This document shows positions 1 through 64,000 of a stretch of 64,000 nucleotides of DNA, one piece after another. Every line of letters begins with the position of its first letter. Positions within the stretch are counted from its first letter, which is position 1. Under the pieces are notes generated by a model that made no database searches, was not told the DNA's origin, and was given only the letters and a program-made list of their open reading frames with translations. The stretch is from an uncultured Dehalococcoidia bacterium (GTDB lineage Bacteria > Chloroflexota > Dehalococcoidia > Lucifugimonadales > CAJWER01). The translations under genes were made by a program, and so were the position numbers. The stretch covers positions 1,371,158 through 1,435,157 of the forward strand of contig OY282442.1 in assembly GCA_958296115.1 (NCBI GenBank). Direction: 5' to 3'.

Positions 1-29
1 ATGCAATCGCGCGTTGCCCGAGGCTAACG

Positions 30-881
30 ATGGCCGCAACTCCAACCACTATGACGATGCTGCCCTACCGCAGGATGGGCGACATCGACTACGACAGCCT
101 CGACTTCGACCCCAACGAAATCGTAGATAAGCCCGAGGCCATGGAACAGAGACTCCCTCAGGAGGAGGTCGTCGGGCTCCTCCGCGCACATCTCACCGAC
201 TTCAACCGGCGCGCTGACATCTTCCTCGACGCCGACACCATCATCTGCTACGACCGACGAGACCTGAACGTCCGAGTCTCGCCTGACGTGTACCTGGCAT
301 TCGGCGTTGACGCCAGGGCCATCCGGCCACGCAAGCTGTACCTGCCCTGGGAGGTTGGCAAGCCCCCGGATTGGGCGCTGGAGATAGCGTCATCCAGCAC
401 GGGGCGCGAGGACGTGGGCAGGAAGCGGCGGATATACGCGCGAATTGGCATCCCGGAGTACTGGCGCTTCGACCCGACCGGGGGCGATTATCACGGGCAG
501 GCTCTGGGCGGCGAGCGCCTGGTCGAGGGCGTGTACCAGCCCATAGAGCTTACGACGGAGCCGGACGGCATCCTGAAGGGATACAGCCCGGTCCTGGGGA
601 TGAGCCTGTGCTGGGACGAGGGCTGGCCCCGGTTCTACGACCCGCGAGCCGGAGCCTACCTGGAGAGTTGGGAGCGCGTCTCGGAGGCGCGGATGGACGC
701 CGAAGCGCGCGCGGACGACGCCGATGCCCAGGTTGCGGTCGAGCAGGCCGCACGCTTGGCCGCGGAAGCTCGCGCCGCTGTCGAGAGGGACGCGCGATTG
801 GACGCCGAGACTCGCGCCGCCAACGCCGATGCCGAGCTGCGTCGTCTCAGGGAGCTGCTGCGCCGTCAATCAGGCGGTTAG
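30..881 (+). CDS. Uma2-family (DUF820) PD-(D/E)XK endonuclease-like protein with Ala/Arg/Asp-rich C-terminal tail
   Basis: 283-aa ORF. The core PDVYLAFGV...PPDWALEIASSST...RRIYARIGIPEYWRFDP fits the Uma2 signature. The last ~70 aa are low-complexity A/R/D/E. Confidence 0.75.
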   Translation: MAATPTTMTMLPYRRMGDIDYDSLDFDPNEIVDKPEAMEQRLPQEEVVGLLRAHLTDFNRRADIFLDADTIICYDRRDLNVRVSPDVYLAFGVDARAIRPRKLYLPWEVGKPPDWALEIASSSTGREDVGRKRRIYARIGIPEYWRFDPTGGDYHGQALGGERLVEGVYQPIELTTEPDGILKGYSPVLGMSLCWDEGWPRFYDPRAGAYLESWERVSEARMDAEARADDADAQVAVEQAARLAAEARAAVERDARLDAETRAANADAELRRLRELLRRQSGG

Positions 882-2344
882 ACCAGCCCCCTGGACTCGC
901 CCCGCGCTATCGAAAGGACCAGCGCGGCCAGGGCGAGGCCCGCGGCGACCAAGTACGCCCTGTGCAGGCCAGCCACGAACGACGCCTTCAGGCCATCCCC
1001 GCCGCTCTCGGACACCGCCGCCAGGCTAGGCTCGTATCCCATTGCCCCCATCGTGAAGGCGACGATGGTCGTGGCGACCGCGATCCCCATGACGTTCGAG
1101 GACGTCCGCGTAACGTTCAGCAGCGCGGAGGCGATGCCGTACCGCTCCCGCGCCAGGCCGCTGGTTATCGCGCTCGTGTTCGTGGACGAGAAGGCGCCCA
1201 TGCCCGCGCCGGACAGGGCCATGCCCGCCATCACGTGGATCGGCGGCGAATCGACGCCCAGCCGCCAGAAGACGAGCATCGCGGCGGTGGACAGCGCCAT
1301 TCCTCCTGCGGCCAGCCACCTGGTGCCGATGCGGTCCGACAGCCGACCGCTGATAGGGCCCGTCGTCGCCATCAATATCGAGCCCGGCAGCATCATCAAG
1401 CCAGCGTCCCGGGCCGAGTAGCCGAGTACCTGTATCAGGAAGAAGGGTATGAGGAAGAAGACCGACGACCCGGCCAGGAAGGATAACGCGCGGGCGGAGA
1501 CGCCGATGGAGAATATCCTGCTCTCGAACAGCCCCAGGTCCAGCATCGGCTCCGATGTGTGACGCTCCCACAGCACGAACCCAATGGCCAGCATCCCTGC
1601 CAACGCCAGCCCCGCGACGATGGGCGGCGAGGACCACCCCAGCCTGTGGGCGTTGGTCATGCCCAGCAGGAACGCGACCAGCGCGGACGAGGACAGAACC
1701 GCGCCCGGCCAATCGAAGGAGAACCTCTTGCCTCCCGGCCGGCGCTCTGTCCTTCCCCGCTTCAGCACGGCCGCGGCTGCCAGAAGAGCCACAAGCCCGA
1801 CCGGGACGCCCGCGAAGAAGACCGCCCGCCACCCATAGGCGCTCACGAGCAGCCCGCCTGCAATCGGTCCCGTGATAGACCCCGTGCCGATGATGGTCAT
1901 GTACATCCCAAGCGCCTTGCCGCGCTCTTCGCGTGTGAACACGTCGATTATCATGGCCATGCCGTTCGCCTGTATCGCGGCTGCCGCCGCGCCCTGAAGA
2001 ACCTTCGCGGCGACCAGCGCGGGAAAGCTCTGGGACACGCCGCCGAGAGCGCCCAGCGCGATGAAGCCGACCAGCCCGGACATGAAGACGCGCTCCCGGC
2101 CCAGCATGTCGGAAACGCGGCCCATTGGCAGCAGCAGCGCGCTCGTGCTGAGGATGTAGCCCAGTACTATCCATTGCGCCGTGGGGATGTCGAGGGCGAA
2201 CCTCTCGGCGATGCGGGGGACGGCCAGGTTCACGCCCGACTGGTCCATCACCGTGAGGAAGAGCCCAACGGCTATCGCCCCGTAGGCCCACCACTTGTAG
2301 TGGACGCTGGAGGCTAGCCGGCGCGACGGGCCGATGGAGGTCAT
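878..2344 (-). CDS. MFS transporter, DHA2/EmrB-like (about 14 TM segments)
   Basis: 488-aa hydrophobic ORF with the MFS loop motif GRVSDMLGRER after TM2. Its stop overlaps the convergent Uma2 stop by 4 nt. Confidence 0.8.
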   Translation of the reverse strand: MTSIGPSRRLASSVHYKWWAYGAIAVGLFLTVMDQSGVNLAVPRIAERFALDIPTAQWIVLGYILSTSALLLPMGRVSDMLGRERVFMSGLVGFIALGALGGVSQSFPALVAAKVLQGAAAAAIQANGMAMIIDVFTREERGKALGMYMTIIGTGSITGPIAGGLLVSAYGWRAVFFAGVPVGLVALLAAAAVLKRGRTERRPGGKRFSFDWPGAVLSSSALVAFLLGMTNAHRLGWSSPPIVAGLALAGMLAIGFVLWERHTSEPMLDLGLFESRIFSIGVSARALSFLAGSSVFFLIPFFLIQVLGYSARDAGLMMLPGSILMATTGPISGRLSDRIGTRWLAAGGMALSTAAMLVFWRLGVDSPPIHVMAGMALSGAGMGAFSSTNTSAITSGLARERYGIASALLNVTRTSSNVMGIAVATTIVAFTMGAMGYEPSLAAVSESGGDGLKASFVAGLHRAYLVAAGLALAALVLSIARGESRGLV

Positions 2345-2435
2345 CCGGTTGAGTCTAGCCCGCGGCAGTCCGGCCGGTCAAACGCTCCGCAAGCTTCGGA
2401 CGTCCATTGGCGGCGGTACAGCGCCTGCGGGACGT

Positions 2436-3602
2436 CTACGAGACCTGGCGCATGATGTTGTACATGTGCATGTACAGCTTGAACGCCTCGCGGACGTAGC
2501 CAATCGGCCCGATGCCTCCGGACTCCCCCACGTGGACCTGTATCTGCCGCTGGAAGAACGAGAACTCCGTGTGATACGTATCGCTCCTGCCGAGCGCCGC
2601 CGCGAGCCGGCGGGACTCCTCCGACGGCACCAGCTTGTCGCCAGTGTCGTGCATGATGAGCATACGAGCCTCCAGCCGGTCTATGGCCGCGCTCGGCGAT
2701 ATGGCCTGGAAGAACTCGGCTGTCGCCGGTGACAGCGCCGCGATGACGCCGTCGGCCTCCTCCGGCGGAACGCCCTTCAGCAGCCGATAGGCGGCGCGCG
2801 CGTCCGGAGCCAGCGACGAAACGCCGGCCTCCGCGGCTGCGTCATCGTCCACGAATACGCGGGTCAGCGCCGCGCGGTCGGCGTCATTCACGACACCCTC
2901 TATCAGGTGGTCGCGGAAGACGCGATATACCAGCGAGTCAGGCTCCCAAGGCGACGCGTAGCCGTCCCCAAAGCGGCTCCTGCTGCCGATGGCCTTGGCG
3001 AAGTCCGCCGCGTCGTAGTAGCCCGCGAAGAAGTTCACGAAGCTCACGTCGCTCCTGATGCGCTCGTCCTGCGCCGCCACAGTCGCAAGGGACGCCCCCA
3101 CGCATATCCCGCCCATTCCCACCCGCTCCGGGTCCACGGAGTCCAGGGTCCGCAGATGCTGGAAGGCGCGGACCAGCGCGTCAACGTCCTCGACCGCGAT
3201 GCGTCCCGTACGCTGCGTTTCGGACCATGGGATCATCACCGCCATGCCCGCGCGGGCCAGCCCCTTGCCCAGGGCTACTATCCGAGGGTCGAACCGACCG
3301 CCCGGCACGACGCCCTGGAAGAAGACCACGGCGGCGTGCCGTCCGTCTCCCGCGGGCCTGTACAGGTCCGCCACCCCCTGCCCGGAAGCCGTCTCGTAGC
3401 CAATCTCCTCCACGATAGGCTCGCGTGAGAGCCAGGATTGCGGCTTGATGGGGATGTCGGGCAGCACCTCTGGGATGAACAGCGCCGCGCGGGCGGCTGC
3501 CCTGCCCTGCGGCGTAACGACGGCGAGGAGCGCAACCGCCAGCGCGAGCCCGGCAAGCGCGGCCAGCGCTCGCAACGCGAATTTCCGGAGCTTCGAGAGC
3601 AC
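2436..3602 (-). CDS. Membrane-anchored alpha/beta hydrolase, dienelactone-hydrolase-like (Cys nucleophile)
   Basis: 388 aa with an N-terminal hydrophobic anchor (ALAALAGLALAVALLAVV). The nucleophile elbow is GGICVGAS (G-x-C-x-G), and there is a late HD pair (IMHDTGDKLVP). Confidence 0.6.
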   Translation of the reverse strand: MLSKLRKFALRALAALAGLALAVALLAVVTPQGRAAARAALFIPEVLPDIPIKPQSWLSREPIVEEIGYETASGQGVADLYRPAGDGRHAAVVFFQGVVPGGRFDPRIVALGKGLARAGMAVMIPWSETQRTGRIAVEDVDALVRAFQHLRTLDSVDPERVGMGGICVGASLATVAAQDERIRSDVSFVNFFAGYYDAADFAKAIGSRSRFGDGYASPWEPDSLVYRVFRDHLIEGVVNDADRAALTRVFVDDDAAAEAGVSSLAPDARAAYRLLKGVPPEEADGVIAALSPATAEFFQAISPSAAIDRLEARMLIMHDTGDKLVPSEESRRLAAALGRSDTYHTEFSFFQRQIQVHVGESGGIGPIGYVREAFKLYMHMYNIMRQVS

Positions 3603-3608
3603 GGCGAA

Positions 3609-4646
3609 TCAGACCTGCATTATCTTCTGCCGCGACATGGACCAGCCGCCCCAATCGGCCCCGCACTCCGGACACGACGCCGCGTCCGCGATGACCTTGG
3701 CTCCGCACCCGCCGCACCAGAGCAGCCATCCGCGCCGACCTTCAGGCATATCCGGAACGACGAACCCCGCGGCGTCCATTATCGCGTGGGTCATCTTCAT
3801 TATCTCCACCGCGTCCCGGCCAGAGTTGAGGGGCGGCGTATCGTTCCTGACGCAATCCATGAAGTGGCGCATCTGCGCGGCGACGGTATCTACAGGCTCC
3901 AGCTCCTCGACGACCTTCCCGCCGCGAAGTACCCTGCCAGCCCCGCTGCTCGTGTTGTCTATGAATACGGAGTAGCCGCCTCCGTAGGCGGTGAATCTCT
4001 CGCTCCGGCCTCCGCTGCCGTGGCTGGCGGTCATCTGGCCCAGCGCCCCGCTCTCGAATCGGATGCTCGCAACGACATTGCCCTCCTGCGTCTCGTCGCT
4101 CATCTCGCCATGGGCCCTAATCTCCGCGGCCCGGCCGCACATGAAGTGGAGCGGATTGACGACGTGGATTCGGACGAGGGACAGGTACGCTGGGTTGGGG
4201 CGCGCGTAGTCCGCCATCACCACGTCGGGCCCCGTTTCGCCGAATATCTCCTTCGCCCGCAGCAGGCCGAAGGTCCGATTCCAGGCGACCATCATGTGCT
4301 TGCCTGCCCTGTCAGCCGCATCCGCCATAGCCTGGGTGTCCGCCACAGTGTAAGCGGGCGGCTTCTCAACCAGCACGTGCCGCCCGGCCTCCAGCGCCGT
4401 GATGGCCTGGTCCTTGTGGGCCAGGTCCGGCGTGAGCACGAGAACGGCGTCCAGCTCGACGCTGTCCAGCATCTGGCTCAGCAGGGGAAACGCGGCGTCC
4501 ACCCCGAACTCGCGCGCCGCGACCGCCAGCCGGCTCTCGTCGAGGTCCGCTAGAGCGGTAACCGCCACGTCGTCGAGGGCCGCCGCGGCCCGCGCAAGCT
4601 GGATGCCGCGATGCCCAACCCCCGCTATGCCAACGCGAATTGTCAT
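3609..4646 (-). CDS. Gfo/Idh/MocA-family NAD(P)-dependent oxidoreductase with C-terminal zinc-ribbon tail
   Basis: N-terminal Rossmann motif IRVGIAGVGHRG. The body is typical of the family (EKP motif in VLVEKPPA). The extra C-terminal CGGCG...CPECG forms a CxxC...CxxC pattern. Confidence 0.75.
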   Translation of the reverse strand: MTIRVGIAGVGHRGIQLARAAAALDDVAVTALADLDESRLAVAAREFGVDAAFPLLSQMLDSVELDAVLVLTPDLAHKDQAITALEAGRHVLVEKPPAYTVADTQAMADAADRAGKHMMVAWNRTFGLLRAKEIFGETGPDVVMADYARPNPAYLSLVRIHVVNPLHFMCGRAAEIRAHGEMSDETQEGNVVASIRFESGALGQMTASHGSGGRSERFTAYGGGYSVFIDNTSSGAGRVLRGGKVVEELEPVDTVAAQMRHFMDCVRNDTPPLNSGRDAVEIMKMTHAIMDAAGFVVPDMPEGRRGWLLWCGGCGAKVIADAASCPECGADWGGWSMSRQKIMQV

Positions 4647-4733
4647 GTTGCAAGTATCGGATGCCAGGCTATTCCGTTAACCCAGCCTATCCTGAGTCCT
4701 CACGTTTCATCATACTGACCGCCGTCGGCCCGT

Positions 4734-5372
4734 TCAAGAAGCCTGCTCCCCGGCGTCCAGGCCGTACTCTGCCAGGATAGACCGCATCAGGCGGCGCGGC
4801 TCGACCCCTGGACCCGGCTGGAACGCCTCCGCGTGGATGCCGACGCTGCGGGCCCCGGCGACGTTCGCCTCTTGGTCGTCGATGAAGAGCGCATCGCCCG
4901 GAGGCAGGCCGAGCTCGTCGAGTATCGCCTGGAAGTAGGCCGTGTCGGGCTTCTTCCGCCCCATGTCGCACGAGTAGAACTCCCTGTCGAACAGCTCCGA
5001 ATACCCCAGCGCCCCGGACATGTAGCGGGCGCGGTAATGCATCTGGTTGGACGCGAGGCAGCACAGGACGCCCCGCGAGCGCAGGCCGCGCACGATGCCG
5101 ACGATGTCCTGGTCGGCGCGGATGGTCTTGGAAGCGTCTATGAAGACGCCGACCCGCCCCGGCCTGCCCCACTCCGCCAGCAGGTCCGACATCGTGTCGT
5201 GGAAGCTCCCCTGCCCCGCCAGCGCCGGGCCCTCGGCCTTCCATACCTCCATGTAGCGCTCCTCGACGTCCTCCGGCGGGAGCGCCAGGATGTCGGTCAG
5301 GACGGAATGGAGGGTAACGTCCTGGCGCTGGAGCACGCCGTCCGCGTCGAGCAACACCGCCCTGATAGCCAT
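4734..5372 (-). CDS. HAD-superfamily hydrolase (subfamily IA-like)
   Basis: Nucleophile motif LLDADGVL and a late DD motif (FIDDQEANV). A GGAGG lies 5 nt upstream of the ATG at 5372. The track ORF starts 10 codons earlier, at 5402. Confidence 0.75.
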   Translation of the reverse strand: MAIRAVLLDADGVLQRQDVTLHSVLTDILALPPEDVEERYMEVWKAEGPALAGQGSFHDTMSDLLAEWGRPGRVGVFIDASKTIRADQDIVGIVRGLRSRGVLCCLASNQMHYRARYMSGALGYSELFDREFYSCDMGRKKPDTAYFQAILDELGLPPGDALFIDDQEANVAGARSVGIHAEAFQPGPGVEPRRLMRSILAEYGLDAGEQAS

Positions 5373-5466
5373 GGCGCCTCCTGTATGCCGCCGAACAATC
5401 AAGCCCCGGCATTATAACAACTCGTCTGCTAGAATCCCCTCGTTCACGCGAACGGCGGAGGGACGC

Positions 5467-6021
5467 ATGGACTCGCTTTGGATATACGTCCTGTGGGGAT
5501 TCGGAGCGTACCTGCTCGGCTCCATATCCTTCGGCGACGTCGTGGCGCGCATTATCGGGGTCCAGATACGGGACATGGGAACCGGCAACCCCGGCGCCGC
5601 CAACATGTTCCGAGAAGTGGGCCCGCGCTACGGGGCCCTCGTCCTCGCGCTCGACCTCGCCAAGGGTCTGGCCGTAACCCTGCCCGCCTTCCTGTTGGAC
5701 CTGCCATGGGCCGCGCTGGCCGGCGTATCCGGCGCGCTGGCCGGTCACTTCGCGCCAGTCTTCTGGAGGTTCCGGGGCGGCACGGGCATGGCTGCGGCCA
5801 TGGGCATGGCCTTCGGGCTCGTGCCAGCGGGCGCGCTAATCGCGGCGCCAGTAGCGCTGATTACGCTGCGCCTGTCCAAGAACTCGGGCGTCTCCGGCGC
5901 GCTGTTCTTCCTGCTGGCAGTCGCCGCCGGCTGGCTGATCCACAGGGAGCCAGCTTACCCCGCCATAGTGCTGGCCAGCGCGGCGGCGGTGCTAATAAAG
6001 AGCCGAATCCAGTACCGCTGA
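5467..6021 (+). CDS. plsY: Glycerol-3-phosphate acyltransferase PlsY
   Basis: 184 aa counted from the internal ATG at 5467. Matches the PlsY family: LLGSISFGDVVARI...GTGNPGAANMFR...AGHFAPVFWRFRGGTG. The upstream part of the track ORF is antisense to the HAD gene. Confidence 0.85.
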   Translation: MDSLWIYVLWGFGAYLLGSISFGDVVARIIGVQIRDMGTGNPGAANMFREVGPRYGALVLALDLAKGLAVTLPAFLLDLPWAALAGVSGALAGHFAPVFWRFRGGTGMAAAMGMAFGLVPAGALIAAPVALITLRLSKNSGVSGALFFLLAVAAGWLIHREPAYPAIVLASAAAVLIKSRIQYR

Positions 6022-6120
6022 CCATCTGTCAATATAGGGCAGGACGAGGACTGGCGCTTCTCAGTTTGACCTGACTCTGGTTCTCACGTTGATAGTCGTC
6101 AACATAGGAGGCAATGCAAC

Positions 6121-6468
6121 ATGGGAATGTCTCAAGAACTCACGGTGACTCTGGTTCTCGCATTGATAGTGGTTAACATCATATGCGGGGGCTTCGCCTC
6201 GTTCGTGGCGAGCACAAAGGGCAGGGAGGGAGTTAGCTGGTTCCTCTTGGGGTGCCTCTTTGGGTTCATTGCGCTGGTGGCGGTGGGCCTTGCAGAACCC
6301 ATAGACCGGGCAAGGCAGTTGAGAGAGGAGCGTGACAGGTTGAACGAGGAGCAGGACAGGTTGAACGAGGAGCAGGACAGGTTGAACGAGGAGCAGGACA
6401 GGCGCGAGCGTGAAATGTGGAGGGAGGAGCAGGCGGAAAGGGAGGAGCGTGATAGGTTGAACGAGTAG
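6121..6468 (+). CDS. Small two-TM membrane protein with a charged EEQDRLN heptad-repeat tail
   Basis: 115 aa with two hydrophobic helices followed by REERDRLN-EEQDRLN-EEQDRLN-EEQDRRE. A GGAGG sits 10 nt upstream of the ATG. Confidence 0.55.
   Translation: MGMSQELTVTLVLALIVVNIICGGFASFVASTKGREGVSWFLLGCLFGFIALVAVGLAEPIDRARQLREERDRLNEEQDRLNEEQDRLNEEQDRREREMWREEQAEREERDRLNE
6325..6402. repeat. 21-bp in-frame tandem repeat (3.7 copies) gaggagcaggacaggttgaac
   Basis: Units at 6325-6345 (2 mismatches), 6346-6366, 6367-6387 and a partial unit at 6388-6402. A further diverged unit lies at 6442-6462. Confidence 0.85.
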
Positions 6469-6587
6469 AGGAGGTAGGAGGCGATTATGCCAAGAGGACC
6501 ACAGCGACAGAAGCGGTCCACCCTGTGGCGTGGCGCATCCCGCCCTTCTGGAACCTCCTCGTCGGCGCCGGCATGGCTAGGACGCCA

Positions 6588-7769
6588 TCAATGCGCGTCG
6601 AGGCGGAACGTCACCCTGACGTACTTGTTGCGCTCGTCCTGCACGATCTCGGGCTCCATGCCGTTGAACTCGCGCATCGCCTTACGCATCACGGGCCAAC
6701 CTCTGCCTCGTTGCTCCATGAACCCCTTGACGAGCATATAGTTCGCCATAGATTCGTTCCTCGACCTCGGATGCGCGCCAGCGCGCACGCTCTCCACGCT
6801 CATGTGATTCGGCAGCGCCCCTGGGCTGGTTACGTCAACGTGCCCGGAAAAGACCTCGAATAGCGTCTTGGAGCCGGTAATCGCATAGTCACGATGGACT
6901 ACGGCGTTCACCAACGCTTCCCGAACCGCCGCTCGCGGCAGCAATGGACGGTCCTCACGAACCAGTCCCGCATAAGACTCGAACCGCCCAAGACCCAAAA
7001 ACCACCCGACCGCTCGTCGAACCTGCTCGTCCAAACGACCTGTGGCCTCGGCGACCTGCAGTACTTCCGACGCCCTATCTTCACCCCCATACGCGACGCA
7101 ATCTACGCGAAAATTGCGTGTCTGGGGGTAGCGCTGAGGTTCCTTGCCAAAGGCCACGACGCCGTAGAGCGTCGGATACAAGGCGCCTCCAAGCTCGGCC
7201 GTCACGCCCCGATTGCGAAGGTCATCCTCGTTATCGAGCTGGGGATCGTCCTCCATATCGAGTCCAAGTCCATGCAGATAGGAGCGAAAGGCGTGGAGGT
7301 CTATATGCGCAGACGTCGCAGCCTGTATCGTGCGCTCCTCGGTGAGGATGTACCCAAAGGCGTTGTAAAGCTCCTGAAGCTCGACCGCCGACGGCTCGAC
7401 GTTGCTGCGTTCACGCCGAACCCACACCCGGCCGCTGTAACGCAATGGTTCGAACCCGCGTTGCCGAGGCGTCTCCACCCAATGCACCCAGCCCTTCGGA
7501 CCCTCATGCCGTCCACACTCTGCGGAAACAGGCGCGCTGCATCCTGTCTGGAGGAACTGGGTCAGCCGCTCCTGAACACGCTCGGCATCCTCCCGCACGC
7601 CCACGATTTCACGGGAATCCCCTATGCCCAGGATGATAACGCCGCCCTCGGTGTTTGCAAAGGCGCAAATCGCCCTGCCAACTCCCGACAGGTCCCCAAG
7701 CCCGCGTTTGAACTCGGTCACACGGCTCTCGCCCGCTTCGATGCGCCTCAGAACACCCAGCCAATCCAT
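6588..7769 (-). CDS. AlbA_2 (Schlafen-like divergent AAA) / HATPase_c_4 putative DNA-binding protein
   Basis: 393 aa. The N-terminus ESRVTEFKRGL...AICAFANTEGGVIILGI is the AlbA_2 signature. The C-terminal half (REALVNAVVHRDY...) resembles the RecG-like putative ATPase domain. Confidence 0.7.
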   Translation of the reverse strand: MDWLGVLRRIEAGESRVTEFKRGLGDLSGVGRAICAFANTEGGVIILGIGDSREIVGVREDAERVQERLTQFLQTGCSAPVSAECGRHEGPKGWVHWVETPRQRGFEPLRYSGRVWVRRERSNVEPSAVELQELYNAFGYILTEERTIQAATSAHIDLHAFRSYLHGLGLDMEDDPQLDNEDDLRNRGVTAELGGALYPTLYGVVAFGKEPQRYPQTRNFRVDCVAYGGEDRASEVLQVAEATGRLDEQVRRAVGWFLGLGRFESYAGLVREDRPLLPRAAVREALVNAVVHRDYAITGSKTLFEVFSGHVDVTSPGALPNHMSVESVRAGAHPRSRNESMANYMLVKGFMEQRGRGWPVMRKAMREFNGMEPEIVQDERNKYVRVTFRLDAH

Positions 7770-7804
7770 TCCTGAACCCCTAATACACGCGCCATCACTT
7801 CCCC

Positions 7805-10294
7805 CTACAACCCACGCACCGCCTCTTCCAGGATAGCCGTCGCCTCCTCGTATGACGTCCCGCGAGCGAACGTGATGGGCTGGCCGAAGCGCACCTCCAC
7901 GTCGCCCCGGCGGAATATCGGGAAGCCCGTTGGCGAGCCGATGTTGCGGATATGCAGATTGATTGGCACGACCGGAATGCCCGACTCCACTGCCGCCAGC
8001 CCCGTCCCGCCCCTGAAGGACTTCATCGGCCCGCCAACCGTCAGCTCGCCCTCAGGGTAGATCATCGCCGACCAGCCGTCGTCCAGGATGCGCCCCATGT
8101 TCTCCAGGCTGGCGCGAACTGCGCCCCCCTTCGAGAACGGGAAGCCGTTGCCTATGAGCGGGTGCGTTACGCGGTACGCCGGATTGCGCCACATCTCCTC
8201 CCACGCCGCGATTGCCACCCTCCTCCGATGTCGCGCCGGCATGGCCTTGAGGATAATGCCGTTGTCGAGGCGCAGGCAGTGGTTCGCGGCGAATAGCGCC
8301 TGCCCGTCCAGCCCGGCGACGTTCTCCGCGCCCACTACCTTGAGCCGATACAGCCAGCGCAGCGCCGGGAAGATGACCACGCGCTGGATGACATCCCTCA
8401 GTGGCTTGCACCACCAGCTCATCCCCCAGCGCGGGAACTTCTTGTCCTCAGGGGCGCGCGAGCCCTGGGCGACCATCTCGGCGAGGGCCGCGACCGTCGT
8501 CCCCTGCTCCATCGCCGATTCGTCGAGATAGACCCCGAGATCCTCTTCGATTGCCGACAGGAGCTCCACGCGCTTCAGCGAGTCCATGTCCAGGTCGCCG
8601 TCCAGCGTCTTGCCCGCTTCGACCTGCGACACGGGAACCTCGGCCACCTCCGCTACGACTCCCTCCAGGGTGGGCGCGGCTTGGCCTGAGGGCTGCGGCG
8701 CCGACGCCTCCGGCTTGCCGCCCTCTGCGCTCGACAACATCTCGGCGAGCAGCGCCTTCTTGACCTTGAGGGTGTGCGTGCGAGGAAAATCCTCGTCGGG
8801 CCAGACTGTGAACCCGCGCACTCGCTGGTGTTCGGCGAGCTCCCCGTTGACCCATGCCACCGCGTCGGCGGCCTGCCCGGAGTCCGCCATGAGCAGCGCC
8901 GCGTGTACCTGCGGACCGGAGTCTCTGGGCAGGCCGACCACCGCGGCATCCTGCACCGCGCCGTGCTTCACCAAGGCGGCCTCGATGTCCTCGGGATAGA
9001 CGTTCAGGCCGCTTCCGAGTACTATCATGTCCTTCTTGCGCCCCTTCAGATGCAGGAACCCCCGCTCGTCGAACTCGCCCTGGTCGCCCGTCTTGTACCA
9101 GCCGTCCTCGAACGACGACGACGTAGATTCCGGAGCGTTCCAATAGCCCTGCGTAACGTTCTCGCCCCTAACCAGAACCTCGCCGTCGCCCGCTATCCTG
9201 ACCTCGACGCCCGGCAGAGGCGGGCCGGGAGAGTCGTAGCGTGGTGCGGTCTGGGGATGGCACGTGATGACGGGCGACGTCTCGGTGGCGCCGTAGCCCT
9301 GTATCACCTTCACGCCGAGGCGGTTCCACGCGGCTCCGAGGCCCGGGTCCAGCGGAGCTCCGCCCGCGAAGATGAAGGACAGCTTGCCGCCGAACCTCTT
9401 GTGTACCTGCCTGAAGAGCAGCCGGCGAAGGGGGAATGGCAGTCGCTCGGCAATCTTCATCAGCCTGGCCCACAGCGCTTCCTTGCCCTGCCGGCGCACC
9501 TCTCGCTCAATGCCCTTCATGAAGAGGTCGAGCAGCTGCGGCACCAGTATCATCATCGAGACGCGCCGCTCCTTCATCGTCCTGAACAACACCGTCGGCT
9601 GCCTCGCCGTCGGATATGTGACGTTCGCGCCGGCGGCCAGGGGCACCAAGAGGCCGCCCATCTGCTCGAGCATGTGGCTCAGCGGCAGAATGGACATCAG
9701 GCGGTCGGAGCTCTTGCCAGGCGCGGCCTGTGTGACGGACGCGAGGTTTGCCATGATGTTGCGGTGTGTGAGCATGACGCCCTTGGGGTCGCCCGTCGTC
9801 CCCGACGTGAACATCAGCTCTGCAAGGTCGTCTGGGCCTATGTCCATGCCGCGGGGCGAGGCCATACCCGCCGCAAGCCCCTCGAGCTCCTCGAAATCAA
9901 TCTCGGGAACGCCAAGCTCGGCGTGGTAGCGCGGCGTTGCGCGCGAGACGAACGACAACTTGGCATTCACCCTCGACGCGACGTTCTCCACGAAGTCGCG
10001 GGAGCTGCGAAGGTCTATCGGAACGGCAACGACCCCGGCCCGGAGGCACCCGAACATGGCGATGACCCACTGGGGACAGTTCGGCCCCCATATCAACGCG
10101 CGGTCGCCCTTGGTCAGCCCTCGCTCGTTCAGCAAGGCGGCGATTCGCCCGGAGCTGTCCCACAGGTCCGCGTAACTCCAGCGCTGGTATCGGAAGCCAG
10201 GCTTGAACAGCAATGCCGGGCGGTCCCCAAACTCGCCCGCGCAAGCCTGCAGGAAGTCCACCAGCGTCTTCTCGTTGGGCTTGTTCCCCGCCAT
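7805..10294 (-). CDS. Tri-domain acyl-AMP ligase - acyl carrier domain - lysophospholipid (PlsC-type) acyltransferase
   Basis: Adenylation motifs MFTSGTTGDPKGV, GYGATE, YKTGD and GRKKDMI. Carrier motif LDMDSL. Acyltransferase motifs NHCLRLD (HX4D) and YPEGE. The ATG at 10294 has an AAGGGGA RBS, and there is an alternative GTG start at 10309. Confidence 0.8.
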   Translation of the reverse strand: MAGNKPNEKTLVDFLQACAGEFGDRPALLFKPGFRYQRWSYADLWDSSGRIAALLNERGLTKGDRALIWGPNCPQWVIAMFGCLRAGVVAVPIDLRSSRDFVENVASRVNAKLSFVSRATPRYHAELGVPEIDFEELEGLAAGMASPRGMDIGPDDLAELMFTSGTTGDPKGVMLTHRNIMANLASVTQAAPGKSSDRLMSILPLSHMLEQMGGLLVPLAAGANVTYPTARQPTVLFRTMKERRVSMMILVPQLLDLFMKGIEREVRRQGKEALWARLMKIAERLPFPLRRLLFRQVHKRFGGKLSFIFAGGAPLDPGLGAAWNRLGVKVIQGYGATETSPVITCHPQTAPRYDSPGPPLPGVEVRIAGDGEVLVRGENVTQGYWNAPESTSSSFEDGWYKTGDQGEFDERGFLHLKGRKKDMIVLGSGLNVYPEDIEAALVKHGAVQDAAVVGLPRDSGPQVHAALLMADSGQAADAVAWVNGELAEHQRVRGFTVWPDEDFPRTHTLKVKKALLAEMLSSAEGGKPEASAPQPSGQAAPTLEGVVAEVAEVPVSQVEAGKTLDGDLDMDSLKRVELLSAIEEDLGVYLDESAMEQGTTVAALAEMVAQGSRAPEDKKFPRWGMSWWCKPLRDVIQRVVIFPALRWLYRLKVVGAENVAGLDGQALFAANHCLRLDNGIILKAMPARHRRRVAIAAWEEMWRNPAYRVTHPLIGNGFPFSKGGAVRASLENMGRILDDGWSAMIYPEGELTVGGPMKSFRGGTGLAAVESGIPVVPINLHIRNIGSPTGFPIFRRGDVEVRFGQPITFARGTSYEEATAILEEAVRGL

Positions 10295-10452
10295 GCGAGT
10301 CCCCTTCACCTAGGCTCTGGGGGCGCCTGCCTCTGAACGCGGCGTGGGCGCCGCAGCCTCGGGGTCCCCATAGTTCTCGTCCCATCAACTGGCATCATAC
10401 CAGACTCTACCACGCCCGGTTGCGCCGCGCGTCTCCTTCCACGAGGTTCGAT

Positions 10453-11172
10453 CTACGCCCTGGCAGCTGGCAGCCGCTCCACCAGCAGCTCCAGCTCGCG
10501 GCGCCCATTTGCCCTGAGCGGCTGGTAGTGGCTGAAGCAGATGGTGTCGAAGTCCAGCTGGAGAAGCTTGGCGAGGGACTCGTGCGCCTGGCGAACGTCG
10601 GCCGTAACCGCTTCGGACGGCGGGCCGAGCCTCCCGAAGCGGAACTGCATGGCGTCGCCCACGACGAGGACGCCCTTGCCGGGAATGAGCAGGCAGATGC
10701 TCCCCGGCGTGTGGCCGGGCGTATGCACAACCCTGACCTCTTCCTCGAAAGGCAGCGCCTCGCCGTCCTCCAAGCGTATGTCAACGGATGCCGCCCTGCC
10801 GTACAGCGCAGTTACGACGGGTCGCGTTACACCCGCAACGATTCGGTTCCTGTACGGGTCCGGCCTCGGCTTTGAGCCATCGATGAACCCCGCGTCGAGC
10901 CGGTGAGCCGCAACCCTCGCGTTCGTCCCTGCGACCAGCCTCTCAAGGCCGCCCACGTGGTCGGGGTGGTAGTGGGTAACGGCTATCACCGAGACCTGCT
11001 CCGGCCGTATTCCCAGCGCCTCGAGACCGGAGAGTATGAACCCGGCGCTGCCATTCCCGCCGGCGTCTATCAGGAGGGCGCTGCGCTCCGCCGCAAGAAC
11101 GGTAACACGCGCAGCTACTGCGTGTACCTGGTACAGCCCCGGCGCTACCTCTATCGGATTGGCGAGCTTCAA
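10453..11172 (-). CDS. MBL-fold metallo-hydrolase
   Basis: 239 aa with the metal-binding motif VTHYHPDHVGG and a later HTPGHTPG. Confidence 0.8.
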   Translation of the reverse strand: MKLANPIEVAPGLYQVHAVAARVTVLAAERSALLIDAGGNGSAGFILSGLEALGIRPEQVSVIAVTHYHPDHVGGLERLVAGTNARVAAHRLDAGFIDGSKPRPDPYRNRIVAGVTRPVVTALYGRAASVDIRLEDGEALPFEEEVRVVHTPGHTPGSICLLIPGKGVLVVGDAMQFRFGRLGPPSEAVTADVRQAHESLAKLLQLDFDTICFSHYQPLRANGRRELELLVERLPAARA

Positions 11173-11235
11173 ACCTTGCCCTGCCGTATGATACCACTGC
11201 GGATGGGCTGATTCAGGATAGTGTCATGGGGCAAT

Positions 11236-11303
11236 CTCCCCAAAATTGCCCCAAAATTCCCCCAGATCGCCCCTTGACACCGCGAGAACAGCCGTGCTAG
11301 TCT
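11236..11303 (+). promoter_or_regulatory. Sigma-70-type promoter with phased A-tract (UP-like) repeats, copy 1
   Basis: TTGACA at 11274-11279, an 18-nt spacer ending in TGc, and TAGTCT at 11298-11303. It is preceded by the ~11-bp phased units aaaattgcccc / aaaattccccc / agatcgcccc. The whole arrangement is conserved in the second copy. Confidence 0.45.
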
Positions 11304-11308
11304 AGTAG

Positions 11309-11748
11309 ACGGCCCGAAGGGGCGTACACCAAACGAGCACAGAACCACCTCTGCCAAATCTGGGCATTCATGCCGTCGCTGATGTTGGGACGGGACCACC
11401 TGCGGTATGAGAAGGTCCGGCTGTGTTTCGGCGCCTCGCCAGGAGGACGCAGTGCCAAATGCGTCTCCCCCGTTCCAGGTGCGGACTCTCGGACGACCGG
11501 GAGGACCGTAGCCAGCGCAGCCCGACGCCTTGGCGGGTGGAAGGACGAAGCGCGAAACGCAGGCGGTCCCGCAAGGGCCCGTCAGCCGTCCGGGAAAGTT
11601 AGAGGAGGGGCTGCACCCCCAATGTCGGCGGGCGATCGACGTCGGCATCCTCGAAGCAAGTACCGGAGTCACTGCCTTGCAAGGCAAACTCATCTCCCGC
11701 GAGAGCGGGGGAAACCAGGAGTAGACAGGACGCGGGTCCCAGACCCGC
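11309..11748 (+). ncRNA. Candidate ~440-nt structured ncRNA of unknown family, copy 1
   Basis: Non-coding interval immediately downstream of the promoter. Hairpins are capped by GNRA loops only on this strand: cucccgc-GAGA-gcggggg, ggtccc-GCAA-gggccc and cucucgg-ACGA-ccgggag. It ends in the hairpin gcgggtc-cca-gacccgc (11732-11748). A second copy lies at 50825-51265. Confidence 0.45.
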
Positions 11749-11751
11749 CAA

Positions 11752-12110
11752 GTACCCTCTCCCTCACGGGGGAAAGGGCCAGGGTGAGGGCAAACGCCCC
11801 GCCCTGCGTCCCCTCCCCCAAAGGGAAAGGGCTAGGAGACAAGGGCGATAAGCCCGCAAAAGGAGCCGACCGAGACGAAACGAACATAGCCGAAGGCGCC
11901 AACAAGGCCCCAGCCTTCATCACCCCTCTCCTCACGGGGGGAGAGACCCAAGGGTGAAGGCAATTCAGCGCGCCCGTCTTGTCCCCCCTCCCTTGACGGG
12001 AAAGGGATAGGGTGAGGGTGACTCCCCCTCGCCCCAAAAGGACCGCAGGCGGGACGCCTGCCACATCCCCTCTCCCCTGACGGATAGGGGCAATTCAGCG
12101 CGCCCGCCTC
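11752..12110. repeat. Array of REP-like palindromic elements (ccctctccc-N4/5-gggagaggg family), copy 1
   Basis: At least five degenerate hairpin units, for example 11921-11948 and 11981-12012, interspersed with gggtgagggtga modules. The array is homologous to 50470-50822 in inverted orientation. Confidence 0.75.
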
Positions 12111-12196
12111 ATCCCACGCTGGCGGGAGACACGTAGTTTGCCCTGCCGGGCGGACTGGACGAGGGGCCATTTAGACGTGATTGCCCCTGGATAGTG

Positions 12197-12799
12197 TCAC
12201 GGGTCGGATGGACCGGGTACCTCTACAGGCGGCTCGTCCCTGAAACGAAAAGACCAGGGGCCGTCAGCGCCGTCCGCCGGGGCATCGAAGATAGAGACCC
12301 ACGGCCTCGGCGCGCCGCCGGGTCTCAACAGCGCGGTCTCGGTAAGCTCGTAACCGCCGGGCGACTTGGCCCAGGCGGCGAGGCCAGACTCCGAGCTCCG
12401 CAGCGTCGCGCCGTCTGGCGTGGTCATCGAAAAGTCGTCCTGCGACACGCGGATATCTTCCCCGGAGCCGTTGGCGAGGACGTACCGCACCTCGACGAAT
12501 ACGCCTTCCGGCTCTGTTCCGCCTATATGAGGCAGGAGCCGGGCGCCGCTGACCGCTATCACAACCGTCGCTGGCTGCGGCGAAGCTGGCGGGGGGTCCG
12601 GTCCACCTGAACAGGCGACCGAACATGCCATAACCGCCGCGGCCAAAGCATGGGCTTGAGTGACGAATCGCGCGGTTACTCCTCGCCGAATCGGAGCACC
12701 TGCTGAAGTGAAAGCCGTCGGACCACGATAACGACGGCAGTGATTATCAACGTGAACGCTGCGACGATGGCCGCGTACGTCAAGGCAAGGGCCGCCCAA
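12197..12799 (-). CDS. Putative lipoprotein, DUF4352-like beta-sandwich (start uncertain)
   Basis: Signal-like RRGVTARFVTQAHALAAAVMACSVAC with a lipobox Cys, followed by a Pro-rich linker and a beta-rich domain. The only canonical start, ATG 12799, overlaps the upstream FtsX gene by ~120 nt, so the true start may be non-canonical near 12690. Confidence 0.45.
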   Translation of the reverse strand: MGGPCLDVRGHRRSVHVDNHCRRYRGPTAFTSAGAPIRRGVTARFVTQAHALAAAVMACSVACSGGPDPPPASPQPATVVIAVSGARLLPHIGGTEPEGVFVEVRYVLANGSGEDIRVSQDDFSMTTPDGATLRSSESGLAAWAKSPGGYELTETALLRPGGAPRPWVSIFDAPADGADGPWSFRFRDEPPVEVPGPSDP

Positions 12800-15700
12800 T
12801 CGACGTCGAGGGCGTAAGGCGGCAGGGCCCTGCCGCCGGTGTCGTCATGGCCGAGGAAAGTCATGATAGTCGCGCCCACCTGGCCGCCCATCCAGGTGCC
12901 CAGCGCCAGGCCTGCGACCACCATCAGGGCCTGCTCCAGCCAGACGAGCGTGGAAAGCTGGTTCATCGAGAGTCCGACGGCGCGGAGCAGCGCGAACTGG
13001 CTCTCACGCTCCCTGAAGGAGACGTAGGTGTGTACGAGGAAGCCGATGCAGCTCAGTATCATCACCGTGACGAACGCGACGTTCAGCAGGGCGCGCCAGC
13101 CCGCGTCCAGCAAGGGATCGACCTGTGTCGTGGCGAGGAGGGCCTCTCGGTCGTGGACGGTGGAGCTGTTGAAAGGCGAGACCCTGAGCCGCTCTGCAAG
13201 CTCGCTCCTGTCGGCCAGCCCCTCCTGGGTGACCAGCCACGCCTCGTTGGGCGCCACGATCTCCCCGTAGGTAGCCTCTATGTTCGAGACCAGGGTCAGC
13301 GACCCCAAGTCCGCGACGAGCCAGGGTTCCGCAACCGTATTCAACGTGGGGAAGTAGTCCATGGCGCCGGCGATGCGGACCGGCAGGCGACCGCCTCCTA
13401 CGGTTACGTCGAACTCGTCGCCAACCGAGTGTCCGGAGTCCTTCAGGAACCTTTCGGAGGCTAGGACGGACAAGGGCGAGATGGCCTGTCCGTGGTGAAT
13501 CCCCCTGCTCGTTCTGGGCATACCGCCCGCCCATGCGAAGAGCGCCGAGCCTCCACCCCCTTCAGCGGCGTTGGACGAGTGGCGCAACGAGTCAGAGACG
13601 GACTCTGAAGTAGTCTCCAGCGCGCTCCATCCATCCGTGCCGTCGAAGTCCTCCAGCGTGACCGTCTGCCCGGCGTCGGTAATGGCGCTGATTTCGTCTA
13701 TCAGAATCCAGCCGGGTTCGAGCTGCCTACGGTCGTTCCGTTCGCTCACCACGACCGAGAGCAGGCGAAGAGGCGGCACCGGTATGACCCACCGGTTGCT
13801 TGAATCGAAGCGCCTTCCGTGCAGGCTTGCCGACATCCGCGTCCATTCGGTCGCGGTGAGGACGCCGAGCGAGTACGAGAAGTGCCGGTCGTTCGCGTCC
13901 CGCAATCGGATGACCACCTCCAGCGATTCGTATGGCCGGTCGGCCCGCACCCTGGCGTCTATGTGGCTTGCGTCGAGAGGGACGGCGACCCCGTCCGGCA
14001 AGGGGGAGTGCTCTAGGGACGCAAGCGCCTCCTCCAATGGGACCTCGGCGAAGTCCGGGCGATGCCACGCGACGTCCGGGAAGGCGGCCGCGTCCACCGC
14101 CAGGATGTTGACCGGCTTGCCGGGGGTCGTGCTCAGGTCGAACGCCCTGCCCCGGTGCGCCGGCATGACCCTATCGATGCCCTCCACGTCCTCGTACTTG
14201 CCGGTGAATGGCGTGGTGAGGCCCCTCGGCTCCGGCAGGACGCCCTGGACCCGCATGTCGCTGCCCGTCGAGTAGAGCGCGCGCTCTTTGTAGTTGAGCT
14301 GCAGGGTTCCTCCCACGCTGGCGACGAAAACGCCGAGCCCCGCCATCAAGACCAGCAGCATGGACAGTCTGGCGTAATGCGTGGGGTTGCGCGCCATCTG
14401 CCACAGGCCCAGCGCAAGGCCGGCCGGGAGCCGGGTTGACATGAGCCGGCTCCCGAGCGACAGGGCAAGAGGCAATAGCCGCAGCAGCGCCATCGCCGAG
14501 GCGGTGAGCGCCAGGGCCGGCATCGCTAGGAGGACCTGGTCGACCACCGTCTCGCCAAACACATTCGTCGCGGCGATGGAGCCCTGCTCGGATAGCTGGC
14601 GGAACATGAGCAGCGCCGCCGCCAGGAGAGCCACGTCGAGATAGTACCTTTGGAACCAGGGTTGGCGCGCCGGTCTCGCCGATTCCTGGCGGTATCGAGC
14701 TACACCGGTCCTCGACGCCTGCACGGCCGGGACGAGCAGCGCGCCGAACGTGAGGAACGCTCCAAGGGCGCTCATCCAATATGACCCGCCCGATATGTTC
14801 ACCGGAAGAGCCGAGCCGCCCGTCAGATCCGAGAAGGCTGGCGTGTAGCCGAGCGAGCCTATTGCGAGCCCCGCAATCAATGGCCCCGCGAGCGCCGCCG
14901 CTAACGACAGCGTGGCTGCCTCGACCAGGAACACGGCGAGTACCTGGACAGACGTCGCTCCGCGGCTCCGAAGAAGGACGATTTCGCCGCGCTGCCGCGC
15001 CATGACCATCGAAGCGATCATGACTATGTAGTAGAGGATGACGATGACGATGAGGACCATTGCCACCAGCATCGGCAGCTTGGTGAAGAAGTGCCTGCGC
15101 TCGAAATCGCGCAGCGCGTCATCGAGGCCGGTAATCTGCTCATATGCGTAGAGGTTGGAGCCGAGCCTGTCGCGCAACACCCTGAGTCCGACGAGGGCGT
15201 CGAAGGAGTTGCGGGCGTTGAGCCGACCCCTATCCACGTCGAGGTGCCAGGCGTAGATGCTGTCGAGACGCGGGAACGACGGACCGAGCGCGTCGAAGTA
15301 GGTCTCTTCGGAGATGTATAGCTGGAGCGGCCGGAAGTTGATTTGCGTCCCGCGGAGCAGCACCCTCTCCCCCAGGTCGCGGAGCCCCGCGGCATCCTCG
15401 GCCGCGTCGAACAACCCGCTGATGGTCACCACGACGTGGGGAGTGGTCCCCTCGCTGACGGGAACGGCGGCGATGCGGTCTCCGGCGGCAAGGCCAAACG
15501 ACTCGGCCTGGTCAGCGGGAACGACGGCCTCCAGCGCAAGGGGCTCGCCTGGCGCGTTAAGTCTCTCGTCCCGGGGCATCCTTCCCCCGGAGCGGAGCTC
15601 CGCGCTGGTCTCCAAGCCGGTGATGAATACGAAATTCGCCCTGCCGTCGCTGTCCCAAGGGGACTCCGGGCTGTCGAGCTGGTCGGGAGTCGTAACCGCG

Positions 15701-16047
15701 AAGACCGCCGACTTGCCTGTCCGCGTGATGTTCCTCGCCGTCCAACCTGCAAGGGGCCTCATCTGGGCGTTCAGTATCGAGGAGACCGCCTGGTACTGCT
15801 CGTCGGTCGTCGGCCCTTTTTCCGTAACCAGCACGACGTTGACGTCCGCCTCGGGCAGGCCGTCTAGCGTGAACCTGAGCGCAAGGTCCCTGAGAGAATC
15901 GAAGTATAGGACTGTGCCCGCCATCATGGCCGAGGTGAGCAGCGCGCCCACGACGACCGGGGAGAGCAGGCGCCAGCGCGCCAGGCCGCGGCGGACCACG
16001 AGCTGCCATATCGAGAAGAGGCGTGAGAGCCTGATGCGAAAACCCAT
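12676..16047 (-). CDS. Large FtsX-family ABC transporter permease (two FtsX modules, MacB-like)
   Basis: 1123 aa with two 4-TM FtsX-type bundles (about aa 330-470 and 990-1110), each preceded by a large soluble domain. No cognate ATPase gene is adjacent. Confidence 0.75.
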   Translation of the reverse strand: MGFRIRLSRLFSIWQLVVRRGLARWRLLSPVVVGALLTSAMMAGTVLYFDSLRDLALRFTLDGLPEADVNVVLVTEKGPTTDEQYQAVSSILNAQMRPLAGWTARNITRTGKSAVFAVTTPDQLDSPESPWDSDGRANFVFITGLETSAELRSGGRMPRDERLNAPGEPLALEAVVPADQAESFGLAAGDRIAAVPVSEGTTPHVVVTISGLFDAAEDAAGLRDLGERVLLRGTQINFRPLQLYISEETYFDALGPSFPRLDSIYAWHLDVDRGRLNARNSFDALVGLRVLRDRLGSNLYAYEQITGLDDALRDFERRHFFTKLPMLVAMVLIVIVILYYIVMIASMVMARQRGEIVLLRSRGATSVQVLAVFLVEAATLSLAAALAGPLIAGLAIGSLGYTPAFSDLTGGSALPVNISGGSYWMSALGAFLTFGALLVPAVQASRTGVARYRQESARPARQPWFQRYYLDVALLAAALLMFRQLSEQGSIAATNVFGETVVDQVLLAMPALALTASAMALLRLLPLALSLGSRLMSTRLPAGLALGLWQMARNPTHYARLSMLLVLMAGLGVFVASVGGTLQLNYKERALYSTGSDMRVQGVLPEPRGLTTPFTGKYEDVEGIDRVMPAHRGRAFDLSTTPGKPVNILAVDAAAFPDVAWHRPDFAEVPLEEALASLEHSPLPDGVAVPLDASHIDARVRADRPYESLEVVIRLRDANDRHFSYSLGVLTATEWTRMSASLHGRRFDSSNRWVIPVPPLRLLSVVVSERNDRRQLEPGWILIDEISAITDAGQTVTLEDFDGTDGWSALETTSESVSDSLRHSSNAAEGGGGSALFAWAGGMPRTSRGIHHGQAISPLSVLASERFLKDSGHSVGDEFDVTVGGGRLPVRIAGAMDYFPTLNTVAEPWLVADLGSLTLVSNIEATYGEIVAPNEAWLVTQEGLADRSELAERLRVSPFNSSTVHDREALLATTQVDPLLDAGWRALLNVAFVTVMILSCIGFLVHTYVSFRERESQFALLRAVGLSMNQLSTLVWLEQALMVVAGLALGTWMGGQVGATIMTFLGHDDTGGRALPPYALDVDWAALALTYAAIVAAFTLIITAVVIVVRRLSLQQVLRFGEE

Positions 16048-16264
16048 GAACCTATTTCAAGCCATATCCGATCCAGGCGTTTCGGCCCAGCGGGGAATCA
16101 TCATGCGCTTCACCTTGCAAGGCGGCGTGACGCTCATAAGAGTACACTATTGCCGCGGAGCTCACTATGAGACAGTCCCATGACTTGCGTCCCCGCAGTC
16201 CCGCGCCGCCGCCCGAGCGCGTGATACACTTACCCCGCCTTGCAGAACAGGTGGACGCGGAGCG

Positions 16265-17980
16265 ATGGAATTGACCGTTGCCGGACCGGATAGCGAACGC
16301 GCCCGCAAGAGGGCCATACACGGCTGGTGCATGTACGACTGGGCCAACTCGGCCTTTGCGACCAGCATCGGCACGGCGATACTGCCCGTATATTTCGTAG
16401 CGCTGTTCAGGGACGCCTTCGGTTCAGAAGCGTTGTTCTTGGGGTTCAGCCTCACGGGCAGCTCGGTTTGGAGCCTCGGCGTCGCCGTCTCCACAGCCAT
16501 CGTGGCCTTCAGCAGCCCCGTTCTCGGCGTGATAGCCGACAGAGCGGCCATCAAGAAGACGCTGCTCAAGACCTACACCGTCGTCGGGGCTGCCTTCACC
16601 GCGCTCGGCTTCTTCAGCGCATACACCGGCGCGCCCTGGGCCTGGATATTCGGCTGCTACGCTGTAGCCAACATCGGCTTCGCGGGCGGCATCGTCTTCT
16701 ACAATTCGTTCCTGCCGTACCTTGGCGAGGCCCGGGAGTTGGACAGGATCAGCAGCCGGGGTTACGCATACGGATACGTGGGCGGCGGGCTGCTGCTGAC
16801 GATGCATCTCGCGCTGATACTGGCTTTCACGGACAGCGGCAGCCTCGATCTCGTCACGCGGCTCGCGGTGGCGTCGGTCGGCGTATGGTGGCTCGGGTGG
16901 GCGCTGTGGACGTTCAGGACATTGCCCGAGCCGAAGATAGCCGCTCTTGCCGGCGGCATAGACCTCAGATCCGCCGCGCCCGCCGCGTTCGCGCAGCTCG
17001 GACGGACCTTCAGGGAGGTCTCCCGCTTCCGAATGTTGGCCTTCTACCTCGCCGTGTACCTGTTCTTCAACGACGGCGTGCAGACCGTGCTCGCCGTCGC
17101 AGGAGCGTTCGGGCCCGACACGCTAGGCATATCGCTGGTGTCGAACATGGCCACCATCCTGATAGTGCAGTTCGTCGCCGCCGGGGGCGCCGTGCTGTTC
17201 GGACGCCTGGCCGATGCAATCGGCGCCAAGGGCGCGCTCATGATAGCGCTGGCCGGCTGGTGCTTCGTCATCGCGATAGCGGTGGGGTTCGCCCCGCTCG
17301 AGCCGGCCTCGCACGCCGACTACGACTACCGACTGGAGATCGCCGACTCCGGAAGCTACGCCGTCGCAGCCAAACCCGACCTTTCGGACGACCGCAGGGA
17401 GGACCGCGAGTGGGAGGACGCGCACGGCAGCCTGTTCGAGCGCGAGACGCTGACCCGCTCGCAAGCGCAGGACCTGCTGGAGGCCGTCAGGACGTCGGAG
17501 GTCTCCCGATTCGGCATTTCCGTCCAGGGCGGACCGCTCGACGGCGAGGCCGCGGTGGGGCCGTCGCACCCGTCCGTTCTGGGCGGGCCGATAGGCTGGT
17601 GGCCCCGCGCCCTGCGCCAGCGCATATGGGAACCACTGGGGTTGGCGGTCGATTTCCAGTGGATGGTCCTGGGAATACTCGTCGGCCTCGTCCTGGGCGG
17701 CAGCCAGGCCCTAGCCAGGAGCCTGTTCGCCTACATGACCCCCGAAAGCCGCAGCGCCGAGTTCTTCGGGTTCTTCGGATTCGTCGGCAGAGCGTCGGCA
17801 GTCTTCGGCCCCACGCTGTACCTCCTGTTCACCGGCATCTACGACACGCGGGTGGCAATCCTCGTCATACTCATCATCATCATCGTCGGCACTGCGCTTC
17901 TGCGCTGGGTCAACGTCAGCGAAGGCAGAGCAACGGCAATCGAGGAGGACCGCCTAACGCAGGCCGCGGGAAACGCCTAG
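16265..17980 (+). CDS. MFS transporter, UMF1/Atg22-like family
   Basis: The N-terminus GWCMYDWANSAFATSIGTAILPVYF is typical of UMF1. It has 12 or more hydrophobic helices with a ~120-aa charged insertion in the middle. Confidence 0.75.
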   Translation: MELTVAGPDSERARKRAIHGWCMYDWANSAFATSIGTAILPVYFVALFRDAFGSEALFLGFSLTGSSVWSLGVAVSTAIVAFSSPVLGVIADRAAIKKTLLKTYTVVGAAFTALGFFSAYTGAPWAWIFGCYAVANIGFAGGIVFYNSFLPYLGEARELDRISSRGYAYGYVGGGLLLTMHLALILAFTDSGSLDLVTRLAVASVGVWWLGWALWTFRTLPEPKIAALAGGIDLRSAAPAAFAQLGRTFREVSRFRMLAFYLAVYLFFNDGVQTVLAVAGAFGPDTLGISLVSNMATILIVQFVAAGGAVLFGRLADAIGAKGALMIALAGWCFVIAIAVGFAPLEPASHADYDYRLEIADSGSYAVAAKPDLSDDRREDREWEDAHGSLFERETLTRSQAQDLLEAVRTSEVSRFGISVQGGPLDGEAAVGPSHPSVLGGPIGWWPRALRQRIWEPLGLAVDFQWMVLGILVGLVLGGSQALARSLFAYMTPESRSAEFFGFFGFVGRASAVFGPTLYLLFTGIYDTRVAILVILIIIIVGTALLRWVNVSEGRATAIEEDRLTQAAGNA

Positions 17981-18116
17981 GCGCGATACCTGAACAAGAA
18001 CACAAGCCAACCCATCGGCACTCTCTCGGCGCAAATGAGCCGTGACGAGCTCTTCGGGCTGTTTGAGATGGGGCATCAGCCGAGATAGCGCCGGTTCGTT
18101 CAGATAGTTGCTGCGT

Positions 18117-19691
18117 CTATGTCGATGCCCTGCCTCGGCGCAGTGAGCGGCCTGGCAGGGCGCCGGTGTTCTCGCCTCGCTCTATGACCACCTTGCCGTT
18201 GACTATGACGTACTCTATGCCCACCGGGTAATGCTTCGGGTCCTCGCGGGTTGCGCGGGTCTTGACGGTGTTCGGGTCGAAGGCGACGATGTCCGCCTTG
18301 AAGCCGTCACGCAGCAGGCCGCGGTCGGGGATGCCTAGCCTCTGCGCCGGGAACGACGTCATCTTCCTGATGGCCTCGGGCAGCCGCAGATGCTTCTCGG
18401 CCCTCACGAATTCTGCCAGCACCAGGGGGAAGCAGCCGTAGGTGCGCGGGTTCGGATACTCCCCGAACACGATGGCGTCGCTGGCTATCATCCCGTAAGG
18501 ATGCGACACGAACGCCGACAGCGTATGAGCGTTTGTGCCCAGCGCTACCATCGAGACGCCCAGGTTCTCCTCTATCATCAGGTCGAACATCGTGTCCCAG
18601 GGGTCGAGTCCGCGCTCCTCTGCGATGTCCGTCAGCAGCCGCCCCTCGTGCTTCTTGTTTCCGCGCCGCGTGAAGTTGGTCAGCCAGCTGTTGTCGAGCG
18701 CGTCGCGCGGTATCTCCCTCTTTAGCCGCGCCCGGTCGGCTGGGTCCCGCAGCGCGGCCATGAGCCGCTCCGGGCCGCCGTCCTTGCTCCATTTCGGGAA
18801 GTTGATGACCAGGTGCGTGCCCGAGTATGGGTAGCTGTAGCAGTCGAACGTAACGTCCATGCCCTCGTCTCTGGCGTCCTCCACGAGCGCGATGTAGTCC
18901 AGGTGGCTGCCGGCTCCCTGCGCGCTCTGGCGGTAGTGGGTCAGATGCACGGGGCAGCCGCTCCGGCGGCCGATCTCGACCGCCTCCTCGAACGGCGCGA
19001 GCAAGCTCACCTCGCGCAGGTCCGAGCGCGTGTGGGTATGGTAGAACCCGCCCATGCGGGCCGTCGTCTCGCAGAGCGCCACGAGCTCGTCCGTGTCCGC
19101 GTATGCTCCCGGCTCGTAGTCCAGCCCGGTGGACAGCCCCCACGCTCCCTCCTCCATGGACTCGCGCACGATGGATTGCATCTCCGCAATCTGCGCCGGC
19201 GTGGCCGGCGCGTCGTTCCAACCCACGCTCCATATGCGCGCCGGGTTGTTGCCAAGTATGTACGCGATGTTGACGGCGACGCTGTTGTCGTATTTGCCCA
19301 GATACTCGGCCACCGTGAGCCAGTCCGCGGGCATTGGCGGATAGCCGTTCAGCCCGGAATCGAGCCAGATGTACCTGTGCAGCTCCTCTTGGCTCTTGAA
19401 GGGCGCGTGGGAGATGCCGTCTATGCCGACCAGCTCGGTCGTAACCCCCTGCCGCACTTTCGGGTCATGGCGCGGAGCGCCCAGGATGGTCAGGCCCGCG
19501 TGCGAGTGCAGGTCTATGAAGCCCGGGCACACGACCAGCCCGGCCGCGTCAATCCTTCGCGCGGCGTGGACCTCCGGCAACTCGCCGCGTCGGACGGCGA
19601 CGCATTCGTTTTCCACGATGACGGCGGCGTGGAATCCAGGGCTGCCGCTTCCGTCAACCACGAGCCCGTTTTCTATCAGCAGGTCAACCAT
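18117..19691 (-). CDS. Amidohydrolase, N-acyl-D-amino-acid deacylase (D-aminoacylase) family
   Basis: 524 aa. Matches the family at VVDGSG...CPGFIDLHSHAG, and the C-terminal beta-sandwich (VIVNGKVVIERGE) is typical of D-aminoacylases. Confidence 0.8.
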   Translation of the reverse strand: MVDLLIENGLVVDGSGSPGFHAAVIVENECVAVRRGELPEVHAARRIDAAGLVVCPGFIDLHSHAGLTILGAPRHDPKVRQGVTTELVGIDGISHAPFKSQEELHRYIWLDSGLNGYPPMPADWLTVAEYLGKYDNSVAVNIAYILGNNPARIWSVGWNDAPATPAQIAEMQSIVRESMEEGAWGLSTGLDYEPGAYADTDELVALCETTARMGGFYHTHTRSDLREVSLLAPFEEAVEIGRRSGCPVHLTHYRQSAQGAGSHLDYIALVEDARDEGMDVTFDCYSYPYSGTHLVINFPKWSKDGGPERLMAALRDPADRARLKREIPRDALDNSWLTNFTRRGNKKHEGRLLTDIAEERGLDPWDTMFDLMIEENLGVSMVALGTNAHTLSAFVSHPYGMIASDAIVFGEYPNPRTYGCFPLVLAEFVRAEKHLRLPEAIRKMTSFPAQRLGIPDRGLLRDGFKADIVAFDPNTVKTRATREDPKHYPVGIEYVIVNGKVVIERGENTGALPGRSLRRGRAST

Positions 19692-19700
19692 GTCCGCACC

Positions 19701-20858
19701 CTATGAACTGGATTCCTCCGTCAATATCTCCCGGAGGCGGCCTGCGACTATCTCCTCTTCGCCGTCGCGCAGGTTGACTGGAACTACGGCTATCCCGCCC
19801 TCCGGCCCGGCCGGGCCCAGGTATATCGGCGGGTCGCCCTCGCGCAGCCGCGAAATCACCTCCGCCTCGGACGGGCCCCGCCATGCGCTCTCCAGGAACA
19901 CCAGCGCCCGCGCGTGGCCGCTCCTAGAATCCTCCAGGCCCGGCATCGCTTCCGCCAGCTCTGCACGGACGCTCTCGATGCCGCGCAGGGCTTCGACGAT
20001 GTACTCGCACTTGCTCCGCCAGGACGCCGCGACCGCCTCGTGGTCGGTGTCCACGAAGAGTTCCAGGGCGGCGATCAGCCCGGCTATGTTCTCCTTCGAC
20101 ACCTTGGCGGGCCTGCCGATGCCCTGGCTGTTCGGCGCGGCGTTCATGGCCGCCGCCTCTATCAGGTCCTTGCGTCCGCACAGGATTCCCGTGGACTGCG
20201 GCCCCATCACGCCCTTGCCGCCGCTGAAGCTCACCAGGTCGGCCCCTGCCCGTATGTACTTCGTGAGGTTCTCGGCCGGCGGCAGCATGGCGGCCGCGTC
20301 CACGATGACCGGAACTCCCCGCTCGTGGGCGGCCTCCACCACTGTCTCTAGGGGCAGCGCGCCGCCCTTCCTGGGGCCGAATACGTACGCCGCCGCCGCC
20401 GTCTTGCTGGTAATCGCGTCCTCCAGCTCCCAGCGTTCGGTCGCGCCGGTGTCCCCTATCTCCACCAGCCTCGCGCCCGCCGCCCGAAAGTTGCGGTCAT
20501 ACGAGACGCGGTGCGCCCGGTGGATGACTATACGGTTCTTCATGCCGCGCGTGTCGGGAAGCCGCCACACCTTCGCGGGGTCCGTCCCAGCCATGCACGC
20601 CGCCGCCTGCAGCAGCATCCCCGCGCCAGAGCCAGCCGTCACCAGTCCGGCCTCCGCCCCCGTAACCCGCGCGATGACCTCGCCCGCCCGCCTGTTCAGC
20701 TCGTGCATGTCGACGAAATGCCGAGAAGCCTCCTCCATGGCCCGCAGCGCCGGCGCAGGCATGATGCTGCCGCCCGCGACCGTAACCCAGGACCAAGCAT
20801 TGATGACCGGCCTGACCCCAAGCCGCTCGTAGAACCCTTCCCCTCTATACGATTGCAT
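19701..20858 (-). CDS. SelA-like (DgaE-like) fold-type I PLP-dependent enzyme
   Basis: 385 aa. FSGGKGVMGPQSTGILCG matches the SelA-family PLP-lysine region. It lies 9 nt upstream of the D-aminoacylase gene on the same strand. Confidence 0.6.
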   Translation of the reverse strand: MQSYRGEGFYERLGVRPVINAWSWVTVAGGSIMPAPALRAMEEASRHFVDMHELNRRAGEVIARVTGAEAGLVTAGSGAGMLLQAAACMAGTDPAKVWRLPDTRGMKNRIVIHRAHRVSYDRNFRAAGARLVEIGDTGATERWELEDAITSKTAAAAYVFGPRKGGALPLETVVEAAHERGVPVIVDAAAMLPPAENLTKYIRAGADLVSFSGGKGVMGPQSTGILCGRKDLIEAAAMNAAPNSQGIGRPAKVSKENIAGLIAALELFVDTDHEAVAASWRSKCEYIVEALRGIESVRAELAEAMPGLEDSRSGHARALVFLESAWRGPSEAEVISRLREGDPPIYLGPAGPEGGIAVVPVNLRDGEEEIVAGRLREILTEESSS

Positions 20859-20932
20859 GAGACCCCCCGCCTCGGAGTTGGGCCGGAGTGTAAATGCGCC
20901 CCTGAATGACTGTCAAACCCACCCGGAGGCTG

Positions 20933-21379
20933 TCACACCCGCTCCGCAGTCTGCCAATGCTCGTAGAGACTTATGAGCATGAGATTCGTTGCAAGGGCCA
21001 GATGAAGGGACGACGATATCCACGCCGTGAACCACTCGGATTCCGACATGATGGATAGTCCGAGGATAATGCGAACCGCCATCGTGATGAAGTACGCCGC
21101 TCCCAGGACCGCAACCGGGCGCCGCCAGCTTCGACCCACGACGGGGCGAAGCGCGTACATGCGCAATACGACCCACACGGAGGCTGCCAGTATCAATACC
21201 TGGGATCCCAACAGGACAGGATACGGCAACTCGCTCCCCTGCCACGCCTCGAATGACGGGAGAAACGATACGGGCGTCCAGTTCTGGACCGCTTGTCCGA
21301 TCACTCTGAGCAGGAATGCGAAGCTGAGCAGACCCACCGCGTGAGCAAGGGAGCGGCGGGTCCGTTCATCAGACGACAT
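20933..21379 (-). CDS. Integral membrane protein (4 predicted TM), unknown function
   Basis: 148 aa and strongly hydrophobic. It overlaps the end of the upstream FAD oxidoreductase gene by 11 nt. Confidence 0.5.
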   Translation of the reverse strand: MSSDERTRRSLAHAVGLLSFAFLLRVIGQAVQNWTPVSFLPSFEAWQGSELPYPVLLGSQVLILAASVWVVLRMYALRPVVGRSWRRPVAVLGAAYFITMAVRIILGLSIMSESEWFTAWISSSLHLALATNLMLISLYEHWQTAERV

Positions 21380-22763
21380 TGCGGTAATGCTCGTGCCAGT
21401 CGCTGGAGAAGACGTGGTCCGGGTCCGCTTGGCGCTTCCGCTCCAAGAAGCTTGGGAACTGTGGATATGCGCGCTTCAGTTGCTCTCCCGAGGCGAAGCG
21501 GTTGTAGGTCAGGAAGTAACTCCCGCCCAACGAGAGCGCGGCGTCTATCAAGCCTCTCAGGGCGTTCGCGGCCATGTCCCGTCCGTGGGGCGTATGCTCC
21601 ACGTGCAGATTGAACACGATGCATGCGTAGCGCTTCGCCGCCCAATTGAGAAAGGTCTCATGGTCGGCCTCGATGAGCCGTATCGTCCCGTATATCACGT
21701 TCGAGCGGTGACCGACCAGGATGTCCCGCGACTCGCGCATGAACTCGACGAGCGATTCGAGGGGTACGTACAACTCCGTGATGGTCTCGGAGCCGGGATT
21801 CGCGGCGCCCGCCGCGGCGTCCAAGGCGCGATGGTAGCCATCGACGTAGGCGCTCATCTGGAAATCGCCGCTGTCGTAAGTCTGGCCCCGCGTGCTCATG
21901 TAGAAGCGGGCGTACTCTTCGAAGGCCCTCGCCTTATCGACGTGGGCTAGATGGATCAGTCTCTTCCAGTCTTCTTCTGACAGCGTCATCCTGCCATCGT
22001 CTCTTCCCGCCGCCGCGTCATTCGTTGGGCGGTAGCATGAGAACACCCCCGTCCTCAGGAACCCTTCGGATGCTTCGTCCGTCATGTACTGGAAGTCCCC
22101 ATACGTGAACCCCGCGCGGATGCGCGAGCGGAAGGCGTCGGGCAGCTCCTCCACGTCGAAGATTTCGACCGCGCGCTCCAGTCGATGCGAGGGCTGGAGA
22201 CGCAGCCGAACGGACGTTACGACGCCGAAGAGCCCGTACCCGCCGACCGCGACGCGGAACAGGTCGGGGTTGGATGACCGGCTGCATTCACGGACGCGCC
22301 CATCCGAATCGACCATGCTGAACGACTCGATGTCTTGGACTATCGGCCTGAATTGCAGGCCGCGCCCGTGCCCGTTCGCGGCGATTGCGCCGCCCAGGCT
22401 GAGCCGGTCCGCGCCTGTCTGCTTCTGCACGATGCTCCATATTGGGCCGTCGCCGTCCTGCATCACGCGCAGCCCTGGCACGAGGTCGGACCACAGAATC
22501 CCCGCTTCGGCGTGGACTATTCCCCGCTCGCGGTCGACGCTCAGGATCCGATTCATCGACCGCATGTCGATCAGCGTTCCGCCGGAACGGAACTGCTGGC
22601 CGCCCATGGAGTGACGCCCGCCGGCTACGGCGATGTGGCCTCCGGCAGCCCTCGTTCGTCGAACCACGTCCTGCGCGTCGGCGGTCGACGCCGGACGCGC
22701 CACCCTCGAGACCGCCGTCTCGTTCAGCAGCGAGTGGATGTCGTTGACGATTACCCCAGACAC
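21369..22763 (-). CDS. FAD-binding (PCMH-type, FAD_binding_4) oxidoreductase
   Basis: 464 aa. The N-terminal half carries VAGGRHSMGGQ and GAIAANGHG, typical of vanillyl-alcohol-oxidase-type flavoenzymes. Confidence 0.75.
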   Translation of the reverse strand: MSGVIVNDIHSLLNETAVSRVARPASTADAQDVVRRTRAAGGHIAVAGGRHSMGGQQFRSGGTLIDMRSMNRILSVDRERGIVHAEAGILWSDLVPGLRVMQDGDGPIWSIVQKQTGADRLSLGGAIAANGHGRGLQFRPIVQDIESFSMVDSDGRVRECSRSSNPDLFRVAVGGYGLFGVVTSVRLRLQPSHRLERAVEIFDVEELPDAFRSRIRAGFTYGDFQYMTDEASEGFLRTGVFSCYRPTNDAAAGRDDGRMTLSEEDWKRLIHLAHVDKARAFEEYARFYMSTRGQTYDSGDFQMSAYVDGYHRALDAAAGAANPGSETITELYVPLESLVEFMRESRDILVGHRSNVIYGTIRLIEADHETFLNWAAKRYACIVFNLHVEHTPHGRDMAANALRGLIDAALSLGGSYFLTYNRFASGEQLKRAYPQFPSFLERKRQADPDHVFSSDWHEHYRNVV

Positions 22764-22915
22764 GTGTACGGCTCCTTGCGGCTCTGCCGTATCGACCGGC
22801 CCGTAGTGTTGAGTATCGCAAGGAGACTGTCAACTCGACGCGGCCGGATACAGCGACCAGCCAACCTCTGGTACACTACACCGCACTTCGGGTTAGGAGC
22901 ATCGCTATTACGAAC

Positions 22916-23626
22916 TTGGACAGCGTGGAGGCCCTGGCTTTCGACGTGTTCGGCACAGTCGTTGACTGGCGCTCCAGCATCGCGTCGGAGGGAGAGAGGC
23001 TCGCGTCCGAGAAGGGCATAGAGGGCATGGACTGGCTCGCGTTCGCCGACTCGTGGCGGGGAGGCTACGAGCCATCCATGGCTAGGGTCCGCCGAGGCGA
23101 GCTTCCTTGGATGAACATCGACGCGCTGCACCTCATGATTCTCGACGACCTGCTTGATGAGCTCGGCATAGACATGCTCACGGAGGGCGAGAAGGATCAT
23201 CTCAATCGCGCGTGGCATCGCCTCGCGCCCTGGCCGGACGCAGTAGCCGGGCTGACCCGCCTTCGGACGCGGTTCGTTACCGCTACGCTCTCCAATGGCA
23301 ACGTGGCGCTGCTGACCAACATGGCAAAGAACACTGGGTTGCCCTGGGACTGTATCCTGTCCGCCGAATTGTCCCGCCACTACAAGCCAGACCCCGAGGT
23401 CTATTCGACCGCCGCAGACCTGCTCGGGCTGCCCGCCGAGCGCGTCATGATGGTCGCCGCCCACGCCTCCGACCTCGAGGCCGCCCAGGCCGTGGGCATG
23501 AGGGCGGCCTATGTATCGCGGCCACTGGAGTTCGGCGCCGGCGGGCAGCCCGAGGACGTGACGGGCAAGCCCTTCGACATATTCGCCGACGACTTCGTGG
23601 ACCTTGCCGACAAGCTGGGCTGCTGA
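22916..23626 (+). CDS. Haloacid dehalogenase type II-like HAD hydrolase
   Basis: Nucleophile motif FDVFGTVVDW, an LSNGN motif, and a late AAHASDLEAA. Confidence 0.7.
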   Translation: MDSVEALAFDVFGTVVDWRSSIASEGERLASEKGIEGMDWLAFADSWRGGYEPSMARVRRGELPWMNIDALHLMILDDLLDELGIDMLTEGEKDHLNRAWHRLAPWPDAVAGLTRLRTRFVTATLSNGNVALLTNMAKNTGLPWDCILSAELSRHYKPDPEVYSTAADLLGLPAERVMMVAAHASDLEAAQAVGMRAAYVSRPLEFGAGGQPEDVTGKPFDIFADDFVDLADKLGC

Positions 23627-23661
23627 GGGTATGGACACACGACCACGCATGGGAGGATAAC

Positions 23662-24552
23662 ATGAGATACGCCATCGGAGACCGGAAGTACGCACTGGAC
23701 CCGGACTGGGGAAGTCTGCCCGACGGGTACGAGTTCAACCAGGTGGCAGGCGTCGCGGTGGACGCCTCCGACAACGTGTACGCCTTCAACCGCAGCGACC
23801 ATAAGCTGATGGTCCTAGACCGTGAAGGCAGCTTGGTCAAGGTCTGGAGCCGCGTCTTCGACCAGCCTCACGGCGCGCACGTGGACAAGGACGGCAACGT
23901 GTATCTGGTGGACCGCGACACCCACGTCGTGGAGAAGTTCAGCCCCGACGAGGAGTTGCTTCTCACCCTTGGCGTCAAGGGCCAGCCGTCGGACACCGGT
24001 CTCATCGACGAGGAGTTCCTGGTCGAGCGGGCGGCCGGGCCTCACAACATGCCGACCGGCGTATCCACCGCGCCCAACGGCGACATCTTCGTATCCGACG
24101 GCTACGGCAACTGCCGCGTCCACAAGTTCGACTCCGAAGGCAACCTGCTCGTGTCCTGGGGCATTCCGGGCACGGACGAGCCTGGGGAGTACAAGTTGCC
24201 GCACGGTATCGGCGTGGACAACGCCGGCAGGGTGCTCGTGTGCGACCGTGAGAACCACCGCATCCAGGTCATAGACCAGGACGGCGGGCACATCACCATC
24301 TGGACCGGCTTCCGCCAGCCGACATCCGTAGCCTTCGATGACGATGGGCTGGTCTATGTGCCCGAGCTCCAGGCGCGGCTGTCGGTCGTGGACGCTGACG
24401 GCGGCCTGCTTGCGCGCTGGGGAGGAGAGGAGAGCCGGGAGCCGGGCCAATTCGTCGCCCCGCACTGCGCGGCGGTGGACTCGCAGGGCAGCGTCTATGT
24501 CGGCGAGGTGCTGGAGGGCATGAGGCTCCAGAAGTTCGTCCGCGAGGGCTAA
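23662..24552 (+). CDS. NHL-repeat six-bladed beta-propeller protein (peptidylglycine amidating lyase-like)
   Basis: Repeated blades (GVAVDASDNVYAF, HGAHVDKDGNVYLVD, TGVSTAPNGDIFVSDGY, HGIGVDNAGRVLVCD, HCAAVDSQGSVYVGE). GGGAGG RBS before the ATG at 23662. The track ORF extension upstream overlaps the preceding gene. Confidence 0.7.
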   Translation: MRYAIGDRKYALDPDWGSLPDGYEFNQVAGVAVDASDNVYAFNRSDHKLMVLDREGSLVKVWSRVFDQPHGAHVDKDGNVYLVDRDTHVVEKFSPDEELLLTLGVKGQPSDTGLIDEEFLVERAAGPHNMPTGVSTAPNGDIFVSDGYGNCRVHKFDSEGNLLVSWGIPGTDEPGEYKLPHGIGVDNAGRVLVCDRENHRIQVIDQDGGHITIWTGFRQPTSVAFDDDGLVYVPELQARLSVVDADGGLLARWGGEESREPGQFVAPHCAAVDSQGSVYVGEVLEGMRLQKFVREG

Positions 24553-24598
24553 CCATGGGCTGCAGCCAGGGCGTCCGCAGACGCCGAGGAGTGATTGG

Positions 24599-25372
24599 GT
24601 GACGGCGTCCGACGCGCGGTTTTCCATCAGGCAACTCGAAGAGGAGGGGTACACCGGGCCGGTGGCCCTGCTAACGCCGGACGAAGCGGCTGCGGGGCGC
24701 AGGGCCTTCTTCGAGGCGATCGGGCAGGATGAGGATGCGCCCGGCCCTTCCGGGCGCCGGCCAGGCGGGTTCAACTTGGAGTACCGGTGGGCGCACGACT
24801 TGGCGACCCACGAGAAGGCGCTCGACTACGTGGAGCTGGCGCTGGGCCCTGACATCGTGCTGTGGGCCACGGTCTTCTGGTACAAGGAGCCGCGCAATGC
24901 GAAGTACATCCCATGGCACCAGGACGCGAGCTACTGGCCTATGGAGCCGCGCATCAACCTGACCGCGTGGATAGCCCTGGGGCCGACCTTCCGGGAGAAT
25001 GGCTGCCTGCGGCTGATTCCCGGCTCTCACAAGGCATGGCTCGACGACGATTACCGGCCCCTGGACGCTCAGAGCGCATTCTCGCGGGGGCTGAGTCCGG
25101 ACCAGGTGGACGAGTCGAGGGCCATCGACCTTGAGATGTCGCCGGGCGAGGCGGTCTTCTTCAGCGAGGCGACGCTGCACGGGTCGAACGCCAACGAGAG
25201 CGACGTGCCCCGGGTGGCCTACTCGCTACGCTTCACGACCCCCGAGGTGAGGTTCGACCCTGATGGGCTGAAGGAGCAGCGCATCGACTACCTAGCAAGG
25301 ACTATCTTGGTGCGCGGCAAGGACCGATACCGGCTGAACGACTCGCTGATGGCGGAGCCGCCGGCGGACTAG
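24599..25372 (+). CDS. Phytanoyl-CoA dioxygenase (PhyH) family Fe(II)/2-oxoglutarate oxygenase
   Basis: HxD iron motif in IPWHQDASYW and a distal His in ATLHGSNAN. GTG start. Confidence 0.75.
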   Translation: MTASDARFSIRQLEEEGYTGPVALLTPDEAAAGRRAFFEAIGQDEDAPGPSGRRPGGFNLEYRWAHDLATHEKALDYVELALGPDIVLWATVFWYKEPRNAKYIPWHQDASYWPMEPRINLTAWIALGPTFRENGCLRLIPGSHKAWLDDDYRPLDAQSAFSRGLSPDQVDESRAIDLEMSPGEAVFFSEATLHGSNANESDVPRVAYSLRFTTPEVRFDPDGLKEQRIDYLARTILVRGKDRYRLNDSLMAEPPAD

Positions 25373-25411
25373 ACCAGCTTTAGGTGGTCTTCTGGCCTCA
25401 GCCCGCCGCTA

Positions 25412-26008
25412 TTGCGTCTCTTGAAGTCTGACATGCCCAAGCCGCCTCAGCTCCGGATGCGGTTCGACAGGTACGACATGCTGCCAGGCGTCGAGCTTCC
25501 TGTCGGCTACACGCTGCACACGCTGGCCGAGAGGGGCGAGGACGACTGGATCGAGGCGCTGAACGCTACGGGAGAGCTTGGGGAGTGGGACCGCGCCAGG
25601 GCGAGGGAGTGGCTGGAAGCGGCCCCGCCGGGCTCGTCGGCCGCAGACCGCCCGGTCGTCCCGGAGGGTTCGTTCATCATCGTGTTCGACGGCAGGGCGG
25701 TTGCCACCACGTGCATCGTCGCGCCCACAGAGTCAGAGCCCTGCGCGGAGGTGGGATGGGTCTCCGTGTCTCCCGACCACCAGGGCAGGGGCCTGGGCTT
25801 CCAGGCGGCGCTCGCCGCGCTCCTCTACGCGAAGAGGATGGGCTACCCCGAATCACGCCTGAACACGGACGATTGGCGCCTGCCCGCTATCAAGACATAT
25901 CTCAACCTGGGGTTCGAACCCGTCATCGAGCACGAGACTCACCCCCGCCGCTGGAAGGACGTATTCGACGCCCTGGGCATTCCAGGCCCCATCCGCCGCG
26001 CCTTATGA
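25412..26008 (+). CDS. GNAT-family N-acetyltransferase
   Basis: Acetyl-CoA-binding motif HQGRGLGFQAALAALLYAKRMGY. TTG start at 25412, with an alternative ATG at 25433. Confidence 0.7.
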   Translation: MRLLKSDMPKPPQLRMRFDRYDMLPGVELPVGYTLHTLAERGEDDWIEALNATGELGEWDRARAREWLEAAPPGSSAADRPVVPEGSFIIVFDGRAVATTCIVAPTESEPCAEVGWVSVSPDHQGRGLGFQAALAALLYAKRMGYPESRLNTDDWRLPAIKTYLNLGFEPVIEHETHPRRWKDVFDALGIPGPIRRAL

Positions 26009-26113
26009 GAATCACCATGGCCTTGCGAAGGCCACGTAGAGGGATGAGAATGGCGGCGCATACCCCGGAGCGCATACTCACCGGGCCGCCGCCGGCGGAC
26101 GATAGGAGGCAAG

Positions 26114-27130
26114 ATGCTTAGAGTCGGGCTGATAGGCATTGGTCACGGACGGACGCTCATGCAGGCGAACCTGCCCGAGTATGACTACCTGCAGATGCGC
26201 GTGACGGCGCTGTGCGATGTGGACGAGGCGCGGCTGGCGGGGGCCGTGGAGGAGTACGGCGTCAGGGCCGCCACGACCGACTACAAGGAGCTGGCGCGGC
26301 GGGACGACGTCGACATCGTCGGCGTCTACTCGCCGGGGCCGGTCCACGCGTCCCAGATATTGGCGGCGCTGGACGCCGGCAAGCACGTGATGGTCACCAA
26401 GTCCATGGTCTATTCGATGGAGGAGGCCGAGCGGGTGGTCGAGGCGGTGGACCGGACGGGCTTGACGCTGCTGGTAACGCAGACGATGCGGGGCGACGCC
26501 AAGCACATGGAATCGAAGCGCCTCTGCGATTCAGGCGCCCTCGGCGAGCTGCTCCTCGGCGAGGCCAGCTACATCCACGACCTGAGACCCGTGTACGCCA
26601 AGACGCCGTGGCGCACGGAGGCGCCGCAGGACCTGCTGCTTGGAGGGGCGTGCCATCCCATCGACGCCCTGCGGTGGTTCATGGGCGACGTCGAGGAGGT
26701 CCACTGCTACGGGCTGCGCGGCGGGGTCGCGGCCAACTATCCGCAGGAGGACAACTTCGTAATCAATCTGCGCTTCGCCAGCGGCAGGATAGGCAGAGTC
26801 GCGGCCCTGTGCGGCGTGGTTCACCCCCCGGCCCTCCCGATGAACGGGCTTGGGATATACGGCGCGAAAGGCTCCATAGTCGATGGCAGAGTGCGGCTGG
26901 ACCCGGATGGGGCCGTCCCGATGCGAGAGTACGACATCACGTTTCCGGGCGCCAAGCGCGGGCACGGCGCGGAGATGATAGTGATGATGCGGCACATGGC
27001 CGACTGCGTCACGAACGGGGCGAAGCCCTGGGTGGGCGCGCGCGAGGGGGCGCGGGTCGTAGCGACGGGCCTGGCGTGCTGGGAGTCGATGCGGACAGGC
27101 CGGCCCGCCAGGGTACGCAACGACTTCTAG
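26114..27130 (+). CDS. Gfo/Idh/MocA-family oxidoreductase
   Basis: LRVGLIGIGHG Rossmann start and the VMVTKSM (EKP-position variant) region. Length and order are typical of the family. Confidence 0.8.
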   Translation: MLRVGLIGIGHGRTLMQANLPEYDYLQMRVTALCDVDEARLAGAVEEYGVRAATTDYKELARRDDVDIVGVYSPGPVHASQILAALDAGKHVMVTKSMVYSMEEAERVVEAVDRTGLTLLVTQTMRGDAKHMESKRLCDSGALGELLLGEASYIHDLRPVYAKTPWRTEAPQDLLLGGACHPIDALRWFMGDVEEVHCYGLRGGVAANYPQEDNFVINLRFASGRIGRVAALCGVVHPPALPMNGLGIYGAKGSIVDGRVRLDPDGAVPMREYDITFPGAKRGHGAEMIVMMRHMADCVTNGAKPWVGAREGARVVATGLACWESMRTGRPARVRNDF

Positions 27131-27184
27131 CCCGGAATCCACCGCCGGGCCCGAGGGTCAGACGCGCGTCACCCGGCATCGCTC

Positions 27185-27232
27185 CCACCCTATCCCCTCT
27201 CCCTTGATGGGAGAGGGTTAGGGTGATTCAGG
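27185..27232. repeat. REP-like palindromic element (single unit)
   Basis: ccctctccc (27195-27203) - ttgat - gggagaggg (27209-27217), followed by ttagggtgattca. It sits between convergent genes. Confidence 0.8.
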
Positions 27233-27255
27233 GCCAGTGCTACATTGAAGCGGTA

Positions 27256-28122
27256 CTAGCCGCTGTTCCCATCCTGGTCGCCGGAGCGCTCCTCCGTCAT
27301 GCTCATGAAGGGCTTGAGGAGGTTCGTGAACTCCATGGGGAAGATGAACTTGGTGGACGAGCCGGCGCCGAGCTCCTTCAGGGTGTCGAAGTACTGGAGG
27401 CTCAACGTGTTCGCGTCCACCTTCCGCGCGACCTCGTAGATCTTGTCGAGGGCGGTACTGAAGCCCTGCGCGCGAAGGATGGCGGCCTGCTGGTCGCCCT
27501 CCGCCTGGAGGATCTCGGCCTGCCGCTCGCCCTCCGCTTTCAGGATGGCGGCCTGCTTCTCGCCCTCGGCGACCGTGATGGCGGCCGCCCTGGTGCCATC
27601 GGCTTCCCGCACCACCGCTCGGCGCACTCTCTCGGCGGACATCTGGCGGTTCATCGCGTCCTGGATGTCCGAGGGAGGCTCGATCTCCCGGATCTCGACG
27701 TTGGTAACCTTGATGCCCCAGCGCTCGGTCTCGGCGTCGAGCTTCTCTCTCAGCAACGTGTTGATGCGCTCGCGCTGCGAGAGCACCTCGTCCAGGTCGA
27801 TGTCGCCGACCACAGCCCTCAGGGTGGTGGTCGCGAGGCCGATCACTGCGACGCGGTAGTTCTCCACCTCCAGGACAGACCTGTCGGCGTAATCCACCAT
27901 CACCCGCATATAGACGAGGAAGTCTATGTCTATGGGCGCGTTGTCCTTGGTGATGTTGGTCTGGCGCGCGATGTCCAGCACCTCTGTCCGCAGATCAACG
28001 CGGGTGCCGCTGTGCATGATGGGCACCAGCCAGACCGGGCCGGGGCCTCTCATGCCCTCGAAGTTGCCCCAGCGGAACCGGGCCATCCTCTGGTAGTTCC
28101 TCAGGAAGTTGACTATCGCCAT
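27256..28122 (-). CDS. SPFH/band-7 (stomatin/slipin-like) protein
   Basis: 288 aa with an SPFH core followed by an A/E/Q-rich coiled coil (AEGEKQAAILKAEGERQAEILQAEGDQQAAIL). It lies directly downstream of an NfeD gene. Confidence 0.85.
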   Translation of the reverse strand: MAIVNFLRNYQRMARFRWGNFEGMRGPGPVWLVPIMHSGTRVDLRTEVLDIARQTNITKDNAPIDIDFLVYMRVMVDYADRSVLEVENYRVAVIGLATTTLRAVVGDIDLDEVLSQRERINTLLREKLDAETERWGIKVTNVEIREIEPPSDIQDAMNRQMSAERVRRAVVREADGTRAAAITVAEGEKQAAILKAEGERQAEILQAEGDQQAAILRAQGFSTALDKIYEVARKVDANTLSLQYFDTLKELGAGSSTKFIFPMEFTNLLKPFMSMTEERSGDQDGNSG

Positions 28123-28149
28123 TTCACACCCTCCTTAAAAAGTGTATCC

Positions 28150-29508
28150 CTACGCTTCTACGTCCATGTCCACGTCGGGCGACTTGAAGACCCTCAGGGT
28201 AAGGCCCTCGGACTCGGATACTATAACCCTTTCGCCCTTGTCTATGGGCTCGCCCGAGTCGCTGACTGCGGTCCAATCCTCGCCGCCGACGTGGACGGTT
28301 CCGCGCGGGCTCAGGGCAGTCGCCGCGACGGCTATCTGGCCGACGACCGACAGCGTCGTGCCCCGGTCCTCGGAGGCGAGCTTTCGAGCCTTCGCAAGGT
28401 CCCTGGCCACGAAGAGGACTATGGCCGCGATTCCCGCCGCTATTCCTGCCAGCAGGAAGTAGTTCACCCTGAAGCTTGGGGCGCCGGGCGGCTGGGGGAT
28501 TTCAGGGGGCGTTATACCGCCCAGCAGCAGGAAGCCGCCCGCCAAGAAGGCTATCACGCCCGACACCCCGAATATCCCGATGCCCGGCGCCTGCGCCTCC
28601 AGGTAGAAGAGGGCCATTGCGAAGACCATCAGCCCGGCGCCCACCCAGTTCACCGGCAGGTCGCCGAGCGCCACGAAGCCCAGGGCGAGAGCTATTACGC
28701 CCAATATGCCGGGGCCCCATAGACCGGGCAGGATGAACTCTATCAGGAGGGCGATGAGCCCCAACGAGACGAGGGCAAAGGCCACGTTTGGGTCGGCCAG
28801 AAAACCCAGGAACGACTCGAGGAGCGTCCTCTCGATCTCGCGGACCTGGACCCCTTCGAGGTCCAGGGTCACATTGCCTGAGCGCAGCTCCACGGCCATC
28901 CCGTCGAGCTGCTCCACCAGGTCCGAGACATCGTCCGCGACCAGGTCCACGATGTCCTTGTCGAGGGCCTCCGTCGCGGAGTAGGCGGCGGCATTGAACA
29001 CTGTGGACTCTAGGACCTCCGCGTTCCGGCCGCGCTCCCCGGCGATTTCTCGGAGGAAGGCGGCGGCATCCTGGGAAGCCTTGCGCTCCAACGTCTCTGG
29101 CAGGTCTTCGCCCAGGCCGACAGGCGACGCGGCGCCGATGTTCGTGACTGGAGCCATGGCGGCCACGTGCGCCGCCGCAGTCAAGAACGTCCCGGCCGAT
29201 GCGGCGTGCGCGCCTTCCGGCGCCACGAAAACCACCACCGGGGTTTCCGAATTGAGGATGGCCTCGACGATCTCCCTGGTGGAATCGAGGATGCCGCCGG
29301 GCGTGTTCAGGCGGATTATCAGCGCCCGAGCGCCGTCCTCGGTGGCCTGGTTGATGGCTCGCTTTACGAATCGGGCTGAGCTGCCGTCTATGGCGTCGTC
29401 GAGCTCGATGAGCGCAACGTGGGGTTCGGCGGCCAAACCCTGGGAGACCACCGCGCCCCCCAGACCCAGCGCCAGCAAGACGACTGCAACGACCCGTCTG
29501 ATAACCAT
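28150..29508 (-). CDS. NfeD-family membrane-bound ClpP-class serine protease
   Basis: 452 aa. Order is signal peptide, ClpP-like domain (INTPGG...APEGAHAASAGT), a multi-TM block, and a C-terminal OB-fold (VHVGGEDWTAVS). Confidence 0.8.
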   Translation of the reverse strand: MVIRRVVAVVLLALGLGGAVVSQGLAAEPHVALIELDDAIDGSSARFVKRAINQATEDGARALIIRLNTPGGILDSTREIVEAILNSETPVVVFVAPEGAHAASAGTFLTAAAHVAAMAPVTNIGAASPVGLGEDLPETLERKASQDAAAFLREIAGERGRNAEVLESTVFNAAAYSATEALDKDIVDLVADDVSDLVEQLDGMAVELRSGNVTLDLEGVQVREIERTLLESFLGFLADPNVAFALVSLGLIALLIEFILPGLWGPGILGVIALALGFVALGDLPVNWVGAGLMVFAMALFYLEAQAPGIGIFGVSGVIAFLAGGFLLLGGITPPEIPQPPGAPSFRVNYFLLAGIAAGIAAIVLFVARDLAKARKLASEDRGTTLSVVGQIAVAATALSPRGTVHVGGEDWTAVSDSGEPIDKGERVIVSESEGLTLRVFKSPDVDMDVEA

Positions 29509-29605
29509 GGTCCCCAGTCTAACACCTGCCGCCGAACTCGTAACGCCCTGCGTTACATGTAATGATATACCTATATTACCCTCCCGTCAACCCCTGTCTC
29601 GGATT

Positions 29606-29655
29606 GGCAGTCCCGCCTTGTCCCCTCTCCCGTCAAGGGAGAGGGAGATTCAGGA
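29606..29655. repeat. REP-like palindromic element (single unit)
   Basis: ggcagtcccgccttgtcc + ccctctccc (29623-29631) - gtcaa - gggagaggg (29637-29645) + agattcagg. It is the reverse-complement relative of the element at 45393-45452. Confidence 0.8.
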
Positions 29656-29663
29656 CGCCTTCC

Positions 29664-31325
29664 CTATCTCTGCGGTGAGAGCTCGATGACCGGCGCGGGC
29701 GTTCGGCGGATCATGACGTTGACGCAGGCGGGCTTGCCAGATGCGGCCGCCCTCTCCAGGGCGGGCCGCAATTGCGAGGCTTCCGTGACGCGCTCCCCGT
29801 GCCCGCCCAGCGACTCGGCGAGCCGGTCGTACCGGGTCGGCAGGAGCTCGCAGCCGACCAGTCTGTCTTCGCCGTACTCTCGAAGCTGTATCTGGTACTC
29901 GGCGTTCCAGGCCGCGTCGTTCCCCACGACGGCCACGAATGGCAGGCCGTGCCGCGCGGCGGTGTCGAGCTCCAGGGCGTGGTATCCGAAGCTGCCGTCG
30001 CCGGTCGTCAGGAATACGGACGAGCCCGGCCTCGCGGCCCGCGCTCCCAGGGCGAAGGGCGCTCCGCCGCCGATAGCCCCCGATGGGCCGTTGATCAGGC
30101 GGGGCCGGATGGGTATTGCGGCCTGCGCCCATTGCCCGAATTCGCCGCCGTCCGAGACGAATACGGAGCCGCCGAGGCGAGACATGACGTCTCGGACCGC
30201 GCGGCCAACTTCTAGGGGATGCAGCGGCTCGCGCTCTCCGGACTTCACGGAATCCCAGGACGCGGGCCGGTAGGATACCGCGGCTTCCACCTCGTTGTAC
30301 CAGCCAGGATCGACCGCCGGCAGGTCTCGCAGCCCGGCCGCGATCGATCCTACGGCCCCGGCGGGGCTGCCCACCGCCGCCGCGTCCAGCCGCGTTGGGT
30401 CGGTGAGGACACGGCGGGCCTGCTCGATAACGGCAGCGTCGGAGTCGATCTGGAAGAAGCGGCATCTGGGGGCGAACGTCGGGGGGCGGCCCATCTTGAG
30501 CGAGAAGTCGAGCTTCTTGCCGAGCAGCAGCGCTGCGTCCGCCTCGGGCAGTACGTCCGCAAAGGCGCCGAGGCTCGGGTCCGCCGTCCCGCGCGGGCTC
30601 TCCATGAACACGACGGGAATGCCGGTCTCCTCGGCGATTGCGCGCAGCGCCGCATACGCCTCTCCCCGCGCCATCGCCGGGCCGGCCAGCGCCAGAGGAC
30701 GCTTGGCCCGCGCCATGCCCTCTACGACCGCGCGAATCTCCGCATTATCGGCGCGCGACTCGACCGGCGGAAAATCGCCCGGATCGACGCCGCCCGCGTC
30801 ATCCGGCGCTTCGCCCTCCAGGAGATCCACGGGCAGCGCAAGGTGAACGGGGCCGGGCCGCCCGGACGCAGCTATCCGGAACGCCTGCGCCACCTCGCTG
30901 ACCAGGGTGGACGCATCCGCCGCAGTCCACGACGCCTTGGCAACAGGCCCCGACATCTCGGCCTGCGCCATCTCCTGGAACTCGCCGACTCCCCCGCGCG
31001 GGGCATCGCCGCTCAGGAGCACCAGGGGCGACTCGGCCATCCTCGCGACGTACATCGCCGAGAGGGTGTTTGCGAACCCAGGCCCGGCCGTTGCAAGCGC
31101 GACGCCCGGCCTTCCAGTCAGCCGTCCCCAAGCGTCCGCCATATGCACCGCCGCCGCCTCGTGCCGGACGTGCAGCAGCTCGATTCCCGCCCCGATGCTC
31201 GCGTCGAACACGGACATTATCTGGTTGCCGGACAGCGCGAACACCGTCCGCACTCCCGCGGCCCCCAGCGCGGATACGAGGGAGTCAGCCCCCCGCCGTC
31301 CCGCCGCCCCTCTCTTCCCGCTCAC
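29664..31325 (-). CDS. Thiamine-diphosphate-dependent enzyme, acetolactate-synthase-like family
   Basis: N-terminal PYR domain (GVRTVFALSGNQI...HEAAAVHMADAW) and C-terminal PP domain (GDGSFGYHALELDTAARHGLP). The GTG start at 31325 overlaps the upstream stop (GTGA). The longer track ORF is an artefactual extension. Confidence 0.75.
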   Translation of the reverse strand: MSGKRGAAGRRGADSLVSALGAAGVRTVFALSGNQIMSVFDASIGAGIELLHVRHEAAAVHMADAWGRLTGRPGVALATAGPGFANTLSAMYVARMAESPLVLLSGDAPRGGVGEFQEMAQAEMSGPVAKASWTAADASTLVSEVAQAFRIAASGRPGPVHLALPVDLLEGEAPDDAGGVDPGDFPPVESRADNAEIRAVVEGMARAKRPLALAGPAMARGEAYAALRAIAEETGIPVVFMESPRGTADPSLGAFADVLPEADAALLLGKKLDFSLKMGRPPTFAPRCRFFQIDSDAAVIEQARRVLTDPTRLDAAAVGSPAGAVGSIAAGLRDLPAVDPGWYNEVEAAVSYRPASWDSVKSGEREPLHPLEVGRAVRDVMSRLGGSVFVSDGGEFGQWAQAAIPIRPRLINGPSGAIGGGAPFALGARAARPGSSVFLTTGDGSFGYHALELDTAARHGLPFVAVVGNDAAWNAEYQIQLREYGEDRLVGCELLPTRYDRLAESLGGHGERVTEASQLRPALERAAASGKPACVNVMIRRTPAPVIELSPQR

Positions 31326-34300
31326 GGCGCGCCCACTGCCGTCCAGATGGTGAACTCCTCGAACTTGGTGGACCTGTCCGCGATTCCGTCCCCCGCGAAG
31401 TACCCGGTGATGGCGGACACGCGCCCGGCATAGAGCCAACCGCCAAGGTCCAGCTCGTCCACGTAGGCGCCGTTTATGAACAGCCACGCCTTGTCGTGGA
31501 TGGCTATGATACGGATGTGGTTGCTGCCGGTCGGCTCCGTGGATATGTGGCTGGAGGTCCGATCCGCAAGCTTCTGCTCCGTCTCGACGTCGCCCGTGCG
31601 TAAGAAGTGGAACCATCTGCCCGACTCGTTGACTACGGTGGAGTGATGCTCGTCGGAGTTGCTCTGCCGTATCAGGAAGCCGTTGCTCCAAGCGCCTTCC
31701 CGCGTGGAGTAGGGGTTGAAGAAACGGGCCTCGACGATGCCGTCAGCCATCGAAACGAAGCTGTCGCGCTCGTCGACGAGGTGGACTTCAGGGTGGTGCT
31801 CGATTTCGTTGCTGCGCGGGCCATATATCCTCCGAAGGGGGCGGACGGTGAAGTCGGAGAAGTGAGTGGGGCCAGTCCCCGCATCCGAGAAGGCATAGAG
31901 CGTGACGCCCCCTGATACGGTCTGGTTGCCCAGGTCCAGCTCGGCCACGTAACCGCCGTTGAGAAAGAGCCATCCCACGCCGCCCAGGGCGATCACGCGG
32001 ATATGGTTCTCTGCGTTCGAGGACATCCTGACGTCTGGTGAAAGGCCCTCCGCGGGGGTCTCTTCCGTCATCTCTGGAAGAAGGTGATGGGACCATGCGC
32101 CTGACCGCCACACGGCTACGGAGTGGGTCCTGTACGCCGTCTCCCGGATCAGGAAGCCGACGGCCCAGTCTCCATCTACGACTTGGGGGGTTCTGAAGGT
32201 CGCCTCCACAACGAGGTCGGCAACGTCGACGTCGCTGTGGAAGATCGCAAACCCGCCGCTTGCGCCGGGGTCTAGTGAGCCGCTCTCGGGGCCGAAAGCG
32301 GTCTGCGTGGATACGGCTTCCGTATTCTGGAGGGGCGCGACGGCCGCGCCTGATCGCATTAGCGGGAGGCGGCTGGACAGCGCTTCGGACTTGATCGCGA
32401 AGCCGATGCCCTGGGTCTCCGCGCCTTCGATCTCGCGGCGCCCGGCGGTGTTCATGCCCACGACTTGGCCCCGGGTGTTCAGCAGCGGGCCGCCGCTGTT
32501 GCCTGGATTGAGGGCGGCGTCAGTCTGGAGGTAGTCGATGCCCCCGAACGTCCGGAAGGCGGACACTATGCCCTTTGTAACGGTCAGGCCGCCCCTCAGT
32601 CCGACCGGATATCCGAGGGCCACCACCTCCTCGCCCTCGCGCACGCCTTTGGCCAGGGGCAGAGGCGTTAGCTGGCTCTCCGCCTCGACCTTCAGCAGCG
32701 CGATGTCCAGCGCGGCGTTGGACCCGATCACCTCGGGCGTCAGCCGAACGCCGTCGTCGAATACGACGGTTAGCTCCCCGTCCTGGTCTATGACATGCTG
32801 GTTCGTGAGGATGTGTCCGTCGGAATCTATGACGAACCCCGAGCCTGAGCCTGACTCGCCCGATACGCGCACCACGCCCGCCCTGGTCTGCTCCACCACG
32901 TCGGCAATCAACCGGGCCGCGCCGGGAGCTGTGGCGGCGGTTGGCGGGGTTGCCGGCCTGGCGGCGATTGGCGGGGTTGCCGGCCTGGCGGCGGCCGGGG
33001 TCGAAGCGTCCGCGTCTCCCACCGACCAGACGGTGAAGCCCTCGAACTTCATCAGCCCGTCCGGCGCGTCGCTCTCGAAGCGCCCTCCTACCGCGGACAC
33101 GCTCCCGGCCCCGGTCAGGCCGCCCAGGTCCAGCTTGGCTACGCAAGAGCCGTTCAGGAACAGCCAGCCCTCCCCTCCGAGAGCGAGGACCTGCATGTGG
33201 CTGCTCCCCGCCTGTTCGATGGCTATGCCCTTGGAGTTCCCTTCCGCCAACTCCTGTTCAGGCTGGGCGCCGCCTTTCCGCAGGTAGTGGGACCAGTTGC
33301 CGTACTGGTCGGCGACGACGGCGTGGCCCTCGCCCGGTCCGCTGTGCCGTATCAGGAAGCCGCTGCTCCAGTCTCCATCCCGGGCGGCGCTCGGGTTGAA
33401 GAAGTGCGCCTCGATGATGCCGTCCGTAATGGAAGCGGCGGCGCGGTGCGTGTCCATGGGGCCGTCGTCGGGACTGTGCTGGATGGAGCCGGCGCTGGGG
33501 CCATAGGCCATTTGGATAGGGCGGACGGAGAAGTCCGTGAAGCGCGTGGAGCGCCCGGGCAGCTCGTCCCCGTCGAACCAGGCTCCGAGCAGCCCGATGG
33601 ACCCGGGTCCCGTCAGGCCGCTCAGGTCTAGCTGGGCTTCGTAAGCCCCGTTGACGAAGAGCCATCCCGTAACGCCCGAAGCGATCAAGCGGATTTGATT
33701 CTGCGCGTCTTGGCCCCTCCTGACGTTTGGGGAGGAGCCTTCCATGAGCAGCCTGTCGTCTGCAGGGCCGCCTTTCCGCAGGTAGTGGTACCAATCTCCC
33801 GAGCTGCGGACTACCACCGCGTGGGCCTTGACCCCATCGGACCACCTTATCAGGAAGCCGCTGCTCCAATTCCCCTGTGTGACGTCGTGAGGCGCCGTGA
33901 AGGTCGCCTCGGCCACGAAGTCGGCCAAGTCTGCGCCGCTGTCGAATATAGGCACCAATCCGTCGCTGGGGTCGTGCTCGAGAGAGCCGCTCTCCAGCTC
34001 CAGGCTGACCCTCGGCGTGATTATCGGAGTGGGCGTGGGCGTATCAGCTGGGGTTGACGATGGAGTGGGCGTGGGTCGAGGCGTGGGCGTGAGGGCGCTG
34101 GTCGGAGTAGGCGTCAGTGCCCGCATGGTCTCCGCGACCTGGGCCATGACTTTTGCCTGCGCAACGACTGTTGCTTGGACGTTCGGCGTGGGCGCGGGGC
34201 TCGGCGCGGCCCTCGCGACGGCGGCCTTCACGAGCGCCTGGATGTCCGGCGTGGGCTCGGGCGGGGGCGACTGAGCGCAGGCCGCCGCCCAGAAGAGCGC

Positions 34301-34327
34301 CGCGAGGGCAAGGAAGAGGCGCGTCAT
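31322..34327 (-). CDS. Lipoprotein with a central S1C (HtrA-like) serine protease domain flanked by four ~160-aa beta-sandwich repeats
   Basis: Lipobox LFWAAAC and a PT-rich linker. Catalytic residues are TNQHV, LDIALL and GNSGGP (about 32347-32917). Four paralogous modules share W-S-x-GFLIR...GWLF-x-NG...LDL. Confidence 0.7.
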   Translation of the reverse strand: MTRLFLALAALFWAAACAQSPPPEPTPDIQALVKAAVARAAPSPAPTPNVQATVVAQAKVMAQVAETMRALTPTPTSALTPTPRPTPTPSSTPADTPTPTPIITPRVSLELESGSLEHDPSDGLVPIFDSGADLADFVAEATFTAPHDVTQGNWSSGFLIRWSDGVKAHAVVVRSSGDWYHYLRKGGPADDRLLMEGSSPNVRRGQDAQNQIRLIASGVTGWLFVNGAYEAQLDLSGLTGPGSIGLLGAWFDGDELPGRSTRFTDFSVRPIQMAYGPSAGSIQHSPDDGPMDTHRAAASITDGIIEAHFFNPSAARDGDWSSGFLIRHSGPGEGHAVVADQYGNWSHYLRKGGAQPEQELAEGNSKGIAIEQAGSSHMQVLALGGEGWLFLNGSCVAKLDLGGLTGAGSVSAVGGRFESDAPDGLMKFEGFTVWSVGDADASTPAAARPATPPIAARPATPPTAATAPGAARLIADVVEQTRAGVVRVSGESGSGSGFVIDSDGHILTNQHVIDQDGELTVVFDDGVRLTPEVIGSNAALDIALLKVEAESQLTPLPLAKGVREGEEVVALGYPVGLRGGLTVTKGIVSAFRTFGGIDYLQTDAALNPGNSGGPLLNTRGQVVGMNTAGRREIEGAETQGIGFAIKSEALSSRLPLMRSGAAVAPLQNTEAVSTQTAFGPESGSLDPGASGGFAIFHSDVDVADLVVEATFRTPQVVDGDWAVGFLIRETAYRTHSVAVWRSGAWSHHLLPEMTEETPAEGLSPDVRMSSNAENHIRVIALGGVGWLFLNGGYVAELDLGNQTVSGGVTLYAFSDAGTGPTHFSDFTVRPLRRIYGPRSNEIEHHPEVHLVDERDSFVSMADGIVEARFFNPYSTREGAWSNGFLIRQSNSDEHHSTVVNESGRWFHFLRTGDVETEQKLADRTSSHISTEPTGSNHIRIIAIHDKAWLFINGAYVDELDLGGWLYAGRVSAITGYFAGDGIADRSTKFEEFTIWTAVGAP

Positions 34328-34444
34328 CAGGCCGCCCGGTTCACAACCAAGGGTCCGGAGAGCTCCCCTCGATACATGGGCGGATCGAGCGAACCCTCCA
34401 AGGGCGCTGTCCTGTAACGCGGTCGGCGTCTCGGCGGCTCTCAT

Positions 34445-34822
34445 TCATCGGACCTGTATGGACCTGGGGTCGCCGGCATCGACTCGGACCTCCCTGAACT
34501 CCACCCTGCCGCTCTTCACCATCTCGCGGATGCGGCGCTGCTTGTCGGAGAGACGGCTGCGGCCGGATTTGAACTCGACCAGCACCACCTTGTCCTCCTC
34601 GAACTGCACCCCGTCTATGGGAGCGCCGAGGAACCTGAACCCTCTCGGGTCCCACGGATAGGACTCGGCGAGCGGCAGCCACTGCTCGGCGGTGAAGCCG
34701 CGCCTGACGTCGTCGCCCCTCTTCTGCCGACGCAGCCTCACGTAGCTTCTGGTTATGCGTACCGAGTAGATTACCGCGGCTGCCAGCGCGAGCGCCAAGC
34801 CTGCGACGGTCCACCATATCAT
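34445..34822 (-). CDS. TM-anchored endonuclease distantly related to archaeal Holliday-junction resolvase (COG4741-like)
   Basis: 125 aa counted from the ATG at 34822. It has an N-terminal TM helix followed by IDGVQFEEDKVVLVEFKSGRSRLSDKQRRIREMV (D...E-x-K nuclease-like core). The assignment is from motif memory only. Confidence 0.5.
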   Translation of the reverse strand: MIWWTVAGLALALAAAVIYSVRITRSYVRLRRQKRGDDVRRGFTAEQWLPLAESYPWDPRGFRFLGAPIDGVQFEEDKVVLVEFKSGRSRLSDKQRRIREMVKSGRVEFREVRVDAGDPRSIQVR

Positions 34823-34865
34823 CGGAATGTCCAGGGGCTGGCCTCCTCGGTGTCGCGGGGATGAA

Positions 34866-35852
34866 TCAACTTCGGGCGTCGAGCCACTGGGCGGCCTCCT
34901 TCGCGTGGTAGCTAATGATGAGGTCGGCCCCGGCCCGCTTGATGGCCGTGAGCGCCTCGAGCGTAACCCTTCGGGCGTCGAGCCAGCCATTTTGCGCCGC
35001 CGCCTTCACCATTGCGTATTCGCCGCTGACGTTGTAGGCGGCTACCGGAACGGAGAAGCGCCGCTTCGCCCTGGCAATGACGTCCAGGTAGGCCAGCGCG
35101 GGCTTGACCATCACCACGTCGGCGCCCTCCTCGATGTCCTGGGCTATCTCGCGCATGGCCTCCCGCGCGTTGGGCGGGTCCATCTGGTAGGAGGCCCGGT
35201 CGCCGAATCGGGGCGCCGATTCGGCGGCGACCCTGAAGGGGCCGTAGAATCCTGACGAGTACTTGGCCGAGTACGCCATTATCGGCGCGCCGCCGAACCC
35301 ACCCGCGTCCAGGGCCGAGCGGATGGCATGAACTTGGCCGTCCATCATCGCGGACGGGGCGATCACGTCGGCGCCGGCCTCGGCCTGGCTGACCGCCGCA
35401 TTCGCCAGCACCTCCAGCGTCGCGTCGTTGTCCACGGAGCCGCCGTCCGAGAGGATGCCGCAATGGCCGTGGTCGGTGTACTCGCACAGGCACACGTCCG
35501 TGACGACGATGACCTCGGGGGCGGCCTGCTTGATGACGCGGATGGCCTCCTGGACGATGCCGTTGGGCTCGTAAGCCTCGCTGCCCTGCGGGTCCTTGCT
35601 GGAGGGGATGCCGAACAGGAGGACTGCGGGGATTCCAAGGTCGACGACGGACCCTATCTCCGGCAGGAGCCTGTCCAGCGATAGCTGGCATATGCCCGGC
35701 ATCGGCGGAATCTCGGCCTGGACGTTTCGACCATGTGTTACGAACAGGGGATATATGAGGTCGTCCACCGATAGGCGTGTCTCGACGACCATCCGCCTGA
35801 GCGCCGGAGACGCCCTTAGACGCCGCATCCTAGTGGTCGGGAAGCTGCTCAT
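34866..35852 (-). CDS. hemB: Porphobilinogen synthase (delta-aminolevulinate dehydratase)
   Basis: 328 aa with the active-site region VTDVCLCEYTDHGHCG, both Schiff-base lysine contexts, and full-length family similarity. Confidence 0.9.
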   Translation of the reverse strand: MSSFPTTRMRRLRASPALRRMVVETRLSVDDLIYPLFVTHGRNVQAEIPPMPGICQLSLDRLLPEIGSVVDLGIPAVLLFGIPSSKDPQGSEAYEPNGIVQEAIRVIKQAAPEVIVVTDVCLCEYTDHGHCGILSDGGSVDNDATLEVLANAAVSQAEAGADVIAPSAMMDGQVHAIRSALDAGGFGGAPIMAYSAKYSSGFYGPFRVAAESAPRFGDRASYQMDPPNAREAMREIAQDIEEGADVVMVKPALAYLDVIARAKRRFSVPVAAYNVSGEYAMVKAAAQNGWLDARRVTLEALTAIKRAGADLIISYHAKEAAQWLDARS

Positions 35853-37513
35853 CCGGCGACACTCCGGTTCCCGTAGTAGTCCCTCATGGCCTCGACCAAG
35901 CCTTCGAGCGTGCTCTCACCTGCAAGTATAGCAACATCCAGCCCGGCATTGCTCGCCTCGCGGGCGGTGATAGGGCCGATACACGCGGCCTCGACGCCCG
36001 CGAGCCTTCCGACGTCGTCGAGCAGCGCGATGAATCCCCTCACGGTGGACGCGCTGGTGAAGGTTACAACGTCAATTCCGTCCGACAGGACTTGGGGCAA
36101 GCGGGCCTGGGACCCCTCGACGTGTACGGTGCGGTAGGAAGGGACGGTCTCGACCTCGGCTCCGAGCCGCTCCAGCCCGGCCGAGAGCGCCGCGCGCCGG
36201 GTCTGCGCCCCTGGCAGGAGGATACGCAGCCCCGAGACGCCGAGCCTGCCCATCTCGTCCACCAGGCCCTCGGAGACGGACTTCGAGACGACGAGGTCGG
36301 CGGCGATGCCCGACTCGCGCAGCGCGCGCGCGGTGCCCCGACCGATGGCGGCCACCCGGCTTGCCCGAAGGGCGCGGGCGTCTCGGCCAGCCCCGGACAA
36401 GCGGTCGAACATGGCGTTCACCGCGTTGGCGCTCGTGAAGACGACCCAGTGGAAGCTATCGAGCCGGTCAAGCGCCGAGTCGAGAGGGCCGAAGTCGTCC
36501 GGCGGCTCGATGCGAATGGACGGGACCTCCACGACCTCGGCCCCCTCGCGCTCCAGCAGAGCCGTCAGCTCCCAGGACTGGGCGGAGGACCTGGTAACCA
36601 GGACACGCCTGCCGAACAGGGGCCGGTCGTCGAACCAGCGCAGCCGCTCCCGCAGGCGCGCGACCTGGCCGAAGATCGCTGTGACCGGCGGCCCCAGCCC
36701 CTCGGCACTGGCCCGATCGAGCACGTCCGAGAGCGTCCCGACGACGGTGCGCTGCCGCGGCGTTGTACCCCACTCGACCAGCGCGGCGGGCGTATCGGCT
36801 GGCATGCCCTCGGCCGCGAGCCTATCTATCACGGAGCGAAGAGCCCTCCAGCCCATCATCACCACCACAGAGCCTCGCGTCCTGGCCAGCGCGGACCAAT
36901 CGACCGGCGACCCCGGCTTGTCGGGCGACTCCGAGCCGGTGACGAATGTGGCGGACGAGGCGAGCCCCCGGTGCGTTACGGGAATGCCGGCATACGCGGG
37001 GGCCGCTATTGCCGAGGTAACCCCGGGCACGACCTCGAACGTCACGCCCGCCTCCGATAGCGCGCCGGCCTCCTCGCCGCCGCGCCCGAAGACGAAGGGG
37101 TCGCCGCCCTTCAGCCTCACCACGCTCTTGCCGCCCGCCGCGTTGGACACGAGGCGGGCGTTGATGTCCCGCTGACGGCTGCCGCCTCCGCCGGGCGTCT
37201 TGCCCGCGTCCACCAGGTCGGCGTCCGGCCGGGCCCGGCGCAGCAGCCGCGCGTCTACCAGCCGGTCGTACACGACGACGTCGGCCGACTCCAGGAGCTC
37301 CAGCCCGCGGACCGTTATCAGGCCGGGGTCGCCGGGTCCCGCGCCGACGAGATATACGACGCCTGCTCTCGCGGTTACGATTGCAGCATCTCCCCGGCCT
37401 CCTGCCGCAACGCCTCCGCCAGCGCATGGCCCAGCTCGGCGGGGCGGGCGATTAGCCCCGTCGCATCCTGGCGGAATATGACGGAGCCGTCCGGGGCAGC
37501 CGCCATTCCCCAC
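35849..37513 (-). CDS. cobA/hemD: Bifunctional uroporphyrinogen-III C-methyltransferase / uroporphyrinogen-III synthase
   Basis: The N-terminal half (VYLVGAGPGDPGLITVRG...) is SUMT and the C-terminal half is HemD-like. The only canonical start in frame is the GTG at 37513, which overlaps hemC by 139 nt, so the start is uncertain. Confidence 0.85.
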   Translation of the reverse strand: MGNGGCPGRLRHIPPGCDGANRPPRRAGPCAGGGVAAGGRGDAAIVTARAGVVYLVGAGPGDPGLITVRGLELLESADVVVYDRLVDARLLRRARPDADLVDAGKTPGGGGSRQRDINARLVSNAAGGKSVVRLKGGDPFVFGRGGEEAGALSEAGVTFEVVPGVTSAIAAPAYAGIPVTHRGLASSATFVTGSESPDKPGSPVDWSALARTRGSVVVMMGWRALRSVIDRLAAEGMPADTPAALVEWGTTPRQRTVVGTLSDVLDRASAEGLGPPVTAIFGQVARLRERLRWFDDRPLFGRRVLVTRSSAQSWELTALLEREGAEVVEVPSIRIEPPDDFGPLDSALDRLDSFHWVVFTSANAVNAMFDRLSGAGRDARALRASRVAAIGRGTARALRESGIAADLVVSKSVSEGLVDEMGRLGVSGLRILLPGAQTRRAALSAGLERLGAEVETVPSYRTVHVEGSQARLPQVLSDGIDVVTFTSASTVRGFIALLDDVGRLAGVEAACIGPITAREASNAGLDVAILAGESTLEGLVEAMRDYYGNRSVAG

Positions 37514-38286
37514 ATTCGGAGCTCGCGGTCATGGACGGGCTTCGCATATGCGGCCACGGGGACCTTGCAGCCCCCGCCGAGCCTGTGTAGGAAGGCCCGC
37601 TCGGCCTCCAGGGCGGCGCTGCTGGGCCGATGTTCGACCGCGCGGAGCATGTCCAGTACGCCGTGGTCGTCGGAGCGCGCCTCGACGGCCAGAGCGCCCT
37701 GCCCTGCGTCAGGGACGAACGTTTCGGGCGGAAATATATCGTGCGCTTCGCCGAGCCGGCCCAGGCGGGCGAGACCTGCCGCCGCCAGCGCTACGCCATC
37801 GTAGCCCGGACTGCCGACCTTGTCTATGCGCGTTCCAACGTTGCCGCGGATGGGCGCTATCTCCACGTCGGGGCGGAGCGACTTCAGGAGAGCCGCGCGC
37901 CGGGGGCTTCCCGTCCCGATTCGCGCCCCCGGCGGCAGGTCCGAAAGGGGCAGGCCCCACCTGTCTATCAGGGCATCCCGGGGGTCCTGCCGCGGGACGG
38001 TCCCGGCCAGCGCGAGCCCCGCGGGAAGAGAGTGGGGCAGGTCCTTGGCGCTGTGTACGGCCAGGTCTATATCGCCCTCCAGGAGTGCCGATTCGATATC
38101 CTTGGCAAACGCGCCTCGGCCCAGGCTCGACAGGGACGCGTCCTTCCTGCGGTCCCCCGTCGTCGTCATGGGCGCCACGATGAAGGCCGTTCCGGGGAAG
38201 CGCGCTCGGAGGCGTGAGACCACCTCCTCCGTCTGGACTATGGCGAGAGGGCTTCTGCGCGTTCCGACACGGCATCTAGGGGGCAT
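37375..38286 (-). CDS. hemC: Hydroxymethylbilane synthase (porphobilinogen deaminase)
   Basis: VGTRRSPLAIVQTEEV...TTGDR...IDLAVHSAKDLP...GSPRR...RGNVGTR. The ATG at 38286 overlaps the upstream gene end by 11 nt. Confidence 0.9.
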   Translation of the reverse strand: MPPRCRVGTRRSPLAIVQTEEVVSRLRARFPGTAFIVAPMTTTGDRRKDASLSSLGRGAFAKDIESALLEGDIDLAVHSAKDLPHSLPAGLALAGTVPRQDPRDALIDRWGLPLSDLPPGARIGTGSPRRAALLKSLRPDVEIAPIRGNVGTRIDKVGSPGYDGVALAAAGLARLGRLGEAHDIFPPETFVPDAGQGALAVEARSDDHGVLDMLRAVEHRPSSAALEAERAFLHRLGGGCKVPVAAYAKPVHDRELRMWGMAAAPDGSVIFRQDATGLIARPAELGHALAEALRQEAGEMLQS

Positions 38287-38998
38287 TGTCGTCCGGCGAG
38301 AGGTCCTCCCACATCTTGCATACCCCATCCGGGCAATCGCACCCGGAGCCGATCATAAGGTTGGACATGAGCGCCTCCCTGGCCCCCTCGGCGTCTCCCA
38401 ATCGTATCATCTCGACGAGGTCGTCCGTGATGCAAGCCTGCCAGTGGTCGGGATGCAGCCTGATTCCGCGTCGGGAAAGCTCGGCGCGCGCCTCCGCCAG
38501 CATCGGCGCGAGGTCGCCGTACTCGATGGCGCGGTATCTCGACCCGGTGCGGCTGGTCCCGGCCATCTCTTCCCGCAGCTTGCGCGCGAGGGCGGGGCTG
38601 GACCCGCCGGTCGAGGCCGCGATGATAACGTCGCCGTTCCTGACGATGGCGGGGGCTATCCACGAGCAGAGGCGGGTAACGTCGTTGACGTTCAGGGGCA
38701 CGCTGCGCTCGTCGGCCTCCCGCGCCGCCTCCTCGTTCACGCGGCTGTCGCGGGTGTCGGCGACGATGGCAATGAACGCCCCGTCCAGGTCCCCGCGCCG
38801 GTATCCCCGCCGGCGCCAGGTCAACGCGCCCTCGTCGGCCAGCGCCCGCACTGCCGGAGTAACCTGGGGGCTGTACACGACGACGTCGGCGCCGAATTCG
38901 ACCAGGCGCCCCACCTTCTCCTCGCCCACGGCTCCGCCGCCTATCACGACGCAGCGCCGGCCCCTGAGGTCGAGGAACACGGGATAGTAGGCTGGCAC
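38276..38998 (-). CDS. sirC: Precorrin-2 dehydrogenase / sirohydrochlorin ferrochelatase (CysG N-terminal / SirC-Met8 type)
   Basis: YYPVFLDLRGRRCVVIGGGAVGEEKV is an NAD-binding start typical of siroheme synthase N-domains. It leads the hem cluster. Confidence 0.75.
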   Translation of the reverse strand: MPAYYPVFLDLRGRRCVVIGGGAVGEEKVGRLVEFGADVVVYSPQVTPAVRALADEGALTWRRRGYRRGDLDGAFIAIVADTRDSRVNEEAAREADERSVPLNVNDVTRLCSWIAPAIVRNGDVIIAASTGGSSPALARKLREEMAGTSRTGSRYRAIEYGDLAPMLAEARAELSRRGIRLHPDHWQACITDDLVEMIRLGDAEGAREALMSNLMIGSGCDCPDGVCKMWEDLSPDDNAP

Positions 38999-39191
38999 GG
39001 CAGGTCCTCGGGGAGTGGGCTGCGCGCCAGCTTCGCAGCCTGCAAGAGCCGGCGCGGGCTTACTGTACCATCAGCGCGCGGCGGCATTCAATTGGCTGTA
39101 TGTCCCGGGTACCTGTTTTCAGCTTGGTAGACTGGGGCTCTCGATTCCCAATTCCATTTCGCTGTGCTATCTTGGCGCCGGGAGGGAGATC

Positions 39192-39839
39192 CTGCAGGAA
39201 GCTAGGCGGTTACTGTTCAGGCGGCTCCGCGGCGAGATCCGCGACACGCGCGTAATCGAAGCGATGGAGCGCGTTCCGAGGGAGGCGTTCGTCCCCCAAG
39301 ACGCCCAAGAATACTCATACGAAGACTTCCCTCTCTCCATCGGTGAGGGCCAGACCATCTCGCAGCCTTTCATGGTCGCCCTGATGCTGGAGGCTCTCGA
39401 GGTCAGAAGGTCCGACAGGATACTCGAGATCGGGACCGGCAGCGGATACCAGGCGGCGATCCTCGCGGAGCTTGCCAAAGAGGTCATAACGGTCGAGCGG
39501 ATCGAGTCGCTGTCCGGCCCGGCGCGGGAGCGTCTTCGCGCCCAAGGATATGGCAATGTTGCCGTCGTAATGGCGGGAGACGCATTGGGCTGGCCGGACG
39601 GCGGGCCGTATGATGGCATCGTCGTCGCGGCGGCGGCACCGGCGCTGCCGCGGACACTCAAGGAGCAGCTCGCCGTAGGCGGCCGCATGGTCATTCCGGT
39701 TGGCTCACGGACCAGCCAGGAGCTGATGAAGGTTACGCGGACGGCCGACTCCTACTCGGTGCGCACCTTGGGGGCCTGCCGCTTCGTTCCTCTCATAGGC
39801 CCCGGAGCCTGGCCGGAGGAGCGGGCTGCCCCCTCTTGA
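39192..39839 (+). CDS. pcm: Protein-L-isoaspartate O-methyltransferase
   Basis: VIEAMERVPREAFVP...GQTISQPFMVALMLE...LEIGTGSGYQAAILA. The start is uncertain: in-frame CTG at 39192 after GGAGGGAG, or ATG at 39264. Confidence 0.8.
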   Translation: MQEARRLLFRRLRGEIRDTRVIEAMERVPREAFVPQDAQEYSYEDFPLSIGEGQTISQPFMVALMLEALEVRRSDRILEIGTGSGYQAAILAELAKEVITVERIESLSGPARERLRAQGYGNVAVVMAGDALGWPDGGPYDGIVVAAAAPALPRTLKEQLAVGGRMVIPVGSRTSQELMKVTRTADSYSVRTLGACRFVPLIGPGAWPEERAAPS

Positions 39840-40038
39840 GCGGGGGTTCAGCCTGAGTTCGGCGTCCGTTCGGCTGCTCGCCGCCATCCGGGCACGATCA
39901 GCGTCGGCCAGCGCCGTTCTTTTCCGCGACCGTTTGGGCGCATGGACACGCACGTTCCGGGCGACTCGCCCAACTACCAGACCTACCAAGCCGAGATAAG
40001 CGCACATGGGTTCGCTAGTGTCGAGGCGGGGGAGGCGC

Positions 40039-40044
40039 TATAAT
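40039..40044 (+). promoter_or_regulatory. Candidate -10 box (TATAAT) of the nusA operon promoter
   Basis: A perfect TATAAT sits 104 nt upstream of the nusA ATG in an otherwise GC-rich spacer. No convincing -35 was found at a 17-nt spacing. Confidence 0.3.
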
Positions 40045-40083
40045 GTGGGGACGAACGGGAATCTCTTGGGGTGTGTCGAGCGC

Positions 40084-40109
40084 GAAAAGTGGGGGCAGCC
40101 CACTTTTTT
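40084..40109 (+). terminator. Intrinsic terminator/attenuator hairpin in the nusA leader
   Basis: aaaagtggg-ggcag-cccactttt followed by a run totalling 7 T (40103-40109). It lies 38 nt upstream of the nusA start and downstream of the TATAAT. Confidence 0.55.
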
Positions 40110-40147
40110 TATTAGAGAGAGACCGTCCTGCGGAGGTAGCGAAGGAT

Positions 40148-41854
40148 ATGAAGAGCGATTTCATTATCGCTTTGACGCAATTGGCCGCGGAGCGAAACCT
40201 GCCTAGGGAGATGGTGCTGTCCGCTATCGAGGCGGCGCTCGCCTCGGCATACAAGCGCGACAGCGTGGCTGCCGGCCAGAACATATCCGTGAAGCTGGAC
40301 CCCGGGAGCGGCGACGTAAGCGTCTTCATAGTGAAGACCGTGGTGGAGGAGGTGACGGACTCCCTGTTCGAGCTGCCCCTCAAAGAGGCCAAGAGGATCA
40401 ACGCGGACGCGCAGATCGGCGAAGTCGTACCGACCGAGAGGCTGCCGCACAGCGCCGGCCGCATAGCGGCCCAGACCGCCAAGCAGGTCGTAATGCAGCG
40501 GCTGAGGGAGGCGGAACGGGACCTGGTGTACCAGGAGTTCGCCGACAAGGCGGGCGAGATCTTCACGGTCACCGTCCAGAAGATAGAGGCGCGGCAGGTA
40601 ATCGTCGAGATGGGGAGGGCCGAGGCGACATTGCCGCAATCGGAGCAGCCCGCATACGAGCGATACCGCGTGGGGCAAAAGATAAAGGTGCTGCTCCAGT
40701 CCGTCAGGCAGTCGAACGAGGGGCCCGAGATCGTCGTGTCGCGCGCCGACAAGATGCTGCTCAGGCGTCTGTTCGAGATGGAGGTTCCCGAGATATACAG
40801 CGGCTCGGTCGAGATCATGGACATAGCGCGGGAGGCTGGCTCGCGGAGCAAGGTCGCCGTCTTTGCCAAGCAGGATGGCGTAGATGCCGTTGGGTCATGC
40901 GTCGGTCTTCGCGGCATACGCATCCAGAACATAGTGAACGAGCTGCACGGCGAGAAGATAGACGTGGTGTCGTGGGTGAAGGACCCGAACGACTATATCA
41001 CCAGGGCGCTGAGCCCTTCCATGGTGATGCGCGTCGAGGTGAACGAGGAAGACAAGTCGGCCATCGCCGTAGTGCCGGAGAACCAGCTTTCCCTTGCCAT
41101 AGGCAAGGAGGGCCAGAACGCCAGGTTGGCGGCGAGGCTCACGGGCTGGAAAGTCGATATCAAGAGCAACGTTGAGATGGAAGAGATCGAGAAGGCTGCC
41201 GCCGCCCGTGCCGCCGAGGAAGCGGAGAGGGCCAAGGCGGCGGCAGAGGCCAAGGCGGCGGCGCAGGCCAAGGCGGCGGCGCAGGCAGAGGCGGTGGCGC
41301 AGACAGAGGCGGCGGCCCAGGCGGAGGTTGCGGCCCAAGCGGAAGCTGCGGCCCAAGCGGAGGCTGCGGCTCAGGCGGAGGCTGCGGCCCAGGCGGAGGC
41401 TGCGGCTCAGGCGGAAGCGGCGGCGCAGGCGGAAGCGGCAGCCGCTGCGGTCGAAGAGCCGGCCATGCCCGTCGCCGTGGTCGAGGAGACGACGCCGGCT
41501 ATCGAGGTCGAGGAGGCTGCCGTCGAGATGCCTGCCGTCGAAGAGCCGGTGGTCGAGGAACTCGAGACTATCGAGGAGCCGGAGGTTCTCGAGGACCTCG
41601 TGCTAAAGGAGCTCATGGGCGGCGAGGTGGTAGAAGAAGTGGGGGCGGCAGCCAAGGTTGAAACCGTGGAGGCGGCCACCTCTATCGAGGAGTTGTCCGA
41701 GGATGTATGGACAGTCCGGAACGTGCCGGCTCCCCAGCCTAGCGTGATAAGATTCCGCGAGGATATCGTGGAGCTGGGCGGAGCCGACGGGCCGCGGCGT
41801 GGAAGGCGCAGGCGCAGGCGGGGGGGAGCCGGGCAACAGAACAGAAGGCGCTGA
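40148..41854 (+). CDS. nusA: Transcription termination/antitermination factor NusA with long Ala/Gln/Glu-repeat and Arg-rich C-terminal extension
   Basis: N-terminal domain, S1 and two KH domains are recognisable ([18 protein letters not shown]..., [38 protein letters not shown]). GGAGG RBS before the ATG at 40148. Confidence 0.9.
41231..41450. repeat. Imperfect 18-bp tandem repeat (gcggcccaggcggaggct) encoding (AAQAEA)n
   Basis: About a dozen in-frame units inside the nusA 3' region. They translate to [39 protein letters not shown].... Confidence 0.8.
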
Positions 41855-41857
41855 ACC

Positions 41858-42154
41858 ATGGCCGGGCAACAGACAGCCAGGAGAGTCCCGCTGCGCAAGT
41901 GCATAGTGTGCGGCGTGAAGACGGACAAACGCGGACTCATACGCATCGTGGCTCCCCAGGAGGGACCGGTCGAGGTCGACGCGACGGGCAAGGCGCGCGG
42001 ACGCGGGGCTTACGTGTGCAGGAGCGGCGGCATGGAGCACGACAGGTTGGGACGCGGGCGACTCGACCACTCGCTCCGCAGGAAATTGACGGAGGAGGAG
42101 TGGTCGGCGCTGGTCTCGTCCATCGGGGCGGCCAGGGACACCGAGCAACGGTAG
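41858..42154 (+). CDS. ylxR: YlxR/RnpM-family (DUF448) RNA-binding protein
   Basis: 98 aa. PLRKCIVCGVKTDKRGLIRIV...GRGAYVC is the family signature, and the position between nusA and infB is canonical. Confidence 0.85.
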   Translation: MAGQQTARRVPLRKCIVCGVKTDKRGLIRIVAPQEGPVEVDATGKARGRGAYVCRSGGMEHDRLGRGRLDHSLRRKLTEEEWSALVSSIGAARDTEQR

Positions 42155-42158
42155 CATT

Positions 42159-43973
42159 ATGACGAACCAGGTAGTTACAACCGAGAGGGCCGCGCAGAGC
42201 CGGGTGGAGACGCCTGCGGCGGAAGCGCCCGGCCGCCTGATAGAGATACCCGCGGGCGTGACCGTCGCCGAGCTGTCGGGACGGATGGGCGTCGACGCGA
42301 TCGAGACCATCAAGCAGCTCATGCGTGCAGGGTTCATGCTCAGCATGAACGACGAGGTGGACTTCGAGACTGCTGCGATGATCGCCCAATCCTTCGGTCT
42401 CAGGGTCAGAGCGCCCAGGCGGGAGGAGCGCGGGCCGGGGTCCCTGGTGGTCTCCAACGAGGGCGAGGAGAAGTCGCGCCTCATCTCGAGGACGCCGGTG
42501 GTTACTATCCTGGGGCACGTGGACCACGGCAAGACCACCCTGCTCGACCAAATCCGCAAGACGAACGTGACGGCGGGCGAAGCCGGCGGGATAACACAGC
42601 ATATCGGCGCCTACCAGGTTCAGCGGAACGGGGAGCGCATCACGTTCCTAGATACGCCGGGGCACGAGGCGTTCACCGCCATGCGCGCCCGGGGCGCGCA
42701 GGTTACGGACATCGCGGTGCTCGTGGTTGCCGCGGACGACGGAATCATGCCCCAGACCATCGAGGCGATAGACCACGTAAGGGCGGCGTCGGTGCCTATC
42801 GTGGTGGCTATCAACAAGGTCGACAGTCCGAGGGCCGATCCCGAACGGGTGAAGCGCCAGCTCGCAGAGAACGACCTCCTGATCGAAGAGTGGGGGGGCG
42901 AGGTGGTCGCAGTCCCGGTCTCCGCGCTGACCGGCGATGGGGTGGACGACCTGCTGGACAACATCAGCATCGTCGCGGAAGTGGAGGAGTTGAAGGCGAA
43001 CCCCAGCAGGTCGGCAAGGGGCGTCATCGTCGAGGCGCAGATAGACAAGAGCAGGGGGCCTATCGCGACTCTGCTCATCCAGACGGGGACGCTCCGCGTC
43101 GGCGACCTGCTGGTTGCGGGGGAGGTATACGGCCGGGTCAGGGCGATGCGCAACGACAGAGGCATGACGGTCGACGAGGCGGGGCCGTCCGTCCCTGTCG
43201 AGGTGATGGGGCTGAACGGGCTTCCCCAGGCGGGGGACATCGCCGAGGCGGCGTCGAGCGGCCGGGCCGCCCGCGCGGCGGCTGAGGAGCAGAAGCGGCG
43301 GCGCGAGGACAAGCGGCGGTCGGGGATCACCCTGGCGGAGGTTCACTCGATGATCGAGTCGGGCGAGGCGGCGGCCCTCGACTTGATAGTCAAGACGGAC
43401 GTGCAGGGGAGCATCGACGCGGTCCGAAACGCGCTCCAGGCCCTCAACACCGAAAAGACCAGGGTCAACATAATCCACGCGCAGACCGGGAGCATTACGG
43501 AGAGCGACGTGCTCCTCGCCGTTGCGTCCAAGGCGGTTATCGTTGGCTTCAACGTCCAGCCCGAGACGGGGGCCCAGGCGCTGTCGGCGCAGGAAGACGT
43601 AGAGGTCCGCACCTACGACATCATCTACCACCTGGCGGACGACGTGCGAAAGGCGCTTACCGGGCTTCTCGCGCCGGAGACGCGGGACGTGGTGGAAGGA
43701 ATCGCCACCGTCAGGGCGGTCTTCGGCGTCGGCGGCAAGAGGAAAGCGGCGGGATTCTACGTCAACCAGGGGAGGCTGTCGCGGGCGGGGACTATCCACG
43801 TCATTCGGGGCGGCAAGACCCTGTTCGAGGGCGCAGCTTCCAGCCTGCGGCATTTCAGGGACGATGTCCGGGAGGTTGCGACCGGTCTCGAAGGGGGTCT
43901 CGTGCTCGACGGCTTCTCGGATTTCCAGGAAGGCGACGCGCTCGAATCGCACCGCGTCGAAGAAGTCGAGTAG
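42159..43973 (+). CDS. infB: Translation initiation factor IF-2
   Basis: GTPase motifs [17 protein letters not shown] and NKVD. The downstream C1/C2 domains and operon context also fit. Confidence 0.92.
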
Positions 43974-44065
43974 CCGTTTTCGGGCCGCGCGCTCTCATCA
44001 TCCTGCCAGACCCGCGCCCATCGCGTATCCACGCGCTCATGGGACAGGAGAGACCGAGGTCAGCT

Positions 44066-44422
44066 ATGAGCCGCCGCATGGAGCGAGTCAACGTCCTGTT
44101 GCGCCAGGAGATAAGCCGCATAATCTCGACGGAGATGGCCGACCCCAGACTCTCGTCGCTCCACACGGTTACTGGCGTGGAGTGCTCGCCCGACCTGTCT
44201 CGCGCAAGGGTGTACGTCAGCGTGCTCGGTGACGACGCGGGCAAAGCGGACACCATCGCCGCATTGAAGTCGGCCTCCGGCGCCATACGCAGGAGCCTGC
44301 GCTCGCTCGCTCTCAAGAAGACGCCGCAGCTCTCGTTCCACATCGACGACTCTATCGAGAAGGGCGACGCGGTGCTGAGGCTCCTGGACGAAGTCGCAGT
44401 CTCGGAGGTTGGCGAGGGATGA
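44066..44422 (+). CDS. rbfA: Ribosome-binding factor A
   Basis: RMERVNVLLRQEISRII...VTGVECSPDLSRARVYVSV. The ATG at 44066 follows GAGG; the track ORF starts 9 codons earlier. Confidence 0.85.
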   Translation: MSRRMERVNVLLRQEISRIISTEMADPRLSSLHTVTGVECSPDLSRARVYVSVLGDDAGKADTIAALKSASGAIRRSLRSLALKKTPQLSFHIDDSIEKGDAVLRLLDEVAVSEVGEG

Positions 44423-45366
44423 GCAGGCAGCCGCGCTCCACCAGGCACGGACCGGAACGCCGCATAGACGGCGTGCTGAATATCGACAAGCCCGAAGGCT
44501 TGACGAGCATGGATGTCGTCCGCCGGGTCAAGCGAGCGAGCCGAGTCAAGAAGGTCGGGCACGGCGGCACGCTGGACCCCTTCGCAACCGGCGTCATTGC
44601 CGTGTGCATGGGCCAGGCGACGAGGATGATGGAGTACTTGGTGGAAGGCTCCAAGACGTACCGGGGGGTGGTCGAGCTGGGGATAGAGACGGACACCTAC
44701 GACGTGCAGGGCGAGGTTACGCGCAGGGCTGACCCGTCCGGGGTTACCCTCGGCGCGGTCGAGGCGGCGTTGGCCGAGTTCCAGGGGGCCATCCTGCAGG
44801 TGCCGCCGATGTACAGCGCTCTCAAGCGCGAGGGCAAGCGGCTATATGACCTGGCGCGGGCCGGCGTCGAGGTGGAGCGCGAGCCGCGTCGGGTCGAGGT
44901 CGCCAGCGCATCGGTCGCCGACTGGGCATCCCCGCTCGTCGAGGTCGATATCGAGTGCGGGCGAGGGTTCTACATGAGGTCCCTGGCATACGACCTGGGA
45001 GTCAAGCTCGGCTGCGGCGCGTACCTGAAGAGCCTGGTCCGGCAGCGGAGCGGGCAGCTCGACATCCGGGCCGCCGTATCGCTGGAGGAGGCCGAGCGGC
45101 GCTTCGAGGACGACTCGTGGCCGAGCGTCGTTCAGGCTCCGGACGCGGTAGTGGGCAACCTGCGGGCCGTAATCGTCGGGCGCAAGGCGGAGCAGTGGCT
45201 GCGCCAGGGTCGGCCGATGCCGCCGGGTCTGAAGCTCCCGCCGGGCCGGCCCGGCGAGAGGCGCCGGGTCTATACGACCGACGGCCGGTTCGTCGGCATC
45301 ATGCATTTCGACGCGCCTTCGGGGGAGTGGCGGCCCCAGCGATTGCTGAACATCAAGTACGCCTAG
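44419..45366 (+). CDS. truB: tRNA pseudouridine(55) synthase
   Basis: GVLNIDKPEGLTSMDVV...GHGGTLDP (catalytic Asp motif), followed by a PUA-like C-terminus. It overlaps the rbfA stop by 4 nt. Confidence 0.9.
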   Translation: MSRQPRSTRHGPERRIDGVLNIDKPEGLTSMDVVRRVKRASRVKKVGHGGTLDPFATGVIAVCMGQATRMMEYLVEGSKTYRGVVELGIETDTYDVQGEVTRRADPSGVTLGAVEAALAEFQGAILQVPPMYSALKREGKRLYDLARAGVEVEREPRRVEVASASVADWASPLVEVDIECGRGFYMRSLAYDLGVKLGCGAYLKSLVRQRSGQLDIRAAVSLEEAERRFEDDSWPSVVQAPDAVVGNLRAVIVGRKAEQWLRQGRPMPPGLKLPPGRPGERRRVYTTDGRFVGIMHFDAPSGEWRPQRLLNIKYA

Positions 45367-45392
45367 CGCTGGTTCAATGTAGTTTTGGCGGT

Positions 45393-45452
45393 CTGAATCA
45401 CCCTCACCCTAACCCTCTCCCGTCAAGGGAGAGGGGATAAGGCGGGACTGCC
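45393..45452. repeat. Full-length REP-like palindromic element
   Basis: ctgaatcaccctcaccctaa-ccctctccc-gtcaa-gggagaggg-gataaggcgggactgcc, between the convergent truB and DUF4340 genes. Confidence 0.8.
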
Positions 45453-45522
45453 TACCCGTTATGTTTAGATGGGCGGAGCGCTAGATCTGCCGCCGCCGTC
45501 CGTGGCGCTAGCTGGCGGCCCT

Positions 45523-46524
45523 CTAACCCGACGGCGTGGGCGTCGGCTCTGGCTCCATCGTCGGCTCTGGCGTGGGCGCTGGGGGCGGCTCGAGGACGTA
45601 AGCCCTGTCCGCGTCTATCAGGTCGTTGACCTCATACGACGAAATCAGCACGTAGTAGTCCGACCCGTCCGACTTGGCGTAGAAGACCCCGTCGCCCTGC
45701 CCCCCGACCGTCAGCGTACGGGCCGTGACCGACCCGGCATCGTCCCGCGCCTCCACGGTATAGATGAGCTGCGGCTCCGCGAACCCGTATGACTCCTCCT
45801 CGCCGCGTCCCAGCGGCGCCCGCGCCGAGACCGACGCCGCCCGCGTCAGCAGCGAGTTGATCTTGCTGGTATCGATAATCTCGCCCTCGGCCAGGCCTCC
45901 CTCCAGGGTCCATTCGCCCTGGTCGTCCTTCAGGAGCGCCAGGCGTCCGTCCGCGTTCTCGATAGTCAGCGACTGGATGTTGTCCCGATCGACCGCCAGG
46001 TACTCCGTATCGATCCAGCTTGCGGCGTTGACCGGCGCGTCCGAGGTCGTGAGGTCCGACACCTTGTACACCTCGGCCTGGTCGTCGGCGCGGACGTGGC
46101 TTGCGCTCACCGTCAGCGCCGCGCCGATGTAGAGCCGGCGCCTCTCGCCCTCGTATGTCTCGAACTCCAGCATCCGCTCGAATCCGGATGGCGACACGCG
46201 CAGCCGCAGATGGCTCGACGGGGTCCGGGTTACGAGGTTGTCGGCCTGCAGGTCTGCTATCTTGTCGAGCAGGCCGCGGAGCTGCTCGGCCCTGCACGGG
46301 TAGTCGTCCGCCTGGGGCAGAACGCAGCCGCCGTCGCCCTTGGACACCTCGATTACGCTGCCCTGCGGTCCAGTGATGGTTACACTGGCGATCCGGTCCT
46401 GCTCGACGTCGGGGAACAGCGCCCCCACTTCCGGCGACGATTCCGGCCAGAACACGACAGCCAAGACAACGACCTGCAGCGCAAGCGCCGCGGCCAGGAC
46501 TCTATTGAGCATGCTGACGTTCAA
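45523..46524 (-). CDS. DUF4340-domain protein (accessory component of GldG-type ABC systems)
   Basis: 333 aa with an N-terminal TM anchor and repeated beta-rich modules. It lies immediately downstream of, and overlaps by 4 nt, the GldF/GldG-like gene, which is the usual synteny. Confidence 0.65.
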   Translation of the reverse strand: MNVSMLNRVLAAALALQVVVLAVVFWPESSPEVGALFPDVEQDRIASVTITGPQGSVIEVSKGDGGCVLPQADDYPCRAEQLRGLLDKIADLQADNLVTRTPSSHLRLRVSPSGFERMLEFETYEGERRRLYIGAALTVSASHVRADDQAEVYKVSDLTTSDAPVNAASWIDTEYLAVDRDNIQSLTIENADGRLALLKDDQGEWTLEGGLAEGEIIDTSKINSLLTRAASVSARAPLGRGEEESYGFAEPQLIYTVEARDDAGSVTARTLTVGGQGDGVFYAKSDGSDYYVLISSYEVNDLIDADRAYVLEPPPAPTPEPTMEPEPTPTPSG

Positions 46525-49385
46525 TCTTCGTCACCCGGTTCGACCAGCTTCATCGGCTTCTCGCCGCGCTCCCTGATATTCCATACGAGACCCAGGGCTA
46601 TGAGGGCTATCAGGGCGACGGCGTAGTTGGCCGCCTCCCATGCCGTCTGCTCCCGCTCCTCCAGCGGCCTCAGCAGGCGCGTGTAGGTGCCCCGGGCCCG
46701 CAGAGAGAGGAGGTCGTCGTCCTCCACCGCCCAGTCCACGGCGTTTTCGAGGAACTGGAGGTTCAGCAAATACCTGTCCGCCGACATGCTTCGGGAGAGA
46801 TTGAGTATCACGTCGTCCAGGAACTCGGAGCTTCCGAAGACCACGAGCCGGGCAGATTCCGGCGACTGGTCCACCAGCCCGGGGCCGGTTCTGCCGAGCT
46901 CGTCGTCCTCGAAAGGCGAGGGCTTGTCCTTGAAGAAGCTCTGGAAGGTTCCCCGCATGGAGACGGCGAGCGGGCGGACCGCCTGGCTGCCCTCGATAGG
47001 GAACCCGACTCCCGGATACTCGTCCATGTCGGGGTCCACGTCGCTGGACGCCCTCAGCCACGATTCGCGCGACGACCTGATGAACACCTCAGCGTCGCGG
47101 TCCCCGCTCTTGGCCGGGTTGATTCGCAGCGGCGACGCCCACTGCATCGTTACCGCGGGCATGTTCGCGGTTATGGCGCTCTCCGTCTCCATCCCGTCCC
47201 TGCGTATGTCCACGAAGGGCGGATACGAGATGCGCTGGAGGTCGAGCACGGGAACGCCGCCGACGTTTCGCTGCACCTGGATGGGGAACTGCTCGTTCTG
47301 GGTATCCATGACGAGCTCCTCCCCGACCTCGATGCCGTAGGACGCGAGCATTTCACCCATCCCGTCCCGCACCTTGTCGAGGGTGATTCCTGACGAGATC
47401 TGTATTGGCGATACTATGTAGGAACCCGTGGCGGCCACTACAGAGCCGCCGCGCATGAGGAACTGGTCTATTGCGAAGAGCTGCTTGTCGGTCATTTCTC
47501 GGGGCGAGACGACGACGAGGACGTCGACCGCCGGAGCCTCGCCCTGGTGCAGGTCGGAGACCTCGAGGGAGTAGTTCTGGGATAGCTGCTGCGTGACGAA
47601 GCTCCAACTCGATATGGGCGGGACCTCTTGGCCGTACAGGCCGGTAACCGGTTCGTTGGAGGGGACCCACAGCCCGACCCTCTTGAGGAGGCCCGGAACG
47701 GCCCTTCGGATGCCGGCGTCTATGGACGCCCGGATGTCCGCCTCCGTCGCCTCTCCGCCGGGGTAGATCAGGAAGCTCTGGTCGCCCTTGTCCAGCACCA
47801 TGTGGAAGTAGTACGCGTCGGTCGAGGCCAGCGAGACTAGGCTCGGCGCGATTCCCTGGGACTGCTGGATCTGCTCGCGGGTCAGGGGGCTGCCGGGCGC
47901 GTCGGGGTCTATCGTCTCGACGATGAGCTTGCCGTTGGACTCGGCGGCGAGCCGAGCCGCCACCGCGTCGAACCGCTCCGGGGCGCCTTGGAGCGCCTCT
48001 GGGAGGGTCTGGGCGGTGATGTAGGCGGTGAGACGCAGGGGTTCTTCCAGGGCCGCGAACACGGCGTCCTGGCGCTGGAAGCCGGACACGACCTTCTTGA
48101 TAGCGCTTGTGAGGTCGTACTCTAGGTTCCGCAGGCGCACCGATACGTCGCTGCCGCTCTGGTCGACCTCGATGAGGTCTGCGAAGCTGAGTATGGCGAA
48201 CTGGTCGCCGTACCTGACGAGGATGTCGAAGTAGGAGTTGACGACGGAGGAGTCGCGGCGCTCGGTTACTGCGAAGGGGGTGGACTGGATGCCGTAGGAC
48301 CTGTTCGCCTCGGCCTCGATATCCTCGTCGTCGCGCGGGTCGACCACCTCGGCCTCGATTCTGCCCCTCGACGCTATCTCGTACTCGCGCATCAGGTCGC
48401 GGATGGTTGGCACGAGGGGCTCCAGCAGCGGATGGGTGCGGTCGCTGATGTATCCCCGCAGCAGCAGGGGCTCCTCGAGGTTCGAGATGACGTCCAGGGT
48501 CGGGCCCGTGAGGCTGTATTCGCGCTGGGCGGTGAGGTCTATGCGGAGGCCGGACAGCGGGAAGAGCCAGACGTTGAGCAGGAGCAGGTTGGCGCCTATC
48601 AGCGCCGCGCCGAGGACCGCGTTGCGCCTGATGGGCGAGGCGTCCGGCCCTCGTCCCCAGCGCTTCGTCTCCAAGGACACGACGTTGAGGGCGAGGAAGA
48701 AGGCGGCTACAGAGGCGTAGTAGGCGACGTCGCGGAGGTCTATGACGCCGCGCTCTATGCTCTCGAACCTGCTGCCGCTGCCTATGGCCCGCAGCGCCTC
48801 GGAGACGCCGCCGCCGGCGAAGACGGTGACGCTCTCGGTCCCCACCAGGTAGAGCAGTCCGCCGAGCAGGACCGTGAGTATCAGCGATACTATCTGGTTG
48901 TCGGTCCTGGAGGAGACGAATACGCCTATGGCGGCGTATGCCGCGCCCATCAGCAAGGCCCCGAGGTAGCCGCCCGCGACCGGGCCCCAGTCCAGGTCTC
49001 CGAGCAGCTCCACGGTTACGGGTATGGAGATGGTCAGGGCCAGGGCGACGGCAAGCAGGATGACGACGGCCAGGAACTTGCCGAGGGCTAGATGCGCGGG
49101 GCGCACGGGGAGCGTCAGCAGCACCTCGAGGGTCCCGGCCCGCTGCTCTTCGCTCCATTGGCGCATGGTCAGCGTGGCGACCAGCAGAATCATGAGGATG
49201 GGCATCCAGCGGAACAGGGGGCGGGCGTCGGCGATGTTCCGGGCGAAGAAGGTTTCCGCCCAGAAGAAGAGGAAGAGGGTTACGGCGAGGAATACGCCGA
49301 TGAAGATAAGCGCCAGCGGCGAGCCGAAGTAGGCTCGAAGCTCCTTGCGGGCAATCGCCCACGTCTGCGTCCACAAACCGTTCAC
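46521..49385 (-). CDS. Fused ABC-2 permease (GldF-like) and GldG-like periplasmic/auxiliary domain protein
   Basis: 954 aa. The first ~240 aa form a six-TM ABC-2 permease, followed by a large soluble GldG-like region and a C-terminal TM. It is coupled to the upstream ATPase gene by a 4-nt overlap. Confidence 0.7.
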   Translation of the reverse strand: MNGLWTQTWAIARKELRAYFGSPLALIFIGVFLAVTLFLFFWAETFFARNIADARPLFRWMPILMILLVATLTMRQWSEEQRAGTLEVLLTLPVRPAHLALGKFLAVVILLAVALALTISIPVTVELLGDLDWGPVAGGYLGALLMGAAYAAIGVFVSSRTDNQIVSLILTVLLGGLLYLVGTESVTVFAGGGVSEALRAIGSGSRFESIERGVIDLRDVAYYASVAAFFLALNVVSLETKRWGRGPDASPIRRNAVLGAALIGANLLLLNVWLFPLSGLRIDLTAQREYSLTGPTLDVISNLEEPLLLRGYISDRTHPLLEPLVPTIRDLMREYEIASRGRIEAEVVDPRDDEDIEAEANRSYGIQSTPFAVTERRDSSVVNSYFDILVRYGDQFAILSFADLIEVDQSGSDVSVRLRNLEYDLTSAIKKVVSGFQRQDAVFAALEEPLRLTAYITAQTLPEALQGAPERFDAVAARLAAESNGKLIVETIDPDAPGSPLTREQIQQSQGIAPSLVSLASTDAYYFHMVLDKGDQSFLIYPGGEATEADIRASIDAGIRRAVPGLLKRVGLWVPSNEPVTGLYGQEVPPISSWSFVTQQLSQNYSLEVSDLHQGEAPAVDVLVVVSPREMTDKQLFAIDQFLMRGGSVVAATGSYIVSPIQISSGITLDKVRDGMGEMLASYGIEVGEELVMDTQNEQFPIQVQRNVGGVPVLDLQRISYPPFVDIRRDGMETESAITANMPAVTMQWASPLRINPAKSGDRDAEVFIRSSRESWLRASSDVDPDMDEYPGVGFPIEGSQAVRPLAVSMRGTFQSFFKDKPSPFEDDELGRTGPGLVDQSPESARLVVFGSSEFLDDVILNLSRSMSADRYLLNLQFLENAVDWAVEDDDLLSLRARGTYTRLLRPLEEREQTAWEAANYAVALIALIALGLVWNIRERGEKPMKLVEPGDED

Positions 49386-50335
49386 TCGCCCGCCGCCTCC
49401 TCAGGTTCTACCGCGCCGTCTGACGATGCCACGAGGTCGTTGAATACGGCCTCCAGCGTCCTCGTCTCGCGCCGCAGCTCCCTGACAGGCCAACCCCTGT
49501 TCCTTGCCAGCGCATAGACGCCCGGCCGAAGGTCGACCCCATCCTGCCCGGACACGCGGTAGCGGCGGCCCTCGTCGGTATGCTCGCGGGTTACGTCCAC
49601 CGCTCCGTCTATGTCGGCGAGCGCGTCGCTGACGTCGCCGGCGCCGCCGTCCAGCTCTAGCGTGGTGACGGAGGACGCCGAGAGGTCGGCCATGCGTGCG
49701 TCGGCGCGAACCCGTCCGTTCAGCAGCACTATGGCCCGGTCGCAGATCGCCTCCACCTCGGAGAGGATGTGAGTTGATAGGAAGACCGTGCTGTGCTTCG
49801 CCAGGCCGCCTATCAGGCCGCGCACCTCGATTATCTGCGTTGGGTCGAGTCCTACGGTCGGCTCGTCCAGTATCAGGACCTTTGGGCGGTGCAGTATGGA
49901 TTGGGCTAGGCCGACGCGCTGCCGGTAGCCCTTGCTCAGCTGGGCTATCGGACGGGCGAGCATGTCTTCGAGGCCCGCCGCGCGGACCGCGCGCGAGATC
50001 AGGGCCGGCTGGGCGTCCCTGGGAGCCTGTCGGAGGTCGGCCATGAGGCGCAGGTGGGCTTGCACGGACAGCTCGGGATAGAGGGGCGCGTTTTCGGGCA
50101 GGTAGCCGATGCGCTCTTGGACGTCCAGGGTGTGCGACACGACGTCGAACCCGTCGACGAGGACCTGGCCGGCGTCCGACTGGAGGTAGCCGGCCATGAT
50201 CTTCATCAAGGTCGTCTTGCCCGCGCCGTTCGGCCCCAGCAGCCCGACTATCTCGCCCTCTTCTACGCGCAGGGAGACGTCGTCCAGCGCCTGGACCTTG
50301 CCGTATGACTTGCTTAGCCCTGTAACCTCGATCAC
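49382..50335 (-). CDS. ABC transporter ATP-binding protein (GldA-like)
   Basis: Walker A GPNGAGKTT, signature LSKGYRQRV, Walker B LILDEPT. Confidence 0.88.
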   Translation of the reverse strand: MIEVTGLSKSYGKVQALDDVSLRVEEGEIVGLLGPNGAGKTTLMKIMAGYLQSDAGQVLVDGFDVVSHTLDVQERIGYLPENAPLYPELSVQAHLRLMADLRQAPRDAQPALISRAVRAAGLEDMLARPIAQLSKGYRQRVGLAQSILHRPKVLILDEPTVGLDPTQIIEVRGLIGGLAKHSTVFLSTHILSEVEAICDRAIVLLNGRVRADARMADLSASSVTTLELDGGAGDVSDALADIDGAVDVTREHTDEGRRYRVSGQDGVDLRPGVYALARNRGWPVRELRRETRTLEAVFNDLVASSDGAVEPEEAAGE

Positions 50336-50469
50336 TTTCGGAGTCCTGCCCAGTCCAATCTCTTAAACGGCTGCGCCTCTGAGAGGGTTAGCATGAAGAT
50401 TATCTGAAATCCAAGCCGTCCCGGTCAAGGATAGGGGAGAGTGTAGAGTGGTGAGTTAGGGAGGGGGAG

Positions 50470-50822
50470 GGATGCAGGCGGGACGCCTGCGGTCCTTTTG
50501 GGGCGAGGGGGAGTCACCCTCACCCATCAAGGGAGAGGGGACAAGACGGGCGCGCTGAATTGCCTTCACCCTTGGGTCTCTCCCCGTGGGGGGAGGGGTG
50601 ATGAAGGCTGGGGCGTTGTTGGCGCCTTCGTCTATGTTCGCGTTGTCTCGGTCGGCTCCTTTGCGGGCTTATCGCCCTTATCCTGGCCCTTCTCCCGTCT
50701 GGGGAGGGGGACGGGGCGGGGAATCGCCCTTGTCTCCTAGCCCTTTCCCTTCGGGGGAGGGGCGCAGGGCGGGGCGTTTGCCCTCACCCTGGCCCTTATC
50801 CCCCTTGAGGGAGAGGGTACTT
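50470..50822. repeat. Array of REP-like palindromic elements, copy 2 (inverted relative to 11752-12065)
   Basis: Collinear with the reverse complement of copy 1. It carries one extra unit (about 50660-50715). Confidence 0.75.
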
Positions 50823-50824
50823 GG

Positions 50825-51265
50825 CGGGTCTTGCGACCCGCGACCTGTCTACTCCTGGTTTCCCCCGCTCTCGCGGGAGATGAGTTTGCCTTGCAAGGCA
50901 GTGACTCCGGTACTTGCTTCGAGGATGCCGACGTCGATCGCCCGCCGACACTGGGGGTGCAGCCCCTCCTCTAACTTTCCCGGACGGCTGACGGGCCCTT
51001 GCGGGACCGCCTGCGTTTCGCGCTTGGACCTTCCACCCGCCAAGGCGTCGGGCTGCGCTGGCTACGGTCCTCCCGGTCGTCCGAGAGTCCGCACCTGGAA
51101 CGGGGGAGGAGCATTTGGCACTGCGTCCTCCTGGGGGGGCGCCGAAACACAGAGCGACCTTCTCATACCGCGGGGGCCCCGTCCCAACAGCAGCGGCGGC
51201 ATGAATACCCTGATATTTGGTAGAGGTGGGTCTGTGCTCGTTTGGTGTACGCCCCTTCGGGCCGT
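50825..51265 (-). ncRNA. Candidate ~440-nt structured ncRNA of unknown family, copy 2
   Basis: Reverse complement aligns with 11309-11748. By hand alignment the 3' ~260 nt are almost identical (3 differences) and the 5' ~160 nt differ at roughly 17 positions. The terminal hairpin loop is GCAA here versus cca in copy 1. Confidence 0.45.
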
Positions 51266-51270
51266 CTACC

Positions 51271-51337
51271 AGACTAGCACGGCTGTTCTCGCGGTGTCAA
51301 GGGGCAGTTTGGGGCAATTTGGGGGCAATTTTCGGGG
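51271..51337 (-). promoter_or_regulatory. Sigma-70-type promoter with phased A-tract repeats, copy 2
   Basis: On the minus strand: TTGACA (51300-51295), an 18-nt spacer, and TAGTCT (51276-51271). It is preceded by gaaaattgcccc / caaattgcccc / aaactgcccc. Confidence 0.45.
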
Positions 51338-51347
51338 TAGGCCGGGG

Positions 51348-51402
51348 AATCACCCTCACCCTGGCCCTCTCCCGTCGAGGGAGAGGGGAGAAGGCGGGGG
51401 GA
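51348..51402. repeat. REP-like palindromic element (single unit)
   Basis: gaatcaccctcaccctgg-ccctctccc-gtcga-gggagaggg-gagaaggcgggg. Confidence 0.75.
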
Positions 51403-51439
51403 GGGAGTGCAGGCGGGGCGGCTGCGGTCCTTTTTCTGA

Positions 51440-51468
51440 TTGACTCGGCAGGTCTAGCGGCATACTAT
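51440..51468 (+). promoter_or_regulatory. Candidate sigma-70 promoter of the type I R-M operon
   Basis: TTGACT (51440-51445), a 17-nt spacer, and TACTAT (51463-51468). It lies 64 nt upstream of the hsdM ATG. Confidence 0.5.
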
Positions 51469-51531
51469 TTGGGTTCAGGTTCGAGGGGGCTGTGAGCATG
51501 GCCTCGGCGAAGCGCGAGGGGGTTGAGCGCG

Positions 51532-53143
<1,612 letters not shown>

Positions 53144-53151
<8 letters not shown>

Positions 53152-53575
53152 GGCCATGCCACTTGAGTTGGACCACCTGAGGAAATCTATCCAAGCCCTC
53201 TCGGACCTGCTTGCGGTCAGCGACAACGACGAGCGCATGGGGCAGTTGAGCGAGGTCGAGCGGACCGGCATCCGCGCCGGCGTCATCAAGAACTTCGAGA
53301 CCACCTATGAGCTATCCTGGAAGCTGATAGCCCGCTGGCTGAAAACCCACGTCGGTTCCGAAGCCGACGGCGTAACGCGGCGTGAGCTATTCCGACTTGC
53401 CGCTGAAAATCGCCTTATCCCTGACGTGGACTTGTGGATGGGTCATCATGTCGCAAGGAACGACACCGCCCACGTATACGACGAGGGAAAGGCTGATCAG
53501 GTCTATAGAGCCACCATGGACTTCGCGCATGACGCGCGGCGGCTGCTGGAGATCCTGGAAGCGCGGAATGATTGA
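53144..53575 (+). CDS. HEPN-domain protein (HI0074 / nucleotidyltransferase substrate-binding family)
   Basis: 143 aa with the family-typical [13 protein letters not shown] and the Rx4H motif RNDTAH. The start overlaps the hsdM stop (ATGAATAG). Confidence 0.8.
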
Positions 53576-55172
53576 TCTCAACCCGAATCATCTTGTAACG
53601 GTCGAGGGCATCTTGGCCGAGCACGTGCCGGAGTGCGAGGTGCGAGCTTTCGGCTCCCGCGCGACCTGGACCGCGAAGGACTACTCGGACCTTGACCTGG
53701 CGGTAGTCGGCGGCGGGCCGTTGGACATGGGAAGGCTGGGACGCCTGAGGGAAGCCTTCCAGGAGTCCGACCTGCCCATGCGGGTGGAAGCGCTAGACTG
53801 GCACGCCGTCTCCCAGGGTTTCCGGGATGTGATCGAGCGGGGATACGTGGTAGTGCAGAAGGGGGCGGGAGAGTGGCGCGAAGTGGCGCTGGGGGGAATC
53901 GCCGAGATCAACGAAGCTACCTACTCCCCTAAAGAAGGCTGGCCGTTCGTCAATTATCTGGATACCGGGAATATCACCGAGAACCACATATCGGAAATTC
54001 AGCATCTCGTTACCGGCACAGATAAGATTCCGAGCCGAGCACGTAGAAAGGTTAAGCAGGGCGACATCGTGTATTCCACCGTGCGCCCCAACCAGCGGCA
54101 CTTCGGGTTGATCAAGGAAGTACCGGAAAACTTCCTGGCCTCGACGGGATTTGCCGTCATTCGTGGGAAGGCTGATGTCGCTTGCACGGATTTCATTTAT
54201 TGGTTCCTAGCGCAAGACCATGTAGTCGATTACCTTCATTCAATAGCAGAGAACAGCACGTCAGCGTACCCGTCTATCAAGCCTGGCGACTTGGAACAAT
54301 TGGTACTGCCCATGCCGCCGTTGGCCGAGCAGCGGGCGATTGCCCACGCGCTGGGGACGCTGGACGACAAGATTGAGTTGAATCGGCGGATGAATGAGAC
54401 GCTGGAGGGGATGGCGCGGGCGCTGTTCGAGTCGTGGTTCGTGGATTTCGACCCGGTGCGGGCGAAGATGGAGGGGCGGGATACGGGCCTGCCAGCGGAT
54501 GTCGCCGCGCTGTTCCCGGGCCGGCTGGTGGAGTCGGAGCTGGGGGAGATTCCGGAGGGGTGGGGGGTTGGGACGCTTGATGGTATGATAGAGTTGCTGA
54601 GTGGTGGCACCCCCAAGACGTCAGTTGTTGAGTACTGGGATGGGGATATACTCTGGTACACCGCTAAGGACGCTCCCAACCTGAGCGATGTCTTTGTCCT
54701 GGAGACTGAGAGGACCATAACCCAAGCCGGGATTGAGAACAGCGCCGCAAGAGTTCTTCCAGTGGGAACAACGACAATCACCGCCAGAGGCACTGTTGGT
54801 AGACTTGCCTGTCTCGGCATACCGATGGCTATGAATCAGACCTGCTATGGGATTCGCGGCGCTCACGGGTATCCTGATTTCTTCACCTATTGGAACGTGA
54901 GGACAGCTGTGGATGAGTTGCAACAGAGGACTCACGGCACGATCTTTGATACAATCACCCGTCAGACCTTCACCCTCATTGAGATGGCAACGCCGCCTGT
55001 AGAATTGGCGAAGGCATTCGAATCGACGCTGGGGCCTGTGATGGGGCGCATCCGCGGCAATCTTCAGGAATCTCGTACTTTGACCATCTTGCGGGATGCG
55101 TTGCTGCCGAGGCTGGTGTCGGGGGAGGTGCGGGTGGGAGAGGTAAATCGACCTGCGACAAGGAGTGCATAA
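53568..55172 (+). CDS. hsdS: Minimal nucleotidyltransferase (MNT) domain fused in frame to a type I R-M specificity subunit
   Basis: The first ~95 aa carry FGSRA...SDLDLAV (GS...DxD NTase motif). The rest is a two-TRD HsdS with the central conserved helix LAEQRAIAHALGTLDDKIELNRRMNETLE and the C-terminal LRDALLPRLVSGEVRV. The start overlaps the HEPN stop (ATGATTGA). Confidence 0.8.
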   Translation: MIDLNPNHLVTVEGILAEHVPECEVRAFGSRATWTAKDYSDLDLAVVGGGPLDMGRLGRLREAFQESDLPMRVEALDWHAVSQGFRDVIERGYVVVQKGAGEWREVALGGIAEINEATYSPKEGWPFVNYLDTGNITENHISEIQHLVTGTDKIPSRARRKVKQGDIVYSTVRPNQRHFGLIKEVPENFLASTGFAVIRGKADVACTDFIYWFLAQDHVVDYLHSIAENSTSAYPSIKPGDLEQLVLPMPPLAEQRAIAHALGTLDDKIELNRRMNETLEGMARALFESWFVDFDPVRAKMEGRDTGLPADVAALFPGRLVESELGEIPEGWGVGTLDGMIELLSGGTPKTSVVEYWDGDILWYTAKDAPNLSDVFVLETERTITQAGIENSAARVLPVGTTTITARGTVGRLACLGIPMAMNQTCYGIRGAHGYPDFFTYWNVRTAVDELQQRTHGTIFDTITRQTFTLIEMATPPVELAKAFESTLGPVMGRIRGNLQESRTLTILRDALLPRLVSGEVRVGEVNRPATRSA

Positions 55173-56029
55173 TGGCTTTGATACCGCCTTCTTTCCTGAA
55201 CACGGTTGTTGCTTTGGGAAGAGAGTGCCAAGATGGGACAGCCCGATACAACGCAACGGGTTTTCTGTATGGTATTCCCAGTGGTGATACCGACGAGAAT
55301 GGGAAAAATATGTATCACCCTTTCCTAGTAACTAATCGGCACGTGTTCGAAGGGATATTTAAGCATACTGATACACTGTGTGCGAGGTTCAACAAGCGCA
55401 CACAAATTGATGCAAATGTGTACACTATGAAAGAGGGAAATCGCCCATGGACTGTTCATCCGGATCCGCGCATTGATGTTGCGGTCTTGGAAATCGACTT
55501 AAATAGCTTAAGAGCCGACGGTATCGAATACGCATTCTTCCCGGGCGATACGCATGCACTTACGCTCGAGCAAGCCCGTAGCAGTGAGATCAGCGAAGGA
55601 GATGGAGTTTTTGTATTAGGATTTCCATTGGGGGACGCCGGAGATGAGCGGAATTATCCAATCGTGCGACAAGGAATAATTGCCCGTATTCAGAATTGGC
55701 TGAGGGGAGATGCACGTACATTCTTGATAGACGCTTCCATTTTCCCTGGCAACAGTGGTGGCCCAGTTCTCCTTAAACCCGAAATCGCTTCTATTCAGGG
55801 TACACAACGTAATGATAGATGCGTACTAATCGGCATGGTCTCTTCCTACCTACCATACCAAGAAGTTGCTATAAGCAACCAGACCGGACGGACAAGGATG
55901 ATATTCGAAGAGAATTCAGGGCTTGGCACCGTAGTGCCTCATGACGCGATACAAAAGACCATTAGAATCGCTGTTGATAATCTCAGTTCTAGCGAACGGG
56001 TTGCTGCTCCAGAAGAGCAAACCGAATGA
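55172..56029 (+). CDS. Cytoplasmic chymotrypsin-fold (S1, Trypsin_2-like) serine protease
   Basis: 285 aa with no signal peptide. Triad contexts are LVTNRHVF, IDVAVLEI and FPGNSGGPVL. The start overlaps the hsdS stop (TAATG). The gene is markedly AT-richer than its flanks. Confidence 0.75.
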   Translation: MALIPPSFLNTVVALGRECQDGTARYNATGFLYGIPSGDTDENGKNMYHPFLVTNRHVFEGIFKHTDTLCARFNKRTQIDANVYTMKEGNRPWTVHPDPRIDVAVLEIDLNSLRADGIEYAFFPGDTHALTLEQARSSEISEGDGVFVLGFPLGDAGDERNYPIVRQGIIARIQNWLRGDARTFLIDASIFPGNSGGPVLLKPEIASIQGTQRNDRCVLIGMVSSYLPYQEVAISNQTGRTRMIFEENSGLGTVVPHDAIQKTIRIAVDNLSSSERVAAPEEQTE

Positions 56030-56039
56030 AGCCTCCCCC

Positions 56040-56328
56040 ATGACCACCATCACCGAAGCTGACGTCGAGCGGGCGGCCCTGGAATGGCTGGCGGGTGGAG
56101 CATGGGCGAGACATCGCGTCCGACACGCCCGGCGCGGAGCGGGACGATTATGGGCAGGTCGTCCTGGAGGGGCGGCTGCGTGTGGCCGTGGGCCAGACCC
56201 GCCGCGCGGCCAAATTGCGGCGCATCGTCTCGAACGGGCGTGAGTCTTGCGCCCTCGCCGCCCTGCGTGATACACTGGCGCCGAGGCTGGTGTCGGGGGA
56301 GATACGAGTGAGGGAAATTGTGCCATGA
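56040..56328 (+). pseudogene. Chimeric relic: 5' fragment of an hsdR fused to the 3' end of an hsdS
   Basis: 56040-56190 aligns to the hsdR start ([19 protein letters not shown]... versus [19 protein letters not shown]...) with a ~13-nt deletion. 56215-56328 encodes ...[28 protein letters not shown], compared with the hsdS C-terminus ESRTLTILRDALLPRLVSGEVRVGEV. Confidence 0.8.
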
Positions 56329-56777
56329 CCTTGGGTCAGCAGGAATACAAGGCCATTATTAGCGATCCTAACAAAGTCATTCGTGAAAACATCCTTTGGG
56401 AGGGCAATCCCAATTCCACAAGCCGTGAATTCAGAATAGACGTCGAATCCGACGAGGGTTACCCCATTTTTGTAAAGGGCTGGTACAATTCCTCTTCAGG
56501 CAAGTTGTCCTACGCTATCATCCATCGCACCGTGGGCCGAATCCATGGCTTGGATTTGGGAGCAGACCACCGGAACCCGGATGGGAAATTGGTGGGCGAG
56601 AAGCACAAGCACCGCTGGGCGCCGGACTATCGGGATAAGTGTGCCTACGTGCCAGAGGACATTACCGAGACTTGGGACCGTCCAGTTGCCGTTTGGCGCC
56701 AGTTCTGCGCAGAAACGCGTCTGACCCACTCAGGCGCCATGCAGCCCCCTGTAACTCAAAGGGTATTGCCGCTGTGA
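56325..56777 (+). CDS. Hypothetical protein (150 aa) with a His-rich GADHRNPDG-x7-HKHRW motif
   Basis: Low-GC ORF. The ATG overlaps the relic hsdS stop (ATGA) and its own stop overlaps the next start (GTGA). I recognise no family. Confidence 0.6.
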
Positions 56778-57550
56778 ACGTCAACGAACTCTGCATATCC
56801 ATAGGGCAATCGCTGCCGCCCCTGTTTGAGTGCTCGCCGGCCCCGCAAGAGGGAGTACGGGTGCGTACGCCGCTGCTGTATCCCGACGGCGGAGTTGTTG
56901 ACGTTTTTGTACTGGAACGGGGCTACGGTTACACCGTTACCGACTTTGGGGATGCTCTGGGCTGGCTTGGATTGCAATCGGTAAGCAAGCGACGTTCACC
57001 CAAGCAACAATCTCTGGCGCAGGACGTGTGCCAAACGCTGCGCATCGAGTTGGTTCAAGAACAACTGGTTCTTCGCAACGTGCTGAACCATGCACTGGCT
57101 GAATCGGTGTTGCGGGTAGCTCAGGCCGCCGTGCGCGTCTCCGACCTGTGGTTCACTCTGCGGAGCCAATCCCTCCAGACAACTGCTGATGAGGTGGAGG
57201 AGTGGTTACGCGAGAAGCAGATTAACTATGAACGCGCCGTACAGAGACAGGGAAGATCAATGCACACCTGGACGGTCGATTTTGAGACCTACGCCAACCG
57301 CACCTCGCTCGTCTTTTTGCTAAGCACGGGCGCCCGTGGGGCGGCCCGTAGGTTGACTGAGCATGTTTTGTCTGGATGTATGGACCTGAACCACCTCAAG
57401 GCTACCCAACAAGGTCTGTACTTCATTTCCCTATTCGACGATACCGAAGACGTATGGCGGGAGGAGGACTTCAATTTGGTAAACGAGCAATCAGAAATCG
57501 CACGTTGGTCACATTCCGATGAGCTTGAGCGCCTCCTCAGGGCCGCATGA
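56774..57550 (+). CDS. DUF1828/DUF1829-like two-domain protein
   Basis: 258 aa from the GTG at 56774. The N-terminal pattern [38 protein letters not shown] resembles DUF1828. The C-terminal half ([21 protein letters not shown]) resembles DUF1829. The assignment is from memory of family patterns and was not searched. Confidence 0.5.
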
Positions 57551-57563
57551 TCGCCCTCACCGA

Positions 57564-60695
<3,132 letters not shown>

Positions 60696-60754
60696 GTTCA
60701 CTTCCAACCTACACCGCCGACCGCTCGTCCTCGCTGACGGATAACCCTGCGCGG

Positions 60755-63700
60755 TCATCTTAGCGACCTTCCGAACCCTCGTTTCCACGCGAAGGTTGTT
60801 CCAACCGTTACCACTGTCAATACTGCTGTCCCCGCCAACCCTAACAGCACAAGGAGCGGGGAGAAGCCGGTCGGCTCGGGCTCGGGTGATATTGTGGGTG
60901 TGGGTGGAGGGGGAGACGCAGTGGGAGATGGCGCGGCGGTAGGCGTAGCCGTGGGCGTTGCGGTAGGCGTGGGGGATGACGTAGGCGTGGGCGTCGGCGT
61001 GCCTGTAGGGGCAGGCGTTGCGGTAGGCGTGGGTGTGGGCGTTGCGGTAGGCGTAAGCGTGGGCGTTGCGGTCGGCGTAGGCGTGGGTGTGGCGGTCGGC
61101 GTGCCTGTAGGCCTGGGAGTTGGCACAGCCGTAGGCGTGGGCGTTGCGGTAGGCGTAGGTGTAGGCGTTGCGGTAGGCATAGGGGCAGGCGTGGCTGTAG
61201 GCGTAGGCGTGGGCGTTGCGGTAGGCGTGGGGGATGGCGTAGGCGTAGGCGTGGGCGTCGGCGTCGGCGTACCTGTAGGGATAGGCGTGGCTGTAGGCGT
61301 AGGCGTGGCTGTAGGCGTGGGGGTGGGAGTAGGCGTGGCTGTAGGCGTGGGGGTGGGAGTAGGCGTTGGAGTAGGCGTTGGAGTGGGTGTAGGCGTTGGT
61401 GTAGCCGCTGGCGCAGGCGCAGGCGCGGGCGGCGCGGGAAAGGTGAAGACAATCGGCGGCACGACCACCGGCGGCACGGTGTCGTTGTCGGTCAGGGTGA
61501 CCGTCGCCGAGCTCACCGTCAACCCGACGTCTGACGCGGTCGCCCCGTCCACCACGATGGTCTCGCTCCCCTCGACGATGGTGTCGTCGATAGGGATGAT
61601 GACGAGGGTGGACGTGCCGCTGGTCTCCGCCGCGTTGATGGTGACGTCGGTAGTCGTCGCCGTGTAGTCGGAGCCGCGGGTCGCGGTCCCCGAGAGGGAG
61701 ACGGTGACGGCGGTGTCCTCGGCGCGGGTAGCGCCGCCGTCCAGGGTGGCGGTTACGGTGGTAGTGGTGGCGGCGTCGGACTCGTCCAAGGTGGTTGGCT
61801 CCACCGACAGGACGATGTCAGTGGGCGTCGCGTCGTCGTCGGTGATGATGATGGTCACCGAGGAGGAGGCGCCGAGCGTTGGGGCTGGACCGCCGCCGCC
61901 TGTGGGGCTGGATATGGTGAAGGTGAAGCTCTCGCCGGTCCCTTCGTCTATTGCGTCCTGCGTGGTCTGCACGAGCACGCTCTTGTCCGCGTGGTCCGCG
62001 GGGGTGAAGGTCAGAGCGCCGGATGCGGCGGTGTAGTCGGTGGAGGTGGCCGTGCCGTGCGAGGTGGCGTAGGTCACCGTGAGGTCGGCGGTCGGGGTGA
62101 CTCCGGCAGGTGAGAGCGAGACGGTGGAGGTGGCGGTATCCCCCTCGTCCACCGACGAGGGGCCGGAGACGCTGACGGTGATTGGGTCGCTCTCGGAGAT
62201 GGTTACGGCTGCGGAGTCGGATGCGGTCACCCGGTCCGACAACGCGCTCGTCACCATGCCCAGCGTCACGCTGATGCCCTCCGCCGTCTCTGAAAGGCTG
62301 TCGTCGGTTATGGAGATGGTGAAGGTCTTGGTCGCCCCGGCCGCTGAGTTCGTCGCGAAGCTCACGGAGCCGGAAGCAGTGCCGTAGTCCGCCGCCGTCG
62401 CAGTGGTGGATGTGGCTGACCACTCCACCGCGACCGCCGCGTCCACCTCGTGCGAGAGGGTGACGGTGAAGGAGGCGCTTGCGCCCTCTGCCACGCTTGC
62501 CGCCGGGCCTGTGATGGAGAGGGCGGCGTTGTCGTCGTCGTTGAGGGTGACGGTGGCCGAGCTCACGGTCAACCCGACGCCTGCGGCGGTGGCCCCCTCG
62601 ACCACGATGGTCTCGTTCCCCTCCACCACGGCGTCGTCCGTCGGCGTAACCGTGAGGGTGGACGCGCCGCTGGGCTCCCCCGCTCTGATGGTGACGTCGG
62701 CAGTCGTCGCGGTGTAGTCGGCGCCGCGCGTCGCGGTTCCCGAGAGGGAGATGGTGACGGCGATGTTCTCGGCGCGGGTCGTGCCGCCGTCGAGAGATGC
62801 GGTTACGGTGATGTCCGTGGCGTCGTCGGACTCGTCCACATCGCTGGGGTTCGCCGACAGGTTAATGTCCGTGGGCGCGTCGTCGTCGTCGGTGATGGTG
62901 GTGGTCACCGAGGAGGACGCGCCGAGCGTTGGGGCTGGCCCGCCTCCGCCTGTGGGATTGGATATGGAGAAGGTGAAGCTCTCGCCGGTCCCCTCGTCTA
63001 TTACGTCATCGGTCGTCTGCACGAGCACGCTCTTGTCCGCGTGGTCCGCGGGGGTGAAGGTCAGAGCGCCGGACGCCGCGGTGTAGTCGGTAGTGGTCGC
63101 CGTGCCGCCCGAGGTGGCGTAGCTTACGGTCAGGTCTGATGTGGGTGTAACCCCGGAAGGCGAGAGCGAGATCGTGTATGTGGCGGTATCCCCCTCGTCC
63201 ACAGACGCCGGGCCGGAGACGCTGACGGTGATTGGGTCGCTGGCCGCTATGGTCACGGTTGCGGAGTCGCTGGATGCGGACACCTGGCTCGACAACGCGC
63301 TCGTCACGTCGCCCAGCGCCACGCTGAAGCTCTCGGAGGACTCCGAGAGGTCGTCGTCGGTGACGGCTATGGTGAAGGTCTGCGTAGCCCCCGCCGCTGA
63401 GTTGGCGCTGAAGGTGACCGATCCGGAAGCCGTGCCGTAGTCGCTCGTCACGGCGGTGGTGGACGTGGCCGACCACGCGACCGTGACCGCCGCGTCCACC
63501 TCGTGCGAGAGGGTGACGGTGAACCCCGCGTCGCCGCCCTCGCTCACGCTCTGCGTCGCCGGGGTGAGGGTCAGCGCGGCCTCGTCGAGCGGCTGCGGGT
63601 CAGTGGGAGGAGTCGGCGGGGCGTCCGCGTCTCCGTCGGTCAGCGTGATGGTGGCCGAGCTCACGGTCAACCCGACGTCTGATGCGGTGGACCCGTCCAC

Positions 63701-64000
63701 CACGATGGTCTCGTCGCCCTCGACGATGGCGTCGTCCGTCGGCGTAATCGAGAGGGAGGCGGTTCCGCTGGACATACCCGCGTCGATGGTGACGTCGGTG
63801 GTCGTCGCGGCGTAGTCGGCGCTGCGGGTCGCGGTTCCGGCCAGGCTGACGGTGACGACGGTGTCCGTGGCGCGGGTGGTGGCGCCGTCGAGGGATGCGG
63901 TTACGGTAACGTCCGTGGCGCCGTCGGACTCGTTCACCTCGCTGGGGTTCACCGACAGCGTGATGTCTGTGGGCGCGTCGTCGTCGTCGGTGATGATGGT
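60755..64000 (-). CDS. Giant Calx-beta repeat surface protein (5' end outside the window) with PT-rich stalk and C-terminal TM anchor
   Basis: Repeated Calx-beta modules ([18 protein letters not shown]...[16 protein letters not shown]). The reading frame continues to the window edge. The C-terminus has ~190 aa of PT repeats followed by [26 protein letters not shown]...KRGFGRSLR. Confidence 0.75.
60895..61450. repeat. Low-complexity Pro/Thr/Ala-coding microsatellite-like repeats
   Basis: Degenerate repeats of ggcgtaggcgtgggcgttgcggtaggcgt (coding strand is minus), translating to (TPTPTPTAT)n. Confidence 0.85.

Follow-up and report, generated by a model that had tools for sequence, protein, structure and literature searches.

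The window, a 64,000-nucleotide stretch of a Chloroflexota genome, contains a unit of 963 bp whose features follow one another from terminus to terminus. A 10-bp target-site duplication, GATAGTGTCA (11217–11226), recurs as an identical 10-mer at 12190–12199, and both abut the termini. The left terminal inverted repeat, T-GGGGCAATCTCCCCAAAATTG (11227–11249, plus strand), has a T in place of the outermost CA of the consensus CAGGGGCAAT. It overlaps the first of three phased repeats of about 11 bp, CCCCAAAATTG-like (11238–11273, plus strand), which lie directly upstream of a putative sigma-70-type promoter (11274–11303, plus strand). The conserved core of a structured RNA follows (11309–11726, plus strand; its 5' end is placed from the −10 box, and alignment A4 covers 11304–11726), and then a G+C-rich hairpin (11732–11748, plus strand). 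REP-like palindromes with a non-REP spacer occupy 11751–12075, and the right terminal inverted repeat (12168–12189, plus strand) ends in ...GACGTGATTGCCCCTG (reverse complement CAGGGGCAATCACGTC). The right duplication, again GATAGTGTCA, overlaps the stop codon of a small gene on the minus strand (12197 to c. 12670).

A second copy of the unit is present on the minus strand of the window (51336–50474) and is 87% identical to copy 1 over 880 nt. It comprises the upstream repeats (51301–51336) and an identical promoter (together 51271–51336), an RNA core (50847–51270) that is 94.8% identical to that of copy 1, and a terminal hairpin with a GCAA loop (50824–50841) followed by the REP array (together 50474–50841). 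Both element termini are missing from this copy, and a REP unit lies upstream of it. Three further copies (P0269, P0270, and P0276) are found on the 3,002,008-bp contig that carries the window's own proteins (P0001, P0149), giving at least five copies in the genome, two of them in the window. The copies within the genome are 88%–95% identical, a similarity that recent spread or gene conversion, and not selection, could explain.

Homologues also occur beyond the source genome, and their absence had been named in the earlier note as evidence against an RNA. Like the three further copies on the contig, they were found by an exhaustive protein search with a single-frame antisense translation, which detects spurious ORFs overlying the homologues; a six-frame concatenated protein query returned no homologue. 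One match from the protein search, P0271, was discarded as a false positive, being a 2358-aa protein made of repeats. Four DNA copies (L009–L012) from two ENA metagenome assemblies, ERZ25070786 and ERZ19489113, were confirmed by nhmmer; one is near-identical and three are 70%–75% identical. These four and the two window copies form the basis of all alignments and consensus structures below, six DNA copies in two clades, and a profile nhmmer search gave them E-values of 1e-122 to 1e-138. The neighboring genes are different at all six loci and are unrelated housekeeping or transport genes, and the next downstream gene is co-directional at four of them. Between the clades, at 70%–75% identity, the flanks cannot be aligned outside the promoter, RNA, and termini. 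Homologues of non-coding RNAs can be reached in this way through ORFs that were wrongly called and entered in protein databases.

Searches of other collections returned no further copies. BLASTN against plasmids and phages gave no match, the exact 20-mer TCGAAGCAAGTACCGGAGTC had no match in GTDB species genomes, and a junction pattern had one chance match in JGI metagenomes, on a contig with 36% G+C. The 20-mer and junction results say little because neither motif is conserved in clade B. Four motifs, two of them invariant blocks, had no match in IMG/VR. Two conserved blocks gave 184 pattern matches in GTDB genomes, of which none was confirmed, and the RNA family therefore seems absent from species-representative genomes.

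The promoter assignment is based on conservation. In copy 1, the −35 box TTGACA (11274–11279) is followed by an 18-nt spacer that ends in TG-c, an extended −10, and by the −10 box TAGTCT (11298–11303); the identical module of copy 2 runs from 51300 to 51271 on the minus strand. The pattern TTGACA-N15-TGNTANNNT occurs in the 64 kb only at the two copies, with zero occurrences expected. A generic sigma-70 scanner did not call a promoter at 11274–11303, because the −10 box fits at only three of six positions. All six copies keep CCCCTTGACA...AGAA...CCGTGCTA plus TAGTCT, TATCAT, or TATCCT. In clade B (70%–75% identical), the −35 box and its spacing from the −10 box persist, as do the TG extension and T1, A2, and T6 of the −10 box, whereas the spacer and upstream DNA diverge around these elements. 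Upstream, CCCCAAAATTG-like units have eight matches in the window compared with 1.4 expected, all but two of them at the two copies, and at the corresponding place clade B has three other phased units of about 10 bp, similar to CTCTGTG. The promoter (TTGACA, 18 nt, TGcTAGTCT) and the three phased units before it, both described in the earlier note, were thus recovered at both window copies, and the promoter was kept in the second clade.

The block holds no credible ORF, as had been noted from the sequence. Both strands contain long open frames over the unit: copy 1 has frames of 174 aa and 195 aa, and an antisense frame of copy 2 reaches 285 aa. Gene callers also predict antisense ORFs over several copies, and both observations would be expected if the block were a protein-coding gene or pseudogene. 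However, the G+C content of these ORFs is flat across codon positions (0.60/0.61/0.64, compared with about 0.68/0.47/0.85 in real genes here). The window copies differ by indels (+2 and −1 nt) that put the frames out of register, between clades the frames are likewise shifted and interrupted by stops, and the called ORFs differ in frame and start from copy to copy. A Pfam search of all six frames of 11228–12187 found no domain at E ≤ 1. We consider a coding origin extremely improbable. A type I toxin mRNA was also considered and rejected, because there is no conserved small hydrophobic ORF.

The RNA has a conserved secondary structure that is specific to the plus strand and exceeds what sequence identity predicts across the two clades. 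All six copies agree at 283 of the 441 RNA columns and in the promoter. The RNAalifold consensus has 19 helices and 116 pairs, and the set of pairs does not change when covariation terms are left out; 97.2% of cells are paired in this structure. The consensus energy was −118.9 kcal/mol compared with −87.3 ± 6.3 kcal/mol in mononucleotide column shuffles (z = −5.0, plus strand). Structures predicted from clade A only and clade B only had 75 pairs in common, compared with 5.7 ± 5.7 in shuffles, and the minus-strand control was much weaker (z = −3.1, eight shared pairs), in agreement with the earlier claim of a structured RNA on the plus strand. Four hairpins (H9, H13, H15, and H19) retain their shape with different sequences. 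Double-change (compensatory) pairs numbered 10, compared with 5.5 ± 1.3 in shuffles and 0–4 in slid controls, although this count is only z = 2.3 above the column shuffles, whose maximum was 12. Each 3-versus-3 compensatory change also counts as a single evolutionary event, because there are only six sequences in two clades.

Statistical support for the structure arose only once the more distant homologues were added. The two window copies alone gave z = −1.63, the substitutions of copy 2 disrupt pairs of the copy 1 minimum free energy (MFE) fold as often as random substitutions do, and the MFE of copy 2 falls within the mutant distribution. Single-sequence MFE folds of copy 1 and L010 have only four pairs in common.

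In the consensus fold, the 5' part would be a long stem with irregular pairing and a variable hairpin. Several helices would meet in a central junction and three more elements would follow, namely a three-way junction in the 3' part, two hairpins capped by tetraloops, and a G+C hairpin at the terminus. The longest invariant block of the RNA (11623–11650, plus strand) is identical and identically folded in all six copies, and consists of a 9-bp stem with a 9-nt loop, GGCGAUCGA, that holds the 6-nt palindrome CGAUCG. This single invariant palindrome makes the loop a candidate for a self-pairing (kissing) contact. The terminal hairpin, GCGGGUC-CCA-GACCCGC without a U tract, is probably the 3' end or a terminator hairpin. 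In copy 2 and L009, a GCAA loop caps an identical stem, and in clade B the corresponding place is taken by G+C hairpins that are not homologous. The differences between copies that had been listed earlier, namely the GT/TC register shift, the C to U change in ggca/ggua, and the CCA versus GCAA terminal loop, are all present. The description of the hairpins as GNRA-rich holds for hairpins with GCAA and GAGA loops in copy 1 but is overstated, because these are the only two true GNRA loops there. A UUCCA/UGGAA pseudoknot was rejected, as clade B does not keep it.

We found no known family for this RNA. The earlier note, which could not place it by eye, had proposed a search against Rfam; Rfam 15 gave no match at the gathering threshold in the whole window or in L009–L012, and at E ≤ 10 both clades gave only chance matches to miRNA, snoRNA, and CRISPR-DR models. 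The families that failed to match include RNase P, tmRNA, SRP, 6S, group I/II introns, OLE, GOLLD, ROOL, HEARO, and raiA. ARAGORN detected no tRNA or tmRNA. Two further candidates were rejected. The strings GGAAAGU and ACAGAAC resemble CR-I and CR-V of a permuted RNase P, but no model matched and the gene is multi-copy. A CsrB-like sponge was considered for its GGA motifs, but inspection by eye suggested no excess of them and placed most within stems.

The ends of the 963-bp unit show the hallmarks of the ISAs1 family, which are inverted repeats of 14–22 bp starting with CAGGG and a 10-bp direct repeat of the target (PMC11946415). The unit's inverted termini of about 22 bp begin with CAGGG(G)CAAT (consensus CAGGGGCAAT). 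In copy 1, the left end is TGGGGCAATC, imperfect with T instead of CA, and the right end is CAGGGGCAATCACGTC; a repeat search gave inverted arms of 36 nt with 72% complementarity, and the two termini agree at about 20 of 25 positions by eye. L009 has a different perfect 10-bp duplication, TGCCGCAATG, which adjoins CAGGGCAATCGC... and ...GCAATTGCCCCTG, and its inverted termini are CAGGGGCAATTGCATCTGAATTG on the left and GATGCGATTGCCCTG / CAGGGCAATCGCATCTTATTG on the right. In clade B, L011 has the same right terminus as copy 1 and L009 (GACGCGATTGCCCTG / CAGGGCAATCGCGTC); its second end was not found. The borders of similarity vary among copies, and clade B left ends could not be defined.

These observations bear on the direct repeat of 15 nt that had been reported to bound the block. 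The repeat is real and its core is the 10-bp target-site duplication GATAGTGTCA, but the left copy lies at 11216–11230, not at 11214–11228. The insertion that it had hinted at fits the data, since the duplication adjoins inverted termini and an independent copy shows this arrangement too. Among relatives with 76%–82% protein identity, the RNA unit is absent at both syntenic sites. The relatives carry a gene of 145–159 aa after the FtsX-like gene. The REP-like array of copy 1 is also present in copy 2 and L009, and REP units also occur elsewhere in the window.

Between the ends, six-frame Pfam searches and G+C by codon position showed no DDE transposase gene of the kind that a complete ISAs1 element carries singly. 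With no Pfam family and flat codon-position G+C, the unit is therefore a non-autonomous derivative rather than an insertion sequence (IS). Its IS-type inverted ends, target duplication, lack of a transposase, and several copies are those of a MITE or mobile insertion cassette. We saw no ISAs1-type transposase with matching termini in the DNA examined, which for the source genome was the 64-kb window.

The flagged block (11236–11748) is a real non-coding gene for a structured RNA of about 430 bases, and the promoter that precedes this RNA is conserved. The mobile element that bears the RNA is small, lacks a transposase, and has reached at least five places in the genome. The earlier reading of a promoter-driven structured RNA came through testing in all its parts, that is, promoter, plus-strand fold, family, and insertion; to it we add that a transposon-like unit carries the RNA as its payload and that the genome holds at least five copies. 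We think it probable that the large structured RNA is new and that, in this Chloroflexota genome, a non-autonomous ISAs1-like element carries it. In the proposed arrangement, the 963 bp of 11227–12189 would form a non-autonomous transposable element that lacks a transposase and whose ends are built like those of the ISAs1 family. A sigma-70-type promoter reading inward from about 45 bp inside the left end would produce an RNA of about 420–440 nt, from about 11309 to 11726 or 11748, with both ends predicted, and REP-type palindromes would fill the remainder. The RNA may be made abundantly and act in trans as a folded molecule, either an RNP scaffold or an RNA-only assembly, and the element may be mobilized by an ISAs1-type DDE transposase encoded elsewhere. 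Copy 2 (50474–51336, minus strand) would be an immobilized copy that has lost both termini and kept its RNA gene intact.

The RNA could instead be the structured 5' leader of a transposase mRNA. The copies would then be internal-deletion derivatives of an autonomous ISAs1-like element that keep its left end, promoter, and leader, and the RNA would matter only for control of transposase expression in the master copy. An inward-reading promoter just inside the left inverted repeat is the usual position for an IS transposase promoter, and terminus-related repeats (AAATTGCCCC) overlap the upstream region of the promoter, which would permit transposase autoregulation. However, no transposase remnant is present in any frame, no full-length element was found, the RNA has its own terminal hairpin in every copy, and the immobilized copy 2 keeps its RNA 94.8% identical. 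A leader of 430 nt also misfits ISAs1 elements, which measure 1.2–1.5 kb with short leaders in ISfinder tables. ISArsp11, an example of the family, has 1,306 bp (PMC6305408). We regard both the leader origin and its implied restriction to expression control as unlikely.

It is also improbable that there is no functional RNA, with a young repeat conserved by recent copying or by roles at the DNA level (protein-binding sites or a mobile outward promoter) and folds incidental to G+C-rich DNA. The window copies alone offer no support for structure in any of the tests described above, the single-sequence folds of copy 1 and L010 barely overlap, and the next downstream gene is co-directional at four of six loci. 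Between clades, though, the RNA keeps its invariant columns where the flanks cannot be aligned, the conserved fold is strand-specific, and hairpins with altered sequence retain their shape; the downstream genes are unrelated, and four co-directional genes of six is the chance level. An ordinary host ncRNA family duplicated by recombination between REP arrays, with ends of copy 1 and L009 that are coincidental or derive from another repeat, would account for copy 2, which lacks termini and is flanked by REP units, and for clade B copies that are embedded in other direct repeats with varying borders of similarity. Strings of the GGCAATTCAG type also occur within REP-like units (family D4). We consider this very unlikely, however, as two independent copies have differing perfect 10-bp duplications that exactly abut the same inverted termini, a third copy from the other clade has the same right terminus, and relatives lack the unit at both syntenic sites.

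Within the favored reading, of a new RNA carried by a non-autonomous ISAs1-like element, the role of the RNA may extend further. Conserved complex folds are rare in bacterial RNAs longer than 400 nt, and the classes studied so far are, with few exceptions, ribozymes, cores of RNPs, or unusual particles that self-assemble. Here such an RNA belongs to no Rfam family, has a conserved promoter that looks strong, occurs at least five times in a 3-Mb genome, and lies between IS ends without a transposase. A more speculative and doubtful proposal is that the RNA, rather than being a passive passenger, is a working partner of a DDE (ISAs1-type) transposon lineage, needed for or controlling the movement of the element in the way of bridge RNAs and omega RNAs in other families, or a self-assembling particle whose gene hitch-hikes on transposon ends. 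If either version is true, no large structured RNA would have been linked to a DDE insertion-sequence family before this one.

Among known systems, the unit resembles ISAs1 insertion sequences and their non-autonomous derivatives, MITEs and mobile insertion cassettes. It shares CAGGG termini of 14–22 bp and a 10-bp target duplication with this family, and like ISAs1 derivatives it is multi-copy, at unrelated sites, and absent from the syntenic sites of relatives. As in a mobile insertion cassette, IS-type ends surround a passenger without a transposase; the passenger, however, is a promoter-driven structured RNA of 430 nt plus REP units rather than a protein gene. The unit differs from ISAs1 elements in having neither a transposase nor a remnant of one, with no matching autonomous element seen (in the source genome, within the 64-kb window), and at 963 bp it exceeds the typical size of MITEs. 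The 3' half resembles REP/BIME arrays in its REP-like palindromes, and a different REP sequence family follows clade B copies. Such short palindromes leave the promoter and the 420-nt non-repetitive conserved core unexplained.

The RNA is also comparable to the guide RNAs of mobile elements, the bridge RNA of IS110 and the omega/reRNA (HEARO) of IS200/IS605, in being structured and beside a transposon end, with a promoter at that end. Bridge RNAs and omega/reRNAs occur together with the gene for their recombinase or nuclease, and part of each is a programmable guide. In contrast, no protein gene adjoins this RNA, its ends belong to a DDE-type family (ISAs1), and it does not match the HEARO model of Rfam. 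At the examined loci there was neither an adjacent recombinase or nuclease nor a guide segment that varies with the flank; no part of the RNA behaves like a guide derived from the flank, because its 5' and 3' parts are homologous among copies.

Packaging of such an RNA between IS ends links two active fields, the study of large "ornate" RNAs and that of the RNA components of mobile elements. Some of the large bacterial RNAs OLE, GOLLD, ROOL, and raiA form homo-oligomers (PMC12286853), and the only pointer towards this behavior here is the palindromic CGAUCG loop, which could mediate self-association. Our RNA differs from these four in that their Rfam models do not match it, in having its own conserved promoter and transposon ends, and in a known range of only two narrow lineages. 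It resembles them in its length of more than 400 nt, many helices, long invariant stretches, and lack of an encoded protein, and GOLLD and ROOL are alike also in their linkage to mobile DNA.

A structured RNA gene of ~430 nt lies in the block at 11236-11748 (copy 1). It is genuine, had not been classified before, and has a conserved promoter, and its multiple copies are borne by an element that has ISAs1-type ends but no transposase. The earlier note had seen neither a credible open reading frame (ORF) nor a recognizable RNA family here, and both observations held. ORFs over the block had flat G+C by codon position (0.60/0.61/0.64, compared with about 0.68/0.47/0.85 in real genes of this genome, whose G+C is 65.7%), and copy 1 differs from copy 2, the second copy in the window, by indels of +2 and -1 nt that shift the frame. 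No Pfam family matched any of six frames of the entire 963-bp unit (11227-12189) at E<=1. In the Rfam search that the note had proposed, the window had no Rfam 15 match at gathering thresholds; at E<=10, the copy-1 region gave chance matches only, located on the REP hairpins. Rfam also found nothing in four metagenomic homologues (L009-L012), and ARAGORN detected neither tRNA nor tmRNA.

Homologues emerged when 11298-11750 was translated from its antisense strand, in a stop-free frame, and used as query in an exhaustive HMMER search. Its eight genuine matches are all predicted "proteins" that represent spurious ORFs over homologues; earlier DNA motif scans with blindly chosen patterns and a six-frame concatenated protein query had found none. 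A ninth match, P0271 (2358 aa with 26 repeats of "IVRTWTATDACGNSSSC"; E = 4e-32 against the antisense translation), was rejected as a false positive, because its score sums weak matches to VRTW..D..G. Three matches (P0269, P0270, and P0276) on the 3,002,008-bp contig that also encodes the window's proteins are distinct from both window copies, so the source genome has at least five copies. Another, P0272, led to L009 (ENA ERZ19489113), which is 93%-94% identical to the window copies and forms clade A with them; P0275, P0273, and P0274 led to L010, L011, and L012, respectively, all from ENA ERZ25070786 and forming clade B. E-values of L009-L012 against copy 1 in nhmmer were 5e-128 and about 1e-64 to 1e-66. 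Identity was 70.5%-74.9% between clades and 88%-95% inside them, and 283 of 441 alignment columns were invariant. The L009 RNA (5027-5447) has four single-base deletions relative to the window copies, each in a homopolymer run (GGCCC to GGCC, GTTTC to GTTC, GCCTT to GCTT, and TCCCG to TCCG), which are more probably errors of long-read assembly than true differences.

A profile search over all DNA examined found exactly six copies, the two in the window and L009-L012. There was no match in IMG/VR, scanned with four motifs of which two were invariant blocks, or in plasmid and phage collections, and none of 184 pattern matches to two conserved blocks in GTDB species-representative genomes was confirmed. 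A JGI metagenome scan that gave no homologue was uninformative, as its motif later proved non-conserved. To date, the RNA family has been seen only in the source genome and in two ENA assemblies.

The gene is preceded by the promoter that had been read by eye in copy 1, with TTGACA at 11274-11279, an 18-nt spacer ending in TG-c, and TAGTCT at 11298-11303; the three phased CCCCAAAATTG-like units of ~11 bp described 5' of the -35 were likewise present, at 11238-11273. The pattern TTGACA-N15-TGNTANNNT matched the 64-kb window twice, at the two copies only, with zero matches expected. A generic sigma-70 scan did not call the copy-1 promoter because its -10 fits the consensus at three positions only. 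All six copies, across both clades, have CCCCTTGACA and a spacer of equal length, in which AGAA and CCGTGCTA are kept and the remainder differs, with TAGTCT, TATCAT, or TATCCT as the -10. Three phased repeats of ~10-11 bp lie just 5' of the -35 in both clades, CCCCAAAATTG in clade A and CTCTGTG-type in clade B, and the DNA further upstream differs between clades. A kept promoter with phased but differing repeats is what would be expected if the promoter is used and a module for protein binding or bending lies upstream of it.

The six-sequence alignment also supports the proposed structured RNA on the plus strand; the two window copies alone did not prove a structure. At that two-copy stage, the minimum free energy (MFE) z-score was only -1.63 for the plus strand (minus strand, -0.49), copy-2 substitutions broke copy-1 MFE pairs about as often as random substitutions would (11 versus 8.9 expected), and the copy-2 MFE fell inside the distribution for random mutants of copy 1. 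Differences between these copies are concentrated in 11344-11464 (~17 substitutions and three indel positions); the remaining core has only three substitutions, at 11545, 11547, and 11622, and position 11730 and the terminal loop account for two further differences. Single-sequence MFEs were unreliable, with only 4 pairs in common between copy 1 and L010.

The RNAalifold consensus of six sequences contains 116 pairs in 19 helices, and covariation terms do not drive this fold, because the same pairs return with those terms off. In tests that rest on two clades and mononucleotide shuffles, the consensus MFE was -118.9 kcal/mol, compared with -87.3 +/- 6.3 kcal/mol in column shuffles (z = -5.0; 0/120 reached the observed value), and clade-A-only and clade-B-only predictions had 75 pairs in common, whereas shuffles gave 5.7 +/- 5.7 and at most 29. 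The reverse strand gave z = -3.1 and only 8 pairs in common between clades. On the consensus structure, 97.2% of cells were standard pairs (95.0% in shuffles; 0/500 reached the observed value), and 10 pairs were changed on both sides (5.5 +/- 1.3 in shuffles, 0/500; 0-4 in slid controls). The compensatory-pair count was a weaker signal in the column-shuffle test (10 versus 5.5 +/- 1.9, maximum 12). The predicted structure is thus conserved and strand-specific.

Several hairpins keep their shape with changed sequence. For the last tetraloop hairpin, clade A has CUCCCGC-GAGA-GCGGGGG, clade B has CCCCGCC-GAAA-GGCGGGG, and L012 has UUCCCCGC-CAAG-GCGGGGAA; the tip of helix H9 is CUCUCGG-ACGA-CCGGGAG in clade A and UGGGG-AAAC-CCCAG in clade B. 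The three longest invariant blocks are CTCCCCCGTTCCAGGTGCGGACTC (11465-11488), AGGACCGTAGCCAGCGCAGCCC (11502-11523), and, the longest of all, TGTCGGCGGGCGATCGACGTCGGCATCC (11623-11650), which folds into a 9-bp stem with a 9-nt loop, GGCGAUCGA, containing the palindrome CGAUCG. This layout resembles that of the HIV-1 dimerization hairpin, which is only a lead that molecules of the RNA may pair with each other. OLE, ROOL, and GOLLD are documented to assemble into homo-oligomers (PMC12286853).

In both clades, the RNA is followed by REP-type hairpins, whose sequence families differ. The window family, CCCTCTCCC...GGGTGAGGG, is REP-like and dispersed at 11751-12075, 50474-50820, and 51340-51430, and also at 27177-27226, 29612-29646, and 45395-45446; the closest relatives, of which ~130 kb was covered, did not show it. 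The REP-like hairpins of clade-B genomes are different ones, GGGGCGGTTCGYGAACCGCCC and GTCATWCCCGCGAAAGCGGGWAT. A 23-nt motif conserved in both clades, TCCTGAAWATCCYGATTCWGACA, lies inside the unit 3' of the RNA (L009 4597-4619, L010 4967-4989, and L011 4967-4989, minus strand); L010 and L012 have it 5' of the promoter as well. The 64-kb window lacks this motif, although GCTGATTCAGGATA (11207-11220), at the left of copy 1, is similar to part of it. Proteins might bind the motif, or it might belong to another repeat. L010 (c.4640-4700) and L011 (c.4760-4820) have three TGGACA repeats spaced 11-12 nt (AACTGGACAAAAATGGACAATTCTGGACAG), with an inverted TGTCCA ~90 nt away, within an A+T-richer stretch of ~400 nt 3' of the RNA that is common to both loci as the 3' part of the clade-B unit. 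These repeats may be protein-binding sites.

Gene context across the six loci gave no clue to function. Copy 1 lies between a metallo-beta-lactamase-fold gene (10453-11172, minus strand) and a small minus-strand gene (12197 to about 12670) that comes after a gene for a 1123-aa FtsX-like permease. The small gene has no Pfam match but appears real; relatives have a 145-159-aa gene in the same place, following their FtsX-like permease gene. Copy 2 (51336-50474, minus strand; 87% identical to copy 1 over 880 nt) is flanked by a core ABC operon on one side and by a type I restriction-modification island on the other, and core chromosome (nusA, infB, truB, and haem-synthesis genes) separates the two copies. 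Neighbors at the six loci are unrelated, the other four having speD, nuo genes, and an arginase gene (L009), infC (L010), uvrD (L011), and relA/spoT (L012). In four of the six, the next gene 3' of the RNA has the same direction as the RNA, the chance expectation. The island (51523-60695), directly upstream of copy 2 and missing from the syntenic region of relatives, contains hsdM (51523-53151), hsdR (57519-60695), an hsdS-like gene (53382-55172) that also encodes a nucleotidyltransferase domain, a trypsin-like peptidase gene, and a DUF1828 gene. A few kb left of copy 1 are a Schlafen/AlbA_2 and HATPase_c_4 gene (6588-7769) and a Uma2-family putative endonuclease gene (30-881), which may be defense-related.

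Our best guess is that the product is abundant, folded, and works in trans, either as a ribonucleoprotein scaffold or by associating with itself. That it serves the propagation of its own element is the less likely reading, and the more interesting one.

Insertion had been suspected from a 15-nt direct repeat, whose left copy is actually at 11216-11230 (right copy, 12189-12203), and the ends of the unit support this suspicion. Inverted arms occupy 11217-11252 and 12163-12198, and a 10-bp target-site duplication, GATAGTGTCA, at 11217-11226 and 12190-12199 abuts the left terminus, T-GGGGCAATC..., and the right terminus, ...GATTGCCCCTG, overlapping the stop codon of the small gene. The arrangement recurs at L009, where a different, perfect 10-bp duplication, TGCCGCAATG, adjoins CAGGGCAATCGCATC... 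and ...GCAATTGCCCCTG, termini of ~22 bp with 19/22 positions matching (by our count). The right terminus also occurs in clade B, at L011 (CAGGGCAATCGCGTC), where a second end was not found; similarity borders of clade-B copies vary, and other repeats surround them. Copy 2 lacks both termini and has REP units at its borders; it is probably an immobilized copy, and its RNA is still 94.8% identical to that of copy 1.

The named proteins closest to those of the window are from Chloroflexota metagenome-assembled genomes labeled Anaerolineae, Thermoflexales, or "Chloroflexi bacterium". Relatives with 76%-82% identical orthologs have the unit at neither site: site 1 reads FtsX-like gene, small gene, E1 dehydrogenase, and site 2 reads aminotransferase, 170-270 nt, ABC ATPase. 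Searches of these syntenic loci with nhmmer and blastn found neither RNA nor REPs.

Hallmarks of the ISAs1 family are inverted repeats of 14-22 bp starting with CAGGG and a 10-bp direct repeat (PMC11946415), as in ISArsp11, with inverted repeat CAGGGCTGATGCAAAGTCG and a 10-bp direct repeat (PMC6305408). The 963-bp unit has similar inverted termini and a 10-bp duplication but, unlike members of this family, has no transposase or transposase remnant. It is therefore a non-autonomous derivative, either a large MITE or a mobile insertion cassette, with the RNA gene and REP units as its passenger.

Follow-up and report, generated by a model that had tools for sequence, protein, structure and literature searches.

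The segment at 50462-51336 on the reverse strand of the window, as we call the whole 64,000-nucleotide stretch of DNA that was analysed, belongs to a repeat family with many dispersed copies and is not one half of a two-copy duplication. The family is probably a non-autonomous transposon-like repeat of at least 33 copies, which carries a promoter-like site and a structured RNA of about 440 nt, and whose mosaic conservation came about through constraint combined with recombination.

Alignment of the two copies in the window

An exact local alignment placed positions 11238-12078 (copy A) collinear with the reverse complement of 50462-51336 (copy B). The original prediction had described this collinearity for 513 nt; the repeat shared by A and B is in fact about 840 nt long, since the match extends across REP-like palindromes, with a 52-nt insertion in B. 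A repeat search recovered the same two arms independently of the alignment, and nhmmer found exactly two copies, A and B, in the window. The hand counts that had set a conserved 3' part against a variable 5' part held up closely. The 265 nt at 11465-11729, for which three differences over about 260 nt had been counted, indeed differ at exactly three positions (11545, 11547 and 11622), whereas the preceding 160 nt (11305-11464), thought to contain roughly 17 differences including a small indel, have 18 differing alignment columns, made up of 15 substitutions, a 2-nt indel and a 1-nt indel. Over 11465-11760, six columns differ, and the promoter-like stretch at 11238-11304 has seven differences, none of them in either hexamer. 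The differences are clustered in the 5' third rather than evenly spread (18/165 columns in the 5' part versus 6/297 in the 3' part, Fisher p = 8.4e-5), and the maximum-chi-square breakpoint between A and B falls at 11465 (permutation p = 0.003). The asymmetry thus exceeds what a simple recent duplication predicts, as had been suspected.

Read along the reverse strand, copy B opens with 11-nt-phased AAATTGCCCC repeats upstream of the -35 hexamer (51301-51336), which correspond in reverse complement to the terminal GGGGCAATT motif of the family. The promoter-like site follows at 51271-51300, with TTGACA at 51300-51295, an 18-nt spacer, TG at 51279-51278 and TAGTCT at 51276-51271. The predicted RNA begins with a variable 5' domain (51109-51239), in which a long irregular hairpin with an apical stem-loop of variable length is followed by a second predicted hairpin, and continues into the invariant 80-nt core (51029-51108), equivalent to 11465-11544 of copy A. 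The 3' domain (50842-51028) is predicted to form several GC-rich hairpins, some of them GNRA-capped, and the terminal hairpin (50824-50841; GCGGGUC-GCAA-GACCCGC) has no U-run after it. The conserved tail of the unit (50462-50823), in which REP-like palindromes accompany a second conserved segment, has no right-end motif.

Copy number and distribution

Gene callers translate such regions in a genome of 66% GC, and we therefore used the translated frames of the repeat as queries. The searches for these pseudo-ORFs yielded 4 matches with the sense frame and 27 with the antisense frame, most of them on one NCBI contig of 3,002,008 bp. Exact look-ups placed HemB, IF-2, TruB and other proteins of the window, together with the antisense ORF of copy A, on the same contig. 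On this contig, the window's own, at least 33 copies are present, a figure that counts the distinct pseudo-ORFs recorded there and not copies read as DNA. The two copies assumed in the original prediction are thus members of a family that has been amplified to about 1% of the 3-Mb genome. The HemB of the window is at most 70% identical to that of any GTDB species representative, with SAR202/Dehalococcoidia MAGs giving the best matches, and assigns the organism to the Chloroflexota.

Five more copies (L001-L005) were obtained as DNA from one ENA metagenome sample, ERZ19489113, and with A and B they make up the seven DNA copies compared below. They are 92-96% identical to copy A, and each has other housekeeping genes as neighbours, among them cytochrome oxidase/SCO1 and PALP genes, NADH dehydrogenase/AdoMet decarboxylase genes, pyruvate-dehydrogenase-like and ABC genes, a sortase gene and an epimerase gene. 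Furthermore, an HMM search of 1.84 billion representative proteins revealed a divergent subfamily on four other ENA metagenome contigs (P0034, P0035, P0036 and P0038), in which the core pseudo-peptides are retained; another match, P0033, was a repetitive protein and was rejected as a false positive. The unit had no BLASTN match in phage or plasmid collections, and exact DNA patterns of the invariant core and the 3' domain were found neither in viral contigs nor, even with the hairpin stem left free, in JGI metagenome contigs. A scan of GTDB genomes with back-translated pseudo-peptides returned 194 chance candidates, none of which was confirmed. The RNA has so far been found only in one Chloroflexota lineage and its metagenomic relatives.

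Ends of the unit

In the seven DNA copies, the shared sequence sets in about 40 nt ahead of the -35 hexamer, at the 11-nt-phased AAATTGCCCC repeats; the RNA region follows, then a REP-like palindrome, a second conserved segment and further palindromes. In copy A, this stretch is enclosed by a left terminal inverted repeat (TIR) at 11228-11252 on the forward strand (GGGGCAATCTCCCCAAAATTGCCCC, itself a palindrome) and a right one at 12163-12187 (forward strand, ending ...GATTGCCCC), the latter preceded by the tail of the unit with its REP-like palindromes and second conserved segment (11749-12162, forward strand). Left end and reverse complement of the right end are identical at 20 of 26 positions. 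Outside them, the sequence GGATAGTGTCA stands on the forward strand as a direct repeat resembling a target-site duplication (TSD), at 11216-11226 on the left and at 12189-12199 on the right, and this 11-mer occurs nowhere else in the window. In L002, 16 of 17 TIR positions match and a 10-bp direct repeat, CATTGCGGCA, flanks the unit. The TIRs are imperfect and about 17-25 bp long (GGGGCAAT...ATTGCCCC). The left-end motif, (CA)GGGGCAAT..., occurs in A, L002 and L003, and the right-end motif, ...ATTGCCC(TG) (reverse complement CAGGGCAATCGCATCT), in A, L002, L004 and L005, with a variant in L001. Both TIRs and a TSD are accordingly present in two of the seven DNA copies, A and L002, and a single end in L001, L003, L004 and L005; target-site duplications were sought for these four one-ended copies, and none was found. 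Copy B has neither the left nor the right end motif.

The intact units measure 960 bp (copy A) and 979 bp (L002), and the TSD-like repeats, of 11 bp in A and 10 bp in L002, differ in sequence and lie exactly at the unit ends. We estimate the odds of a chance origin for either duplication at about 1e-5 or less. Distinct 10-11-bp duplications exactly at the ends of 960- and 979-bp units are a signature of DNA transposition, and this indicates that the unit is a non-autonomous DNA transposon-like element of about 0.96-0.98 kb, with TIRs, TSDs, dispersed multiple copies and no transposase of its own. Indeed, the unit shows no coding signature, no Pfam domain is recorded for its pseudo-ORFs, and transposase genes are absent from the 64-kb window and from 81 kb of related loci; a transposase acting in trans would presumably mobilise it. 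Elements of the IS200/IS605 and IS110 types were ruled out by the flanking direct repeats, which differ between copies.

Upstream of 51336, copy B has REP-like sequence only, without the terminal GGGGCAAT motif. This copy has lost both ends, and REP-like palindromes flank what remains.

Mosaic conservation and recombination

The asymmetry between A and B is a property of the whole family. It recurs in 21 of 21 pairs of DNA copies, with a mean identity of 84.7% in the 5' part versus 97.8% in the 3' part. Among the seven copies, 45 of the 150 columns covering 11324-11469 (columns 21-170 of alignment A3) are variable, versus none of the 75 covering 11470-11544 and 16 of the 185 covering 11545-11729. 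The longest invariant run of the seven DNA copies comprises the 80 nt at 11465-11544, for which P is about 7e-6 at the mean density of variable columns. We extended the comparison to 34 sequences by adding to the seven DNA copies 27 copies inferred from pseudo-protein translations by frameshift-aware threading onto DNA, a procedure that reproduced five ORFs of known DNA with 0 mismatches. The threaded sequences gave the same variability profile as the DNA copies; in the full set of real and inferred sequences, columns 201-240 are without variation and columns 181-200 contain two variable sites.

Recombination or gene conversion between copies, which had been one of the proposed causes of the asymmetry, is strongly indicated. 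In the four-gamete test, 170 of 435 informative site pairs were incompatible, as expected if copies recombine. The 5' parts fall into about three haplotype groups (A/L005, B/L001/L002 and L003/L004), which are freely combined with 3' variants. L001 thus joins a 5' half of the B type to a 3' half of the A type, and both B and L003 have TCC at 11545-11547. Frequent exchange of this kind would shuffle the few 5' haplotypes onto near-identical 3' parts. Variation of the adenine-specific type produced by diversity-generating retroelements (DGRs) was rejected, as the differences are not A-specific.

The description of a variable 5' module on a constant scaffold stands for all 21 pairs, but the guide or specificity role that had been attached to it is not supported, for the reasons given below. 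A simple duplication of two copies, followed by gene conversion of the 3' part only, would fit both the indication of gene conversion and the sharp A-B breakpoint at 11465. We nevertheless consider it very unlikely, given the 33 or more copies in the genome and the presence of the same asymmetry in every pair, including pairs with copies from another sample. We instead attribute the uneven similarity of A and B to constraint that differs along the RNA and to recombination among many copies. Constraint would be lighter on the 5' domain, which appears to tolerate helix-keeping substitutions and changes in apical-loop length, and heavier on the 80-nt core, which is fixed. The mosaic conservation would then have an ordinary cause, and the position next to the restriction-modification (R-M) operon would be incidental.

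Promoter-like site and predicted RNA

The promoter-like site of copy A lies at 11274-11303 on the forward strand, with TTGACA at 11274-11279, an 18-nt spacer, TG at 11295-11296 and TAGTCT at 11298-11303. TTGACA, TG and TAGTCT are invariant in the seven copies, whereas the spacer is variable. The -35 hexamer matches the sigma-70 consensus at 6/6 positions and the -10 hexamer at 3/6; owing to the poor -10 match, a promoter scan makes no call here, and its consensus may not be that of this phylum. From its sequence, a promoter is a plausible reading of the site. The phased "A-tract" repeats upstream, previously taken for an UP element, match the terminal motif in reverse complement, and may equally well be subterminal protein-binding sites. 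The site (TTGACA-18-TGnTAGTCT) would drive a GC-rich non-coding RNA of about 440 nt or more.

In copy A, the predicted RNA of about 440 nt extends over 11310-11748 on the forward strand, and consists of the 5' domain (11335-11464), the core (11465-11544), the 3' domain and the terminal hairpin (11732-11748), whose stem is invariant among copies while its loop varies (CCA, CCAA or GCAA). RNAalifold, applied to the seven copies, folded the 5' domain into a long irregular hairpin with an apical stem-loop of variable length (loop of 3-9 nt), and the apical stem shows a compensatory change (UGCC/GGCA versus UACC/GGUA). In the six helices of the 5' domain, 96.6% of the pair cells are standard, versus 36-53% in slid controls, and 13 of the 38 pairs vary, mostly with the pair kept. 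The 5' changes thus largely preserve the predicted helices, the pattern that had been proposed as a check on the variable segment. The covariation score of this domain is 0.124 versus 0.111 in shuffles (reached by 9 of 500), and in the 34 real and inferred sequences five pairs carry double changes versus 0.8 expected (reached by none of 500 shuffles); pseudo-ORFs of the divergent subfamily were left out of the covariation analysis, as their threading onto DNA was too ambiguous. In the 3' domain, the helices at columns 323-331/341-349 and 394-401/406-413 of alignment A3 stay paired through changes. On the other side, single-sequence folds are no better than shuffles (z = -1.8 and -1.5), 23 of the 47 variant pair types in the 34 sequences break a predicted pair, and the global fold differs between the predictions from 7 and from 34 sequences. 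The support for RNA structure is therefore real but modest, as far as these predictions go, and the near identity of the copies (92-96%) keeps the covariation modest.

The region is non-coding. Between copies, substitutions are spread evenly (17/15/15) over the codon phases in both long ORF frames, and the indels of 1, 2, 3 and 8 nt include some that break the frame. It is extremely unlikely that a genuine protein family is encoded by the long ORFs of either strand: both strands do have open frames of 174-285 aa, which public annotations call as genes, but none of the listed pseudo-ORF matches has a recorded Pfam domain, indels of 1, 2 and 8 nt switch frames between copies, and different copies are called on opposite strands, with substitutions indifferent to codon position. 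In this genome and in related metagenomes, one non-coding repeat, translated from either strand, thus accounts for dozens of "hypothetical proteins".

Rfam 15 gave 0 matches at gathering thresholds across the whole window, and at E <= 10 only chance matches on REP hairpins; ARAGORN detected no tRNA or tmRNA in the window. The RNA, which belongs to no described Rfam family, is put forward as a clearly delimited candidate for a new RNA family, from a Chloroflexota lineage that has been poorly sampled. Judged from the sequence comparison, it is most likely a non-coding cargo, or a cis- or trans-acting factor, of the element, with its core under selection, and its function may possibly be connected with the element itself.

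An alternative is that the repeat is neutral, a decayed non-autonomous transposon or REP-associated sequence with a functionless RNA, in which conservation reflects recent spread and sweeps of gene conversion. The high identity and frequent recombination of the copies would suit this explanation, as would the insignificant single-sequence folds and the loss of predicted pairing in about half of the variant pair types. However, neutrality does not readily explain an 80-nt invariant run (P ~7e-6) next to a 5' part that varies at 30% of its columns, promoter hexamers that are fixed while their spacer varies, pair-preserving changes in excess of shuffled controls, or the retention of the same core pseudo-peptides in the divergent subfamily. 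We thus regard a neutral repeat as rather unlikely, and favour a transposon-like unit with a constrained RNA.

Variable 5' segment and possible targets

The original prediction had offered a guide-like or specificity segment as one reason for the variable 5' part. A guide RNA with a programmable 5' segment that pairs with nucleic-acid targets, in the manner of an omega-RNA, bridge RNA or crRNA, would agree with a variable part on a constant scaffold, with multiple copies and with the association with mobile DNA. The variation itself, however, consists of scattered point changes within predicted helices and of 1-8-nt loop indels, with no swapped block, and the few 5' haplotypes are common to copies at unrelated loci. 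Both ends of the RNA are conserved among the seven copies, which excludes a guide derived from flanking sequence, and the differing flanking repeats exclude a fixed target. When the variable segments were compared with 513 kb of sequence, no identical or complementary match longer than 15 nt was obtained (exact matches reached at most 13 nt; E >= 0.8, the level of chance), nor was any found in the phage and plasmid collections. In addition, the surroundings of the seven DNA copies contain no IscB, TnpB, IS110 or Cas gene. Such a guide role is consequently highly improbable. The only recurrent 14-nt match of the variable segment is intramolecular, between 11391-11404 and 11558-11571.

Comparison with known elements

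Prokaryotic MITEs are 50-500 bp long (PMC10969869), and some, such as the Correia elements and Coxiella QMITE1/2 with Cbsr3/13/16, have internal sigma-70-like promoters and give rise to MITE-derived sRNAs (PMC10969869; PMC5896051). The present unit resembles MITEs in its TIRs, flanking direct repeats, dispersed intergenic copies and lack of an internal transposase, and it would resemble the promoter-bearing ones in its sigma-70-like site and predicted RNA. In contrast to MITEs, it is 960-979 bp long, twice their upper size, which fits a cassette of the MIC type better, and it is more than a folded TIR pair, since most of it is one RNA-like region whose 80-nt core is invariant and whose variation preserves pairs. 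The MITE-derived RNAs known from prokaryotes are small and under weak constraint, and a promoter-bearing RNA of about 440 nt with an invariant core would be unusual.

Mobile insertion cassettes (MICs), for example MIC231 of Bacillus cereus, are TIR-bounded passenger cassettes without a transposase. The unit is likewise TIR-bounded, about 1 kb long and devoid of a transposase, and it has a passenger and presumably depends on mobilisation in trans; the passenger, however, appears to be a non-coding RNA gene where MICs have a protein gene, and there are far more copies.

Among large structured RNAs, the predicted RNA is similar to HEARO (the omega-RNA of IscB), ROOL, GOLLD, OLE and raiA in its length of several hundred nt, its GC-richness and its multiple hairpins, some of them GNRA-capped, but it matches none of their Rfam 15 models even at E <= 10. 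The Rfam covariance models for group II intron domains, RNase P, 6S and tmRNA likewise gave no match to it. With HEARO it shares the multiple copies and the link to mobile DNA; unlike HEARO, it has no IscB/HNH neighbour and resides in an element of the TIR/TSD type, not of the IS200/IS605 type. Assignment to the omega-RNAs or IS110 bridge RNAs is not supported, as the seven copies have no adjacent effector gene and neither a per-copy guide nor a fixed target. Known large mobile-element RNAs of these two kinds belong to other transposon types. There is a small chance that we are dealing with a new class of large structured RNA, tied in function to its own TIR/TSD transposon, as a cofactor, regulator or ribozyme needed for mobilisation or controlling it, in which the core would be the active or protein-binding part and the 5' domain a tolerant scaffold. 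If so, the RNA would be the equivalent, in a DDE-type transposon, of the RNAs that form part of IS200/IS605 and IS110 elements.

The GC-rich palindromes inside and beside the unit (CCCTCTCCC-N-GGGAGAGGG), which also occur elsewhere in the window, are like those of REP/BIME sequences. REPs, however, are short palindromes, confined here to portions of the unit's tail and flanks, and the RNA region is not palindromic.

Surroundings of copy B

The surroundings within the window belong to the core chromosome and include nusA-infB-truB, haem genes and a type I R-M system. A functional link of the repeat to the R-M operon is not supported, and the other copies have unrelated neighbours; copy B probably came to lie beside this operon by an accident of insertion or recombination. 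On its other side, the tail of copy B abuts the putative promoter of an ABC-transporter operon. The possibility that the repeat is a leader for this operon was rejected, as copy A has a convergent gene downstream and the ABC operon has its own promoter-like site, at 50428-50399 on the reverse strand.

A possible long-range helix and associated palindromes of the RNA repeat

The predicted RNA of the roughly 0.96-kb repeat unit, represented in the window by copy A and the inverted copy B, contains a 14-nt intramolecular complementarity, GGGACCACCUGCGG / CGCAGGCGGUCCCG, which in copy A lies at 11391-11404 and 11558-11571 and is conserved at equivalent positions in every copy. The two segments could pair into an alternative long-range helix joining the 5' and 3' domains, in competition with the local helices of the consensus fold.

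The repeat units are also associated with a family of GC-rich, REP-like palindromes, which in the window have the form CCCTCTCCC-N5-GGGAGAGGG, often followed by CCAGGGTGAGGG. These palindromes are dispersed over intergenic regions (27195-27217, 29623-29645, 45413-45435, 50688-50710 and 51365-51387) and are concentrated in and around the RNA repeat units, within which they occupy about 11760-11830 and 11920-12030 in copy A and 50500-50810 in copy B. In addition, the strand antisense to the RNA carries a hairpin, GCAGGCG-NNN-CGCCTGC, that is followed by GGTCCTTTT and resembles an intrinsic terminator; it is located at 12045-12061 (-) and 50473-50491 (+), with a similar one at 51415-51431, and several family copies have it again on their upstream or downstream side.

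Annotation of repeat copies as proteins

Dozens of public "hypothetical proteins" are translations, from either strand, of this non-coding RNA repeat. In the window, ORFs lie over the repeat copies at 11169-11693 (-), 11370-11957 (+) and 50586-51443 (+), and the antisense ORF of copy A is itself present in the protein collection. Proteins P0001-P0032, P0037, P0039, P0041 and P0046-P0049 are such repeat translations. P0034, P0035, P0036 and P0038, encoded on ENA contigs of 18-67 kb, represent a divergent subfamily in another metagenomic organism. This subfamily adjoins a different REP type, whose translation reads ...GGSRTAPTS....

The type I R-M locus beside copy B

The type I restriction-modification (R-M) locus adjoining copy B extends over 51523-60695, and its GC content is below average (0.59 at 52-56 kb versus 0.66 overall). 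Its HsdS carries a nucleotidyltransferase-like domain at the N-terminus, and the interval between hsdS and hsdR holds a trypsin-like peptidase ORF (55172-56029) together with DUF6978 and DUF1828 ORFs. The 5' end of hsdR has a second copy about 1.5 kb upstream (56040-56196 versus 57564-57734, 84-91% identity), and a repeat of the hsdS 3' end is present as well (55090-55141 versus 56264-56315). These duplications suggest a remnant or shuffled R-M module.

Other tandem repeats and composition

Tandem repeats of other kinds were also observed. The C-terminal part of nusA contains 12 Ala/Glu/Lys-rich 18-nt repeats (41177-41456), and a short ORF region upstream of a Schlafen/AlbA_2-domain gene contains 21-nt repeats (GTTGAACGAGGAGCAGGACAG) at 6318-6476. 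A Calx-beta repeat protein of 1065 aa (60755-63952, -) has internal repeats of about 1050 nt, and its gene shows a 12/18-nt periodicity over 60846-61503. Finally, the GC skew switches from negative to positive at about 36000-40000, between the inverted copies A and B. The switch may be due to the direction of the genes, to a replication landmark or to an inversion between the two copies.

Follow-up and report, generated by a model that had tools for sequence, protein, structure and literature searches.

The antitoxin enzyme of a predicted HEPN-MNT pair in an uncultured Dehalococcoidia bacterium is, as judged from sequence, not a separate protein: it makes up the N-terminal 97 residues of HsdS, the DNA-recognition subunit of a type I restriction-modification (R-M) system. 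The locus lies within a stretch of 64,000 nucleotides, which we refer to as the window. We consider it probable that a HI0074/HI0073-like type VII toxin-antitoxin pair has been taken up into this type I operon and that the antitoxin, tethered to the R-M core, would keep the HEPN RNase silent. Few toxin-antitoxin pairs are as abundant in prokaryotes as those of type VII, for which, to our knowledge, no trigger is known. Type I R-M operons host "guardian" genes, few of which have been worked out mechanistically.

Gene order and junctions of the operon

Its gene content identifies the locus as a type I R-M operon with the order hsdM - HEPN - MNT::hsdS - cargo - hsdR, in which HsdS is encoded in one locus with hsdM and hsdR (Table 1). 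The start codon of hsdM is uncertain, the first in its ORF being a TTG at 51523, and a promoter-like site is found ahead of the gene at 51440-51468.

The initial annotation of this DNA had described overlapping start and stop codons at all three junctions, and all three are present. The hsdM and HEPN genes share 8 nt (ATGAATAG; hsdM stop TAG at 53149-53151, HEPN start ATG at 53144), the HEPN gene and MNT-hsdS share another 8 nt (ATGATTGA; HEPN stop TGA at 53573-53575), and the ATG of the downstream serine protease gene at 55172 overlaps the hsdS stop (TAATG). At the second junction, the overlap itself was correctly given and only the position of the start had to be moved, from 53569 to 53568. 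The ATGATTGA overlap is kept in 67 of 80 related loci and is therefore not due to chance. From ATG 53568, the frame stays open to the stop TAA at 55170-55172, giving a single polypeptide of 534 aa; the statement that MNT (then put at ~95 residues) and HsdS are joined with no stop between them thus proved right. A public gene call for this protein (P0121, 547 aa) starts 13 codons further upstream; homologues favour ATG 53568.

Table 1. Features of the type I R-M operon, in positions of the window
Feature	Position	Strand	Description
hsdM	51523..53151	+	Methyltransferase subunit of type I R-M; PF02384 N6_Mtase (E=2.7e-106), PF12161 HsdM_N (E=2.8e-27)
HEPN gene	53144..53575	+	HI0074 / NTase_sub_bind family protein of 143 aa; putative toxin (RNase) in a type VII toxin-antitoxin pair
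RX4HXY motif of HEPN (R105 NDTA H110 V Y112)	53456..53479	+	Direct sequence reading
MNT-linker-HsdS fusion	53568..55172	+	Single 534-aa ORF, frame without stop
MNT domain	53568..53858	+	Residues 1-97; 1NO5 match; catalytic G29-S30, D41, D43, E74
Linker K98-G-A-G-E102	53859..53873	+	5 residues between MNT and HsdS
HsdS proper	53874..55172	+	From conserved W103 (EWREVALG); two TRDs and two long conserved helices
Serine protease gene	55172..56029	+	Trypsin-like; PF13365 (E=9e-14)
hsdR and hsdS remnants	56040..56315	+	hsdR 5' end remnant (56040-56196), then hsdS 3' end remnant (56264-56315); direct repeats
Two more cargo genes	56325..57550	+	DUF6978 at 56325-56777; DUF1828-containing ORF ending at 57550, start uncertain
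hsdR	57519..60695	+	Restriction/translocase subunit; HSDR_N, SWI2_SNF2, ResIII and T1RH-like_C domains

The region between hsdS and hsdR is occupied by cargo. The serine protease gene has a GC content of 47-52%, compared with 65-70% in hsdM and hsdR, and no homologue of it was found in any of the 80 related loci, which marks this cargo as specific to the locus studied here. It is followed by a remnant of the hsdR 5' end, 84-91% identical to 57564-57734, and one of the hsdS 3' end, 79% identical to 55090-55141. The two further cargo genes match PF22398 (E=1.6e-14, DUF6978) and PF08861 (E=1.4e-7, the DUF1828-containing ORF). The true start of hsdR is likely the ATG at 57564, where the conserved N-terminus begins.

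The HEPN-MNT pair and the HsdS part of the fusion

A HEPN gene with the motif RNDTAH had been reported between hsdM and hsdS, and family searches agree: its product matches PF08780 (E=5.4e-30) and scores 70 bits against TIGR01987, the HI0074 family (cut-off 55.8). Among proteins of known structure, it matches HI0074 itself (PDB 1JOG, E=2.9e-12) and the HEPN toxin of L. pneumophila (8XDJ, E=5.3e-9). The protein consists of this single domain, without an ABC-ATPase domain. The RX4HXY motif is present in 63 of 72 partner HEPN genes, with Arg kept in 68, His in 67 and Tyr in 66 of them. In relatives, the Tyr of this motif is AMPylated and HEPN is toxic as an RNase (PMC11586414, PMC7641770), and Y112 is the predicted acceptor here. 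A near-invariant Gln, found in 56 of the 72 relatives, is replaced by Lys in this HEPN. In the Legionella toxin, the residue aligned with that Gln is Q44, part of the proposed Mg2+ site, and the replacement could therefore weaken the toxin encoded here.

The MNT domain is equally clear in its relationships. Residues 2-98 match HI0073 (PDB 1NO5) by sequence with E=1.1e-24, and the motif residues FG29S30R, D41-L-D43 and E74 correspond to GS-X(10)-DXD plus a third acidic residue. In a Foldseek comparison of the predicted model, the domain superimposes on 1NO5 with a TM score of 0.94 (rmsd 1.1 Å) and on the L. pneumophila MNT antitoxin 8XEO with 0.85. Among 61 MNT-HsdS fusions compared, G29, S30, D41, D43 and D77 are invariant, and position 74 is Asp in 59 and Glu, as in this MNT, in two. 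In the AlphaFold2 model, the secondary structure of the domain closes with a strand at 94-97; no helix follows before HsdS, so that alpha-4 is lacking.

Both proteins can thus be placed, by sequence, in the HI0073/HI0074 (Legionella-type) subfamily, and the initial view of HEPN and MNT as a genuine pair is borne out by family and structure matches. Most likely, they make up a toxin-antitoxin module of type VII whose nearest known counterpart is Legionella lpg2920/lpg2921 (PDB 8XDJ, 8XEO, 8XEH). The Legionella pair and HI0074/HI0073 (1JOG/1NO5) share with this locus the protein families, the HEPN-first order with an 8-bp overlap, the RX4HXY motif in HEPN and an MNT, about 100 aa long, that carries GS...DxD and lacks alpha-4. 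Of the features that define type VII modules in sequence, the RX4HXY HEPN, the GS/DXD MNT and the adjacent, overlapping genes are all found; a small free-standing antitoxin is not, since MNT takes up residues 1-97 of an HsdS polypeptide 534 aa long. It is this placement at the N-terminus of HsdS, inside a type I R-M operon, that separates the present pair from that of Legionella, together with the Lys at the position of the metal-site Gln44. The founding type VII pair, HepT/MntA of Shewanella oneidensis (SO_3166/SO_3165), likewise combines a HEPN RNase with an MNT adenylyltransferase that neutralises it on the RX4HXY Tyr (PMC7641770). It is more distant: MntA resembles the present MNT in fold (TM about 0.6) with no match at the sequence level (E=0.7), the MNT gene comes first, MntA relies for binding on an additional helix, alpha-4, and the pair is free-standing without any link to R-M.

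An older interpretation of these families would assign another task to the two proteins, as an accessory two-subunit nucleotidyltransferase in which HEPN binds the substrate and MNT catalyses transfer to some other target (an R-M subunit, a nucleic acid or a small molecule); being part of HsdS would then place this activity at DNA-bound R-M complexes. This view is in line with how Pfam and NCBIfam name the families and with the way the 1NO5/1JOG structures were first interpreted, and it would accommodate the strictly conserved catalytic residues of MNT. Close relatives are, however, experimentally established toxin-antitoxin pairs with the RX4HXY Tyr as acceptor (PMC11586414, PMC7641770), and the motif is kept here. 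The sampled loci also show an asymmetry that fits toxin-antitoxin logic, as HEPN never occurs without MNT and MNT-HsdS sometimes occurs without HEPN. We therefore regard this alternative as improbable.

The remainder of the fusion is a complete HsdS. PF01420 matches in two stretches (E=9e-25), Foldseek relates the fold to 1YF2 (E=1.9e-26) as well as to 5YBB_D and 7BST_A, and the AlphaFold2 model contains long conserved helices at 252-292 and 478-518. It has two target-recognition domains (TRDs) and, as a putative specificity subunit, would direct sequence-specific methylation and restriction. The mean pLDDT of the whole fusion is 90.9, and the junction folds confidently. Standalone HsdS homologues begin two to three residues ahead of a conserved Trp, which is W103 here. 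Across the 61 fusions, the linker measures 5-37 aa (median 12) and is not conserved in sequence; the five residues found here make it the shortest of those examined. The fusions differ in their TRDs and keep MNT, the position of the linker and the EWREV with which HsdS begins.

We also considered that one ORF might give rise to two products, with translation of most HsdS beginning inside the ORF close to the junction, so that only a small share of the protein would carry MNT. GTG codons at V94-V96 with GGGG upstream, and a purine-rich stretch at 53840-53875, could be read in this sense. Those codons, however, belong to the conserved last MNT strand YVVVQ, which is shared with HI0073, and where standalone HsdS begins (M-x-G-x-W), the fusions have no start codon. 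Only six of the 61 have a Met at the junction, and the comparison of all 61 revealed no conserved internal start for HsdS there. Consistent internal initiation, with MNT left untranslated, would have undone the fusion; the scarcity of junction Met residues argues against it, and we judge the two-product model very improbable.

Occurrence of fused and unfused forms

We collected 80 species-representative genomes by MNT search, and in 61 of them MNT and HsdS are joined in frame in a protein of 480 aa or more. The fusion, whose recurrence had been left for checking, is thus found repeatedly and is not a sequencing error. A frameshift from sequencing or assembly might have erased the MNT stop in this window. 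Nothing specific favours this explanation, though some related database proteins clearly are frameshifted stubs; the same in-frame fusion in 61 independent species-level genomes and on a finished RefSeq plasmid, together with a predicted model that folds confidently across the junction, leaves its probability practically negligible. Protein searches agree. Among the best 120 matches to the full-length query, in-frame homologues of 510-600 aa with PF18765 and PF01420 form the majority, and among the best 149 50%-identity representatives listed for MNT alone, 61 are at least 480 aa long. A query with the first 125 aa matched only proteins of up to 218 aa, which seemed to oppose full-length fusions and turned out to be an effect of candidate collection; the full-length query and a word-free search recover hundreds of fusions.

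Fused and unfused pairs were counted across 160 loci. HEPN loci on metagenome contigs were obtained with an alignment-based scan, while a single-sequence scan gave none. Where hsdM lies upstream, 81 loci are fused and 5 unfused; where no hsdM was detected upstream, 54 MNTs are standalone and 6 fused. The fused form is the dominant state for pairs inside type I operons. The fusion had been called unusual, and its rarity does not hold up against these counts from many phyla, real as it is. The closest relatives come from Dehalococcoidia/Chloroflexota MAGs, and fusions occur in Chloroflexota, Poribacteria, Latescibacterota, Acidobacteriota, Actinomycetota, Planctomycetota, Nitrospirota, Pseudomonadota and others. 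MNT directly follows HEPN in all 80 HEPN-anchored loci where this could be judged. HEPN has been lost in 9 of the 80 MNT-anchored loci; in one (L038) hsdM abuts MNT, and in another (L045) a "LEARND" relic is left. Tandem MNT-MNT-HsdS variants were seen as well (L027, P0127).

Both forms are available in cultured organisms. The plasmid pZMOB01 of Zymomonas mobilis ATCC 10988, a finished RefSeq sequence, encodes a fusion (WP_014466389.1) annotated merely as "restriction endonuclease subunit S". In another strain of this species, ZM4, the active plasmid S subunit HsdSp has been assigned two CDD superfamilies (PMC8432527); the deletion-primer sequences for HsdSp given in that study have no match in pZMOB01. 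The unfused form is represented by Acetobacter pasteurianus pAP1342-3, with the order hsdM - HEPN - MNT - hsdS - hsdR and the same families as here, where MNT (101 aa) is encoded apart from HsdS and the two genes share 8 nt. Loci of this type are the minority, 5 of 86 operon-embedded cases. Full-text literature searches yielded no account of HsdS fused to MNT, nor did the text and one supplement of Anantharaman et al. 2013, which does not prove that the literature lacks one.

The unfused plasmid locus also suggests how the fusion might arise without any function in signalling. A selfish HEPN-MNT addiction cassette could have settled between hsdM and hsdS as a neutral hitch-hiker, and in an ancestor with overlapping MNT stop and hsdS start codons, as on pAP1342-3, a one-base change would merge the two ORFs at no cost. 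The 54 free-standing pairs and the unconstrained length and sequence of the linker fit this scenario. So does an NJ tree of the 98-aa MNT domain, in which fused and standalone forms are intermixed (17 parsimony changes), even though the domain is too short for a trusted topology; the fusion may thus be easily made and broken rather than strongly selected. Neutrality alone, on the other hand, hardly explains an excess of 81 to 5 in operons of many phyla, a fusion that outlives repeated TRD exchange, or the tandem MNT-MNT-HsdS variants. Taking both sides together, we regard a purely neutral origin as rather unlikely.

Possible control of the HEPN toxin through the R-M complex

Under the preferred reading, an antitoxin tethered to the R-M core, MNT would AMPylate Tyr112 of the co-translated HEPN, bind HEPN, or do both, and so keep a growth-arresting RNase silent, by analogy with characterised relatives. 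As the methyltransferase core M2S1 contains a single S subunit, the silencer would be present once per R-M complex, probably, judging again from the relatives, together with a bound HEPN oligomer. At the least, we infer, the pair would stabilise the operon as an addiction module. There is little support for a narrower proposal of the initial annotation, by which the fusion would ensure that the S subunit is retained. The N-terminal MNT survives frameshift or truncation of hsdS, and frameshifted stubs containing MNT and the beginning of HsdS are common in databases; a simple addiction to S does not follow, because MNT outlasts most mutations that inactivate hsdS.

Two known arrangements resemble this one in part. 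In the single-chain FhepTA toxin-antitoxins (PMC13000451), an N-terminal MNT module is followed by a linker, as in the present fusion, and MNT stability was altered by the fusion (PMC13000451). There, MNT is joined to its own toxin, whereas here it is joined to an unrelated DNA-recognition subunit and the toxin is separate. The EcoprrI type Ic locus likewise carries the gene of a HEPN-superfamily RNase, the anticodon nuclease PrrC, within a type I R-M operon, and the R-M proteins restrain PrrC until a phage puts restriction out of action (PMC3710099, PMC12707154). PrrC combines ABC-ATPase and HEPN in one protein, and EcoprrI silences it by non-covalent binding. The present HEPN has no ATPase domain, and an MNT that is covalently part of HsdS would silence it as an enzyme. 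That covalent link suggests that the HEPN RNase may be silenced in association with the R-M complex.

A PrrC-like guard role, which would couple R-M status to an RNase response as the initial annotation had proposed, is plausible for such an arrangement. More specifically, the RNase might be a second line of defence, freed when a phage disturbs the R-M complex or the expression of the operon, much as PrrC is held by EcoprrI; we offer this, tentatively, as the likeliest consequence. It is doubtful, though conceivable, that the R-M complex itself is the sensor of the type VII switch, which would amount to a PrrC-like guard built from other parts and widespread across phyla. In that case, the tethered MNT of an intact complex would hold the bound HEPN oligomer AMPylated, and blocking or dismantling of the complex by phage (through Ocr or ArdA DNA mimics, proteolysis or operon shut-off) would let unmodified HEPN accumulate and arrest translation. 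As AMPylation is covalent, the trigger would need either de-AMPylation or fresh unmodified toxin.

The covalent link between antitoxin and HsdS is a concrete physical connection between toxin-antitoxin and R-M systems, conserved in most operon-embedded cases, and offers a testable hypothesis for the control of HEPN toxins. A tractable cultured case is at hand in pZMOB01 of Z. mobilis ATCC 10988, with the Acetobacter plasmids as a natural unfused control. On the sequence evidence, thousands of proteins labelled only as "restriction endonuclease subunit S" can be flagged as probably bifunctional.

The type I operon and its MNT-HsdS protein

The + strand of the window carries a type I restriction-modification (R-M) operon at 51.5–60.7 kb, in which a HEPN gene, encoding the predicted toxin, lies between hsdM and an open reading frame that joins a minimal nucleotidyltransferase (MNT, residues 1–97) to the specificity subunit HsdS. 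The ATG of the HEPN gene overlaps the hsdM stop codon at ATGAATAG, the ATG of MNT-hsdS overlaps the HEPN stop codon at ATGATTGA, and the MNT-hsdS stop codon overlaps the start of the following gene (TAATG). The initial annotation had described the operon, the HEPN gene, the fused reading frame and the overlaps, and each of these elements proved correct; only the start was changed, to 53568. The public gene call P0121 (547 aa) begins 13 codons 5′ of this conserved ATG (window 53529–53567) and would overlap the HEPN gene by 47 nt. The upstream start is not supported by the homologues, most of which begin with the MIDLNP found at the ATGATTGA overlap, and is probably an annotation artefact.

Features of the type I R-M operon (window positions)
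Feature	Position	Strand	Remarks
hsdM	51523–53151	+	N6_Mtase, E=2.7e-106
HEPN gene, 143 codons	53144–53575	+	PF08780, E=5e-30; TIGR01987 over cut-off
MNT-hsdS ORF, 534 codons	53568–55172	+	MNT, then complete HsdS
Trypsin_2 (trypsin-like) serine protease, 285 aa	55172–56029	+	Start coupled to hsdS stop (TAATG)
hsdR 5′-end remnant	56040–56196	+	84–91% identity to 57564–57734
hsdS 3′-end remnant	56264–56315	+	79% identity to 55090–55141
DUF6978 gene, then DUF1828-containing ORF (start uncertain)	56325–57550	+	Just upstream of hsdR
hsdR	57519–60695	+	HSDR_N, SWI2_SNF2, T1RH-like_C

The N-terminus of the fusion contains the MNT motifs FG29S30R, D41-L-D43 and E74 and matches HI0073 (1NO5) over residues 2–98 (E=1e-24). 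A linker of five residues (KGAGE) leads into a complete HsdS with the conserved start EW103REVALG and two Methylase_S stretches (E=9e-25). In an AlphaFold2 model built from 79 homologues (mean pLDDT 90.9, pTM 0.77), residues 1–97 form a compact alpha/beta domain without an extra C-terminal helix, directly followed by the HsdS fold. Foldseek aligned this domain with HI0073 (TM 0.94, rmsd 1.1 Å, 48% identity) and with the Legionella pneumophila MNT antitoxin 8XEO (TM 0.85), whose complex 8XEH was also matched, whereas Shewanella MntA, which possesses the extra helix, fits less well (TM about 0.6). The C-terminal 430 residues matched 1YF2 (E=1.9e-26) as well as 5YBB, EcoKI (2Y7C) and EcoR124I (7BST); no single solved chain covering both MNT and HsdS was among the Foldseek PDB matches. 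The fusion is real and, judged by the model, folds.

The hsdS-hsdR interval of the window (55172–57563) holds a stack of low-GC cargo genes (47–59% versus 65–70%). It looks like two “hsdS-3′/cargo/hsdR-5′” cassettes joined via recombination at the conserved gene ends. A counterpart of the protease gene is absent from 80 related loci, and the DUF6978 and DUF1828 genes may represent an uncharacterised defence pair.

Recurrence of the fusion

A search with the full-length protein retrieved mostly proteins of 510–600 aa with PF18765 (Polbeta NTase) and PF01420 at ∼98% coverage, several of them encoded on megabase-scale NCBI contigs. When the MNT alone served as query in a word-free search of 1.84 billion cluster representatives, 3,406 relatives were recovered; among the best 149, 61 have at least 480 aa and 18 at most 130 aa, counts that reflect diversity and not frequency because the fused proteins, with their hypervariable target-recognition domains (TRDs), fall into disproportionately many clusters. 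In 80 MNT-anchored loci, taken from contigs of one genome per species, the initial annotation's question whether such fusions recur was answered by 61 in-frame MNT-HsdS proteins of at least 480 aa. In most of these, the HEPN gene ends 5 nt past the MNT start, with hsdM upstream and usually hsdR downstream. The hosts comprise Dehalococcoidia and other Chloroflexota, Poribacteria, Latescibacterota, Acidimicrobiia, Acidobacteriota, Nitrospirota, Planctomycetota, Spirochaetota, Nitrospinota and several Beta- and Deltaproteobacteria.

So as not to select for the fusion, we also collected 80 metagenome loci by HEPN alignment. Here, the MNT is standalone (about 100 aa) in 48, part of a full fusion in 16 and of a probable one in three, and five more loci also contain an MNT. 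Pooling all 160 loci, hsdM was detected upstream of 81 fused but only five standalone MNTs, while it was not detected for 54 standalone and six fused ones, most of the latter explained by contig ends or the record origin. The pair is therefore a mobile cassette that mostly occurs on its own; within a type I operon, the MNT almost always belongs to the HsdS polypeptide.

Both arrangements occur on plasmids of cultured bacteria. Zymomonas mobilis ATCC 10988 pZMOB01 carries an HI0074-family HEPN gene, WP_014466389.1 (527 aa, N-terminal MNT, annotated “restriction endonuclease subunit S”) and hsdR, whereas Acetobacter pasteurianus pAP1342-3 shows the unfused order hsdM, HEPN, MNT (101 aa), hsdS and hsdR, with the hsdS start overlapping the MNT stop by 8 nt. 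The step from the unfused to the fused form needs only a small frame change. A neutral history, in which an addiction cassette became fused by such a trivial mutation, is a viable though less likely explanation of the tether.

All 61 full-length fusions share G29, S30, D41, D43, D77 and W78. The third acidic residue of the MNT, at position 74, is Asp in 59 of them; the window is one of the two with Glu. The linker ranges from 5 (the window) to 37 residues (median 12) without sequence conservation, as would be expected of a flexible tether. At least four unrelated types of TRD1 are represented, yet MNT, linker position and EWREV start remain constant; the fusion has therefore outlasted the shuffling of TRDs that characterises functional S subunits. 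Standalone HsdS homologues begin with M-x-G-x-W, 2–3 residues ahead of W103. Since the fusions lack a start codon at this position and only 6/61 have a Met at the junction, a conserved internal start is unlikely, although GTG codons of the last MNT strand might serve as starts.

Variants extend this architecture: some have two tandem MNT domains before HsdS (627 aa in the related locus L027, 6001–7881; tandem domains also in database protein P0127, locus L082, 8001–10691), and forms of 820–896 aa carry DUF559 and MTES_1575 endonuclease-like domains between the two Methylase_S regions.

The HEPN partner and its loss

The window HEPN protein belongs to the HI0074/NTase_sub_bind family (PF08780, E=5e-30; TIGR01987). 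In the PDB it matches 1JOG (E=3e-12) as well as 8XDJ, the HEPN toxin of Legionella (E=5e-9). Its RX4HXY motif reads R105-NDTA-H110-V-Y112; in the 72 partner HEPN genes, R105 is found in 68, H110 in 67 and Y112 in 66. Residue 49 (window 53288–53290) is Lys, compared with Gln in 56/72 relatives, and aligns with Q44 of the Legionella toxin, whose Q44/E47 Mg2+ site was proposed as its catalytic centre (PMC11586414). Based on this substitution, the window toxin could be attenuated.

An MNT lies directly 3′ of every sampled HEPN gene for which this could be judged, while HEPN is undetectable in 9/80 MNT-anchored loci. In the related locus L038 (∼5990–6010), HEPN is gone and hsdM ends at the MNT start with the ATGATTGA junction kept. 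The junction also persists in L045 and its relatives, where an unrelated protein of 426–586 aa precedes the MNT; in L045 (∼5985–6010), the last residues of this protein, ...LEARND, are a HEPN relic. Toxin loss is tolerated and antitoxin loss was not seen, matching the prediction for a toxin-antitoxin pair with HEPN as the toxin.

A possible role of the tether

Among characterised systems, L. pneumophila lpg2920/lpg2921 comes closest. The HEPN gene of that pair precedes the MNT gene and overlaps it by 8 bp; the MNT, devoid of helix alpha-4, binds tetramers of HEPN and poly-AMPylates Tyr105 in the RX4HXY motif, and the toxin cleaves rRNA (PMC11586414). By homology, the tethered MNT would AMPylate Tyr112 of the co-translated HEPN protein and keep it inactive. 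Because the type I methyltransferase core has one S subunit, every R-M complex would carry one toxin silencer.

The initial annotation had suggested that the fusion enforces retention of the S subunit. Its placement of the pair inside an R-M operon, with MNT fused to HsdS, stands; the retention idea is weak, because an N-terminal MNT stays intact when hsdS is truncated. Many metagenome proteins of 135–218 aa (within P0001–P0052, from our homologue searches) consist of an intact MNT and the first 20–100 HsdS residues followed by out-of-frame sequence, representing either decayed hsdS genes retaining MNT or long-read indel errors. More attractive would be a role resembling that of PrrC, the anticodon nuclease of the EcoprrI locus, a HEPN RNase held latent by the R-M complex and freed when phage disables restriction (PMC3710099, PMC12707154). 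Other defence cargo in the same operon of relatives provides supporting context for this analogy: L081 (9986–12268) encodes KwaA, ThsB-like TIR and 8xMP proteins, and L082 (6195–15106) a Fic protein between hsdM and HEPN and, between hsdS and hsdR, an AAA_13 ATPase and an AAA_15/21 + DUF4276 pair, which we take to be PARIS-like. Functional coupling of R-M and RNase is a conjecture.

HEPN genes inside R-M operons, MNT-associated ones included, were described in 2013, as were fusions of R-M-associated HEPN domains to nucleases, helicases and ATPases; the text does not mention an MNT joined to the specificity subunit (PMC3710099). Full-text literature searches that took in reviews of type VII toxin-antitoxin and R-M systems yielded no account of the MNT-HsdS fusion, and RefSeq labels such proteins only “restriction endonuclease subunit S”. 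The architecture is robust and its components are already known; it is neither a new kind of system nor a quirk of this genome, but widespread and unremarked in databases. Its near-universal occurrence within these operons is non-trivial and allows a hypothesis on what triggers type VII toxins to be tested.

Follow-up and report, generated by a model that had tools for sequence, protein, structure and literature searches.

The textbook abortive-infection effector embedded in a type I R-M system is PrrC, an ABC-ATPase-like anticodon nuclease of the type Ic system EcoprrI. Its gene sits between prrB/hsdS and prrD/hsdR as a single gene that is expressed with the R-M operon. [quoted passage not shown] 2024, bioRxiv 10.1101/2024.01.29.577857). 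The same study describes PDC-S45, a single-gene phage defence candidate that was predicted from its embedding in R-M, BREX and DISARM loci; PDCs are explicitly presented there as candidates without a functional test (Payne et al. 2024, bioRxiv 10.1101/2024.01.29.577857). We found no published experimental test of PDC-S45 in the literature. In a cold-seep study, four of eight tested PDC/HEC candidates protected against phage, PDC-S45 being outside those eight.

Proteases are part of several other defence systems. Hachiman, Avs, Lamassu and DRT modules contain a trypsin-like protease together with a pro-effector (trypsin-MBL, Pepco, EACC1, alpha/beta-hydrolase), and every trypsin-like defence protease characterised so far carries a fused sensor and fires a separate pro-effector. 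Lit of prophage e14 is a zinc metalloprotease with T4 Gol as its trigger and EF-Tu as its target. Here, we analysed a serine protease gene in a type I R-M operon within a 64,000-nucleotide stretch of DNA from an uncultured Dehalococcoidia bacterium (the window) and compared it with these systems.

Organisation of the R-M operon

The operon comprises the following features:

51523..53151, plus strand: hsdM, type I R-M methyltransferase subunit (Pfam HsdM_N and N6_Mtase, E=3e-106; PADLOC MTase_I, E=5e-221)
53120..53575, plus strand: NTase_sub_bind / HI0074-type (HEPN-like) gene between hsdM and hsdS (Pfam PF08780, E=7e-30; NCBIfam TIGR01987, E=2e-19)
53568..55172, plus strand: hsdS, specificity subunit, carrying an in-frame N-terminal fusion to an MntA-like nucleotidyltransferase domain (Pfam Methylase_S twice and Polbeta/NTP_transf_2; PADLOC Specificity_I, E=2e-102; NCBIfam MntA_antitoxin, E=3e-5)
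55160..55174, plus strand: hsdS/protease junction, read from the sequence (Shine-Dalgarno AAGGAG 55160-55165, hsdS TAA 55170-55172, protease ATG 55172-55174)
55172..56029, plus strand: S1-type serine protease gene, 285 aa (Pfam, PADLOC PDC-S45, homologues, triad alignments, AF2 model)
55340-55342, plus strand: catalytic His57, motif TNRHVF
55475-55477, plus strand: catalytic Asp102, motif IDVAVLEI
55754-55756, plus strand: catalytic Ser195, motif GNSGGPVL
56040..56196, plus strand: hsdR 5' relic, codons ~1-57, direct repeat of 57564-57734 (blastn, tblastn, repeat search)
~56221..56328, plus strand: hsdS 3' relic, direct repeat of 55090-55141 (tblastn 61%/33 aa; blastn 81%/47 nt; repeat D3 79%)
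56325..56777, plus strand: PDC-M24A (DUF6978), first gene of the second cassette (PADLOC E=1e-60; Pfam PF22398, E=2e-14)
56774..57550, plus strand: PDC-M24B (DUF1828), second gene of the second cassette (PADLOC E=1e-81; Pfam PF08861, E=1e-7)
57564..60695, plus strand: hsdR, full-length type I restriction subunit (Pfam HSDR_N, SWI2_SNF2, T1R_D3-like and T1RH-like_C; PADLOC REase_I, 1079 bits)

The start of hsdS is uncertain, its ORF opening at 53382, and the MntA-like-hsdS fusion is called as one gene also in the homologous loci L055 and L060. For hsdR, whose ORF opens at 57519, the ATG at 57564 is favoured by the alignment to the relic and to homologues. The hsdS stop codon and the protease start codon overlap, as a first-pass annotation of the sequence had stated; the overlap reads TAATG, and the AAGGAG lies within hsdS. 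The protease is translationally coupled to hsdS and probably co-transcribed with the operon; the indications for co-transcription are the spacing of the genes and the lack of a good terminator. Promoter and terminator scans at the locus revealed nothing usefully above chance, and neither Rfam families nor tRNAs were found there.

From hsdS onwards, the order is hsdS, protease, hsdR 5' relic, hsdS 3' relic, PDC-M24A/B and intact hsdR. The first of the two relics had been recognised in the first-pass annotation. It shares 84-91% identity with the genuine 5' end of hsdR (repeat search: D2 91% and D1 84%, spaced 1524 and 1538 nt apart; blastn: 81% in an alignment of 155 columns) and is frameshifted by a 14-nt deletion. 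Part of it forms a chimeric ORF (56095-56328) with the hsdS 3' relic, in frame, and the TGA of this ORF (56326-56328) overlaps the ATG of PDC-M24A. The start of PDC-M24A thus overlaps a stop codon on an hsdS relic in the same manner as the protease overlaps hsdS. Together, the hsdS 3' relic, the second cassette and the intact hsdR, all three missed in the earlier reading, indicate two stacked cassettes that are each bracketed by direct repeats.

The protease gene has a GC content of 0.476, compared to 0.657 in the window as a whole and 0.67 in both hsdM and hsdR, in line with its earlier description as AT-rich foreign DNA.

A chymotrypsin-fold protease of the PDC-S45 family

The protease gene is intact and encodes a 285-aa protein of the chymotrypsin fold. 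It is matched by Pfam Trypsin_2 (E=9e-14, 52.8 bits versus a gathering threshold of 27.6) and Pfam Trypsin (E=1e-5), while Pfam detected neither a PDZ nor any second domain. A search of 5.8 billion proteins returned 2,634 homologues, the top one with 72% identity (E=1e-125), and a representative library contained 5,251. With thousands of homologues, the ORF is a real conserved gene and not a chance ORF. The His/Asp/Ser motifs, already noted in the first reading, hold up in alignments: the order H57/D102/S195 is kept and invariant across 43 close homologues, and the triad is intact in 97 of 98 diverse representatives with 36-64% identity. Family members always occur as stand-alone single-domain proteins of ~280 aa; the 333 representatives at E<1e-30 are nearly all 265-300 aa long and align from residue 1.

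An AF2 model (pLDDT 80, pTM 0.81) displays two beta-barrels and a C-terminal helix as well as a conserved extended beta-hairpin (residues 218-256). Model and Foldseek together indicate the double beta-barrel fold of the PA-clan S1 type. Plasmin, thrombin and Deg1 were matched at a probability of 1.00 and a TM of ~0.5, and the Foldseek comparison, which had been proposed as a check, detected no close structural relative in the PDB and BFVD beyond generic PA-clan matches at this TM.

The closest solved relatives by sequence are HtrA/DegP/DegQ/DegS (S1C; E~1e-5), and the active-site motifs are closest to those of HtrA-type enzymes (common motifs TNxHV, DhAhh, (T/I)DAxIxPGNSGGP and GhGhxhP). However, the protease lacks a PDZ domain, a signal peptide and a membrane anchor, ends after the protease domain plus one helix and carries the extended hairpin. 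Its maximum Kyte-Doolittle 19-residue mean of 1.13 indicates that there is no TM segment. No signal peptide or hydrophobic leader was detected, and the first 10 residues contain no K or R; the N-terminal MALIPP..VVALG forms the fold's first strand, which is conserved, and not a leader. The corresponding NCBIfam models remain far below their cut-offs (degP_htrA_DO 19.9 bits versus 416, MarP 28 versus 250). With both the PDZ domain and the export signal missing, an HtrA-type quality-control protease was rejected, in agreement with the first-pass annotation, which had argued against a periplasmic enzyme of this type. The gene thus encodes an intact, cytoplasmic, stand-alone protein of the chymotrypsin/PA-clan fold, with predicted serine endopeptidase activity.

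The first-pass annotation could not place the protein in a named defence family. This can be corrected, as the PADLOC PDC-S45 profile PDLC05022 matches it with E=4.6e-31 over 88% of both protein and profile (residues 19-269 versus positions 29-285 of 293). All of the 98 diverse relatives match the profile as well. The ~290-aa single-domain trypsin-like architecture is shared, and PDC-S45 likewise has copies embedded in type I R-M as well as solo or prophage copies. The window clade scores E~1e-31 to 1e-36, whereas the Sinorhizobium prophage member scores 4e-94, so this clade represents a divergent PDC-S45 subfamily, which derives mostly from Chloroflexota MAGs. The protease therefore adds to a catalogued candidate family and is not a new kind of system.

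Only one other PADLOC family was matched, RT-Protease_XI of retron type XI (E~1e-8, residues 52-202; 64 of the 98 relatives match). The likeness is confined to the catalytic core, and the window protease has neither a reverse transcriptase domain nor msr/msd; a retron was rejected for the missing reverse transcriptase. A prohead or other structural phage protease was rejected as well, since the context contains no phage genes.

Genomic context of the homologues

We surveyed the neighbourhood of 54 homologues in reference genomes (species representatives), a comparison that the first-pass annotation had also suggested. Eight of these loci were clear and three partial cases of embedding in type I R-M, and the protease was embedded in all six additional contigs of close metagenomic relatives. 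Homologues are thus strongly over-represented in the hsdS-hsdR slot, the background rate for a random family being an estimate. In the remaining reference-genome loci, the protease lies amid unrelated housekeeping genes; ~60-70% of the loci contain no recognised defence gene within three genes on either side, and the genes found around the protease there encode tRNA synthetases, DNA polymerase III subunits and metabolic enzymes. There was no conserved neighbour or partner gene across the 54 loci, as would be the case for a single-gene system. On the NJ tree, embedded copies are intermingled with solo ones.

The plain order hsdS-protease-hsdR is found in living loci (L004, L016 and L057-L059; L056 has one extra gene), which together with the relic supports the earlier proposal that the protease originally sat exactly between the two genes. 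In most of the embedded loci, hsdS and the protease are spaced by -25 to +25 nt. Known defence genes also occupy the slot (SoFic, SIR2, DUF4238, ThsB_TIR+8xMP, PIN and PDC-M24), and the same stop/start overlap is used by PDC-M24, SIR2, DUF4238, ThsB_TIR+8xMP and PIN. As these cassettes are unrelated, tight coupling to hsdS looks like a property of the slot and not of the protease. Relics of the hsdR 5' end lie between cassettes in the window and in L001, L003, L024, L025, L055 and L060. We regard the slot as a recombination hotspot in which the protease is a horizontally mobile single-gene cassette. In this reading, type I loci recombine via the conserved hsdS 3' and hsdR 5' ends, so that cassettes are exchanged or stacked and truncated hsdR-5'/hsdS-3' scars remain as direct repeats flanking each cassette. 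The scars illustrate in concrete terms how R-M operons accumulate and trade defence cassettes, and they could serve as markers for further passenger cassettes. Solo copies showed no general pattern of R-M scars in a 50-kb search; the only signal was a weak hsdS-3'-like match (E=0.001) that precedes the protease in L028 and L036.

Further data point to mobility. In 40 of 49 loci, the protease gene is poorer in GC than the DNA on either side (median -0.108), and homologues with 50-68% identity occur across Chloroflexota, Verrucomicrobiota, Latescibacterota and Nitrospirota. The profile phrog_7688 matches the protease over its full length and a PDC-S45 member resides on a Sinorhizobium prophage; a tblastn search against 50,697 phage genomes gave no match. 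Plasmid homologues are remote (25-30% identity) and adjoin small serine recombinases, not defence genes.

Function of the protease

An autonomous, horizontally mobile defence-type protease in a cassette hotspot is the most likely reading of the locus, with a probability of roughly 55%. We infer the defence role, as well as a trigger and a substrate. The R-M embedding in the window and in the surveyed loci corresponds to the kind of evidence from which PDC-S45 was predicted, and the interleaving of embedded and solo copies counts in favour of autonomy. The protease could be an anti-phage module that acts by regulated proteolysis. Until infection it would remain latent or act with high specificity, and it might then attack either a protein of the phage or an essential one of the host, with an abortive-infection-like outcome for which the R-M enzyme would not be needed. 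In concept this resembles Lit, which is encoded by a single gene and brings about abortive infection by cutting an essential host protein upon encountering a phage peptide, but Lit is not homologous to the window protease, and its trigger and target are known. No sensor domain, partner, trigger or inhibitory element is evident in the protease or the surveyed loci. If it were constitutively active in the cytoplasm, such a protease would have to be unusually specific.

The trypsin-MBL-type modules share the cytoplasmic trypsin-fold serine protease, and their immunity consists of site-specific proteolysis. However, in those modules the protease carries a fused sensor (HamA, Avs, LmuA) and is accompanied by an adjacent pro-effector gene, whereas neither a sensor fusion nor a recurrent pro-effector neighbour (MBL nuclease, Pepco, EACC1, alpha/beta-hydrolase) was found in the family and loci surveyed. 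Lacking partner gene and fusion, the protease was not assigned to such a module. It may be speculated, tentatively, that the ~280-aa protease is a complete one-domain immune system that recognises a phage protein directly and cleaves a phage or host target, and would be the first stand-alone serine-protease defence. Recognition could possibly involve the extended beta-hairpin and the invariant N-terminus.

Among the alternatives, the one that fares best, though it is unlikely, is a mobile accessory or domesticated cytoplasmic protease without a defence function (e.g. regulatory, quality-control or mobile-element-derived) in an insertion-tolerant hotspot. It would account for the many loci amid housekeeping genes and the recombinase-associated plasmid homologues. 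Moreover, in a Dehalococcoidia clade (L011-L015) the protease is syntenic and equals its flanks in GC content, which would also fit a domesticated, non-defence role. On the other hand, most of the slot mates in L001, L056 and L060 belong to toxin-antitoxin modules or are defence genes, either established or candidate, persistent low GC and spread across phyla are typical of defence cargo, and ~20% embedding in type I R-M should far exceed that of a random gene family, although the background rate is an estimate.

The first-pass annotation had suggested an effector or sensor linked to R-M. In its PrrC-like form, the protease would be made with HsdS, silenced by HsdM/S/R and freed by a phage anti-restriction protein, and would then kill the cell or block the phage. 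The position of the gene, which is that of prrC, the TAATG overlap with a Shine-Dalgarno sequence inside hsdS, the narrow spacing in most embedded loci and the embedding in all six close metagenomic relatives are consistent with such a guard. Unlike PrrC with its near-exclusive R-M association, however, the protease family is embedded in only ~8-11 of 54 loci and mostly solo, and the window protein has a trypsin-like domain only. The tree does not separate embedded from solo copies, other cassettes lie between hsdS and the protease in L003, L056 and L060, and the unrelated M24A shows the same overlap on its hsdS relic. The enrichment in the slot thus stands, while dependence on the R-M enzyme is less likely than an autonomous mobile protease and rather improbable on its own terms. 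As a variant of the one-domain immune system considered above, R-M-embedded copies might additionally guard the type I enzyme in a PrrC-like manner.

ClpXP degrades HsdR in E. coli for restriction alleviation, and a comparable role in degrading HsdR or another subunit, once the operon has entered an unmethylated new host or DNA has been damaged, would suit a protease that lies directly upstream of hsdR in simple loci and arrives with the operon as foreign DNA, but it is very unlikely because solo copies without adjacent R-M predominate, no link between the protease sequence and Hsd proteins was seen, and the protease is kept in loci with a fragmented hsdR call (L024, L055, L057 and L059; assembly errors could explain some of these).

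To our knowledge, uncultured Chloroflexota of this clade are unlikely to have been part of the RefSeq set used to define PDC-S45. The same type I R-M embedding in this mostly uncultured-Chloroflexota clade therefore lends further weight to the original prediction. Should PDC-S45 proteases indeed confer protection against phage, no simpler protease-based immune module would be known, and the new question would be how a protease on its own detects infection without harming its own cell.

Protease gene and family assignment

The protease gene occupies the hsdS-hsdR slot of a type I restriction-modification (R-M) operon ordered hsdM, HEPN-like NTase_sub_bind gene, MNT::hsdS, protease, hsdR relic, hsdS relic, PDC-M24A, PDC-M24B and hsdR. 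The first-pass annotation had reported the ORF, an intact triad, the lack of signal peptide, transmembrane segment and PDZ domain, low GC content, the overlap with the hsdS stop codon and an hsdR 5' relic downstream, all of which was borne out by the ORF, domain, triad, hydropathy, GC, junction and relic data. The hsdS relic, the second cassette (PDC-M24A and PDC-M24B) and the full-length hsdR downstream were absent from it.

Features of the hsdS-hsdR slot in the window
55172-56029 (+): protease ORF, 285 aa
56040-56196 (+): hsdR 5' relic, 157 nt, 84-91% identity to 57564-57734, broken by a 14-nt deletion
~56221-56328 (+): hsdS 3' relic, 79-81% DNA identity to 55090-55141, 3' of the hsdR relic
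56325-56777 (+): PDC-M24A / DUF6978, PADLOC E=1e-60
56774-57550 (+): PDC-M24B / DUF1828, PADLOC E=1e-81
57564-60695 (+): full-length hsdR, 3' of the M24 cassette

Pfam detected a trypsin-like peptidase domain alone (Trypsin_2, E=9e-14; Trypsin, E=1e-5). A search of 5.8 billion proteins returned 2,634 homologues, the top non-identical ones sharing 60-72% identity and all measuring ~285 aa. H57, D102 and S195, numbers that coincidentally equal chymotrypsin numbering, were invariant across 43 close homologues, as were the N-terminal MALIPP..VVALG and C-terminal RMIFEENSGLG..VP motifs, and the triad was intact in 97 of 98 representatives (36-64% identity). The sole exception, P0243 from the representative library, carries H57Q and S195R with D102 kept and may be a pseudo-protease. 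No stretch of the protein is hydrophobic (Kyte-Doolittle means over 19 residues peak at 1.13), and it has neither a basic N-region nor a PDZ domain. The GC content of the gene is 0.476, compared to 0.657 for the window and 0.67 for hsdM and hsdR. The last A of the hsdS stop TAA (55170-55172) is the first base of the protease ATG, with a canonical AAGGAG 6 nt upstream.

The AlphaFold2 model (pLDDT 80, pTM 0.81) shows a two-barrel chymotrypsin fold with a C-terminal helix and an unusually long, conserved beta-hairpin (residues 218-256), which bears an SxQTG tip and the EENSGL motif. Structural searches with Foldseek (PDB and viral models) revealed no close relative, only generic PA-clan matches at TM ~0.5 that comprised plasmin, thrombin, plant Deg1 and 3C-like proteases of RNA viruses. 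Among solved structures, DegP, DegQ and DegS come closest in sequence (E~1e-5), and NCBIfam scores were well under family cut-offs. While the protease shares HtrA-like motifs, membership of the HtrA family was ruled out, since it has neither a PDZ domain nor an export signal.

The earlier statement placing the protease in no named defence family was wrong: residues 19-269 match PDC-S45 (PDLC05022, PADLOC-DB), a trypsin-like family among the PADLOC phage defence candidates (PDCs), at positions 29-285 of the 293-position profile (E=4.6e-31). The same model matched all 98 diverse relatives, at best with E~1e-31 to 1e-36, versus 4e-94 for a Sinorhizobium prophage member; judged by these profile scores, the window protease clade is therefore classed as a divergent PDC-S45 subfamily. 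The family also matched phrog_7688 across its full length (E=1.6e-26), and no homologue was detectable in sequenced phages (INPHARED). PDCs are 145 candidates predicted from embedding in BREX, DISARM or type I R-M systems (Payne et al., bioRxiv 10.1101/2024.01.29.577857), so that the idea of a type I R-M-embedded protease as a candidate for defence had already appeared in print as a prediction. DefensePredictor left PDCs out as unvalidated, and four of eight PDC/HEC candidates worked in a cold-seep study, PDC-S45 lying outside those eight.

Genomic context of homologues

The context survey took one genome per species and yielded 54 loci. The majority belong to Dehalococcoidia/Chloroflexota MAGs, and the others include Verrucomicrobiota, Latescibacterota, Nitrospirota, Acidobacteriota, Actinomycetota and Proteobacteria. 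In eight loci hsdS lies directly upstream of the protease (L001, L003, L004, L009, L016, L021, L024, L025); hsdM and hsdR were not detected in L021, and hsdR is split in L024. Three more are partially associated with type I R-M: L008, with the protease just upstream of hsdM, and the degraded L045 and L054. All six further contigs with close homologues (L055-L060) showed embedding in type I R-M. The hsdS-hsdR slot, where known defence cassettes and recombination scars are also found, is strongly enriched for the protease, but the protease is not confined to it. Its neighbours are mostly genes with unrelated housekeeping roles, among them those for tRNA synthetases, DNA polymerase III subunits, glutamate dehydrogenase and acetyl-CoA synthetase, and no conserved partner gene was found among the 54 loci. 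We consider it unlikely that the protease is a non-defence passenger.

Defence genes occurring once within ±3 genes were SoFic, PD-Lambda-2, PDC-S19, HEC-01B, PDC-S09, NucC, RmrA, DrmC, PDC-S22, MzaA, RT_UG29 and PD-T4-3, and ThsB_TIR recurred four times. In embedded and solo loci alike the latter gene follows the protease, and in L003, L014 and L060 it is itself followed by a gene for an 8xMP membrane protein. It gave no PADLOC hit at a threshold of 1e-5.

Regions with a ThsB_TIR gene downstream of the protease
Immediately downstream: L003 10920-11823; L014 10868-11780; L026 10857-11243; L027 10850-11236
~0.8 kb downstream: L060 9669-12129

In 40 of 49 loci the GC content of the protease gene lay below that of the flanking DNA (median difference −0.108). 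Within the Chloroflexota-centred clade of a neighbour-joining tree, embedded copies are intermixed with solo ones, and the deeper branches are all solo. Among 333 relatives at E<1e-30 in a library of 1.84 billion representatives, nearly all of 265-300 aa and aligned from residue 1, the protease was never part of a larger architecture. Two Latescibacterota loci (L028, L036; ~9903-9956) carry a weak hsdS-3'-like peptide, SHTLAIMHNVLLPKMVSG, ~45 nt upstream of the solo protease (E=0.001, 50-kb search), which hints at an R-M-embedded ancestor of these copies. Homologues with ~25-28% identity were found on two unrelated plasmids, L061 (Acinetobacter, NZ_CP084304; 4620-6714) and L062 (Kocuria, NZ_CP013255; 5061-6795), in both cases with a gene for a small serine recombinase immediately upstream.

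Relics and cassette stacking

Imperfect direct repeats bracket both cassettes in the window. The second consists of two genes unrelated to the protease, and its start overlaps the hsdS-relic stop (ATGA). As PDC-M24A overlaps the hsdS relic in the same way as the protease overlaps hsdS, tight coupling would be a property of the slot and not of the protease. That the protease guards the R-M enzyme in a PrrC-like manner appears quite improbable, action independent of R-M being the likelier option, and a role as R-M regulator is very unlikely. The hsdR and hsdS relics share one frame in a chimeric 77-aa ORF (56095-56328), the TGA of which overlaps the PDC-M24A ATG; this may keep the second cassette translationally coupled. 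The ORF of hsdR begins at 57519, its true start being ATG 57564 according to alignment to the relic and homologues. A PDC-M24A/M24B pair with 65-70% identity was located in L014 (2671-3896), ~6 kb from a solo protease copy.

Truncated hsdR-5' ends between cassettes, in some cases with hsdS-3' relics, recur in six other loci.

Relics between cassettes
L001: 11000-11071; 12127-12282
L003: 8566-8703; 9776-9943
L024: 10970-11050
L025: 10873-11091; 12658-12762
L055: 8876-9007
L060: 6836-6910; 10971-11051
Window: 56040-56328

No hsdR-5' scar was found in the protease-only hsdS-hsdR loci L004, L016 and L057-L059. In the simplest reading, hsdS-protease-hsdR is the ancestral unit, and extra cassettes would have been gained when type I loci recombined with one another, the conserved hsdS 3' and hsdR 5' ends serving as anchors. 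The arrangement of relics as direct repeats around cassettes suggests such stacking or exchange. In L060, a Dehalococcoidia-type contig, ~11 kb of cassettes (5034-15642) separate hsdS from hsdR, comprising SIR2_2, DUF4238, the protease, two ThsB_TIR+8xMP pairs, YopA, PIN and DUF4365: a single R-M operon here houses a large defence island.

In three regions, 53120-55172 of the window, L055 5694-7987 and L060 2989-5041, a HEPN-like NTase_sub_bind gene precedes an hsdS gene whose product has an MntA-like nucleotidyltransferase domain fused in frame at its N-terminus; the PADLOC Specificity_I model PDLC03138 also spans the MNT part. The arrangement resembles a type VII toxin-antitoxin pair, the antitoxin half of which was absorbed into the specificity subunit. 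Between the ABC-transporter genes and hsdM lies a ~1.2-kb gap (50336-51522) with strongly negative AT skew and no convincing ORF, tRNA or Rfam match, which may mark where the inserted R-M island begins on its left side. The minus strand carries, at 60755-63952, a 1,065-aa ORF with repeat modules of ~330 aa and a long tract rich in Pro and Thr. Its product ends in a C-terminal region with a hydrophobic segment and resembles a large surface protein of repetitive build.

Discussion

The protease is intact, conserved, cytoplasmic, stand-alone and horizontally mobile, and we infer, with a probability of about 0.55, that it acts as an autonomous defence module via regulated proteolysis. Known trypsin-like defence proteases form fusions with sensors and switch on a pro-effector encoded next to them, whereas the window protease has neither feature; that the bare protease constitutes a complete immune system is a tentative idea. 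It is a new, divergent member of a catalogued candidate family, and its clade, mostly from uncultured Chloroflexota, adds support to the guilt-by-embedding prediction. New here are the consistently stand-alone, partnerless nature of the family and the scar-based picture of cassette stacking.
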